Positions 1 to 64,000 of a stretch of DNA of 64,000 nucleotides are shown here, piece by piece. Position numbers and translations under genes: made by a program. The stretch comes from Yuukianura sp. NJ FZ-2021 (Eukaryota), in contig CM102290.1 in the NCBI GenBank assembly GCA_046563655.1, positions 2,170,001 to 2,234,000 of the forward strand, written 5' to 3'. The notes below the pieces were generated by a model. That model searched no databases. It saw only the letters and a list, made by a program, of their open reading frames with translations, and was not told the DNA's origin. The number at the start of each line of letters is the position of its first letter. Position 1 is the first letter of the stretch.

Positions 1-2110
1 CAGGAGTAAGCAGGTCACAGTGACACAGGCACAAGTCTTTAGATCTTGAAATTATCAATAATCGTTGATGAAGTTCATGTTCAAAGGTCTCCTCGTCCGT
101 GTCCCTCTGCCCTAAAGGATCATAAGAACTGTTAGATGTAAGGTATGAAGTCAAGCCAAGAAATAATTGTCATATATAGTTTTAATTAACCCTTAAGCTT
201 AATCTTACCAACCACTGATTGATCAGTGTCTACAATCATGTTATAGTCCTATCATTTTTAGAACTTTAGAACGAATCACTTGTTTTCTATCTTAACAATG
301 TACGACTACGAGGGATTTTTGGCCTCCATTGGTTCTGTTCGTCTTCAAAACACTTAACTTAACTTAACACTAACTCAATTATGACAAATTTCACTCATTG
401 TTTATGATTAGTTTCGTTCAGAGTTTCAATTACTTTTGGATAACTCTGTTTTACTTTGTTTAATACTCTACTTTCGAAGAACCCCCGAAATAAAGGAACC
501 GAATTCTTGGACTTCCTTTATCCTAGACAGTGTGTCGTCTCAAGTTAGTCCTAATTATGTTACCGGTATTCAAACAGTCTTTGTTCACCGGTTTTCGTCT
601 GCCACTTATATGCCGTTGACCATCTTCGGGAGTAACAGTAACAGTAAGCTTTTTATGTTAGTTAACAATTAATTAGGTACTACGTTATAAACTTGGACGC
701 CATTTTGCGTCGGCGCATTTTCTTCTGGCGCTGTGTCCAGCGTATTGGCGGGCAAGCGGCCCCTTAGCTTTAATTTTTCAATAGGCGAGGCCGCAGGTTT
801 TTTTTAACAACAATAGTAGTGGTGGGGTGGTATTTTAACACTAAAAAAGGACTTTATTTAACTTAAAAGTTATTTTTTTAAAAATGAGTTTCACTTCTTT
901 CATCTCGCTTGTGCAAAGCTACCAAGGTTTTTTTTTTAGCCAAATTGTTAAATATTTGCCCCTCGGAAGAGTATTATATATTTACATTTATTTTTTTAAC
1001 TAGTTTATCAAAATTATTATAAAACTCTCTAAACTACCTTTAAAATTAACAAATGCGAGAAGTTCCTTCATTCTATTCATCAGGTTTCTGCTTTCACTCT
1101 CATCCCTTTCCCCATACAAGCCAAAATCAAAATCATTTCAAACCTAATTTTTCCAACAACGCGTCAGATCACAGTAGAGGCATCAAACTAATGTTAAAAA
1201 GTATATATTATCAAGTATAAAAAATTTAAAAAATTGAATTATTAGAGCAAAAAAAAATGTTTTTTAAAGCTTGTTGATTTATTATCTATCGCTTTTCTAG
1301 AACAAATAAAACTACTTCAGTTTAACGTACTAAACAAAAACAAAAACAATTATGTTTCCCCTAATTTGTTAATAAATTATTAACAAATTAGTATTATATT
1401 TTGAATATATTAATATATTCTGTGTAAACAAATTTGTAATACTATTTAGTAAATACTAGGCAGTCTAATCCCGAATTAGTTGAGCGTGAACTGTGCGGTG
1501 CAAAACTCTGAACTTGGTCCCTCGCATGGGCACGGTGTGGCGGTTTGGTTGGCGTGTTTTTTTTTTTTTTGATCCAGAGCATAGGAACCGAACCCAGGCA
1601 AAACTGAGCTCATCTGGCGCCTGGGCAATTCACTTTCATTTTCAGCTCAATCCTCTCACTCCTCTTTTTGTATCCCTCGCTCACTTCTATTGCAACAGTC
1701 ACAAGGGAAACATAAACTGTTACTGGATTCACCGTCTCATTCCAAAAACTAATTAATACTCAATTACCCCCACTACTGGACCCTTCAGCAGCAGCAAGTG
1801 CACTGGAAAGGGGACTGGAATTGAATGATCTTGGATATTCGGCAAAGTGTACTGGAAAAGAGGTAATTGAGATTGAACTAACAAGTGACTGTTGTTGTCC
1901 AAATGAATTTTGTAGAAAAATCAATGGGTTAATTCCCCCCCTTTGCTCCACTATACATACACCTCGCCTTACCTCGTGCTGCGCCTCTCCTCAACTCGTC
2001 CACCATTTTGTCTATTCCGTCCTCACGTCTTTCTCCGTTGTCAATGTCTATATATGTATACCAAACCCATGGACGACGTCACTTTAGTTAACAGATATCG
2101 TTTTTCGTCA
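1..2110 (-). other. Possible 5' exons of a divergent gene running off the left edge
   Basis: Minus-strand splice-like signals: donor GAG|GTAAGG at 1973/1972, acceptor CTTTTCCAG| into 1851, donor GGG|GTAATT at 1768/1767, acceptor CTTTAG| into 111 followed by one open frame (QRDTDEETFEHELHQRLL...) to the edge. No recognisable protein. Confidence 0.3.
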
Positions 2111-2851
2111 CTCAATCGAACTAATTGACAAACTGGCCCTACATTTGATCTTGTCATGGTCACATGCCTTTAAACTGACGACGTGTCACTGAAAATTAAC
2201 CTTACTGGGGTACTCGTTTGATTGTGCTAACAAATGGTATTTAGACTGTGTTCGATGTCATTTTAATGGGTTTGACTTTAGGATCGGATTACATCATTTT
2301 TCTTCGAACTTCTAAGACTACGTGACATTTTGCAATCTTGCAATTTGTTTGACATTGTTTTCTTTTATGATTGTTTTAAGGTTCTGCAATTCTCCAGAAA
2401 TTTGACTGCTGACGTCGCATCGTCGTCTTGTTCAAACAGAAAACGTATTCGTTGGAGTGAGAGACGTCGACTAATGTTTGTGTAAGTCTAAGTTGCGAAA
2501 TACTATTTTATGCTTGTGTAAAAGAGGTTAGATAAATGTCGCTTGTTTTGTGTAGTTAAATGTATCAGAAGAAGCGGATGACGGAAGGGATCACATTATG
2601 CTTAATGTGCAGGCAATACTTTTGGAAAGGCGATGACAAAAGGCAATTGGAATCTTGCTTAGCTGTTTGATTTTGATGTTCATGTTGGAGTGTTAAAAGA
2701 GTTAGAAGGACATTAAGGAATAATTGCCAATTCTTCAAAGTCGATTAGTTTCAAATAACACAGATAAGATGTAGTGATTTTTAATGGTGTCAGTTATAAA
2801 TGAACGTTCTGGATTTTTTTAGGGCCATGTGAACGTTCTACAGACCACATA

Positions 2852-5800
2852 ATGGTTTCAGTACAAGAGGCGTGTCCCTCGACGTCAGGTCAGCCAATGG
2901 TTATTGCCATGGAATCATCCGTGTCAGTTATAACTTCGGTCAAACCCGCCGTTCTACAGGAAGTATCCAAGTTAACGTCGACTCGTTCCATGGAAAAACT
3001 AAACCAATTTGCATTGGGTCTTCCAGCGCCGATCATGCCGATCAGGAGAGAAGCCGTATCCAATTGCGTCAAGCAGCGTTTGGCCCTTCCCGTGAGACCA
3101 GTATCCCCAATTGAGCTATGTCAGATCAAATTTCAATGTCTGAAATGTCCAGAGAATGTCAAGACAGAATATTCTCTGTCAAATTTTTTCCTGCATCAAT
3201 ATCTCACGCACTCCTGTATTTCCTGTGTCTACTGCGACGACGATTTCCAATACGCCAGAGAAGTTATGGTTCACCTTCACAGAGAACACCGACTAACAAA
3301 CCAGAGATTTGAAAGTGACGAAGAATTTATGCGTCGAGGCGGAGCTCGTACAACCGTAATTTGCGTCGAATGCAACAGTCTTCTCCAATTATCAGCTGAC
3401 ACTGAGCCAAACTTTCTCAAGAACCATGACTGTCGAAAACCTTTGACATGTCGAGATTGTGGTCTTGTCCTGGACGGTATCACACTAGAACAACATTTGC
3501 AAACTTGTTCTAAGGCCAGCAACCGTCCTAAAATCACTTCCGTACTACATCAACCCCGTCGACGAAAAAGTGTCACAAAAGCAAAGGTTCCCGTTACGGA
3601 AGAATGTCGATTTTGTAAACGCAGAGTGACTCCAAGAAGTGATGGACAAGCAGTTTGTGCTCTTTGTGAAAAAATTGGGGTCCAAAACCTAATTGTGCGC
3701 AGTCCGATTAAAAAAGTAAATCTTCCACTTAGCCAATTACCACCAATTCCACAACTGACACTTTCCTCTACGAAGAAGCCCTTAAGGGCCATGCCACCAC
3801 TTCTACCCTATGCAAATCCACAGATCCCTTCATCTGAATCTTTAGTTGGAAAGAACAACAAGAAAGTCGGAGGTTCAACTACAACATCTTCCACTCCGGA
3901 TCGTAAACCCTCTCCTGCCAAAGAACTCGACGTTGGTCGTCCTCCTCCACTCGTTCTTACAGTAAATCCTGACCTCACAAGAATGAACTTTTCGAGCAGT
4001 ATTACTGTAACGTCGTTGAATCCTACAGAAGACGACGCAGTGGCCACCGTAGAGCAAGATACTGCTGCTGGAAGTACTAACAAGCTACCTAATCATTCCA
4101 TTCTATCTCAAGAGAACACAGACTTGTCCAGACCAAAGAGATCTTTGAAAAAAATTAGTCACAAGGACTTCATGTACGAGAAACAGCAGAAGAGACGACT
4201 CTCCTCACCGATTGTCAGCATAACGCCATTGTCGCCAGAGCTTCTTGCCAAAGCGAGCCGTACCAAGATCATTTCTGTTGCTAAATCTCAAAAGTCAACA
4301 GTTGGGGATGGATTTCGCATTGCTGAAAATGGTTTTGCACATGAACAGACAGATGACTGGATTTGTTCCAAGGAGGAGGAAGATCCATTGCCAGAAGAAG
4401 AAGTCAAAGTGGATCCGCTCCTACTTGAACCAGAATCTGCGAAGCGGATTGAGATGCTCATCAAGGAACTTGTTCTGATTTTAATCCAAAACGAACAGCA
4501 AACTCACCCGACGAAGGCGGATCATGCGCTTTCTCATAAACTTTCAATTGTTGTTCCGGAGATGAACTTTTCAGAAGATGCTGTTCTGAATGAAATGGTG
4601 GAAAAGGGGGCTGCAGAGTGCAACTACTGTCGTCAAGCTAAACTTACACGGGTGGACAAACGTCAAATGATTCTCCATTTACTCAGACATCACTCATGGT
4701 CTGTCCGTCACTCCCAAAAGAAAACTGAACTGTTAGCAGTAAAAGATGGACACATTGAAGACAAACTGAACTTTGGAGAATTAAAAAACGAACGTCAAAA
4801 TTCTGCAATTGACAACGGCACTTTCGAAAACCTCAAATGTTTACCGGGAGAATCGGAAGATGTGCAAAAAATGGAAGTCGATTCGAAAGAAAATGAGTCG
4901 GAAACACAGGGACTTGCACTTGTACCAAAAATTGAGGAGGCGAGAAATTCAAAAACTGAAGAAGCGGGAAATTCAAAAATTGAAGAAGCGGGGAAATCAA
5001 AAATTGAAGAACCGGGAAATACAAAAATTGAAGAATCGGGAGACTTCAAGCTTCAGATCAAACCGGGATGTTTGACGAGGACGACGGAAGTTGCCGAATT
5101 GGGTGCTGAACGATGGGAGGATTTGGAGGAAATGGATTTAGAAACGTTTTATGAACGAATTTTGGCGAAAATTTTTCACTCGGAAGAACTAATTTACACT
5201 TTTAGGGCATTTGACAAACCAGAATTTGGAAAAGCTCCTTGTGAATGTCTCATTTGTGGGTTTTCAGCGACGAACCAAGTGAACTTGTTTCCACATTGGC
5301 GAAAGTCTCATAATGGAGTGGCCATGAAATGCCCAATGTGTCATGGAAACTTCTTGTTTGCTGGAGCACTTTTTTCCCACATTTGTCTTGGGACGCCGCA
5401 ACACTTCACTACGACGACAGCATCTTCTGGTGGGAAAGTTGGAAGTTCGTTTGGTGGAGACTTGATGAAGCAAGAAGATTCTGAAGTCAAGGTTGGAGAA
5501 GGAAGTTTAACGGACGGTTGTACAACTAATGACACGGGTGCACTACGCTACCAATGTGGAATTTGTGACAATTTAAAACTACCCGGGTTTTTCAACTACA
5601 TGATTCATGTCCGGAGGGATCATGTGAGTTGTGAACTATGTCTGGAGACTCTGTCCAACCAGAGAGAACTGGAACATCACATGAAGAAACACAAGTTGAG
5701 TCACTTTTGTTGGAAATGTAACATTTCCTATGTGTCGAAACCTAATCTGCAAACCCATTTGTTCTGGAAGCATGGAACGGAGAGTCGGGACTGTTCCGTT

Positions 5801-8800
5801 TGTCTCAAGAAGAAATGGCCCCACATTTTCCACTTTTGCATTCCACCGCCATGGTTTACCTGTGATGTCTGTGGACTCTTTTTTACCAAGTCCAAGTCAC
5901 TTCTGGTCCACAAAAGACTGCATTCAAAAGAGAAGCTCCGCGCATGCCCAAGTTGTGGCCAAAAGTTTATTTCGGCTTCTCTACTTCGGAAACACGAAGA
6001 GTCACAGCACGAGGCTGCGATGATAAAGGCTAATGTATTGGCGCTGCCGGCAGGAGACGCCAGAATCAACGGTTGCGAAAGTGAAGATTCGGATGATGGC
6101 CACAGGAACAAAGTAGAATGTGCCAAATTGGGAGAAGAGAAGAACGAAAGTAAATTAGAAGAAAACGAACCTAGTTCTGAGTCCAAAGATTTAGCTGAAT
6201 CTGAAGTGTCTCCTTCTGATCCGAATGACAACGCAAGCGTAAAAAAGAATGAGCCAATGGATACAAGTAAGTTTATTGTGTTAAACTAAATTTTGTTAGG
6301 TTGAACCTAATTTGACTTAATTTTTTGTGGATAGCATCGACTGACCAACCGGAATCGACTGTCAAAGAAGACATCAGTGTTGCTGATGCTGATGGAACGA
6401 ACAGTGATCCCCTAGCAACGTCTTTACCTGATGAACACGGTAAGCTTAACGTTAGTTTAGATATAAGGGTCTAAATCCGGATTTTTGCAACCGCATTTAT
6501 GGCGGATTCCTATTACTTATCCGAAATCCGGATTTCAAAATTTTCAATCCGGATTTCCATTTTTATTTCATGGCATTGGCGGTAGTGAAAAACAAGATTT
6601 TTAAGGAGATCGCCGTTTCCATGTACCCAAAAATCCGAATACGAAAACGGATTTGGTCACAAAGAAATCCGGATAAATCCGAAATCCCGGATTCCAGCAA
6701 TGGCGGGGTTAGATTGTCGTTGTTGGGGCCATGAAACTTTTTTTTTTGGTCAAAAATTTCGAAAAAAATTTTTTTTCCTTTTTTCACTTTTTGTCACGTT
6801 TCAAACGTTTTTGGAACGTTTCGAGCAAAAAAAATTTTTTGACCCCTAGGGTCCCCCCTTCCCATTTTTTTGAGAATCGGGACTCGAAAATTTTCAAAGT
6901 ACAAAAACTGAAGTGGTGACCCCTGACAATCTCAAAAATGACCCTTATGAAAGTTGTTCAGAATCATGAGGGGAGTATTTTTTGTCCTATGGACTATGAC
7001 CCTACGATCACACCCTGAGGTCAGAGGTCAACCCAAAATCCGGATATAAGGATTGCCATTGTTGATTGCTAATTGCTACATTTTTTTTTATCAGAATTTT
7101 TTTTTCAATAAATTATGTTAATAAATATTACTTTGCTTTTATAATTTCAGACGGAGACGCTAAACTTGCAACTGTGGAAAGGAAGCGAGGGAACAAGAAG
7201 GATTCCTCTGATACGAAGTTGATTGACACCATCAATGGACCGAATCTGTCTGAAGAAGAATTCTCAGATGATGATGACTCCTCTTCATCTTCCTCGTCAT
7301 CTTCATCTTCTTCCTCATCTGATGAAGAGGAGGATGACTCTTCAGCACCGGTCGCTGAGACTGTGATTAACAAAACCTCGATGGTTGTTGATACTGACTC
7401 GGTGGATGCTAGTAGTTCCAAACAGGAGGAGGCTATTGACAATAACCAGGATGGAATCCCATCTAATGGCACAACAACTCCGTACACCTTTCCTGTTCCC
7501 TCGATACCCGTACTCAAAGGTATTTGAACACTTTTATAATATTTAAATATTTCTTGACATTATTTGTATATGTATGTTCATTCATAATTTTTCCAGGAAA
7601 AGACAAAGTGGTCGACGAAGCTGCTGTTGCTGCTGATAATAATCAGCAAAAATCGGTTGTTCCTGGACCTGAATCGGAGGTATCAACAACTGTTGTACCG
7701 GCATTGTCAGGGTCTGGGGAAGAAACAGCGTCACAGTCAACGTCCGAAGGTAAAAAGTCGAACTCTCTTAAAAATGTACATGATTGGTGTGAGTTTGCCA
7801 GAATTAAGATGTTTGTTGTTTTTGTTTCAGTCATGCCACCGCCAAACGTACTCTTCAATCCTATTCCAGAATTAACTGAGCCGAAGGACGCTCTAGCTCC
7901 ATTTCCAGCGCCTACTCCAAGGCTTGACCTCAGTTCTACAGCGACGGCTATGCTCTTTGATGAAAAGGGAATTTTTGATCAGCCACTGTCTCCACTACTG
8001 CATCCGTTGGACGACTACTCCATCACTCCTCCACAAATGTCTCCCTTTGCAGACACATCTCTGCCAGATCACATTTCATTAGAGAAAACGCTGGAATCAG
8101 TTCTGCATGATCATTGCTACAGTCAACCCGAACCTCCAACTGACTCCGTCGGTCCCGTTGTGAGTAGCGGAACCCCGGATGCTGGGCAACGGAAAACTTC
8201 ACCTCAAAAGCACCAAACTCCGAAGAAGCGCAGGTCTGACTCTCCGAAGAGCAGTACTTCTTCAGTGCCAAAGAAACGGAAACGAAGTCACTCTTCGAGC
8301 TCTTCTTCCAGCTCGTCAAGTTGTTCCAGTTGTGGTCCCAATTGCAGTTGCAGCTCATCCAGTAGCAGCTCTTCAAGTAGTTCAGATGATTCCTCTGATT
8401 CAAGCGACTCTGATTCAAATTCTGACTCACAACAGAGCAAAACTTTTTCGTCTCCTTCAAAACCTACAAAGTCATTGGCGATCAAATCCAAACCATTTCC
8501 AAGAAAACGCGGCAGAATTCCAAAACCAAAAAATGCGGATTCACAGAAAATAAGGAGGCCGAAAGGTCGACCACCAAAAGGCGCGAAGAGAATTAAACGA
8601 CTGAAGATCGGACCACGCCCAACGGAAAACGGTTTAGGAGATGGAGACACTGAAATTCTAAAACATTTTGAAAATCCACTGGATGCATTTATAATGGAAG
8701 AGGATCTGGATACTACAGATTCAGACTCTGAAGAGATTTTTTATAGAAAACAATTGACGGAGTCAATTATCCGAATCCCACCGTTGATGGAAGAACCGTG

Positions 8801-9779
8801 GACAGCCGGTAATGAGAAGTTTCTGTTGAAGGAAGTACGTGGAGTCAACGACCTTGAGGAACTGCGTCCCAAACCAATTTCACCAAATTCATTGAAACGG
8901 AAACAAGTTGACGGGAATGGTGACGGAGGTCCCATCAAACGCTTAATTGTACGTCGTACCTTGGGCAACAGTGAAGCTGTCGCTGCAGAAATGAAGGCTG
9001 GTCGCCAAATGCTAATGGTTGGAAATACACAGATTACTACCGGAAACCTGGACACGAAGCAACAATCAATCATAAACAGTTCTATCAAGGGATCCGGTTC
9101 ATCAGCTCCATCGACTGCACTGACGCATTCACTTGTTGTCAAAGATGGCAAGATAAGACCGTTTGCCAGTCCAGTAGTTACCGTTTCCACATCATCACCC
9201 AAATCAACCCCAATTTCGAGTCATGTCAACTCTCCCGCCGTTAGTCACTTCCATATCCCTTCCCTGCTTACTGAAGATCAGATCTCAAAAGATATGAACA
9301 GTGTTTCAAGTGTTGCTGTACGAGGTATTTCAAATCCCAAGGACTCCAACATACCTTCCTCTACATCTTCTACGCCAAGTGGAAAGAAGCGACGAGCTCG
9401 GATGAAGATTACGGAAGTGAAACAGAAACCGATTTCACCACCGCTGGAGATACCGGTGACAGACATTGCACTGGAGGAGAAACTGTACTGCATTTGTCAA
9501 GGTCCACATGATAACGTGAGTCAAATGATTGGCTGTGACGCGAAAGACTGTCCATACCAATGGTTCCACTTCGAGTGCGTCGGGATTTTGGTGGCTCCGA
9601 AAGGAAAGTGGTTCTGCTCGGATTGTAGAAGCAAAAGACGAGCTGGTGGCACTTCAACCAAAAAGAATTCAAACCAAAGTCACGGAATGCTTGACTCACC
9701 GGCACCATCAAAAAGTACAAGCGGAGGACGACCAAAGGGCTTCCCGAACAACGCCTTTATCGGTCATACTGTCTCTTAG
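2852..9779 (+). CDS. Multi-C2H2 zinc-finger protein with AT-hook-like motifs and C-terminal ING-type PHD finger (architecture of Drosophila MESR4). Coding exons 2852-6266, 6335-6439, 7151-7519, 7597-7749, 7831-9779
   Basis: All four introns are GT-AG, phase 1, and join in frame. Multiple CxxC...HxxxH fingers (e.g. FTCDVCGLFFTKSKSLLVHKRLH). RRPKGRPPK motif. PHD LYCICQGPHDNVSQMIGCDAKDCPYQWFHFECVGILVAPKGKWFCSDC. MESR4 orthology is inferred from domain order only. Confidence 0.88.
4926..5045 (+). repeat. In-frame coding minisatellite, 5 x 24 bp (KIEEARNS/KTEEAGNS/KIEEAGKS/KIEEPGNT/KIEESGDF)
   Basis: Unit CAAAAATTGAAGAAGCGGGAAATT repeated five times with substitutions. Confidence 0.9.
6464..7048. 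mobile_element. Degenerate MITE in zinc-finger gene intron 2, related to the TCCGGATTT-rich element at 60689-61738
   Basis: Starts TAAGGGTCTAAATCCGGA (cf. TAGGGGTCGGAATCCGGA), has many AATCCGGATTT subrepeats and ends AAAATCCGGAT. Explains why this intron is ~710 nt versus ~70-80 nt for the others. Confidence 0.65.
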
Positions 9780-10324
9780 ATTTGATTGATAATCGAAGAA
9801 TCGAACGATTGAAGTCGACACTACAAAAGAGGGAAAGAGGTACGGAACTGTTGGGTTTTGAGTAGTTCCCGCCAAAAAAATTTTAAACATTGCATTACCT
9901 TAATCTTAAAGTTATGTTACATACCCTGTAAAATTTCACTGTGAGGAAGGGCATGGATTGACGAGGCTTTTTTTGAAGCAATGATAACCTGTAAAGTAAT
10001 TGGTAATTAATTTAGAGTAATTAAGTAATTTACTGGAAGGAATGGGAACTCCCACTCCCCTTATGACAAGATTCCCTGGATTAGGTTAAATTTAATTTAT
10101 GTATTAGCCTCTATTTACATTGACTTACACTAAACTCCATTTTCTATATTTGTTTCATATTAATGTTACACTGTAATTATTATAATTAGCCCTTACTTTA
10201 TCAATTATTGTTATCGTAATTATTATAATTGTTTAGTAATTATTATTATTAGAATTTTGACGATTAATGAAATATTGACTGATGACACAGTACGGTCGTG
10301 TTTCCTTCCACATTCGGAAATTAT

Positions 10325-10490
10325 TAAGTAGCGAAAACTACTTTATGCATCGACCTTGTCTGTCTGTCCGTTTTTTTATCTGTCTGACTGTCCGTTTGAT
10401 CTGTGTCTGTCTGGCCGGCCGTTATCTCGGAAACTACTCAATCTGCTTTCACTAGTGAACATGCTGTAACTCGGGAGTCTTCAAATCTTT
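10325..10490 (+). mobile_element. DINE-1/HINE-like non-autonomous Helentron, 5' fragment (copy 1)
   Basis: TAAGTAGCGAAAACTACTTT subTIR/hairpin followed by (GTCT)n microsatellite, shared with four other copies in the window. Confidence 0.65.
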
Positions 10491-10656
10491 ATGGTAGGAT
10501 TTTTATTCTACGATTACTTTATTCTTAACGATTTTTAAAAATCGTTGTCGCCAAAAAAAAATATCACCTCAGCCAGCATATGATTTATTTGGTTCATGAG
10601 AATTCAACACGAGAAAAGCGCGGGTTTTCTTAATTTAAATTCAGAACAATTTCGGA

Positions 10657-10670
10657 GGCGGGAATTTCAA
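10657..10670 (+). promoter_or_regulatory. E2F-like site upstream of PIG-L
   Basis: GGCGGGAATTTCAA about 240 nt before the ATG; motif match only. Confidence 0.35.
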
Positions 10671-10896
10671 TTTGCAATATTTGGAACTGTTGATTTTTTA
10701 GTGCATGAATTTGAATAATTTCTCCTTACGACTCATTCCATTCACACAAATTTAACTTCAGTCAAATTAAATTTTAATTGTCATGTAACGAAACCATTTA
10801 ACTGTAACCATGGAGTAATCAGAAATAACAAGTAACGAGTAACTTCACAACTCTACTAAACAATCAATTGATCGTGAACTCTAGTCAAGCAAGATC

Positions 10897-12054
10897 ATGG
10901 GCGAACAGGATGTACGAAAAGCTGGACCTTGGTCAGCAGTTGCCGTTTCGGCTGAAGAAGTTCTTCAAGCAATCGGTGCTGCCTTATGTTATCATCTCAC
11001 TACGATTCTGTTCGGTTGTCTCATCCTCCTCGTCATTATTTATAAACTTCGATGGAGTCGACAGAAATTTACCAAAGAATTACCTACTCCTACGAATGTC
11101 CTGTTTGTGATTGCTCATCCTGACGATGAGGTAATGTTCTTTGGACCAGTCCTGGTAAATATGGTGAAGAAAATGAAGAATCGCGTTTATGTCTTATGTC
11201 TTTCCACCGGTATGTAATCCACGACAAGATTAAGATAATTGAGCAAATGCTTAGCTAAAACCTGTGACTTCTTGTTTCTATTGCAGGCGGTTTTGACGGT
11301 AAAGGGTTACTGAGACAAGGAGAATTATGGCGAAGTTGTAAAAAGTTGGGAATGCTCGAGGCCAACATTACAATGCTAAAATACGACGATCTTCAAGACA
11401 ATGCATCGATAGAATGGTCTGTTGACCTGTTAGCCAGAGTACTGGAAAATCATATTCTAGCACACAGTATTGACATGGTAAGACATACTTTATTACAATA
11501 TAAGTGTAAATGCAGTAACGGTTTCATTTGAACTTACATTTGTTATAACAGGTGATTACGTTTGACGAGAAAGGAGTGAGCGGACACGCCAATCATGTGG
11601 CATGTTACAACGCTGTCAAAAAATTAATTGCTCAATCACAATTGCCAGAAGGTTGTCTTCTATATTCAAAAAAGTTTAAGATTTTGAAGGGAAAGTGTTT
11701 AACAATTTCAGAGGCATTTAATTTGATTTCAGGCGTCCGAGTGTTTCTCCTCGAGTCAGTCAATCTGTTCAGGAAGTATTGCAGCAACGTTTTTGATATT
11801 GTTATATCTTGCCAATCCAGTGACTACACATACTTGGCCACTTGGAGTCAACGCTGTACAGTAGTGGTAATTTTTATCATAATACGTTAAGCTAAGTTTG
11901 ACGTATATGAAGTTATTTCAATTTCATTTTCTAGGCTGGAATGAAGTGCCACTCCTCACAACTCACATGGTATCGACGTTTGTATCTTATTTTCTCAAGA
12001 TACATTGTCATCAATTCACTGCGGGAACTCAAGGTCAAAAAGGTGACCAAATGA
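10897..12054 (+). CDS. PIGL: N-acetylglucosaminyl-phosphatidylinositol de-N-acetylase (GPI biosynthesis). Exons 10897-11209, 11287-11477, 11552-11651, 11733-11866, 11935-12054
   Basis: N-terminal TM segment, catalytic AHPDDE motif, [20 protein letters not shown] and C-terminal [21 protein letters not shown] motifs. GT-AG introns join in frame. Confidence 0.95.
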
Positions 12055-12588
12055 ACCTGTCGAAGGTTCCCCATCTCAAATCATAACAACGTTTTCTAAA
12101 CATAACCAGAGCAATATAAACATAAAAAATAAACGAAAGCCCGGTTTTTTCTCGCGCATTACCCTTGTAACAGGAGAGGAGTTTAATTAAATATCACTGG
12201 TTTAATTTTTAATTGGTAATTACCGTTATCACAACTAATTAATTTGACCGTTTAGTTGCGGTATTGTATTGAGCTTATGGTTTTCTTCCGTATGGCGTGT
12301 CACATCGCATGCCCAGCTCGAAACGGGTGTAAGGAGAGAGTGCATAATTTCTGCGGGATGTTTTTCGCTCTTTCCATAATTCGCACACGACAGTACGACA
12401 CGGCCAGTTTGTTGACATTTGTGGACCGTGAAGGTGATTGATTGATTATCAATTAATTTACTTCCGTAAGTACTAATTTACTAATTGTCATTAAAGTAAC
12501 TTAGTCATGAATTCTTACTCTCATTTATGCCAAATCTAACTTTGGTTCGTTACAGGGTCAGAATCCGAGAGTCTAACATCGCTGTGAA

Positions 12589-14263
12589 ATGAGTACCCTG
12601 AGGACCTACGGGGACAAGCCAGTTTGTTTTCAGCTGGAGGAGAATGGAGAGTACTACTGCATTGGATCTGAAGTAATTGCCTTAATTAACTGACTAGATT
12701 GGTTAAATGCGATTTAATGTTAATGAATAATGGTGTATTATTACATTCATGAAGGTGGGAAACTATTTGAGATTGTTCCGAGGAGCAATTTACAAGCGGT
12801 ATCCAGGCCTTACTCGTCGAAATGTTACGCAGGAGGAACGAAAACGTTTGGCGGAAATGGGTGACTATTGATAAATTGCCACAGTGCGTGACCGTGATTT
12901 CGAATGCTTAACTTTATATTTCTTAATATACAGGATGGAGCCAACATGTTTTGGGAGCACAAATTTCAGTCCTTCGTTCATGCGAAGTGGATGACATTAT
13001 TGAGGGGAATGACGAACCGTACAAAGCAATTTCGATCTCGTCTTTCGATGCTCCAATTCCACGGTAGTGACAATCTTTTAAGTTGCCATGCATTAGTTCC
13101 ACTACGAGGGAATCATGTTAACATTATTTCGTTTCAGAGAAACGAAGCCCAAGAAGCCAACCCAATGGGTACCGTCGCTGCCAAACAGTTCTCATTTGGA
13201 TGCTGTACCTCAGGCTACACAAATCAGCAGGAACAGAGTTAGTACGAAGAAAGTTCGAACGTTCCCTACATGGTGAGTTCCAGTTGAATTCACATGAGTG
13301 GAAAATGAATACTTTAGTATAAGTTTTTTCTCTGATTGCTTGGTTAGTTTCGATGATACGGATTCGCATTCGGTCAATGAAAATGCTCAACAGCCTGAGA
13401 TTTTAGTTCCAGTTCGTTTGGATATGGAGTTGGATGGTCAGAAGTTGCGTGATACGTTTACTTGGAATAAAAATGGTAAAACTCTAAATATTCAAATACT
13501 CTGGCTCCATTGTTGTTAGAATAGTGTTGTTAATTGAATGCTTACTTTTTGCTTAGAAACTCTCATCACGCCGGAGCAGTTTGCTGATGTGCTTTGCGAC
13601 GACTTGGATTTGAATCCACTTGTGTTCACCCCAGCAATTGCGCAGGCTATCAGGCAGCAAATTGATGCCTATCCAACCGATAATCTCCTGGAAGATCAAA
13701 GTGACCAGCGCGTTATAGTTAAAGTAAATCCACTTTTGTGATTTGTATAACCCTTGGCGTACATCTTAAGAGTATGTAACCCTTCCTAGCTTTTGACACC
13801 CTGCTATCATATTGTATTGTACTTTGTACAGCTAAACATCCATGTTGGAAATACATCTCTGGTGGATCAAATTGAATGGGACCTTAGCGAAAAAACAAAC
13901 AGTCCTGAACATTTCGCAGTCAAGTTATGTGCAGAATTGGGATTGGGCGGAGAGTTTGTTACTGCCATCGCTTATTCCATCCGAGGCCAACTTTCTTGGC
14001 ATCAACGAACTTATGCCTTCAGTGAGGCTCCACTCTCTACGGTTGAAATTCCATTCCGTCATCCATCCGACTCCGATAGCTGGGCTCCTTTTCTAGAAAC
14101 TCTTACGGATGCTGAGATGGAGAAAAAGATTCGCGACCAAGACAGAAATACTCGGTAAGTTAGCACTGACTTTTTAAATAACTTGGTAGTTTCCTCATAT
14201 TAGTTTAATTTCCTCATTTGCAGACGTATGAGACGGTTAGCAAACACAACTCCAGGCTGGTAG
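12589..14263 (+). CDS. SMARCB1: SWI/SNF core subunit SNF5/INI1 (Drosophila Snr1). Exons 12589-12672, 12755-12860, 12934-13063, 13138-13272, 13348-13475, 13557-13723, 13832-14154, 14224-14263
   Basis: [39 protein letters not shown]-terminus; RPT1 [25 protein letters not shown]2 [17 protein letters not shown]...[20 protein letters not shown]-terminal [21 protein letters not shown]. All junctions GT-AG and in frame. Confidence 0.97.
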
Positions 14264-14876
14264 ACCCATCTCAAATACTTGCATCCAATTCCAAGCAGAA
14301 GCAGTCAAGTAATTGTCAGTTTCTCATTTCGGATGGAGATAACCATTAGTTATAAATTGGATGTCGATATTAGTTCCTGTTCCAAGCCGACTGGAAATCT
14401 GAACCGGATAAAGATACATTTCGAAACCTCGACGAAACGTTCCAAATCTGACTCCGATTTCCCAAATTCTGAATTCCTTTTCAACTTGATATCCATTTTG
14501 TACAATCTCCGTTCACTCTACCGTCTATCTCACCTTGACCTTCTGACCCTAACCTGTTATCGTTGATAATTATTTCAATGATAAGCCGTATATCCGGATG
14601 CAAATAGAAATACTTACGTTAAAACTCGGGTAAGTACCGATTGGTAGTCAAGTCACGTTGAAATGTACAGATTTAATATTTAACCTTCGATAAACACCCA
14701 GCAGCAGGAACTGAGTTTTTGTATTTGACCATAAATATAATTAATCATTAATCATTAAGTTATATGTACCAACCATTAATTAGTGTCAAGTCAGTCATTT
14801 GGTTTTTATCTTGAATTGTACTTTTATCCTTATCCTTAGTATTTAAATTCCGCGCGCCTCAATGTCTCAATCGCCA

Positions 14877-14887
14877 TTTCCCGCCAA
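14877..14887 (+). promoter_or_regulatory. E2F-like site upstream of SLC25A1
   Basis: TTTCCCGCCAA canonical-type E2F motif in the intergenic interval; motif match only. Confidence 0.35.
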
Positions 14888-15356
14888 TTTGGCTGGAAAC
14901 GTTTTTAAGATCTAAAAAAACGTTTTAATTCAGGGGCATACTTACGTATGGATCATGTTAACTTATAGTATGGTATAACTTATATTATTGTGCATAATAT
15001 ATATTATAAATATAATATAAATACATAATTTAAATTACATAATTTTAACAATTCTGAAAAATTAAAATATACTTTTAATTATACTTTTAGACCAAGTGCA
15101 GACGTTCGCCCAACTCTGTTCGCGTGGGTGAGACGTGAAAGTGGAGTGTCATCTAGACGAACCCGGAAAAAGAGATTTGATATCCAATCTGCATCAATTC
15201 ATTTGACCTTGTTTATCCTCTTCACCCTTCCTTCACTCTACCTTCACTTCACTTCCACACATCTCTGAAGTGATTTCTTCCATTCCACTCAATTGGCAAT
15301 TGGTCTCTCTATCACATTGCATCAACTAATTGACTAATTCACAACTGGACAGAGTC

Positions 15357-17272
15357 ATGGACGGTCGCAAGAATCACTTCATCAGTCCGTTTCTCCGTAG
15401 ACCCTGGTTGTCAAATCAGGGATCGGCCGCCGCTGCTGCTGGAGGAGGAAATCAAGGTCTCAAGGGAATTATTGCAGGTAATTGATTCATTATATAGTTA
15501 ACTTTAACTGTGGCGGGTGTTTCGAAGAAACCGGCCCACCGGCCGGCGTATGCATGATCAAAGGTCAACTTCTTATCCAGTGATTCTGGCTCGGTATAAG
15601 CTGGAACTCTTCCTACCTATATGTGTTAGGGCATGGGAAGAGACTGAACGCTGAAACTTTTGCGTTATGTAGTTATCATTTGGAACGTTTGCATATAGTT
15701 ATCATTGAGAACTACATGCAAACGTTCCAACCTTTTCCCATACAATTAACACAGGAAAAGTTCCACCGTTTTAGACCGAGCCAGCGAGTCTAGTAAGATA
15801 GGTATTTAATAAGGCTGGGTACTGGAGGATTGCAACTAAAATGAAGTCGATTTTGTTCTTAAGGTGGAATCACCGGTGGCATTGAAATTTGTATCACATT
15901 CCCGACGGAGTATGTCAAAACTCAGCTTCAATTGGACGAAAAGAGTGGAAAGACTAAACAGTACAATGGAATTGTGGACTGTGTCAAGAAGACTGTAAAG
16001 AGTCATGGTGTCCTTGGGCTCTACAGAGGTCTCAGTGTTCTACTTTATGGTTCCATTCCCAAGTCAGCCGTTAGGTAAGTATTAATTCATCTTAATACCT
16101 TAATGTCACTGATTTAGCTACCATCTTGGTGCTTATGTCTCCATTAATTGCTTACAATGTCTATTAAGGTTCGGTGCTTTCGAAGAGCTGAAGAAGTATA
16201 GTGTTGACTCCAAAGGGAACCTGGGTCCATCTCAACGGTTGTTGTGTGGGTTGGGTGCTGGAGTTGCTGAAGCTATATTTGCTGTTACACCAATGGAAAC
16301 AGTTAAAGTCAAGTTCATCAATGACCAGCGATCTGCTAATCCACGCTTCAAGGGATTCTTCCATGGTGTTCGTGAAATCATACGCTCGGAGGGTAATTTG
16401 ATACAACATTCGTCGTGTGTCTTTTATTTTTCACTTTCCTACCTCCTGGGACAAAGAAAGACTTGAAACAGTCTGGTTTGTGTTATTTTTACAGGAATTG
16501 GTGGAGTATATAAAGGTGTCACTGCCACTATCATCAAACAAGGAAGTAATCAAGCCATTCGCTTCTTCGTAATGGAAACTTGCAAGGACTGGTACAGAGG
16601 CGGAGACCCTAGCAAACCAGTGCCCAAACTGTTAGTTGGTGCGTTTGGTGCTGTTGCTGGTGCTGCATCAGTATTCGGTAATACACCGGTGGATGTCGTA
16701 AAAACTAGGATGCAGGTATGATCATCATGCAGCTTATGCATAAATTCAATTATTTATTAAAATGTTGTTGTATTAACACTGATTGTAAAAAATTCATCTT
16801 TCTTTAGGGATTGGAAGCCTCTAAATATAAGAACACTGCCGACTGTTTCGTCAAAATCTGGAAAAACGAAGGAGCACTTGCGTAAGTAACCCATTTTTTG
16901 ATCTTTTTAGTTCGTAGTGTCCACTGTTGCATGATAACCTTTATTGCGTGTGTGTCCTGTTCCTTTGTCATCTCTGTACGATTCGTTATCCTGGAATCTT
17001 GTGTGTCATGTTCCTTTGTCATTGTCGCCTCTGTCCGATTGGAATGTTGTATCATGTTCCTTATGTTGTGTCGTCTCTGTCCGACTGTTTCCCTCCCGGA
17101 ATGTTGTTTCCTCAATACATTATTGGTATCCAATTTGTATTTGATTCAACTGATGATTTGTAGATTCTACAAAGGAACAGTTCCACGCCTGAGTCGAGTT
17201 TGCTTGGACGTTGCCATTACGTTCATGATTTATGATTCCTTCATGGAGCTGTTTAACAAGTTCTGGAAGTAG
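15357..17272 (+). CDS. SLC25A1: Mitochondrial tricarboxylate (citrate) carrier (Drosophila scheggia). Exons 15357-15477, 15864-16074, 16169-16392, 16495-16715, 16808-16881, 17164-17272
   Basis: [29 protein letters not shown], three PX[DE]XXK carrier motifs (PTEYVK, PMETVK, PVDVVK), [32 protein letters not shown] introns join in frame. Confidence 0.97.
15586..15784. repeat. Nested inverted repeat (fold-back) in SLC25A1 intron 1
   Basis: CTGGCTCGGT...ACCGAGCCAG, GGAACTCTTCCT...AGGAAAAGTTCC, and inner stem TTGGAACGTTTGCATATAGTT...AACTACATGCAAACGTTCCAA. Confidence 0.75.
16945..17112 (+). repeat. Degenerate ~45-50 bp tandem repeat (about 3 units) in SLC25A1 intron 5
   Basis: Recurring TGTGTCATGTTCCTTTGT...CTCTGTCCGA...GGAATGTTGT. 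Confidence 0.75.
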
Positions 17273-20100
17273 ATTTGTTCTCATCGCCCATGTCAAATCC
17301 GTAGTAACTCAAGAATGAAAATGGCCGTGTCAAGAATATTCAAAGTCCATGATTAATTTTTTTGTGTAATCGTCCAAGTAACAATACAAGGGGGAATGGA
17401 TATTGTCGGTAGTTTAATTTGTGTTGGTTGTGAAGTCTGCTGAAATAATTCTCACACACTTAAAATGCCTTTGATGCTTCCGCTCATTCAGTAAGTCAGT
17501 TTTGATGATGGTTCTAAAAAAAAAAGTAGCATGCGTCTTTCACTTTTATGTTGAATGAGCATGTGAATTTTTAAAATCTTTTTTTGGTGTGTTCTAATTA
17601 TGTGATATAACAACCATAAGGTTGTCAATAATTGCTTACATTGAACAAATCTGAAAATTTTGTCAATAGTTATTTACAAAAGGTCCAGTTAGCAGATTGT
17701 GTCCATTCCTCAAGGTTATGTCATGTTCGATGTATTATAATTTGAATTCGGGAAAAAGTAAAATGTACGTCCTTAGAACAGCCAGTGATCTTTCGATTTT
17801 TCAGCTTTTTTTCGTTTTCAGATGCTTAATTTTGGCCACGTTTTTTTTTAAAGTTTTCCAACTCGAAGAAGCTTCCATTGCTTCGAAATTTTTGTATTGT
17901 TGCACGGTTTTCGGAATTAGAACTTCGCACGTTTGAGTTTTCCTTTGGATAGATGACCTTTGCCCTAGTTCCTTTCAAATTTGCTCGAAGCTTGATTCGT
18001 TAGCAGCTTTTTAAATATTAACACAAGAGTGAAGGTAGGTAGTTGACGGAAGTAGTGATGTTGTTCTAAAATTAAATTTCTGTTTTATGGAACCTAGTGC
18101 TAACATTAACATTACATATCAAATGAGGAGACTGGTGAAAGTAAAATCTTAGACTTGTAAATACGTGCTTCAATTTAGTAATTTGGAACACATTCATTAG
18201 TGTCTTTTGGTTGAGCTCTTTTACAGCCTTTTGCGGGAAAGTCAAAGAAAGTCCTGCCTTTGCGGAGATGAAAGATAAAGTTACATTTCCGTGTCTTGAC
18301 TCTTGACTACTTGCCAACAGTAAGAATAAGTAAGATGAGGCTGAAGAGGAGTTGATGACTGATGTTCATCCATACACTTAAAATGGACTCATGTTCAATT
18401 CTCATTAAGGTTTCTGCACTGAAACATGCTTCTCCTTTCTCCTTCGCTGATGCTCTCACTTTGACTCCTCGAAACGGTGTGCAAAGTTTATTTGTGCAAA
18501 GTCAACAGGAAAATCCGTTCGCCTAAGCGGTGTCATTCGAGAAACCAGGTGATTGGTAGTTCAAAATTTTGAATTTTGAGAAGTTTGGCGCGTTTGAATT
18601 TCAAAAACGTATCGGGTTTTCTAGTTTACCTTGACTCTTTTGGAGCAGCGGTACTGCTACATTTCTTGATCTCGTCTTTATGGAAAGGATTGAATTTTAT
18701 TCAAAAATGAAAAAGTGTACAGTCTTTACGTGAATGTTCCATTTTCATGCTTACGATTCCTAGACATTACTGATGGGAAATTCAATTTGGAAGAAGAGGT
18801 CATAGACTTTAGATTTTTCATGAGAAGGACTAATGGGCTTTAACAGCAAGCGACGGAGAAAGTTTTCGTAATGGAGGGGGTAAAGGTATTAAAATTCAAA
18901 AATTCAAAATTTATAATGACTGACGGTAACTGTTGGACGTATCTAAGGCCAAGCCCCAGCAAGAATGCGAAGCATTCTGGTTTGTAACTAATTTAATTGT
19001 TATATAGGATTTAAGTTACGTATGGTTCTCGGTAGCTCACATTTGTTGTGATGGAAGAAATTTTTGAACTTTTGTTTAGGATTTTGCAAAAAAAAAAAAT
19101 TGGATAGTTTGCACATGATGGATGCATCTCTTAATTTTTCTGAGAAAATTGTTCAGAAGAAAAAGTTTAGTAAAGTGAATTAGAGTTTTTTTTTTGGTGG
19201 TGCGACGAAGAGAAACGGAGGTCAAGAAGTGTTTAACTTGTGACTGGTGTCTGGTTCAGCTGTAATGAATTGCTTTTCCAGTTAATTAGCACTTGAGTTA
19301 GGACTCAGCTTAAATACTTTGTTAATCACTTGATCAAGATTGAGAGCTTAAGGGCGGGAAACACGAAAGTTTTTCAGTCTCGTGTATCGTGTTTCGGACC
19401 TACGCTAACTTTTTCCACTTTTGTTTTCAAAGTGAAAGCCAGATAAACAGCTCCACTCTTTCTGGAAACTCTTTCTTGGAATTCTTTTCCTCGGATTTGA
19501 GAAGAATCAGGATTTGTCCCAAATATCTATGATGAAGAGTTTTCTTAGAACGGACTTTTCTTTTGAAATTTTGGCCCAAAAGACAAAGGAGTTAGTGGCT
19601 GTGGTGATGGATTAATTAGAACAAAATGGTTTGTAGGCCTAGAGGTAAAGAGGAAGCTTTCGATGATAATGAACGTGTTCAAAAGGAAAATGTTTTTGGT
19701 AGAAAACGGATTAGGAGCGGCGGAAGGTAAAGAAAAGTTGGTGCGTTTTTTTAGCAGGCGGAAAGCCTCTGAGTCACAGAGAAAGTCAAGCCCCACCTTG
19801 GTGATGGTGGAGTCGAAAAAGGCCCGCGGCAGAGTTAATTTCCTTTTATTAATTAAGGACTCCCGCCACCATCAACACTCTCACCCGCGTCTTTTCACTT
19901 CTTAAACTTTGCCGCTCTAACCCAAACTTTCTCCCACTCTCTGACACCATCACGGAATTTTAAAATAAACTTTAACTTTTAGCTAGCTTTGTTTAAAGGA
20001 ACGAAAATCTCTTACATCCACAAATGTAAAGGTCAAAACCACCACAGCAATTTTTTTTTTTAAATCTCAACAAAAAAAAAGAACAGATTTAGGAACTGGC

Positions 20101-21079
20101 TAACTATGAGGGGAGATCGACTGCTTTTCAATACGATTTGCTGCAAGATTTTTTTAAAAAACACAAGCAAAAATTCCTTGCAGAAAATAGGGACGAACAT
20201 TTTCTGCAAGCTTTTTTCTTGCAGAGAACGGAGGCGTTGTTATAAGAAGTTTGCGCAAAATCGAGCCGTTGTTATAAGAAACATGCGGAAAATCCAGATG
20301 TTGTTATAAAAAGCTTGCGGAAAATCGATGCGTTGTTATAAAAAGATTGCGGAAAATCGAGACGTTGTTATAAGAAACATGCGAAAAATTTGAGAAATTG
20401 GAATTTTGAAAAATTCAGCTGAAATTCAAGTTTTGGATGTATTTGCCTTGCCGAGGATTCACGCGTACTCTACCGTTTTGAAATGTTGGTCTCGTGAAAA
20501 ATTGACCTGTTCTCTAACTTTTTGACGTGACCAAATTTTTAAAAATTCACTTGTACACTTACTTTTTGAGGAATTGGAATTTTTAAAAATTCAGCTGAAA
20601 TTCAACTTTTGGATATATTTGCCTTGCCGAGGATTCACGCGTACTCTACCGTCTTGAAATGTTGGTCTCGTGAAAAATTGACCTGTTCTCTAACTTTTTG
20701 ACGTGACAAAAATTTTTGCCAAAATATAACTTTTACGCTTACTTTTCGAGGAATTCTAACTTGGGAAAATTCAGCTGTCGTAAAATCTTAAAAGTGAATT
20801 ATAATTTACAACAACGTCTCGATTCTCCGCAAGTTTCCTATAACAGCGGCTCGATTCTTCGCAAGCTTCTTATAACAGCGCTTCGATTCTTCGCAAGCTT
20901 TTTATAACAGCTCCTCGATTTTCCGCAAGCTTCTTATAACAACGTCTCGATTTCTGCAAGAAAAAAACTTGCAGAAAATGTTCGTTTTGATTTTCTGCAA
21001 GGAAATTTAATTGTGTTTTTTTAAAAAAAAAGCTTGCAGCAAATCGCGTTGAAAAGCAGTCGATCTCCCCTCATAGCTA
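20101..21079. mobile_element. Fold-back MITE with long TIRs, ~32-bp subterminal repeats, internal ~180-bp tandem duplication and 6-bp TSD
   Basis: TAACTATGAGGGGAGATCGACTGCTTTTCAA...TTGAAAAGCAGTCGATCTCCCCTCATAGCTA; ACTGGC at 20095-20100 and 21080-21085; near-identical blocks starting ~20396 and ~20572. Confidence 0.9.
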
Positions 21080-24000
21080 ACTGGCATGTAGAATATGCAT
21101 AATAACATAGGTGGGCTGAATTTATTTTTAGGATTTTCTTTTAATTTGTGTTTTTGAGTTTGCTTTTGAAGCATTATGTTGACGATTTGTGGTCAGGATA
21201 CGTTCGTGTTTTTGAAATTTGCTAAATTAAGTAAAAGTTAGACTATTGACCTTTTGTTTTCACTTTAGTGACATGAAGCGCCTTGTTTTTCAGTAAAACG
21301 AGCACTTTGGAATAGATCGATGTCTAATTTACTGTTGATCCTTCTGGTTCCTCGAATCTGAATCTCAAAAGATTCAAGAAACGAAACACAAAACCTGTTT
21401 TTTTTTCTCCGTTTGAATCTTGAGACGAAGAAGAGTTTTAAACAAAAGCTTTAAGCTTTTACTTTATGTTTTGGAAAGTGAAAACGTAGTTTTAGCATAG
21501 GCTACTTTAGGTAACTTTACTCTGTTACAGGAGATGCGTCTTTTTTCCTTAAATTGGACGCTGATGGAAGAATAAGGGAAAAGAAAGAGATTATTTGAAC
21601 AAACGCTCCTGTTCCCCGCGACTTGATTGCTTTCACTTTCCACTCCCCTTTGTCTTTATCCTAACCCCCTCCCCCTTCTCCCCCTCCGCAGTCCTAATGT
21701 CTCCAACTTCCCTTTGGCTTCAGTTCAAGATATCTGGACCAAAGTCTGCCCCTCCGCAGCCTGTATGGCCTGGAGAAGATGAGAGTCTTGTGGATCTGGA
21801 TCCAGATGCTCATAATCACACTCATCATCCTTCTGTTTTTCCTATCTCTGGAAAGGGGTTACTAAATATGGGATATGAGCGGATTCTCCAGTCGTGCACT
21901 TCCACAATTTCACGTTTCCACTTCTGTTACTGAAACTTCCAAAATGATCTGGATGATTAAGTCTGATGATGTTCTTCTGTTAGTTTGGAGCTTAATGTGA
22001 AAACATGGAAGGCGGGAAAGTGTGCATGCGCTGAAGAATTTCTTTTAAAAGAGCATACCTTTTTAGCTGTTTAGTTTAAGAAAAGGAGTCAGGAATGAAC
22101 TAAATTGGAAATCTTGGAAAATCATCTTCTTCCTGTCATCAATTCTAAGATTGGAATCTTGTTTAGGAATTTAGATTTTAGAAAGCGGACAGAAGCGGCA
22201 GTTTTGAAATGACGCTAGGAACGGGTTTCCTGTAATTGATTAATGTTTGGAGTAGCTTTTTAGATACTAACAGGAGCGGCTTCCTTGAACTTTCGTCAAA
22301 AGACCTTAAAAGTAAATACGAAGAGTTTACGAATGGAACTTTTAGGCAGTCGTCTGTTGGTTCATGGTGCCTCTGCGTAGATTTTTCTTTAGTTTGGAGC
22401 CAAACGAGAACCTTGACAGTCGGCTGATGCTTGGAAACGGTTTGGTCGGGTTGTTTAGCACGCACGGGCCAACGGATTTTATTAGCTCTAAAATTTGGAA
22501 TGACTTTGGGCCTTATTCGTATGAGTTGTGAAGGGCGCTGAGCTCTCCGTTTTTGTTCCGTAGGATTTTCAAAGGAAAAAGTTCTCTCTGAACGGATTAG
22601 ATTCATTTTAGTATAATTAAGTCAAGTCTCCTGGAAATCTAGTTGCGGTTCAGGTTTTGGTCATCTCCATTAAGGGTTTTCGTCTTTTGGAGAAAGAAGA
22701 GAAAAGTTAGGCTAAGATTTGGCTGGGTTGCTTAGGTTATTGGACTGTGAACAGGCAGAGAAATTAATTTCAATTTGTTCACTATTTTTTGACAGAAAAA
22801 AAGGTGGATTAACAGGAGCTTTTTGATCCATTAGGTTGATGCCATTTTTCAGAGAAAGTGGACTGGAGGGAGTAACTAAAACTGCAATTTTCCTACCTAG
22901 AGGGTCCAAACTAGCATAACGTTGAGTAGGTTGACTTGACCTTACCCTTATATAAAACACAACAATAAGATATAACTTAAAGTTAAAAATGTTATAAAGA
23001 TAGTAAGAGAAAGATGCAATCTCAGAAAAAATTCCCGGGATTTGAAATTTGGTGGTTTTCGCCTCAATTTTGCTGTCAACAGTCACTTTCACTTTATTTG
23101 CATTCTCTTTCCAGTAAGAGTGAACATAAATTTTAGCGTTTTTTTTAATTATGGTTTTTCGTCAAAATTTTGAGAGAATTGATGAGAATTGAAGTTATAG
23201 CGAAAAGTTGTAAGAATGGTAGTGAAAAGGTGTTTGGGAACGGGTTAGCAGTTGCTAGAAGATGCTGGGTGCTCGGCTAAGTTTGGGATGCTGCTGTGCG
23301 CCCACTCCTCGCCGTTTCTTGAACCACTTTCTCCACTTTCCGAATCTGTGTTGGAAACAATTCATCTTGTGCACCAGTCCCAGCACCAACAGCTTCCTAC
23401 GTTAGTTGCAAGCGGCCTTCTCTCCTCGTTTTGCAAAACGATAATTTTCCAGAAAACTCTCTGGATTTCACTTTCTTCTGGTGAAACGAACCAAAAGTTG
23501 TCAGAGTGAAAGTAAACAGTTTTTTTTTCTTTCGGGAAAATCATCCCTGCTCAAACGTTGTGACAAAACAGAGGTCTGAATGTGTTGAGCCTAAATCCCA
23601 ATTACATCCGTGCCGTTTCCTTCTAACTTCTGAGAGTTACGTTTTACTTATATCATTTTTCTGAATTCTACGGAACTAATTGGCTCTCTCCTCCTTTGCG
23701 CTGCTTCGAAGACGCTTCCGGAGAAAACGTCGCCGTGACACGAACGTCTCATAAAAAAAAAAAAGGCTGAGGCTCAATTGAATTTTGGAAACATAGACAA
23801 GGTTTTGATTTCGATATTCAAAGAAGCTCCATGCGTCTTTTCACATCCATGTTTTAGGTAGAGAGCTTTTTTTTTATTTTTTGGTTTGTAAGATTTTTTT
23901 TTGAAACAAAACGAAATTGAAACAAGATTTTTCGTTTGCCAAATTAATGAAATATTTGCAACTGATTCTTTTGCAAACAGTTTTTTGTTGTTGAAGCGAA

Positions 24001-27000
24001 ACTTTAACATTGGGTTTTCTAACCTCAAAAATAAGACAAATAATATTTTTTTGTGTAGAAAAAAAAATAGAAAATGGCTGCGGGCTAAATTTTTAGTTTT
24101 TACGAGTCATGTGGAAAAAATAACAACGAGGAAAATAGGATTCTGAGTTTTTGCTTGAATTTAATTGGTTTTCAAGAAAAAAAATAGTAGAGAAAGAGCT
24201 GTACGCTTTTTTGTGTTCAAATTGAATGTAACTTGTTCAACTGAGAGAGGAGCAAATTGAATATCTTGAATCCTGTTTAGAACAAGAAAAAGCGAATTGG
24301 TTTTTTCCTTTTTGTATTTTTTTTAAAAGAACGAAAAAATTTAAATGTGTTGTTTTAAAATTTTTGAGCCTCAGAGACTCCTTGTAACATATGAGACTTT
24401 GAATTTTCAATATATTCCGTAACATTTTTGGCGACGAAAATTTTTACGACTTTGATTTCAGGTGAGTAGAATTCTGAAATTAAATATTTTGAAATATTTC
24501 AAAAATATTTTATGAAAGTTTGATTTCAAATAACATTACGCCAGACAAATTTAGCCCATTTTTTTTTCATAGTTTTTCCTCGTTGATGGGTTAGTCCCTA
24601 CGACGTCAATTTTAATACTTTGTGCGATGATTTTCGGCAAGTTTTGTTTCTTTTTAACCAAATTTTTAATGAATTTTGAATGGGGTTTCATTTGGGACAC
24701 TATACACTGAAAATTGATTAAAAGTGATGTAAGACACGGAAAGTTTAATTATAAAAACATAGTATTTTTTCCCGGAAAGCAGTACATGGAAAAGAATGAG
24801 GTTTTTGAATCTAGCGAAAGTAATTTTTTAGAAAAAAAAACTTCGTTCAAGTTTTTAAAAAAGAAGACAGGTCGTTTTTGTTCTAAAAATTTTAGAAGGG
24901 CGTTCTTTAGAATTTGGATTTTTTGTTTCGTTTTTATTTTCTTTCTTTTTTTTTGTTTGGATTTTGGCTAATGGTGATAAGGAGGAAATAGAGGTCGTTG
25001 CAGGGAGGTTATTTTGGTGAAAAGCAAACGAGTCTTTTTCTTTACTCTATTCACTTTCCCATTTTCACTTAGGATTGTGATGGGGCCGTTATTCCGTTGC
25101 ATAGAAGAAGAAATTCTATTACTTTTCCCTCTAGCGTCTTATACTCTACGTTTGAAAAATAGCGGGAAAAGTCGTTTCAAAAAACGCTCTACTTTGTGAA
25201 AGTCTTCTTTGGTTAAAAAAAAGTATCCTTAAAAAATGAAAATGCATGCAGGGGTCTTTCAATAGAGAGAAACGGAGAAACTTTAAGGATTTTTTGAGTT
25301 AGTCATTTTTATTTATTACATTTTTTATGTTTAAAAAAAATGAAAATGAATTTTAAAAGTTGCCTGCCAGCCGAATTGATTTTTTTTTGGTTGTGGTGAA
25401 AGTTGAACAAAAAAAAACAGAAGCCAATAAAAATTTCCAGGTTCGTTTAGTTGTTCGCGAATCCTTCAAAGCATCAAAGTAATTTCCCCTTCCTTTCCCT
25501 TCAAAAATAAATTCTTATTTTTAAATAAAATTTGACAAGAAAAAAGATTAGGCTTAGGTTTGTTAGGTGCGTATATCTAAATTTAAATTTCCCGGAAATA
25601 AACTATGAAATTTGGTGCTATTTCACCGACATTGTTTACGTTTTCGAGAGGTTGCCCAGCAACGAATTTCGGGCGTTGACTTTTATGTCCCACGCCATGT
25701 TATGTGCCACACCAAGGTTTTTTGACTGATATCAGTCAGATAACCTTGCCCTGTATAATGAAAGACGATTATAATTTAAGTTCCAAATTTAAAGGTTTTC
25801 TAAACAATGTTTTTTAAAAAAAAAAACTTCGGACGCAGTAGGCTAGATCCTCGATCGGTAAAATCTTCCATTTTTGAATACGTTAGGCTGGATTTGGCGC
25901 AGTGTTACGATAAATCCAGTGTGACCTCAGGGAAAAAAAACGACGCGCAACACTGACTTTCTCTCGTATTTTCTTCAAATCCGTTTTTGCACAGAGAAAC
26001 AACGGAAAGGCTCTCGGCAATTTTTGTTCCATTTTCCGCAGGATTTTGGTGAAAACTTTTTAAGTAAGTAAGTCACCTGGGTTACGCTAAACCTCTGACT
26101 AGCGATATATACTAAACCATTCTACTTGTATTGGGTCACACTAACCCTCTGACTTCAACTTTGTCACCAACAAAAGACTGAAGTAAACCATCGAACCATG
26201 AAACACGTTTTCCTATTTCTGGTTTTGATTTTTGGAACGAAAATTAAACTAAAGGGGAATGTATAGGCAGTGGCTTTTGTGTCTTTTTGTGTACCTGCGT
26301 CGCCTTGAGTTTTGCGTTGACTTGGTTTTTTTGGGGGCAATTTTTGGCAAAATTTTGAAAAATGTTTGAAGTACTTGATGCGGTGGAGATAGGAGAAGGT
26401 CGGTACGGATTTTACCTCTCCGGTTGCTTTTTAGAAGATGATAATCTGTTGTTGAAGTGGCTTTTTGGAATAGGAGGAAGGTGGTTGAGGTTGAATTTTA
26501 TTTTTATGATCCTCAAGAAGATCCTCTCTACTTTCACTCCCATCAAGTAAGCCTCTGCTTACACACACTTTCACAATGGCCAAACACGTCTTTAGCTGTG
26601 ATTAAAATCACATCAAAATTTAAACTCAAAAACCGATTTTTAACAGCCGATTTTCGAGTTTTAGCAGTGTTGTGTGCCTTGTGGCAGCGGAGGACTCTAG
26701 ACAGCATGATTTTTAAAAGTTGTGATTTTTTGCAAAAAAAAAAATATATATATAACAGAAACAGAAAGTTGAAGGCTAAATGAGGTTTTAATCTTCTTGG
26801 AAGTTATTGTTGAAAATTCGGACAGACGGACAAAGTCGTATCAATAGTTTTCTTCAGCATGTCTATTGTGATTAATTGTGATTATAATCGAGTAAAATTG
26901 GAGAGTGAAAATTTTGAAGGGTGGGGTGCTATGGTTTCTCTATGTTTTTTAATTCAAAAAGTGGATTTTTGTCCACGGGTGAGTTACCTGGAAGCAAGGG

Positions 27001-28126
27001 CACAAGAAGGCTAGAGATGGTTTCATTATTTTGATGGTTAGAGGGAAAGCAGAGGGATGGAAGAAGAGGCGTAAGTAAGTAGTTTCAATTTCATTGAGAT
27101 TCGCCTTCTTCTTGTTCTTGCTAATGCCAACGACATTAGGGAAAGTGAATAGGATCCGCCTTGTTCTTCACTGGACCTGATGGGCATGTTGCCAGGAGCG
27201 GGCAATGTGATATTGAAATGGAGACTTTCCTCTCTTCTGTCACGCTGCAGAAAAGTGCTTGAAGAAATGGTGAAAATCTTTGGCCTCACCTACGGCATAA
27301 ACTTTGAAAAGAAAGAGAGAAAGTAGAAGAATTTTTGGGTTCACTTACTACACTTTTTTTAAATTCAAGTGAACTGCATAAGATCGAAACTAAGGTTAGA
27401 CAAGTTTTCGAAATTGATACATTTTTGAGCAGAGGAGTGTTTTTTAGAATTTTTTTTTTCTAGGACAGAGTATATTTTCTTTTGTTGAAGTAGGTTTAGA
27501 GGCGAAGTGAAATTTTCATGTCTCAAAAGTGGTTTTGATTATGGAGTTGGTAGTATTTTGTAACAGATGAAGTTGGAATGCGGGTAGGATGTGCAGTTCA
27601 GGGAAGGGAATGAACTAATTCGGAAGTCCATTGGATCCATGCTATCTGAAATACTACTTATTCCAGAATTTAATGGTGATTGTCCTAATTTCTTACTTCT
27701 CAATCTTACTTCAACTGTAAGCTTTTCAAAAATGTCAAGAGTCTGTGTCAAAATTGAATTTCGGATTTTTGAAATTGGACCCAAGAGAAACACGACATGG
27801 ATGGAACTGCAGTCTCTTTTTTGCTGACGGTTTTCCAATACAAAAGAAATAATCTTCTTTTTTTTTGAAAAATGAAGCCGAAGTTGTTGAATATAATTTA
27901 CAGATTGAATTTTCATTTACGAAGTCACGAAAAGAGGGAAACTGGCCGGTTTAATTTTCTTTTCTGAGGGGTTGCACTTTGTTTTTAGTTAGAGTTAGTT
28001 TCCTTGTGGTGATCAAAGGAGAAAGGCTGGTTTTAACTGAGAAATGGTTGGGTTAGCCTCCAAAGTGAGATAAGGGTTTTGTTCCACTGTGGGAAAAGTA
28101 GAGAGACTCTACAGAGTGAGACTAAG

Positions 28127-28558
28127 GAATAAACCGCATGTACGTAAGTAGCGAAAGAGGCGTTGCAGTTTGACTTGGTACACGTCGAAGAGCCACCGCG
28201 GGAACGCATTGAAGAATCAATGTAAAAAAGGTTAAGAAATAAGTTGACCTTTGAACCGGAAGGTAACCACTTAAGTCACATGATATACACAGAACTTGTT
28301 GATCTTGATGAGATGAATAAGTTTTGTTAGAGGTTATTTTTCATATTACCGGGGGATAAGACCGGATAACCTTGACCCTTGACCCGGAAGGAGTTGACCA
28401 AGCGGATGATATTCAATATTGCACATCCCGGTGTCTAGGTGTTCAATAGTTAAAGCAGATTCCGGAAATGTTGACATTTTTCCGAGATAATTGATGCTGA
28501 TGGATGGACAGACAGACAGACAAGGTCGAAGGATTAAGTAGCTTTCGCTACTTAATAA
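28127..28558 (-). mobile_element. DINE-1/HINE-like non-autonomous Helentron (copy 2)
   Basis: 13-bp subTIRs TAAGTAGCGAAAG (28145) / CTTTCGCTACTTA (to 28554), adjacent partial IR, (GACA)n, TGACC-rich core. Confidence 0.8.
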
Positions 28559-31500
28559 ATTTAAACTAATTTTTCAAGGGAAATGTCAAATGGATTTGGA
28601 AATGGAACACAGTTGGTCTGATTCCTTCCAATCCGTCCTTGTCTTCTTAACACTTTTTGCCCAGATTGACTTTTGCTCAATGTACAAGTCAGCACGCTTC
28701 TGAACAAAACCCCTCTTCAGTCGAAGCGGGAATCGTGGGAATTGATTTTCTGGTTTTGACTTTGGCGGACTTTTGTATGGTGGTGTACTTGTGTACAAAA
28801 ATCCTAAAGTGAAGGGATAGGCAATTATTTAAGAGTCTCGGAAAGCCGCCTTGATAAATTGGGTTGTTGAAGATGCTTGCAGGGAGGGAAAGAGGTTTGG
28901 GGCCATTTTCTCCGGTCGCCGGTTATTTGTGAGACCAAATGAAAACAGGACAGGAGGGAAACCTCACAGGGATTCTCAAAAACCGAAAAAAAGAAAGAAA
29001 CTCTGGGTTTTCCTGTTCTGTTTGATGAAGCAAAGTTTTTGCTTGCTGTTTTCTTTTCATTTTGTGACCAATTGAGAAGCAAAAATTCACTTTGGACTGG
29101 CCGCTTTATGTTTTTGGTTTCGGCCGGAGTTTCGGATTGACCCCCCGACACTGCGAGACAATTGGCCTAGTTTGAATTTTTTGAAATGTTGCGCCACGGT
29201 TTAGCCGGAGACTTCATCACGTGGTACAATGTTCCAGTGTTGATGGGGTAGATGTGAATGAAGTTGGCTAGACTATGTACTTACAAATTATAACCTCAAG
29301 AGCTCCTAATTTTCCTGCTCAAAAAGCGAAGAGGAAAGCGAAAGTTTTTTAATTTCTGGAGCTTTCTCTCTACTTGACTTTCTCTCGAGAAATTTTACAA
29401 GTAGGGGAATTATTGAGAGGCAGAGGCTTACGATTTTCTTCATTGGCAGAACTTTTGTGTCGCCTTGGTTTTAGTGTGTACCAAATTTAGATGCTCTTGA
29501 AAAGTTTTGGAGAATTTGAGAAAATTTAAAACAAGAACCGAACCAAGGAGAACGAAAAGTAATTAGAAATTGTGTTGAAATGGAAGGGAAATTTCCATTA
29601 CGAAATAACAAAAGTTCGGAAAGTTTATAATATAAAAACAGCTAAAAAATTACTTCATGTTTAGTTTTGTTGTTTCAGTGATACTTTTTTGTGTAACCTT
29701 TTTTTGAAACTGAAATCCCAAAGTAAATAGCGTGTGAAGTTCGTGATGCAGGGTTTAAGTGAAAGTGTTGATTCAAGTTTGGTTTAAGGAAAATGTTTTA
29801 CTAGCATTTTTTACACAGTAAAAAACGAGCATTTTTTTTACGAAAACTGAAAAAAGAGAGCTAAGTTCGAGAAATTGCAGTTTTTTTTCAACTGAACTTT
29901 GGAAAAATTGATTCTCTCATTTGTTTCCCGTTTGGTGATTTTTTTTTGTTGAAAAAAGAAAAATCTTGTTTTTCTTGACATGGCACGATTCGACCTTCTA
30001 AACACCCACAGTCACCGCCACGATCCGCATTACATTTTAAGTAAAAAAGAGGAAACTACGTGCTTCTTTTGAAATTTCTAGTCAACACTGTTGGCAGAAA
30101 GAGGGACTGAGACAATAAAAACGAGAGTTAAAAGCAAAACATTTCATTTTGGAAACGGTTGGAAATTTTGAACTTTTGTTTTTCCTCCGTTGCGGTTTCG
30201 GTCCAGGGATTATGACTTGAGAGAACTCATCAAACCATGAAAAAGTTGTACAATTTTTTTTTCCTAAAACACTAGAAAAAAAAGTTAATAGTTTTTATGA
30301 TTTTGGCAGTCTATAGGATTTTTGGTTTGAAATTTTGATTTTTTCGACTTCAACTGAGCTAAAAATGGCACTTCCTTTGTAATTTTGGAGCATTGTTGGT
30401 TTAATTCGATTAGGGAAAGTTGAAAGACATAAATTTTGAACATCGGTGAGACATTTTGGAACAAATGGCTGTGGGAAACGGTGAACTCAAAATATTTGAA
30501 TTTATTAGCTTTGTTTTTACTGCGAAAGAGGTGCTAAATTTTGAAGATTTTGTGCTGGTAGTGGGCCAACGATTTTTTTTTGGCAAAGTGAGGCCGTATG
30601 AGAGACTATCGGTTTGAAATTTCGCGCAAATTTTCAAAGTTTGAAAACTTCCAAAATATTCCTCATTTGGAGGAACATTGGGCTGCCTCACTTTGTTTTG
30701 CAATTAATTTCTCTCACTTCAACTCCAGAAGTTTCGGATTTCCATTTGTGCTAAATCTACTAAAATCTTGTCGTCGGAGAAAGTTGTTCTGGAAAGTTAT
30801 CAAAGATGTAGACTTAGAAAATGTCCCGCTTGAAAATGATTTTAATCATTTTCAAAATAATCGATTATGATAAACATTTGTGATTATTCAAAAATCTATT
30901 CACTTGTCATTCCCTGGAGATAAATCTGAGAATTGAAACAAAAGTTCAATTGAAAGAAGAGGAATTTTTGTAGGAAATAAAATAAGTGCTGGAGAGTGTT
31001 GTTGCAAAAGTAAGACAACTTCGATCGTTCTTCCTTTTTCTTGATTTGGTGAACTTCCATTTCAAGTTTTTGGAGTCCCACGGCGACCCTTTGAACTTTC
31101 TGTAACTGAGATGTCGTCTGAACTTTGCCTGAATAAGACAAGAGATGCGTCTGAATCACTTTCTTGTCCTCTTCACTAGACTACCTACGCTTTGGCTATC
31201 TGTCACATCGATGTTCTGACAAAAGTTGATGTTGAGATGGAAATAGATGTGGAGACTTTCGTATGAAATGGAGCAGGATTCCATGGGAAAAAGTTTAGGT
31301 TTTTGGATGCCTCTCGACAATGTTTTGGTGACCTTGACCTTTTGTTTGTTTTTTGGACAAGAAGAAAACTGGACATTCTTGTTCATCTCTAGAATGGAAT
31401 CGATTGTTGTTTTTGACTATCTCAGAGTCACGTGCTTATTCAGAACTTGTTTTACGCAGGCGCATTATGTTTCAAGTGGCACGCTGGTTATTGAAAAAAA

Positions 31501-31603
31501 AAACTAAAAAGAATGATGAATGAAGGAAAGCACAATGGGCTCGTTTTGTTCAAAATGGCCAACACATTTGTCGCATCTTTGAGTAGGAAGGAAAGAGTAG
31601 GAG

Positions 31604-31994
31604 CACGCCATTGTGTCATTTCAATTGTATCAACTGAATTGTGTCAACTGCTCAATTATGTAAATGGCTAATTGTGTCAACATTCGAATTGCTTCATTGA
31701 GCTTAAATTAGGATTGGCTCGGTTCGTTGACACAAGTATTCGTTGGTACAGCTGAACTGTGAGGTTCAGGGGCTCACATTGACTCGATAGCGGGGTGAAA
31801 GATTGTGTGGAAAAATATTGGAAACCGAGTGGGATTCGAACTCACGCCTTTTTTATCCGGGAAGGGTTCTAACCCTTAAGCTATTCGGTCCATCCTCCAT
31901 TATCTCTAGGACTGTTCTCAAACGCCACAGAAGGTCGATACAATCCCAGTTGATGCAATGGCAGTTGATACAATTCAATTGACTTAATGGCATG
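31604..31994. mobile_element. MITE with CAATTG/TCAACTG-rich TIRs (copy 1), interrupted by a tRNA-like insert
   Basis: CACGCCATTGTGTCATTTCAATTGTATCAACTG...CAGTTGATACAATTCAATTGACTTAATGGCATG; homologous to 51410-51597. Confidence 0.75.
31752..31891 (-). repeat. tRNA-derived repeat (SINE-like or pseudo-tRNA), copy 1
   Basis: Minus strand A-box TAGCTTAAGGGTTAGA, B-box GAGTTCGAATCCC, T-run, then ATGTGAGCCCCTGAACCTCACAGTTCAG shared with copy 2. Confidence 0.7.
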
Positions 31995-33562
31995 GAACGG
32001 AGAGAGCAAAGTGGCAGTGGCGGTATTCGGATTGCGTTATTTCTGCTTCTGCGACTCAGGTTTTCATTGATTGAGATGGGTACAGTTGGAGGATAATTGG
32101 GAAGCTGACTGGGGACTTTCTCTAACATAACCTTATGTATTGCAACTGACTTTCTCCCATATATTGATATGTTGTTCTATACGAGGCTACAGCAGAAGCC
32201 CCTACTTACCACTCCCTATGTATTCACGACTTACTCTGGAATGTGAAAGGAACTACAGTGGAGTATCCGACAATCCGACGAAAGGACAATGAAAGAGCAG
32301 AAGAGCTGGAGAGAGATTCATTTCCTTCCTTTTCCTCCGTCCTGGATCTTAGGTCGAGTAGGATTTGAATTCCATTGAATGTGACCTAATTCTTTGACGG
32401 TGCGAGGATGACAAATCTTTTTCTACTCTTCTTCTCTGTCATCCAATCTCCCTAGTAGTCTACAAAAGTTACTCTATGGTCCGTATTGTAAAGGTTAGAT
32501 ACCACGTCTACTGTTGGTTCAAGTTCAGAACCTTGGAACATTTTTAAAACGTGGGACACATGATGAACCACTTTGATTTTCGAAAACTTGATTCCGCCTG
32601 CAGGCCAAGGTTGTTGTGCCATTCGGTTGCTCCGTGTCACACTTCAAAGTCGGGCATTATTGACATTTTCTTGGAAGAGACTAGTGGAGTTGAGCCTTGC
32701 ACATGCTTTATTGGATTGGGCATGTGAGGCGAGCGGGAAATTTTGAAATTTGAAATTAATTTGTATTTGAGAGGCTTTTGAAGTGATTTTGTTGAGTTGT
32801 GATTAACAATTAGGAAGCCCTTTGTTTCTTAAGATTGTGTGGATTGGCAACCCTTGGAGAAAGCAGAGCAAAGGGAAGGTGAGAGAGGTTGCTTGAGTGG
32901 GGGAAATGAGCGAGATGTCGTGTGGCCTGATACTCCGGGAATAATGTCTCCCCTTACCCCCCATGGGGGTGGGGGTGAGGGATAGAGATTCTTGGAAAGT
33001 TTTGGTAAAAAGTGGCAGTAATGAAGAGGGAGACCGATGGAAGTAATTGTCAATGAATAAATTTAATTAATCTGAAAGTTAGGCAAGAGGCTGCGGAGAA
33101 AGGAGAAAGTTTTGGAGAGAGAGAAACAGTGTTAATGGGTTATTAAATAAGAGACTCCGCCTCTAAATTATTCCTCGGAGAGCTATAACAAACAACCTCA
33201 TCATTCTTTTTCTAAACTTATTCTAACTCTTTGGAAAAACAAACAGAAAAAAATAGATTTTCAAAAACTAGCTGCCTTTAACATAATTCAGGTGTTTTTT
33301 TTTTTACAAAAAAAAAAGTTCGTATAGAATTTAAAATTATTGACGAAGGAAACTGCGAAAGGGATTTTGAAGTTTGAAACGTTACCTGTTTTTTATTTTG
33401 CATTTTTTTGCTAGATTAGTGTCACGGTGAACTACTAGGAATTTGGTGATTAGTGTTGAAATATGTAGGATGAAAATTTCTTAAGCTAATTTCCCGTATC
33501 TCGAAAGGAATTTAGCGTCTTACATTGCATGAGTCGTGTTGGTGGGTGTTCATTACATGCTG

Positions 33563-33994
33563 TTATTAAGTAGCTAAAGCTACTTTACGGATCAACCTTG
33601 TCTGTCTGTCCGCCCGCCACCAATTATCTCGGATGCGATTGATCATTCCTGGGATCCGTTTTCATTATTGAACACTTACAGTGACCTTGGGATGTTCAAT
33701 GTTGAATATCATCCCGGGTCAAAGTTCAAGGTCAACATGTTTTATCCCCGGTAACACGGGAAATGACCTCTGCAAAAGTTGTTCAGCTCATCGCTCAACA
33801 ACTTTTGTGTATATCATCATCATGTGACTCTAAGTTACTTCTTCCGGGTCAAAGGTCAGCTTTATCCTTTTTCCCGTTCATAAATAGGGTCCATTATGGG
33901 ATACTACTAGACATGGTGTCCCCCCAAGGTTTTTCGATTGAGAAATTAGACTTCCGCTACTTTCGTACACTCCGGGTTGCAACCGGATTTATTT
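33563..33994 (+). mobile_element. DINE-1/HINE-like non-autonomous Helentron (copy 3)
   Basis: TTATTAAGTAGCTAAAGCTACTTT, (GTCT)n, 3' subTIR CTTCCGCTACTT, terminal hairpin TCCGG-GTTGCAA-CCGGA then TTTATTT. Confidence 0.8.
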
Positions 33995-36900
33995 GCTTTA
34001 GGAAACGGATTTTTCTGTTTGCAAATTTACTTTTCCCGCATCTTTTCTTTCTTCCTGGAAGGCTATAAGTGGAACATGCTTTTTCTTGAAGCTGAAAAAA
34101 CGTTCTGGAATGGGATTTTAGGAGTATCAGGTTTTCCACCAAGTTGTACTTTTGTAATTCTGTTGTTTTTATGGCGCCACATATTAGGCGCCATTTTTTA
34201 TTTTATAGTGACTACCTTTTTAATTTTAGTTTTTATTGTTCTTGTTTTTGGTACTTGTGAAAAAGTTATTCTAAATTTCTCGTTTACCCTTGGCGGACAT
34301 TTGAGGCAGAATTTTGAGTCTGAAAATGTTTAAACGGGGATTTTTTTCTTTGGAGGAATTTTTTTTTACAAAATACGAAAAAAAAATGTTTGAATAACGA
34401 GGTAAAAAATTGGTGATGAAACTTGAGTTTAGATGAGGATTTTGATGAGGAGTGAAAGCGGTGAAAAATTGAATTTGAATGTTTCGTAATAAAAATTTGA
34501 CGTTTTTAGGTTGCAAACTTTTTGAAAACGGAAGAAGGGTTTTGTACATTTGACGAACTGATTTTTTTCCATCAACTGAATGTCATACATAAAAAAAATC
34601 AGTTTGTTGATGGAAAGTTTTTATGAAAGGAAAAGTTGTGAAACTAGAGCAGATTTTTATTTGTAACTAAAAGTTGCGTCTTTTAGAGTTTGTTCTGATG
34701 AATCAAATTTTCTGTTTTGATGCTCTTTCAAAGGTTTCCTTTTTAGAATCAGTTTCAATCGCTTCACTTTTTTTCAGTTTGTGAGTCTTTTTTTAGTTCT
34801 GAATTTGTAGCAACAGAGTTTTTTTTTGTGTAAGCTTTTCAATTGGGTCCGTAGACGCTGGAATTTTGTTTTTGATTCGAATTTGGACAGAGGAAAGGAG
34901 GTGACAGTGTGAGTGTCATGCAGAATGTAATCAGGAAGGTATAAGCAGAGAGTCCAGTCAGAGAGTGTCAAGTGAGGTGTCAAGTCCTTTGTAGTAGCAC
35001 AAAGTAAACAGAGTTGCCCAGCACTGGAAGTAATGAACGCCCTGTCATAAAAGAAAGGTCACATCAAATCCATTTCACTTTTTACACTTGAGGCACGTCA
35101 ACTTTTTTTTAGAATCCGAAATCTGGTTTCTGTTTACTTTTTTGAGCTGCTCAGCAAAAAAAAATGCGAAATGAGAAAAGCAGAGAATTGGCAAAAAAAA
35201 ATCAAACGGTGGAATGCTCAAGAGTCTAAAGAAATTCATCATTTTGTGAAAGATATTTTTTAAGTAAAAGTTTTTTTTTTGCTGTTAGTCGAGCAGAAGA
35301 AAATTTTAAGATTTTTTTTTTGTAAGGTTGTGAGCTCTTTTGTTAAGTATTCTAATAATTGGCGGGATTTTAGAATAAATGTGTTCAGGCGAAGGTCATT
35401 TGTCACATGAGTCGAGTGGAAGATTTATGAGTCATTTGTTAGGGGGTCTTTTGGGTGGATGGCGTGCCCCACCCACCAGGTTGTTGGTTAAAGTTAGGCT
35501 ATGCTGGAAGAAGATTGGTTTCGTAATTAACGCTTTTCTGGAAGTCCTTATTCGTGTTTTTTTCCTGGAACGTTTTTTGAAGCTGGAGCACGTCGTCCAA
35601 TCATTATTCTTTTCAGTTTCCTCATTTCTCGCCGGGAGAATTTAAGAACTTCGGAGGCGCCATTCTGAAGAGATACAAATAGGCACATCTTTTTTTCGGG
35701 AAAGAAAGATACGTTCAGATATGGGCTTCGTTTAGTGTCTAATTCAGAATTTTCTGCCAGTTTCAAATGAAACTTTCTTCATCATTCTCTCAGCATGTCG
35801 CGCCTTTTCCGTAAACGACCAACGGAAAGCTTTTCCCAACGTTCATTTTCTACCTTACATCAATGAAGAAGGAAGGAAATGATGGTGATCCTTCTTCTGG
35901 GTGCCGGTGGAAGGACAGCGGTAGAAAATACAGCAAATGTTCTCAGTAGGAGACTAAAAGTTTGAATGTTGGCGGGTTTGGTTTGAATGTCTATGGAAAT
36001 TCAAGAGGCTCCTATTGGAACGTCTGTGGTGTAGTACAAATTGGAAAGAAAAGTGCAACCGCGACGATAATCCCATCTTTCCCCATAAGGTTTTCTCCCT
36101 TAAACTTCTTCCTTTGGCAAAGTGCCCATTTTGGAATTTGTACTTTGGAAAAACTTAGGTTTAACCGCCAAATCCGAAATGTAAATTTTGAAGAAAAACG
36201 GTGTGCTAGAATGATAAAATGGAGACATAAAACTTTCAAATTTGAGTCACCTTTTTCCGGTCGTTAGAAACCTGCAGTGATCTTTAGAGAATGACAATTT
36301 CATTTGGTGAATTTGAAGTTTTCGATGAAACAAAAGTTTGAAGAAAGCTTTTTTAAGCAACAGAGTTCTGTTTGTTTTGGGTTTTAATTTAAAAAAATTT
36401 TGCATTTTGAGTTTTTAATTTTTTTTTGAAACGTTATTATGATATGACCATTTTGCAACATTTCCAAATAATGACTTGAATCCCTATGCCAAAAAAAAAT
36501 CTTTTGGGGGGAAATGGTGCGTGTAAATTTTTACTATTATGAAGGAAAACCGATTTATCTCGGATGAGTAATTTTTTGCAGCTTGATTTTAGTATAAAGG
36601 GAACTAGATTTAGTAAAAAAAAGCTCTTTTTGCAGTAGTGTGAAGTTGAGTACCATATTTCGAATTTAAAGTTTGGCGCGGCGGGTTTTTTGGTTGAAGC
36701 GTTGGGTTGATGAGGTCGTTTGTACTGGTATTGCGGACATTTTAAGCTAACGTTTACTGAGATATTGACTTTTGGAACTGGGCAGGAGACGCTTTTTTTG
36801 GCGTACTCTCCTCAAAGTGACTTTTCAACCGAAACCGCGGGAAACTGCAGTAGTGGCCAATTTTGAATTTTCCCGAGAAACGGATACAGAAATGTCCGCA

Positions 36901-38096
36901 ATAATGCGAATTTATCTTATGATTTTGTTTTATCATTGCGTCGTCCTTTTCCGATTTTTCTTCTTAACTAGTACAGTGTGTATTCTTTTCTTAGAATTTT
37001 AAAAAAAATCATTGTGTACCTTTTTTTCTTGTTTTTTTTTTTAACCATTTCTGAATTTCTTTTAAATCACTTTGTACATTTATTTTGAATTCTTTTTAAC
37101 TTTTTGTTGAACGCCGCATGTACTCTTTGCTATATTTTTTCAGCCAGTTTATACATTTTTTGTGTGAATTTTTTGATCCACATTGCACATTCTTTTGTGA
37201 GTTTTTTTTCGATATGGTGGCGGAGAAAGTCAAAGCTCAACACGTCCGCTTTTCTTCTCGGTCCCTTGAAGCGGCCGACCACGTTCAAAACATGACACGA
37301 CTTTGTGACCGCACTCAAAGCGCCCACAAGAACTTCCCAAAAGAGAAAGTTCACTTTTGACATTGGAGGTGGGTGGGTGGGGGTGCGGAGTGCGATTGAT
37401 AATTTAAAGGCTCCTTTCATGTCAACGGTTTGTGGTGGACTTGGGGGATAGACGGAGAAACCTAATTGGGTTCGTGTGCTAGCCTACTTTTATGGAGTGT
37501 TTGTGTTATGGGAGACTTGAAAAGAGGCAGGGGAAAACACTGGGAATTACTAATGTTGGAATCAAATTGGATTCAGCATGGTAAAGATGGGATTAGAAGT
37601 GCAGAAATAGAAGGCGCGTGTGTCTCGTGGGACAGTTTGGGTTTAAGTGCGCTCTGACACTGTCCGTGTGGCTCCATTTTTACTACCACTAACCTAACTT
37701 TAGCTGGAAAAACTGACTGAGGTGGACAGGCCATTCGGTCGAACCTGCAATGTGAATTTAAAGAGAATTTGTGATTTGCAGTACAGTACGATTAGTTATG
37801 TATGACATGCTGCTAGTGATTAGATTTTTCTGGAAAGGTTAAGGTGTTCGGTGATGTTTAGCAGAAGTAGGAAAAAAAAATTGTTGAGTGGAGAATATTT
37901 GGTTAGATTTTGTTTTGGACTTTTAGATTTTTGTAGATTTTTAGAGTTGTACAAGAAGTTTTTTTTCTCGAAATTTTTCCTTGATAGTACAAGAATGGAG
38001 GTGCGTCTTTTGACTTTTGGCGACAGTCCCACTGCCAATAGCCAAGGATGGAGTGCTTGTTATTGTTAGACTACCGATCCCAAACTGTGTGATTAG

Positions 38097-38231
38097 AACA
38101 TGATAGCTCAATGGTTAAAGCTCATTCCGGATTGAGGAGATGTGGGTTCGAGTCCCGCTCGGTTCATTATTTTTTCTATTCGGTCACTCTTTGTCTCTCA
38201 AGCCATGTGAGTCCTGAACCTTATAGTCCAG
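38097..38231 (+). repeat. tRNA-derived repeat (SINE-like or pseudo-tRNA), copy 2
   Basis: TAGCTCAATGGTTAAAGC A-box, GTGGGTTCGAGTCCCGC T-arm/B-box, T-run, then ATGTGAGTCCTGAACCTTATAGTCCAG. Acceptor stem mismatched and anticodon arm irregular. Confidence 0.7.
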
Positions 38232-41200
38232 AACGTCTTTTGTTCAACTCCAAGCAGAGGACCATTCATTGTCCACTGCAACTATGGACCGTGTGGGCTC
38301 ACAAGGAGACGACGAGGTTCATCGTAATTATTTTCTAGTAGGATTTGATCTCTAGAGAGGCAGAGAGGGTTCTGAGAGTTGCCAAAAATGAGTTTCTGAA
38401 TAAAAAGTTAAGGAAAGGGCGAAAGCAGAGCGAGAGGCTGAATGGCAACAAAAGCCGAGTCGGAGAAAGTATGATGAGAGTTCGATCCTCGCAACTTCCA
38501 ATTTTCTTTTGTAACCCTAGGATTGAGGGCACAAAATGGAGAAAGCACCCTCTCCTCTCAAAAAGGACTATGGGATCCGACATGGTCTCAAATCCAATGA
38601 AATCTTGTACTTTCTCCATTATCCTTACAGTCTCTGACATGAATTGGTCCTTCAGAAGACTAAAAACACAAGCCTATAGGACTATTCTTCATACTTTTCT
38701 CCGATAAAGTAATTGACCTCGTTTGACCCTTCAGTGGATTACTCGATGGATTCAAAAATTTGACCCAATTTTGGACAGGAATTAAGCTATTCTTCTTTTC
38801 TTACTTTTTTTTCGAAAAGTTCAACACTTGGGAAAAGTTTCAATTGGTTCTCCATGAAAATTGAAAAGAAAATATTTTTTTTGGATATGAATGGAAAATT
38901 TGGGTGATGACGGTTTGGGTTTTCAGAGAAAGTTTGGGAATGGATGTTTTCAAAAAAAATGAAAGTGGACTAAGAGTTTTTTTTTTTGAGTTGTCAAACT
39001 GTGCGATGAGAGATATTGATGATGCTGATGTTTTTTTCTTTTTTGAAAAACATTTTTTTTTGTATAAATGCTGTTGTTGAAGATTGGTGTAGAATTTTTT
39101 TGATTTTTTTTTTAAAATCGTTCTTGGAAATTCGTCACAAAAGAAATTTGTAACAGTTTACAAAAGCATTGTGGCATGATTTAAAAAAAAAGTGTTCTTG
39201 TGCCAGGAACTTTCAAAAAGATTAGCTTTTTCTTGGATGACAACAATGGGAAAGTTCAGGAACACATTTTTTTCGTCAATGCCTCAACGTGTTTTCACAT
39301 TTTGTAAGACTTATTTTTCCGGTTTTCGTGCAAAAGAAACTTTCGAACAGTAATCTTTGTCAACCCGTTTTGAGACGAAACCTGTTAGAATCTCTTAAAC
39401 TTTAAACTTTCCCTCTTTTCCATAATGCATTATGCAACAAAGATTTTCAAGCTGGTATGCCAGTTCTAGGAACATTTTGAACCTCGGAAGCAGCTTTCCA
39501 TACTTTTGCGGTGGGAGTACTACTTATGTGGAATTTTTGAAAAAAGAATTTGAATATGATTTTTGTTTTTATTAAAATAAGTGAATTTGCGACTTAAAAT
39601 TGAGATGTTAGTTTCATTTTCGAATTTTAAGTGAAATTTCTTATGAGGTTTGGGAACTTTTTGGGTTATCGATCATGCTGAACCTAATGTATAACGTACA
39701 TATAAGGTAATGCTGTGTGTAACCTAGAACAGGATGCGTGACCTTTTTCCTGGGGCAACGTGAGACTGAACTTGACAGGTCAACGCGGGAGTGATAGTTT
39801 TGAGGAAGACAGTGAAAGTGAGACGCTCAAAAACCCATCATCACTCTTCACATAATGGAAGTCATGTTGGCCCCTTGTGGAAGGTTAGGTTAAACTAACC
39901 TAAAGTAAATTTAACTTAGATCGCTTAGACTTTGGGCATTTTAGCTTTGAGCTTTTCCGTTTTCTCCGCTGCCACCGCAGCGGTCATCACCGTCTCAGAT
40001 GACATCCGGAAAATGATAACTGGGGTGCTCTGAAGTATGCGGTAATGTTCACAACAAATTTGAGTGGCGCCAAGACAAAGGAAAAGTAGGTCACTTCAGG
40101 TTCACCCGCCAAAAAAAACTGTTTGGATTTTCCTCATTTTGTGTCTATTTAGAACCGTTAATGGACTTGCCGCTCGAAGTTGTCTCCAAAATACAAAGTT
40201 TTGGAGGGTTGAAAAGGAAATTCTTCTTTGCCGGTGGGAATTGTTTGAATCTTTGGTGTGTCAATAAAATAGGGTTCCTGTTTTCCCGTGTCTTATACTC
40301 CAGGGACACTGACAGATCACTGTGCATAGTTGGGCACGGGGATCAGTGTCGGGAAATTTATGTGTTCTCCGTGGAAGGGGTCACTCCCTTTGAGGAATAC
40401 GGCAGGAAGGGCCTCATTCATTTGAAAGTTGGAGAAAACTCCGATTCTGGGAAATAGAAAGAAATGGGCATCACGGGACACTGGCAACTTTTTCGTTTGC
40501 TTTTCCCGGTTTTTCTTTTAAAAGAACTTTCAGTGGGAAGGAAGCAGACGATTTTTGAGACTTGTCCTTTGCTGCTGCTTGAACGTATTCTGGTTTTATT
40601 CAAATGTGGGCGCCCGGAACTTTCTTTTCCAACGGTAGCAAAGTTTGTTCGGGTTGCGCTCAAACGAAAAGTTAATGTGGAAAATTTACGGAAGTGAAGG
40701 CGGGAGGGTTTTTTTTATGTTCATTATTTTAGAGCACACGGTACTTTTTGTTGTTTTTGAAAATTCCCTGCATTCCGACAATTTGAAAATGAAGTTGATT
40801 TTGGATAAAATTCGGCTAGGTCAATGACATTTGCCAGAAACAGTTTTCATCGGCGGTACTTTTTGATTCAAACGTAGTTTTTTGTTATCGAATTTATTTT
40901 TAATATGGTTAGAAAATATGTGGCAGTGTGGTCCAGAAAATACCGCCAAATTTTACAATTTTGTTTGCCACCTTTAATTAATTTTTTGTTATAAAAATAG
41001 CAACGAAAGATATTTTTTTTGGTTTCTGAATTAGTAGGGAAATGTTTTTTTTTTTTGAAATTTTGAAATTTGCGCTATAATCACTTTTAAAATTTTTGCA
41101 CAAGGAGCCTGACCATTGACGGATCTTAAGAAACTTCTCAAAATGAAGCTGAGCTGTTCGGCGTACCAAGCTGGAAGCTGTTCCTACGCTCAAAAAATTT

Positions 41201-41822
41201 TGAGTGGTCATACGCATGTTCAAAATTATGGAGCAACAAGTTCAACAGCCAATCCCACTGGAGAGTCAACTCATGGACTCACTATGCCTTCCTGGAAGGT
41301 AAGTTTGAATTTTTACTTTGCCTTTTAGAATTTAGAACAGGTTTTATGAAAGTCTAGAATTTGGCCGGAGAAAATTTAAATTTTGAAACAAATTCTGGTT
41401 AACGGAGTTGCGATCCTGTAAGTTAACAAACTCATTTCCGGTTTAAATGTCCTTTCTAGCCGGAAATTTGTAGCAGCATGTAAAGCTGTTTTCTTTTTTT
41501 GGAGAACTTGTAGTTGGGCGGAAGTTTTGAATGAACTTTTCCCTGTGCTATTTTTGTTTATGAAAGTGGGATATTTGTAATTAACTCACGTAAATTGAAC
41601 ATTGAGTAGCAGAAGTGAATTATTCAGTCTCTCTGGGGAGTTAGGAGCAGTGATTGATCATAGGAACTAGATAGGAAAGGTGTAGGCGACACATCTTCCT
41701 GTGCCGTGGCGGTTCTTTTCAAAAAGAGAGTTCTTGAAAGTGACAAATTTCTCATTTGTCGAGTATGACTTTAATGGTTTTTGGCATTAGAGATGCAAGG
41801 TACTAAAAAAGGATTTTTATTT

Positions 41823-42255
41823 TTATTAAGTAGCGAAAGCCACTTTATGCATCGACTTTGACTGTCTCTCTGTCTGGGCGCTGGCGGCAATTATTTTGGA
41901 AATGGCTCAACATTTCCGGGTGACCTGTTGGTGTTCACTATTGAATATCATCTCGGTGGGTCAACTTTGTCCAGGTCAAAGGTCAAGGTCTACCAGTTGT
42001 AAACCCGCTTAACTTAAAAAATGACATGTGAAAAGGTTGCTCTTATCGAGGGAAACAGGTTGTGTGTACAGAATTTATATTTTTCTGTTTTTTCAAGTGA
42101 CCTCATTCCTGGTCAAACGCCAATTTTTTTCATTGTACCTTTTATCACCATAGTGCGTTATACTACATCATGGTTTGCCCTCGTGAGCAGCCGTTTGCGA
42201 ATGCAGCGCCATTTTTCGCTACTTTTGTAAACTCCAGTTTACGACCGGTTTATTT
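41823..42255 (+). mobile_element. DINE-1/HINE-like non-autonomous Helentron (copy 4)
   Basis: TTATTAAGTAGCGAAAGCCACTTT, degenerate GTCT repeat, 3' subTIR TTTTCGCTACTT, GTAAACT-CC-AGTTTAC hairpin, TTTATTT end. Confidence 0.8.
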
Positions 42256-45200
42256 CAAACATTTATGAAGCATGTCGTGTTTTTTTGTTTTTAATTTTTG
42301 GAAATTAATGGAAATTAATATTTCAAAATATTGCAAAAAATTTATAAAAAAAGAAAGGGAGTTCTTTTATTTGACGTTGGTTGACTCGTTTAAGCGGACA
42401 CATTATACGTAGAAGATGAATGAAGTTTTAGTGGGAAATTTGAATGTTGAATACGTTTTAGTGGACAATGAATGTATGGCGTCGCTTCCTCTAAATTTCC
42501 GCCTTTCCGTTTCTGTCTTCATCTCAATTGTCAAGCGTCTCAATTTTAACGTTGACTCTGTCACTTTTAAGCTAAAAAGACTTCATTCGGTCGGATCCAC
42601 TGCGGAAAAAAGTTTTTGAAGGTGATGGATTGAAGTCTTAAGAAAAAAAAGTATCACTAAACAGAGAAAAAGCTTTCTCTTTTTTATGCTCGAAGGAAAT
42701 CTTCTGGGAGTGGAAGATGTTGAGTACCGCAAATCTTCGGATAAGAGGCTCAATGTTGTATTTGTTGAGTGGGAGTTTGGAGTTACTTTGTATTTAGTAG
42801 AAGATGATATGATTCTAACTCTTACATTTTTTGGAGGTTTGCGTTATTTTTGTTATTATAACAGATGAGACATATAATAGAAGTCGATAGTGATGGTTTT
42901 AGTGCTGTAGAGGGAAGTAACTTTTTCAGCTCCTGAGAGGTAATCACTATAAGTGAAATTGTAAATTGTTTGAATGTCATTTGCGTAATGTACGAAAGTT
43001 GAACGCACTTTCGGATTTTATTTTCGGGAAAATTGGTTCTGAGGAACTTTTTCTTTGAATTACTACTATATTTCAGTCTTTTCAGTGGTTTGCCAATTTC
43101 AATTGACAGTTTGCGCAACAAAATTTCATAACAAAAGTTTTTGATTTACGAAAGGTTAAAGTTATTTAACGAAGACAAAATTTCACAAAAAATAACGTTG
43201 CATTTAAAAAAAATACTCTGCTGTTATAGTGGAAGCCTTAATGAAATTATACTTTCCATTAAGGCAAATTAAGCCTCTGGAAAATATTTACTGCAATAGA
43301 AAGCAGGCACGAAAACAGGAAATTAAAAATGTCTATTTTTATACCTAAACGCTCCAGCTTCTTGCGTTTGATCGTGACCTTTTGGTGACTTAGTTAAAAA
43401 AGGATGTTTTTTTAAGTCGTCGCTATCTGCAAGTTTTAGTAGAAATGTGACACAAATCGGAAATGAACAGCGGAAGTTTGGTTTCGGTTCATATTGAATT
43501 CTAAATGGAGAGAAGAAAGTGGAAGGGGGAGGGCAGGGGGTGGGCACTCCAGAATTCCGCAACTGTGAAATCCGCAAAGTAAAAGATCAAAGGGAAAAAG
43601 GAAAGCTGAAGTGGAAAGCTTAGGGTTAGAATAACTTGAACATACCATTTGAACTCAGCAGTTGGAAAGCTGTGTGGCTAGCTGCGAAAGCTACTTCTTC
43701 TTTTTTAGAACTTTTAGGGAAGAATGATCATGTCCAAAACGGAGACATGAAGCATTCGTATTTAAAGGAAATTTTTGGAGTGAAAAAAGACGGAGAATGT
43801 AAAAATCCACTTGCAGTTGAACTATTCTTTTCCTAGTTTCTGGTTGAGTGCGTCCGTTGTCTGAAGTAATTCTTCTGAAAATGTTCTAATTTTTTAAGAG
43901 CCTGGAAAAAACGGGATTTTTTTTGTTTCAATTCTTTTCGGTGTGAAGAAACTAGCGGATCGGTGTACTAAAAGTTCAAGTGGGGAAAAAACGGTAAAGT
44001 TTTTGTCGTTTGCCGGTTGAAGAAATTCTATGGTTTTTTGTGGGTTTTAGAATTTGAAGAATTCTTTTAAACTTGTGCGAAGAAAAGGAAATACTTTTTG
44101 TTTTTTTAAAGGTTTAGATTAAGCGTTTTCGGGATTTTCTTTTTTTTTTGCAGAAAAGTGTTTTTGAAAAATTTGTGTCAAAAGTGAAGGCGAACGTGGA
44201 GAAAGGAAGACACTAATGCCATCATGTGCTGAAGCGGAAATTGGAATGGGTGCACTGCTGTTGTTGGTTTGATGTATGGTTTGAATTTAGCTGAGAATTC
44301 AGAGAAAGCGACTTCACCCGAGTAGCTCCGATGGCTTTCTCCGACCATGTGTTTCACAAAAGAGTTAATAGAGGCCTTGGTCTACTTCAATTTCCGCACT
44401 AAACTATGCTTTTTGAAAAAAAAAATTAAAAAACCCAACGTATTTTTGATTCCACCTTCAACATTTGAATCTCGACGTAGACCAGTTATCTAAACCTAAA
44501 AATTATTTATGACCTTGTTTTGTCAGGAGCACTTTCACTTTTTTTGGTTTTCTGTTATATTGGTCTTTTGTACAGTTTTTGTTGTTATAATTTGAATCTT
44601 GTTAGAATTGATAGCATTTTTGTCTTCTTTGTTTCCGAGCACGGTTTTGAAAATGATAGAATATTTTTTGTCATACTTTTTCATTTTGCTGAAATGTGAT
44701 TTTTTTGGAAAGCTTTTTTTACTTCTTTTTTTATTTTCTCCGCCCTTTTTAACTCTTAAGAATTAAATGATGTTTTTTCGTCTTTGTTTAAAAATGAATA
44801 GGACGGAAGTTAACAATAGAAGTCAAAACGTTAGCAATTGAGTAAGCGGTTTTTATAAGAGTTCAAAAACCGGAATGAAACTGAATTCCGGAACTCCTTA
44901 GATTTTTGTAGTTTTGGAAGAATGTTGAGGCGGGAATGGAGACTTGGAGCGGATGCGTAGCAGAGTAATTGGATTTCGAGATTGGAATCAGTTCCGGTTT
45001 TAATTCTGAACACGACTTCCTTCCGTCGTCCAATATTCCACTTGATTAGAAGCTCCTCCGATTTACTACTGGCGGTTTTTCTCAAAATCTCCCGCGTTGA
45101 GAATCTCCAATTTCTGGAAAAGAAGATGAGTTGTTGGGCTTTATGCTCAAACCGCAATGTTCTACGTGAAGTTGTGAAGTTAGAATGGAGAATTCTAACA

Positions 45201-48200
45201 TAGCATTGCAAACACTGGACATGACTTAGTCAGCAGACTTGAGAAAAAATAGTTACTCCTGCCGTGACTTTCATTAAAATCGGTGCGAAAATTTGTCTAC
45301 AAAAAATAAGTTTGTAATTTGTGGATATTTTGTTATTACAAAAGCTTTAAGAAGTTAGTTTTTGATTTCGTGCAAAGTCTGTTCTGATTTTGTAGCAACG
45401 TGTTTCGGAAGCTTCTGCTCTTCAAATTTTTTTGAGAAGAAAGTATATAGGACGTGTTAAGGTCAGGAAGAGAGAAATGTTTCCTAATTGCGGCAACTAA
45501 TGAAGGTTATGGAGTCAATGATTGTTTCATTGCTCCTTTGGCTCTGTAGTTTCTGTTTTCTCCAGTTTCTTGTTAAGTTTTTTTCTAGTTTCGTGTTAAG
45601 TCTAGACATTTTGAGTTTGTTGTTATTAGACACATTAATTTCTCCTACGTTTGAGTTTGCACTTTCACATTAAGGGTTGAGTTATTGTGCTCCTGGAGTG
45701 TGGGCCATTTGTCCAGGGAGCAGAGGCACGTAGGAGTGTAATGTGTGGCCATCCGCATTATTCATTGAGTGCTCGTATTTTGAGGAAGGATGAGCATGGA
45801 GGTCAGAGTGGGTGGTTCCCAAACCAAAATTTTGGTAGAAAATAAAATAGAAACAGAACGAATACGTAGGCCATAAAATCCCGGTACTAAAAACTCTCGC
45901 CTGCTGCTTTCCTCCTGCTGTTCCTAAATTTCTAAACTATTCAAACGTGGTTTTTCCCATAGGAATTGTGGGTTGAGACACTCAAAGTCTCCAATTGATT
46001 GGTCGGGTCTTCAATTTCAAGCTCTTCAAAAAAGTACGCAAAAAGAAAGGAGAAACAAAAACAAGTGAAAGTAAAGTGAAAGCGACAGGAAATAGCGTTT
46101 TTGAAATTTTGAAGCAAAGTTGTGCTTAACACACTTTTTGTTTTTTTTTCCTATAGAGTTCTAACTTTTTTTTGTGATTTGATATTATGGCGCGTGGTTT
46201 GTAAACTAAAGGGAGACTAAGAACCTAAAATATGAAAAATTGAACATAAAGTTTGAATGGAATTTTGGTTTTTGTGAAAAATTGATATTAATTTGAGTGG
46301 GAGAGGGAAGATGATTCTTGGGTAATAAAATGACTTATGGAGAAAGGTGTGTCTGTAGGTTTCCCATAAATCAATATGTGTTATCCCACTTCTTCTGAAT
46401 TTACTTTCTTTCTGCCCTCATCGTTGTCCGTATTGATTTCAAATGGCTTTCCTTCCTTCATAATTATTGGAAGAAAATAGTAGGTCCAATTCAACTTACA
46501 CAAAATATACTCCAATATCCATTTCTCCTACACGCCTAGTTCTATTTTTTTGGCACAAAATCAATTTTTTTTTGCCCAAATTCTCCAAAATCACTTTGTT
46601 TTATAAATACATCGTTATTTCTGTGTTGGGCGATGTGAAGAGAAAAGTTGACATTTGACATAAAGAAGTACAATATTGTGGTCAATGCATAATGCAAAAA
46701 AAATGGATTAACGATTATACGAATTATACAAAATTAACAAGGTTTTTGTTTGGAGTGGGATAGGCTAAGCGAAACTTTTCGATAAACTATTTTTGGAAAT
46801 CGGAATTTGGAATTTTTCGGATGCTCTAAAACCGAGTTTTAACAAAAAAATTATAACGAACGGTTTTATTTTTTTCCTGCTTTCACTTTTTGTTGTTCAC
46901 GTTTAGTCTCTCTCTTTTTGTTGGGTTCAGTTTTTTTTTCCTCAAATATGTTATGCGGGAAGTGTTTGATGGTTTCTTGGGATTAGTTTTCGGAAGTTTA
47001 ATGTATTCACAGCAGGACGGGGTATCACGATAGCATCCATCTCCTTCCCTGTCAATTCTAATAGCAAAAGTGACAACAAAACCCGCTCATTTTGAAACGT
47101 TTGAATAAAGTGAGTCGAGCCGAATATAATATTTTAGTAGGTTGGAATCTAAATGCTCTTGATCGTGTCAGAATGCTACATTTATGAAGTCGAAACTTGA
47201 AAATGCGAGTATGACAAGTAGAAAATTGAGGAAAATGGGGATACATTTCTTTGAGTTTATCTCGTGTATGTCACTTGAACAAAATATCTGGAGTGTCTAT
47301 TATCCTTCCATTAGAGGAAAGTAGATTAGGTGGAAGCAGAGAGGGGGTGATGGACTGAGGGGATGGCGAAAGAGAGGGGGCGAGTGGCGAAAGCGGGAAG
47401 ATAAGGAATTGCTTTCTCTACAAAGTTTTGGAAATAAATCTTGGAGGAGCACGAAGGAAAGTGTGGTACTTCGTTCTATTTTGAAAGTGGCGGGTGTTCT
47501 TGTCTGCTGTAGAGGTTTCAGTATTCTGTTCCTGAAATAAACTGACTCAAATGGAAACATAATAGATTAATATGCGACATAGGGTAGGTCGGTTGGGCAG
47601 GTAAGGTCGATTATACTATGTTAGTTGCCAACTTTGGAGAAAGTGCGCCACAATAGTGTAGTATGCTTTTCCATATTGAGCTGATTTAATGTAGTCGAAA
47701 CCCTTATGACTTTGTGGATCGTAATGACCTTCCTTGGTCATAATTTACGTTTTGGGAGAAAATGATCTTCTTCTCGCCCTCGCTTCTGGAACAAATTTTA
47801 AGTTTACGCGCCGAAAGTTGAGAGAAAACGATGAGAATCCTGAGCTGCATTTCTCTTGTTGAGTAGCTTAGTTTTCCTATGGTTTTTGGCAAAGAAAACA
47901 ACTTTTCTTTTTTGGAAATTAGTGTTAAGACCATGAACAGAAAAATTGAATTTGGCTCAAGCTTTGAAAATCAGTTTACATAAAAATACAGCCACGAGTT
48001 TTTGCGGAATTTGTAAACATTTTTTCCATATTTTGAAAGAAAAAGTGTAAGTAAGGAATGAAAAATGAGCGAAATTAGTTATGAACAAAAAGCATGGGAG
48101 TGAATAAGGACAAGAAGGAAAATGTCAAAGGGCGCCAGTAGAGATACGTCATTTCGGATCATTAATCTTTGTCAGTTTTTTTTTTTGTTCTGAAACAATC

Positions 48201-51200
48201 AGAGGCCGATCTTTTGTTTTCTTTTTGTTGAAAGTGTCTCCAAATTCTAAAAAAGTGGGTCATCAGATCAGATTAGACGAAATCTGTTTCCTAGGCACTC
48301 CAAAAGTGTGTAATTAAAACACGTTCTACCGTGTCTTAATTGTGACATCTCGTGAAACATGAGACGTAAATTGTAAACCCAAAACGTTTAAACGTGGAAA
48401 CTTAAATCGTAAAACGTGAAACCTAAACTGATCAAAGCAGAAAACATGTAGCGAAACCTGACACGTTTTTTGGGGTTTAAAAAGAAACGTTTTTGTCACA
48501 GTAGAAAGTATTTGAGCGTGAAATACGAATTCCCGCTCAAATTTTCAATTCTTTCGCCGTACAAATGATCTTATCAAACACAGTGTTAATTTTTAAATTC
48601 TTATTAAGTTGTCGTGTGTGCGTGAAATGCTTAAGGAATTGAGTTTTTCACACGCTGCGTTCCAAATAGTGGCGAACATGCACTAACTCTTACACACGGA
48701 TGAGTAGTATTTGTCTTGAAAGTTTCTTTTCATCTGTTTTTTTTCCTTTAGAAATGCTAGGATAGGGAGAAAGTGAGCTTCATTTGGTAAAAAAAAGTCA
48801 TGAGGGAGCAATCGTAAAGAAAAGCGTGGTTAGCTTGATCTGTTTTGACCTCTAAAAGTTTTGTGCTGGTAACTGTCATTCTAAAAGGCAAAAAAAAAAG
48901 TTTTGAAGTGCGAAGGGGAATTGGAAGAAAAGATGAAAGTTTTGACAACTGTTTTTTTTTAAATTTGTGTAATAGAGGTTAAAGTTCGTCGGTTTGAAGC
49001 AAAGAAATAATATTTTTGACTTTTGTATATCTTGAAGCTTTCACTTTTTTGTGAAAACATACCCTATTTTCAGTTTTCGATTTTGTGGATCTGTTCAATC
49101 TAAAAATTTAAATTTTGGTGCCATTTTACTGGCGACAGGAACATTACAGTCGGAATCAGTTTTATTGAGTGAGTTTGAAAGTGAATGTGAGAAAAACATA
49201 GCTTGGCTGTTTTGGGGGAAATCTTTCTACCTTTCAACAACGTCTGCGCCAGTTTGAAAACTCTTTTTTTTTTCAAGATTTGGAAAAAAAAAATCAAGCA
49301 AAAGCAAGTATAAAGCTTCTGGAAAATTTGGTTTGGAATTGTTAGTTTTTGGATTTCTTGGGCCTTTGCGGCTTTTGTTTGCTGATGAAGATCTATTGTC
49401 TTTTGAAGTTCCTTTGAAAGTCTTTTAATCAACTAGAAATCAATGGAGCAGATAAATACAACTTCAAAGTCTTTTTGGAAATACTACCAGAGTAGTAGTG
49501 GATCCAAATTTAAGTGTATGGGATTTGGAAAAAAGGAAATGGAGAGTCAGTTGACCACTCACGCAGTGACACTTTGTCTCTTAGCAGCCTTTCCAATAAT
49601 GTCCAAATTCAATTCCAAACTGTCCATTTCCTACTTTCTGTCAAGAACACTTTCACCACAGTCACAGCAACAAAAAAAGTACTGCCAAGCACTCCAACAA
49701 ATTTCTACGAATTAAAAAATCTACTTTCTTTTATTTGATGCAATGTATTTCTAGTCGCATTTTTGACTAAAATTTCAAAATTTGGCTAGGCAAGGTTTTT
49801 AGTGTTTAGACCAACGTGTAATTTTCATTTGCATGGACAATTTTTTTGAAATCATTGTAGGTTTTTTGTTTTAGTTACTCTTAAGTTTTTGAAAATTGTT
49901 AGGCATGTTGTCTGTTGTTTGTGAAAAGTTGAATGTAAACTGCTTGAGACGATTGAGTTGAAGCAATTTGGTGAGAGAATGGAGAAAGCTTTTCTGGAAA
50001 TCCACTCCGTTTGTTACTTGAATCTTTGGAACGTAATCCAAAGGTCTAAATTTGTGTTGTCAGAAAAACAGAAATCCCTTGTGTCCTGGCATGAACTTTT
50101 GTGAAACACAGAGTATGCTCATTTGAACTAGGCCGTTTTACGTCAGGTTGGGTTACGTTTTATGTTAAGATGAAGTGCAAAATCCCATCTGAGAGGTTTT
50201 ACTACCTCCAGATCCGACGAGCAGATTAGAGAGAATGGGCCACAAAGAGAAAGTGATAATAATCAAGGAAATCGTGGATTTTCAACAGATGAAACGAATT
50301 GGACCCAAGCCAGATACTTGGAGTGTCTGTTTCCGTTTCTAACCTGGAATTACACAACTTTTTGAAAAGTTCTACAAATTTTGAAATTTTGAAAGAAAAA
50401 CATTTTTGCTTCTGTTCTAAAATTGTTGTTGTTCATGATCAAAAGTTTGTTACTAAGTTTTTACTCGGCTGCCTTGACTAAGAAATTTTAGACAAAAAGT
50501 TCAAATTTTGAGTTAGATAGGATTGCCGTTTGTATTTTTTCCGCGTCTGCGTTTTTTAGGTAAATTTATTTTGTGTCAAGCCATATTTGAATGTTTAGTT
50601 TCTAAGCCAGTGTTTTTACTTGACAGATTTTCAGTTTCTTGTGACATTCTTTTATGTTCATAGTAACCTTGTAGACTTGGGTTCTTTTTGGAGGGACAAA
50701 GATGTTCGTTTTTTGGGAGGCGGTGTCATGTCCATGGGCCTCCAGACCATGACAAACAGAGTGCCAAAATCATGAAATGCAGTGAACCAAATTTATTATG
50801 CTCCTGGAAATTCCTAAATACACGTCCTTATTTATCCTGCTCCCTTTGAATAGCTGTCCAGAATAAAGGCAGAAGTGGGTTATTACTTTGCCTAGGAACG
50901 GAATAGCTCAAAGGCTACAAGCTTCTAGCATCTCAGCATCTCATAACAAGGACGAATGGAACATAAAACTGAGAGTGTGGATTTTGTCAGTACTCTAAAT
51001 GTGAAAACTTTTTTGATTTTTCTGAAGAAAGTAGGTTTTTCCCTTGTGCGGAAGAAGTTTGCCACTAATCAAAGCTCGGCACTTTGCAATCCACGCTCTC
51101 CCGCTCTTTACAACTGCCGAACTCAGCGCTCACAATCGTGCAGTGGAGAAGCGCGACGGGCGAGCAGTTCTTTCTTTCAAGGGACGGGCCTTCTCACCAA

Positions 51201-51409
51201 ATTTGTTTCGAGGGAAACGACTGGGAATGGCTTAAAACTGTAAAAAAATGTAAAATCTACGAAAAAAAAATTTTTTTTTTGAACAACGAAATTGGCAAAC
51301 ATATTTTTTTCCCGTGTCCACTTTCAGAAGCTTTTTTCGCCCTGCAGTAAAGAAAAGTTCAAAAAAGCCGATAAACGTGCAAAGTGGGGACGGGGAGTGT
51401 TCCCTGAGA

Positions 51410-51597
51410 CGGAGCATGCCATTGTATCAACTGAATTCTGTCAACTTGTCAATTGTGTCAACGGTTAATTGTGTGAACGTGTGAAATGCTTAATAATTGA
51501 GCTTCGGTTAAGTTTGGCTAGGTTCGTTGAACGTTGATACAATTCCCGTTGACACAATTCAGTTGATGCAATGGCAGTTGATGCAATTACACTTCCG
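51410..51597. mobile_element. MITE with CAATTG/TCAACTG-rich TIRs (copy 2, no tRNA-like insert)
   Basis: GCCATTGTATCAACTGAATT...AATTCAGTTGATGCAATGGC inverted termini; internal similarity to 31604-31994. Confidence 0.75.
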
Positions 51598-54500
51598 ATT
51601 CTTTCAACAGCATGGGAGCGGGGGGTTGGTGGAAAAGCTTATGGATTGCAGGAACGAGAGCGGATGGAAAGTGCCGAGCTATGACTCAAAGTAGTTTCAT
51701 TTTGTCTATTTTGGGATTTATTCAGGAGAAAAACTCCCAAGGATTATTCGAATTAGAGAATACTGTGCAAGGGGAAAGGGGGTTAAGGGGGTATATGCTC
51801 CTTTGAGAGTCATCCACTCGGAAATTACTTACCCCGCCCCCTAACGTAACATAAATCCGTGTATAAGGTAACCTTAGCAGTAGTGTAAGCGTCACGGAGT
51901 GAAGGTCATCCTAGATAGAGTTGCATTTTATTAGGTTAGAATCTCCGGGTTTACAACCTTTCCCATTTCTTGTTCACTGAGTTTTTACAGGATGTACCCA
52001 AAGATTGAGGTGAAAGTTTTTAGTTTCCTTGTGGCGTAAAAGTTTGTGAAGATGGGAAGGTTTGTGAGTCAGACAGTACCCAAGTCTCCGCACATCATCA
52101 TTGCATTCCATTAAGGTTGAGGCTGAGCGTAGCTATTGCATTAGGAAGATGATTCCCACTGGAGAAAGGTAGTTCCGCACCTTTTCTTTCTTGTTCTTCC
52201 TCCTCAAAATTTTGGCTGATGCCTTCTGGCTCTGAGAGGCTCATGGTTGAGGAACAACAGGGCCTCAGAACCCAGAAAGCCAGAAAGCCTCTTGCGATGC
52301 TCTGGTTACTGGATGCTTGTGGACGGAAATTTACGAATTGGTGAATAGTAGACCTACCAAACCGAACAGATAGACAGCAATTGTGGTGGAATTTGCTGGG
52401 AAAAAGTTTATAACATGTTGCGTTTGATAAAGCTACTAGATGAATGTGCTAATAGTACAAATGTATTTATATATTTCGGTCGAAGCTGTGCATTACGTTC
52501 CATTCAAAAGTGTCCCGTAACAAATTGAGGCATTCGGTCACGGTTTGATAGCCAAGGATAAGGCGAAGTGAAGCCTACTTTCTCCTGGCCACACTTCATG
52601 CCTTTCAATTTTTATTTTCTGTTGGGGGATTCCCGCAGCTGGACTTTAGTTTTTTTTTTAGATTTTAACTAGAAAAGAAGAAAAGTTAAAAAAAATCAAA
52701 ACACTTTAAGAAAAAGTAGAAGAGGAACAAAAAACAAATATTTGTTTCTCGTTATGATGGTCCAGCTCTTTTGAATTTATACTGAAGCAGGCACAAAATT
52801 CAAAAGTAGATTTGGAATCAAAACTTTCCAAATTTTTGTATCATAAATTAAATTTTAGCAAGACGGGAGAGTGGTTACAAAGTTGAGAATTAGTTAGAGT
52901 TTGTGCTTAGTTTGGTGTTGATGAGTATAATTTTTAAATGTGTTGGGATTCAAAAGTTTGCCCAAAATGGATTCTTTTGTTTTCCTTATGGAATTTCGTA
53001 CACTGAGTATTTTTGACTCAGAAAAGCCCTTTTCTCTTTCTTTCGACCGCACATTACTAAATCAAAGGCTGGATCTGAGCCAGTTCCAGAAGCAATCTTT
53101 CAAAAATGCTTTGCAGATCAATCAATTCCTAAGTCTCCTCATCCCTCACTCGTTAAATCACAATTACTCAATTTCTGTCTTATCTAAAACCTCTAGAGAC
53201 TTTCCAAATCTACTCAAAAACCTAACTTATGTCTTGTTTGTGATCGACCATTGGATTTCCTCATTTTCATATTTCCAAATCTGCTTTGATTTCAAAAAAA
53301 GCCAAAAAAATGAAAATTTCTCCCAAAAATTGAAGTCTCTTTTTGAGCAGGATAATAACGGAACCAAAACTATTTTTAAAAAAATGAAACTAGGATTATG
53401 CATAACAATCAAATGCGCAAACTTCGGCAACTTTTTTCCCGTTTTTGTTTGGTTAAGAAGTATATGAGTCGTTTATTTGAAGTTTTCCTCTGGTCATGTT
53501 GTTAGGCCGTTTAACGTTTGGGCGGGAACTCTATTTTTGAAAAGCTCCACTAAAGTATTATTGATATGGTCATGGAATCGGAAAAGAAGTTTTTCAGTGG
53601 GCCAAAAACGAGTTTTTTTTTCGTTAGGCCAAAAAAGCGTTTTTTTTGCGGTAGTGGGACTTTCTCCTGCGCATACGAGTGGAGTGAAAGGTTTTTGAGC
53701 GCTCATCCCTCTCTGTTGGCCCGTAGGAGACGTAAGGCTTTCGGTTAGGTTTTTGTGGAGGAGGGAAAGTCTGAAAACCGTGGGAGTGCATCGAGGAATG
53801 CAGAGAATTGTGGATGAGCCGCTCAAATCGTCTTGGGTTGAGACGTAAGTTGGTAGGGTCGAACGTTAGTGTCTCCTGTACTCAAAATGTCTCATCCAGA
53901 AAGAGAGTCTAATCTGGGGAGGCGTTGAATTTAGAAGTCTAAATTCGAGGCAAGTGGAGAAGTGACATCGTTTCTGAGACAAGGAAAAGCATTAGGCCCC
54001 TTGCTTTCACCGTACGTTAGATTAACCTAACCTAACCTTTAGGAGGCAGAAGGAGGGGCGGTGGGAGGTAGAAAGTGGATGGAGTACTACAGGAGAAGAG
54101 AGAAAAGTTGTGAGGCCGTAGTGGTCGTTGTGGTTGGAATTCCGTCGGATTACACTAAAGCCGCTTTCGTCATGAACCTAACCCTACTGTAGTGTGAAAG
54201 TGTAAAGTGTGTAACTTGAGATTCAGAACATTACGTGTGAAAACCTCAAAGAGTGTAATTTTATACGGCGGGATACGCATTTCAACGAGGAGGTCAAGAG
54301 GTTATCAGAAGAAATCAGAGACAATGGTCACGTGAAAACGTTGTGTGAGAAGGGAGTTGGCAGATTGTCTCCGGATCACGGTCCTGCAAATTGAATTTTT
54401 TTTAGAAAAAGAAAATTTCCCGCGGGAAATTTTTGTTCTTTTTAAATTTTCATGCGACTTATCCGGTTTAGTGTTTTTTGAGAATAGTAAGGAGAAAGGC

Positions 54501-57500
54501 GGTTACTTTTCGTGAAGGGGGATAACACGAAACGATTCAATTAAGATTGTAAAGTGGTATAATGAAAGGGGTTCTCTGGGAGTCTGAGAACTTAAGTTTC
54601 AAAAAAGCGGGTAAAAAATAGTACCTATTCAAATTTTTAAGTTTTTAAGACTGTTCTAAACAGAAATGGAAAAGAGGATTAGTATAGAAGACAGGGTTTG
54701 ACACGTGTAAAAAGAAAGTAGAAATGAGGTTTGGTTGAGGAAATCTGAGGAAAGAGAAAGTGAAGGCTAGTGGATCTTTTGGATTTGCATTTATATTCAT
54801 GCAGCATTTGGTGGGTCTAGCGGTGGGTACTTTTTGGTGGAGCCAAAGTTTGTTCAGGTGACTCCTAAAGGAAAAAAGACGAATTGAGAGACGAGCCGTG
54901 AATAATGGAAATGTCCCACCACTTCTTCCTCTAATCAGCCATCGACCCCATTCACACAGCAGTCCACTTTCTCCCTCATCCAAACAGTTTTTTCTTGGTC
55001 TAAAAAGGATTTTTTAAAAAAATGAAAAAAGCGAAGCCAGGTGAAAATTTTTCTAGTTCTGGGGGGATTATTTCACCAGACCAATTTATCTTTAGCACGA
55101 AGAGTTTAAAAGAAAGAAAAATTGGGAAAGCTATCTGCACCGGAATAATTTGAATCTAACATTAAATCTTCCAAAGGTCTCGCTGAAGTTTTATCTCCTT
55201 TTTTTAATCGTGAAATTTTGAAGGTTATGGGAAATAGGGAATTATTAGTACGGCAAGTTCAAAAACACGCTCTGCTTAGGTCACCTCCATTTTATAAAAT
55301 GAAGGAAGAATTTAAAATTCACAAAGAAATTGGGCCATTTATTTTTTAAAAAAGCAGGGCAGGGAAAGCTGCTGTGATTGAGTTGAATTCTCAAAAATTC
55401 TTTCGCCCACTTTTTTCCCTTGCCTCATGTCTGCCTTTTGAACGTACTAGTGAACGTTATGCTCTTAATTATCCATCTCTTGCTATACGATGTTCTAACT
55501 TATTCAAACTCTTTCGCCTCAATCAATAAGCCTACAACGTTTTCTCCCTTTTTTTCTCATTTTAACCTAAAAACACAAATTAGAGCTTACACAAAATCTA
55601 GGTTTAACTAAAAGCAAGTCTTTGGCCTTAACGTCAATATTTCCTCTCAATCCAAAGTAAAAAATTGCTCAGTTTGTAAATTAGTTACCTGGTTTTACAA
55701 TATTTTTTTAACGTCGGGTTAGGCTAATTTTGACTAAACTTTGTGAAACTGAGGTTACTAAGCATGTTGCTGAAACTGTAACTTTGTGTGGAGGTAGAGG
55801 ATTAATCTTCTGTATTCAGACGCGGAGAAAACAGAGTTGGGCAGATACGATAAGGCTCCTTGAGCTGTGGACGAAACCTTTCAAATCTGTTTTCTCCTTC
55901 CGGAAATCCTTTCAATTGGAACAGAACTTAATTTAAAGTCACCGCCACGAATGGAGGGAACAGCGCAAAACTTAGTTCCATGCCCAACTCTGTAACGAAC
56001 CGTAAATAACTCCAGTGACGGGTTCGTTTAAGCACCTTGAAGCTTAATTCTTCCTCGGTGACTTCTCATTAATTTGTTACATCGTGTCGATCTCACTAGT
56101 TTCAGACTCCGTATTAACTTCGTTTCACTTTTAAAGTTTTTGACAAAAAAAAACAGCTTTTTTTGGAAACCAAAATTATGCTTTGAATGAAAACCAAAGG
56201 AATTTTTTCGTATGAGTTTGACATAAACTTTAAAGTGTTTTTGAATGTTTTTGGAGTGGGTGAAAGTCAAAGATTTCGTTTTTTTTAAACCATCAGTCTT
56301 TACCGACGTTATTTCTAAATTATTATTGAAGAAGTTGTGAGGTAATTAACGGCGTTAATTGAGATTGGCTTTCAAATGTTAACGGAGGTATGAACTTTTC
56401 GAAATTGAGTTTCTGTTTTATGTAGAAGAAAAAAAGTCGTTGTGGAAATTATGTTTTGTAACATGCATGACAAACTAATTGTAAAATGGAGTTGGTCTCT
56501 TGGGATGTCGTCGTTTCCTCATGCCTTTTACTCAGATTACTTCCTCCAAAGTGAATCATTTAATTTAACATGTTCCCGCGTTTCATCATCATGCGATTAA
56601 ACAATATTGGGAAGGTAGGTACGTTCCTGCGTAGTTATTTAGGACCACGTAAGGTGTCGGAGTGGCAGGGTTTGAATTGACTATTCAAATATGATTTTGA
56701 ACTGCCCCGGTTTCTTATTGTGCCTTTTTTTGAATCCGCCGCCGCCTATCCAGCTATACAAAGCAATACAGAAATTGTAGTTTCCGAAATATTTCCAATT
56801 TTTGTATCTAAAACGGGGATTTTTTAGCAGTACAGATTTTTTGTATGTTACAAAGCAAATTCCAATTGAGTGTGCTATGAAGGTAGTGAATGAATTTCTA
56901 TGTTCGGTGCCTTGCACGATCTTATTTTGATAACTGTAAAAAATTTCGGATTTTCTTTTGCTTTTGTAAATTGTGGTTTGTCTAAGTGGGTTGGGACGGC
57001 GTGCCAACCTGACAAGTGACTGGATAAGAATTAATAATTGGAATTTGAGAAATCGAATTTCGACTGAAATGGTTTTTTGTAGATTTTTTTTTTTGGAAAA
57101 GAACAGTTAGTTCAAATAGTGTTTGTTGGGAAGAGTAAATAACTCGGAGGAATAAGGATCTCACTTTCATTTCTGTCAACTTCATTCTGTCAGCCTACGT
57201 CCAAACTGTCAAACTAAAATACCCTTATCTGTCATACACAATAATTTCCATTTCATTTTCGTCTTTTTTGAGAATTTGTTTTCATAATTTTTCAATTTAA
57301 TCCAACATGACTCCATCATGCGGGTGGTAATTACTTTTTGAGAATTGTGGATCAAGGACGATGGCAGACAACTGGACATTGTCATCCAACGGACAACAAA
57401 AAACTAAAAACTTTTGTTGTTACAAAACTTTTTTTATACAAATGCCAAACGACACAAAAGTTTAAGCAATGCAACTCGGGCTAAATTTTTGTTTGTCAGA

Positions 57501-58638
57501 CTTTGTTCAATTTCTATTCGAAATGCTACTTTTTCCTTTTAAACTTTTGAAAAAAAAACACGGAGCAAAATACCACAAGAATGTGCTGGTTAGTTTGTCA
57601 CTTTTTCAATCCCTTTAACACCTTACTTTTTTTCACTTTTTGGTTGTGTTTTTTTTTTGTGTAAGAGGAAATTGATGGAGCCAAAAGTAAAAAGTTTACT
57701 TTTCTTTTCCATAGAATAAATATGACTCTGTAATCCTGGGATGTGAAAGTTTAACTTGTTAAGGAATGGCAGTGAATGCAGAGAAAATGGCAGCAGTTTC
57801 TTTTCTGAACCCTCTACGTCGGTTACATTCGATTGATATTCTTTGCCTAACATTTTTAGACCTAGGTTTGAGTGTCACTCATGCTAACGTTTCGAATTAC
57901 AAAAACCGTTTTTTGACTTTTTTTTTTTGAATTTGAAAGTTCCTGGTAAAAGGAGGAAAACCCAGGGGTCCAGTGGCGTAGCAAGACTAATTACTCGGGA
58001 AGATCCAGACTACAAAGGGGTCCAATAGCCTAATTGATTTACAATATACCATACGATTCGTAAGTAGGCAGAAGTGCATTGGGAGTTAGGCGAAAACTTT
58101 TCGTTGACCTATGACATTTGGAAGAGTAAAACAAAGTGAAAAGTGTGCCTAGAAAGTAGTTAAAGTAGCAGTTGGGGGTGGTTCATTTGAATTCAAGTAC
58201 TTTGTTTGGACGTGATCTACTGGTGAAAGTAGGGTAGTAATAGTCTCTTCCTCTGCTGTTCCCCATTCTGTTTGCATAAGTTAGCAAGTGACTTTTACAA
58301 CAAGTCGTTCATTTCGAACCTACTACCAATTTTAAGAGGTTCTCAACTTGGACTAACTTGGTCTAAACGACTGTTTAGAATCACTTCTGTATCCACTGGA
58401 CCAAGTAAAATTGAATAGGACGTTTAATCCTTGTTCAGTTCAACTGAAAGTGGGCGTGGCTTAGTTTACTAGTCGCTAGATTTGAAAATATAACCAACTA
58501 GGCAATTCGTTCGTACTTACAGGATGATAATATTGACAATAGTAATTCTTGTTATCTGCTGCACTCATGGAGTTTAACCTCCGCTCTTTGTATTTTCGAA
58601 TCCGAGACTCCGATTGTCACTATTAGTGGTACGAAAAG

Positions 58639-58729
58639 CGTACATGAAGTCCTTGTGACTAATTTTTTTCAAAGATCTCTTTGGTCTGGACAAGTCTGTG
58701 TTCTCTTGAGATAGAATGGAATGATTAGG
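58639..58729 (-). repeat. 91-bp perfect inverted copy of zinc-finger gene exon segment 4088-4178
   Basis: Base-by-base reverse complement match CCTAATCATTCC...CTTCATGTACG; translates to the identical peptide PNHSILSQENTDLSRPKRSLKKISHKDFMY. Confidence 0.97.
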
Positions 58730-60319
58730 AGGGTGGCAGTCAACACTGTGTGGGTACAACGGATTTAGGTTTGGTTCACTCACACGAAGAGGACACAGCC
58801 ACCAAAGTTATTATATGAGTGACAATACAGTAAGCCTGTGTCCATCCTCAAGATAAGTGAACCAAACTTGCATTTGTTGTAACCACGCAGTGTAACCACC
58901 GCCGCCATTTTTGTAAACAAATATCCCGCTGAAAGTAAGACTAAAAATAATTTTTTTTTCCGCGAGGTGTGAGAGCTGATGTGAATTTATGAAAAATGAA
59001 GTTGTTGATCGGAAGATTTTCACTTTAAATTCAGAAATCGCACTTATCCAATACAATATCCAATATCCAATTAAAAAATCGAGAAATCGGATTAGTTTGA
59101 GACACCGGTTGTAATTTCAAAGACAGTCCCCACACCAAATTTTGAAAAAAAAATAGAAGTGTTTTTTTTTCTTAAAATTTTGAACATGAGTTTCTTATAA
59201 GAAGGTTACATAGTTTGGAATAAGGTGTACTAATTAAGCTTGGTTTGATGAAAATGCAACTTCTGGCGAAGTTTTGCATTTTGCAACTTGGAGATAGTCT
59301 GTTAACCTTTGTTAACCTTTTTTTTCTTGCGAGAAAAAAAGCTTTAGTAGCAGGAGAAAGTCAGTGAATGTGTTGACGCCTCCTTTGTGTGGAATTGTGA
59401 CCTCAGCAACTTCCCGACAATCTGCCAACAACTTCATTCTCACTAATTCCACTTTTTGGAGGAAGAAAGTGAAAACGTGGAAGCCAAAACAGTGTCAATA
59501 AGACTCCGTTTGACATGACATGACTTCTACTATTTTTATCCCTGGAAAAAGAAAAACACAGATTTTTTCCAAGAAAGAAAGAAATGAAAATGAAACAAGA
59601 AATCAGTGAAACGAAATCAACGAAAAAGTGGCGTAACGCAACAAAGAAAAGTTCAGCTGAGAACTGTGACAAATTTGAAAGAAATGTACATACAAAAGAG
59701 AAACATTGTTGGTTGGAGATGTGACCCGGTCATCAAACGCCGTTGACCTTTGACCTCCATTTTTTTGTTCAACGGCCGAACTGAACTAACTTAAACAATG
59801 TCAACTTCGAGTCAGTTTCATCGTGGGAGACAGCGAACGCGCTACAGATATTTACCAATTACGCTCAAACCGGCAAGTTCTAAACAACAAACTTTGTTTA
59901 AGTTGAAAGTTTGATGAATTTTTAAACATTTTCTCAGAAGGTGAAAGTCTGTTGTACAATATCAAAGACTGAGAAGGTTTTTTTAAAAGAACTTCAAATT
60001 TGATAAACTTTCTTTTTAAAAATTGATTGATGATCCAATTAGTAAATGTAGGGCTATAGATTAGTTAGTGGCAGAGAGTTTGAAAAAATTGGGGAAGATC
60101 GAAAATGACAAGGTTAGAATTGCTCGTGCCGTATGAATATTAAAAGAATGCAATCAAAAGTGTTATAAGAAAGGGCGCCAGTTCTTGAATTTAAAAATCC
60201 GTGCACATCATCACCTTTCTCCAAAGCTCATTGATGAAAAGATTCTGTTCAATTTTTTACTGTCAAAAACGAGACAATTGACTCTTCTGTTCAAACTTCT
60301 TCTGCCTTCACCCTATCAA

Positions 60320-60503
60320 ATAACGAAAGCTACTGAATGCAATAACCCTGTCTGTCTGTCTGTCTGTGCGGCCATTGGCGTCAATTATAAACATAGAGGT
60401 TTATAACCATAGTGGTTCACCATGGTGTGTCCAAGTGAGCAGTTTTTTGCGATTGCAGCGCCATCTTTCGCTACTTAAGTACTACGGTTGGCAACCGTTT
60501 ATT
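60320..60503 (+). mobile_element. DINE-1/HINE-like non-autonomous Helentron, internally deleted (copy 5)
   Basis: CGAAAGCTACT, (GTCT)n, GCAGCGCCATCTTTCGCTACTTA, terminal hairpin ACGGTTG-G-CAACCGT then TTATT. Confidence 0.75.
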
Positions 60504-60688
60504 AGAAATTTTTTGGTAAAAGGAAGTAGAAAGCCTCACGAGATTCAAATAAATTTGGTTTTGCAATCTAGCACATTCCTATGTCCATTGTTAACTGTTA
60601 GATGGTGGAGGCGGAACATATTAGTGTCGAGTGCAGTGACAAAAGCAATGGTTGACCTCTGAGGTCAAAGTGTTAGATTACTTAGGTT

Positions 60689-61738
60689 TAGGGGTCGGAA
60701 TCCGGAACGGGTTTCTTAAAATCCGGATTTCGGATTTTGACGGATTTCTGTGTTAACTCGGAATTGCAGGTTGGAAACACTCGTAGCTAAAACCTTGATG
60801 ATAAATTCGGCGTGTTTATTTTTTGAATCAAATTACTAGTGTTGAAAAAAAATGAAACATTGGCACAACATTAGCACAACATTGGCACAACATTGGCACA
60901 ACATTGGCACAACCTTAGCACAACATTAGCACAACATTGGCACAACATTACAACATTGGTACAACACTGGCACAACATTAGCACAACATTGGCACAACAT
61001 TGGCACAACATTAGCACAACATTGGCACAACATTGGCACAACATTAGCACAACATTGGTACAACATTGGCGCAACATTAGCACAACATTGGCACAACATT
61101 AACACAACATTAGCACAACATTAGCACAAAATTGGCACAACATTGGCACAACATTGGCACAACATTGGCACAACATTAGCACAACATTGGCACAACATTA
61201 ACACAACATTAGCACAACATTAGCACAACATTAGCACAACATTGGCACAACATTACAACATTGGCACAACATTGGCACAACATTGGCACAACATTGGCAC
61301 AACATTGGCACAACATTGGCACAACATTAGCACAACATTGGCACAACATTAGCACAACATTAGCACAACATTGGCACAACAATACAACATTGGCACAACA
61401 TTAGCACAACATTGGCACAACATTACAACATTGGCACAACATTGGCACAACATTGGCACAACATTGGCACAACATTAGCACAACATTGGCACAACATTAG
61501 CACAACATTAGCACAACATTGGCACAACAATACAAAATACGGTATTTTACGAACCCTGAAATTGAGTAAATCTGAGGTTGGCTATTTTTTTTTGATACCA
61601 CACATGCCCTCGAATAAATAGCTCTTGAAATCCGTAGAAATCCGGATTTCAGTATTTAAAAATCCGGATTTTGGATAATCCGAATCCGTCAAAAATCCGG
61701 ATTTGAATCCGGAGCCAAAATCCGGATTCCGACCCTTA
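60689..61738. mobile_element. hAT-type MITE with 8-bp TSD carrying an internal minisatellite
   Basis: TIRs TAGGGGTCGGAATCCGGA / TCCGGATTCCGACCCTTA; CTTAGGTT duplicated at 60681-60688 and 61739-61746; AATCCGGATTT subterminal repeats. Confidence 0.9.
60857..61530 (+). repeat. 11-bp minisatellite ACATT(G/A)GCACA, roughly 60 units
   Basis: Uninterrupted array of ACATTGGCACA/ACATTAGCACA with occasional 8-bp truncated units. Confidence 0.97.
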
Positions 61739-64000
61739 CTTAGGTTAGGCTAGTGAGGAACTTAGAACCGTAGGCGCTCCGTGACCTCTGTTCCGTTTTC
61801 GTACTAGAGAAATCGATTTGGAGTTGAAATTTTCCCTCTTTCGCCTTTCGTTAACGGCATTTTAAAAAGAGACATTTGGCAGAAGGGAAGCTCCTGCCGC
61901 CACCAGCGTTTTTGAGAGTAAAGATGCTCGTATTTTTTGGTACTAAAAATTTACTGCTTCAACGACTTTTAACTAGAATGCTCATTCGACTGTCGCGAAA
62001 TTGAAACTTTGTTCACTCACTTTTAAAAAAAGACGAGAATGGGATAGAGAAGTTAAAAAAAGAAGTTTGTCATTATTTTTTTTTATACCCCCCGGGTATT
62101 ATGTTTGACGTGAACTGAAAAATGTTCAAAAAAGTTTTGTTTAAAATATTATTGTAATTTGAAGAAAAAAAAACTTCGGCTTTTTTGACAACCCACGAAA
62201 TGAGTCTGCTGAGCTTTGAATTTTTTTGTGAGAAATAAGTCTTTTTCTGAAGACTTTTCTCTGAACTTAAGAATAGCCGAAGTGAAGTTTGTCCGAAAAA
62301 AATCGTGAATGTTCACTCCAGTGAAAGTTTATTTTTCACTTGAGAGTCGTAAACCAATTTTCAATTTTTCTCTGTCGGAAATGAACTGTTTTGGATTCAG
62401 GTGATGCTGCATGATGTGTGGATGTCAGAAAGTTGTTTTTGGTGCCTATGTACTTGCGCCCTCACAACTATTTAGTTCTGCATATGCGCCAATACGCTTC
62501 TGGAAACCAAAGTGCAGTTGCATGCCGTCATATTCGAATAATTTTTGGGAAATGAAGTATAATCTTGAGATCAGACAATAGAGAAAAGAGAGTCCATTGA
62601 AATGGATATGCTGCTCCATTTTTCCGGATAAATAATGGCGCCGTAGGGATTGCTTTCCTGTCCTATGCTTTGTTCAAACAACTCTCACTAAATCGCATTC
62701 CTGGATCTACAGCATCATTCACAAGTTTTTGTGGTTGACTTTGGTACGTTCTTAGGCATAGATGTTTGTAGGAGTAAAATTCTGGGCAAGGTTGTAAACA
62801 ATTTTTTTCCGAAATTTTGATTTCTTTTTCGTTTGACCCAAAAGTTCTTAATTTATTGTGGGCATAAAATTTGGATTTCCCTTGGTCCAATTCCAAATGG
62901 GCCAATTTTGGGGCAGACACAACTGCATTACTATTTGCAATTGCAAGGATTGCAGTTTTCTTGTTTTTCTGATTTCTCATTTTCATGCAACCATGAAATG
63001 AAATTGGTTGCAATTTTTGTAAATTGAGGAAGACCTCTATTAGTCAGAGTAGGGCGAACATTTCTTTTTGTTTCTATCAAAGTTTCGTCCAAAAATTTCG
63101 GAATAACTTAAAACGGTACTGTTCTGTCACCCAGTGGTTTCTAAACGAAATAATTTTGGAAAAAGAAACTCAGTGGTGAAAGTTCAGTTCCGTCCAGGTT
63201 CCACTTTCTCTCGTCGGATGGCGGGATTGAATGGAAACTAATTTCGAAAGTGAAAGTTTCACAACTTGGCCGAACTTCGTCTAAACTCTTTGGAGAAGTT
63301 AAACTCTTTTTCTCAATTTAATAGAAACCTGGTTTTGAAAAATGCAGATTTCAAATTGTATTTTGTTCACATAAGAAATTAAGGCGGCTTTGTTTTTAGA
63401 AAAATTTCCGAATAATTCAGAACGTCAGTTTTTAAATTTTGTAAATGAGAAAATCATCTCTGGTTTGTTTTAGCTTTATTTTTTGAAAGTAAGTTTTGAT
63501 GTATGTTGTGTAAGATAAGATAAGATGTTCACTTTGTTTTGGTATTACAATGTTAGGATTACGCAGTGAAAGTGGAGTATCTGAAATTGGCTTGAAAAAA
63601 AGAGAAAGTATGGATAAAAACGTGCGGAGTGGGTCTGATTTCAATTAGCTCGAAGTGTTCGTCACCCTTAGGCAGTTCCGTTTCCTCCGAAGTCAAGGCG
63701 CAATTTGTGAAATTGTTTCGGTTACTCCCATTAATTGCTCAACCGTTGTATAGTTTTGGTTCTGCCATGAAAATTGGAAGGTTTGTTTTCTTTTTGTCTA
63801 AGAACGCCTGCGTCTTCCGCAGTCTCCACAGCAGATGAAGGTGGCTTGGCTGGTTCAGAGATTTTGAGAGCCAAAATGGAACTTTCTTCCTCTTTTTTTT
63901 TTGTCTTGGGGGATGGATTTGGTTTCTGGTTCTCAAGGAAAGCAGCCTCATTTTGAATTTCGTCTTGTTCAGAACGAGACGCTTGCCTCACAAATTGAAC

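Follow-up and report, generated by a model that had tools for sequence, protein, structure and literature searches.

An exact antisense copy of a zinc-finger exon segment beside a foldback repeat in gene-poor DNA, consistent with templated repair of a chromosome break

In plants, repaired breaks and transposon excision sites receive filler copied from elsewhere in the genome, in patches that measure tens to hundreds of bases and often lie beside transposon ends. A different use of gene-like sequence is known from small-RNA biology: the silkworm Fem piRNA targets the zinc-finger gene Masc, and in mouse oocytes endo-siRNAs are derived from pseudogenes. Among the templated insertions of the human genome, class 2 TSIPs were described, in the part of the report considered here, as having neither target-site duplication (TSD) nor poly(A) and as carrying features of end joining, and the inserts obtained experimentally at induced breaks measured 73-414 bp (PMC5110952). 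Reverse-transcribed RNA was proposed as the template of the class in the same part of that report (PMC5110952). In C. elegans, polymerase-theta end joining of germline transposon breaks leaves small deletions and short inserts copied from close to the break, as far as the excerpted account goes (PMC4490562). Breaks in yeast can receive insertions from distant loci, of which the complex ones often consist of two inverted pieces of one locus, and the portion of that work used here reports such distant insertions from repair-deficient mutants (PMC11724301). The copy described below was found in a window of 64 kb, which is the whole stretch of DNA that was analysed, and has points of resemblance to each of these systems.

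Over all 91 bases, positions 58639-58729 of the plus strand match the reverse complement of 4088-4178, as established by a script check and by BLAST of the window against itself (E 4.9e-42). A sequence-only reading of this DNA had reported the same exact antisense copy of a gene segment, and the observation is confirmed. Donor and acceptor are 54 kb apart on the same chromosome. Sharp boundaries had been described as well, and in fact the identity ends abruptly at both borders, with 5 of 30 positions agreeing on the left and 8 of 34 on the right, which is about random. Likewise, the statement that poly(A), terminal inverted repeats and a convincing target-site duplication are missing holds at 58639/58729: direct reading of the flanks found no poly(A) run or poly(A) signal at either end of the copy, the two junctions share neither a visible target-site duplication nor a direct repeat of at least 5 bases, and no enclosing terminal inverted repeats rise above chance-level pairs (22 nt at 73-77%). 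A sensitive short-word search found no third copy of the 91-mer in the window, and its 45-base core gave no matches in metagenome_contigs. Furthermore, the copy is, as had been noticed, the only traceable capture into this region; apart from a dispersed repeat of about 50 nt, it makes the only long-range pair between gene-rich and gene-poor DNA in the self-comparison of the window at E<=1e-5.

The donor starts on the first base of codon 429, in frame as had been claimed, within a reading frame that is uninterrupted, and the donor site is intact. For the protein encoded by this frame, 5.8 billion proteins were searched and two proved to be homologous over the full length, with 51% and 47% identity (E 0 and 2.4e-296), and Pfam zf-C2H2 matched it at a sub-threshold 22.4 bits (cut-off 25.2). 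In the three-sequence alignment, invariant residues make up 21 of 31 in the donor block versus 438 of 1161 overall, and about 18% of all 31-residue windows are conserved at least as well as the donor block. Judged by these alignments, the source is a real gene and the donor block ancestral coding sequence. Because the block is conserved at the protein level in both homologues, the copying ran from the gene into the gene-poor DNA, which is the direction proposed earlier. The neighbouring genes within the first 17 kb are all on the plus strand and code for PIG-L, SNF5, a PHD-finger protein and a mitochondrial carrier; among the members of the best protein-atlas cluster for SNF5, Arthropoda are commonest, which is a weak hint at the taxon. 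The zinc-finger exon also contains a 24-base tandem repeat of 5.1 copies at 4926-5049, which encodes similar 8-residue units and is absent from both homologues (alignment columns about 775-800).

Table 1. Features of the donor gene, the copy and its surroundings, with the contigs that reach the copy
Feature	Position	Strand	Basis or remark
Host gene, C2H2 zinc-finger-like protein, stop-free frame of 1161 codons	2804..6289	+	two full-length homologues; many conserved C/H columns
Donor, codons 429-459, large exon of the zinc-finger gene	4088..4178	+	in frame within 2804-6289
Gene-poor stretch with G>C and T>A	18001..60000	+	GC skew by 2-kb bins; no Pfam, Rfam or tRNA match
40 bases directly left of the copy	58599..58638	.	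possibly co-inserted filler; one X1 contig passes over it along with the 91-mer and AG
Acceptor, 91-base copy of the zinc-finger gene	58639..58729	+	antisense to the gene on the + strand; 91/91 identity; both junctions on contigs of X1-X4
Two bases AG between copy and foldback	58730..58731	.	read directly from the sequence
Foldback (MITE-like) repeat, 169 bases, imperfect inverted arms	58732..58900	.	arms 82% complementary, strong fold
Left-flank contigs	ending at 58668, 30 bases into the 91-mer		X1 record 6, X2 record 9, X3 record 22, X4 record 26
Right-flank contigs	starting at 58700, 30 bases before the 91-mer end		X1 record 7, X2 record 11
Separate contig of the copy	exactly 58639-58729		X2 record 10
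Loose ends continuing into the donor flanks	58639 and 58729		X3, X4

The reality of the copy was examined in four public runs that contain the acceptor region, all kept as contigs built from 31-letter words. Three of them (X1, X2 and X3) come from one sample and are possibly the data from which the window was assembled; the fourth (X4) comes from another study, with another year and another organism label. No single contig piece among those listed covers the entire stretch compared, and X1 is without cover over 55000-55969. The sequence-only reading had named the lack of reads across the junctions as the sign of an assembly artefact; both junctions are in fact carried by contigs of all four runs, and hence by two independent studies (records 6, 7, 9, 11, 22, 26 and 28). 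That flanking contigs end 30 bases inside the 91-mer (Table 1) is the behaviour of a 31-mer graph at a two-copy repeat. Record 9 of X2 is a contig of 24,648 letters that reaches the left junction, with the gene-poor stretch continuous over about 21 kb up to that point. In X2, where the 91-mer forms its own contig, its depth is 115.7 against 81-95 for the flanks, and in X4 the shared piece has a depth of 53.5, close to what the donor path (50.8) and the acceptor path (7.6) give when added. Both values fit the donor plus one acceptor; the 91-mer is not a multi-copy element, and the occurrence at many loci as part of a transposable element, named earlier as fatal to the claim, was not found.

Perfect identity with razor-sharp borders is also the look of a chimera, and a chimeric read or a mis-join might have put gene sequence into the gene-poor region, above all if X1-X3 are the source data of the assembled window. 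Against this, the X4 contigs that carry the two junctions (records 26 and 28) differ from the window at other sites. Moreover, the left junction occurs on two SNP backgrounds within the first sample: record 6 of X1 shows 0 differences, and record 9 of X2 has C>A at 58584 and T>G at 58595. An assembly artefact is thus largely refuted and is left with next to no probability. A separate observation concerns coverage in X4, in which (records 25-31) the contig leading into the zinc-finger gene has a depth of 50.8 and five contigs from the gene-poor DNA lie evenly at 5.6-8.6. For this sevenfold gap there are three possible causes: the library could contain RNA or be enriched, that organism could have more copies of the gene segment, or the cells sampled could under-represent the gene-poor DNA.

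The copy ends two bases before the first base of a foldback repeat. The arms of this repeat, at 58743-58780 and 58856-58893, are complementary at 82% over 38 nt with pairing that extends to the ends, and its fold energy of -77.5 kcal/mol (z -8.4) was equalled by none of 200 shuffles. With terminal inverted repeats, small size and no coding capacity, the foldback bears the marks of a MITE. Contigs of other loci (records 12 and 13) agree with its arms in part, with loose ends at 58877 and 58916, and the summed contig depth goes up over 58686-59267 in all four runs; for these two reasons the foldback belongs to a dispersed repeat family. The transposon label is provisional, because the flanks (AG on the left, GC on the right) show no target-site duplication and the window contains no second copy.

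A possible form of the locus without the insert was encountered in X1, where one contig (depth 151.8) joins 58598 to 58732, exactly where the foldback begins. Left out by this contig are 133 bases, i.e., the 40 bases on the left, the 91-mer and AG. The shorter side of this joint has only 24 letters, with the letters between the two sides recorded as 'not known', and the joint was not seen in X2 and X3, which are of the same sample as X1. The insert is present in X1-X4 and its possible absence is recorded in X1 only, by one contig. A mixed state fits the depth of X1 record 6, which is 155 versus 194-221 for neighbouring contigs, and a mixed sample fits the 91-mer depth in X2, which is well below twice the flank depth. 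If the joint is the empty form, arithmetic on contig depths indicates that the sample may be mixed, with about 45% insert carriers; the X1 depths, on the other hand, sum badly, 155 plus 151.8 exceeding the local total of about 200. The chances that the joint is a true insert-free form are about even.

The 40 bases on the left of the copy were compared with the rest of the window, and only matches of 10-11 bases were found as a source. One of them is a 10-base identity of 58610-58619 with 4208-4217, which lies 30 bases past the donor end and has the orientation opposite to that of the 91-mer. This match, seen in one of eight comparisons, is suggestive of a two-piece inverted patch but not significant, being reached by 9 of 500 shuffles.

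Other alternative forms occur on both sides of the copy. In X1-X3, 530 reference bases at 57095-57626 and 200 at 58961-59162 are exchanged for 38 and 15 letters, respectively. The replacement letters have no source in the window: an 11-base repeat unit taken from them gave 0 matches, and the one match of the 15-mer, with 2 mismatches, was equalled by 54 of 100 shuffles. From these replacements so near to the copy, it follows that the stretch often changes by deletion or by break repair with filler.

Compared with the window, the haplotype of X2 (records 9 and 11) shows 28 differences in 5473 letters and that of X4 (records 25, 26, 28, 30 and 31) shows 48 in 5222. At this difference of 0.5-0.9%, arithmetic gives 0 mismatches in 91 bases in about 40-60% of cases even if the insert is as old as the haplotypes, and perfect identity over 91 bases bounds the divergence only below about 3%. 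The earlier argument that zero mismatches imply a recent event is therefore unsupported, and the copy is shared with the second study under another organism label. In X4, a shared contig ends at 58702 and two contigs start at 58673, one leading to the acceptor flank and the other to the donor flank. The simplest reading, taken from contig ends and not from a displayed base, is that the X4 acceptor copy would differ from the donor at about 58703. The copy has probably persisted long enough to occur on several haplotypes.

The surroundings of the copy, from about 18 to 60 kb, have no long frames and few internal repeats. The 150 longest stop-free frames between 17.3 and 64 kb were compared with Pfam, and not one reached the curated cut-off; they were taken from 277 frames with a minimum length of 55 aa, and the smallest one tested had 66 aa. 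The copy had been described as sitting among other coding-like fragments, a description that this result does not bear out. Rfam at gathering thresholds gave 0 matches in the 64 kb, the tRNA search of the window gave 0 as well, and no 10-bp periodicity of A/T runs was found. The composition is one-sided. The GC skew lies between +0.07 and +0.22 in 20 of the 21 bins of 2 kb over 18001-60000, the bin 20001-22000 being at -0.008, and ranges from -0.11 to +0.08 in the bins of 1-18000; T exceeds A in all but two bins of 18001-60000. The skew comes from runs of T followed by G. A long transcription unit and a giant intron are possibilities for the 42-kb skewed stretch.

Several repeats were recorded in the same analysis. 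A dispersed repeat of about 50 bases, with copies 85-91% alike and in both orientations, occurs once between the PHD-finger gene and PIG-L (10318-10371) and three times in the gene-poor stretch (28507-28565, 33563-33612 and 41816-41874). A composite repeat at 20101-21079 has 2.2 copies of a 176-base unit (20389-20777) between two arrays of a 32-base unit, and these arrays, at 20231-20389 and 20806-20960, are in inverted orientation with about 83% identity between the arms. At 60856-61529 lies an 11-base satellite of about 62 copies with 89% match; where it begins on the left, the contigs of each of the four runs together reach 10 to 50 times the local depth, which marks it as a high-copy satellite of the genome.

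Based on the above, the 91 bases are probably a templated patch, or filler, from the repair of a break at the end of the foldback. A patch at a break is argued for by the exactness of the copy with its sharp borders, by the intact donor and by flanks that share no homology, while the position of the copy at the very end of the foldback suggests that the break occurred there. In the proposed sequence of events, the chromosome would have broken at the outer end of the 169-base foldback in non-coding DNA, cut either by a transposase at the repeat end or by a nuclease at the base of a hairpin or cruciform. A free 3' end may then have found a template by invading the zinc-finger gene, at a distance of 54 kb, or by annealing to a nucleic-acid fragment from that gene; after copying 91 bases it would have dissociated and been joined to the other end of the break without homology. 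The 40 bases before the copy and the 2 after it could be further filler of the same event. The donor gene would be left intact, and the product would be a heritable structural variant that is probably neutral. What counts against a patch is that the insert-free form is one contig of one run, with any microhomology at the junction hinging on a secure empty site, and that the 40 bases on the left are without a template found in the window. That donor and acceptor lie close together does not argue for copying in cis, as a donor outside the window would have gone unnoticed.

The template of such a patch might have been RNA, in which case the zinc-finger mRNA would have been reverse-transcribed by a retroelement enzyme and a fragment of the cDNA ligated into the break. 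The donor is exonic and would be in the mRNA, and the features of the copy match those of class 2 TSIPs, which the part of the source considered here attributes to reverse-transcribed RNA (PMC5110952). However, the donor lies in a single exon of 3.5 kb, so that a splice junction cannot reveal passage through RNA; there is no poly(A), and the Pfam search of the 150 longest frames found no reverse-transcriptase remnant in the window. Because the donor lies within one exon, DNA and RNA templates are indistinguishable at the locus, and the RNA-derived variant of the patch is considered unlikely. Slightly less credit is given to capture by a transposon (transduplication), in which the 91 bases would be the cargo of a Pack-type, Helitron-like or enlarged foldback-related element. 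The copy does abut a foldback with relatives elsewhere in the genome, and the 133-base block 58599-58731 acts as one unit in the X1 joint. The fragment nevertheless lies outside the foldback arms, neither a pair of inverted repeats nor a target-site duplication encloses it, and there are no further cargo-bearing copies, because the depth of the 91-mer equals the donor path plus one acceptor path (53.5 versus 50.8 + 7.6 in X4; 115.7 versus 81-95 in X2).

A role in small-RNA production was also considered, in which germline transcription of the plus strand would turn the antisense 91-mer into piRNA or siRNA repressing the zinc-finger mRNA, and the copy would be kept for that purpose. Transcription of the plus strand would make the copy antisense to the gene; beside the copy lies a hairpin that folds strongly and might serve Dicer as a substrate; and the copy occurs on several haplotypes while still matching at 91 of 91 in the window. 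The skew over 18-60 kb, with G>C and T>A on the plus strand, is of the kind that transcription-linked mutation bias gives on the non-template strand in mammals, but it is far stronger than known transcription-linked skews and stems from the T-runs followed by G. Full identity is expected by chance at 0.5-0.9% diversity, and the X4 copy has apparently already changed, so there is no sign of constraint. No transposon or other protein remnants were found in the 150 longest frames, unlike in known piRNA clusters. Nematode 21U-RNA loci have an upstream motif, which in the window is neither enriched nor biased in strand: its 8-base form occurs 0 times on the plus and 2 times on the minus strand, and its 6-base core 31 versus 34 times. 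A small-RNA function of the copy is therefore regarded as quite improbable. Still less probable is the conjecture that the 42-kb stretch is a new type of one-strand germline transcription unit that has no recognisable remnants of transposons, in which the 91-mer and the hairpin would feed small RNAs tuning the zinc-finger gene. The foldback two bases past the copy, which the sequence-only reading had overlooked, gives a simpler explanation than small-RNA capture. What stands of that earlier interpretation is a real and unique antisense copy that went from a gene into gene-poor DNA; its recency and its coding-like neighbours are unsupported.

If the patch reading is true, the locus shows cleanly how, in nature, a patch from a nearby gene was used to mend a break, and the donor and possibly the empty site can still be read. 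It would also be a useful marker and one data point on the frequency of such patches in the germline of the animal. The copy would matter far more only if it were transcribed and processed into small RNAs acting on the zinc-finger gene; a small-RNA unit of that kind would be a cis-linked, gene-derived regulator with a logic comparable to that of silkworm Fem and Masc. The copy carries no sign of function and is probably neutral.

In comparison with the known systems, the locus resembles Fem/Masc and the mouse endo-siRNA loci in being non-coding DNA with sequence complementary to a protein-coding mRNA, and it differs from such sources in that its surroundings have no transposon remnants typical of piRNA clusters. 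The dense transposon fragments, mostly in one orientation, of a uni-strand piRNA cluster were not found, with 0 of 150 frames passing the Pfam cut-off in a protein-level search and few internal repeats; a nematode-type piRNA cluster was rejected on the counts of the 21U-RNA motif. The locus does not have the layout of Pack-type transduplication, the gene fragment not lying between terminal inverted repeats and having no flanking target-site duplication. It also lacks the features of a class 1 TSIP or LINE-mediated retrocopy, for which a TSD of at least 5 bp, a poly(A) tail and a TTTT/A site are all absent at 58639/58729 and at 58599/58731. With the filler of plants the locus shares a copied patch beside a repeat end, although excision or cutting of the foldback would here have to be supposed. 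In the literature consulted on templated insertions, a gene fragment captured like the 91-mer is not described, which is said of those sources and is no claim of absence from print.

The polymerase-theta scars, as described in the excerpted account, are alike in being germline and heritable and in having a copied insert with minimal homology (PMC4490562). In reach and length they differ, the 91 bases having come from 54 kb away and having no match in the local flanks, whereas that account places the template close to the break (PMC4490562). The identity of 58610-58619 with 4208-4217 would fit the two-piece inverted pattern of the yeast insertions, as portrayed in the portion used, but the match is not significant (PMC11724301). 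The class 2 TSIPs, by the part of the report considered, share an insert identical to a distant sequence, an intact donor and the absence of TSD and poly(A), together with extra letters at the junction, a length (91 to 133 bases) within the range of 73-414 bp, and possible polymorphism (PMC5110952). Their end-joining marks, as listed there, would be matched by the 40 + 2 junction bases if the X1 joint 58598->58732, seen in one contig, is the empty site (PMC5110952). Unlike the human insertions presented in that part, the copy is found in another organism, with a donor only 54 kb away on the same chromosome and the insert at the end of a foldback (PMC5110952). In conclusion, the copy is most likely a known kind of event, an ordinary scar of break repair rather than the product of a new mechanism.
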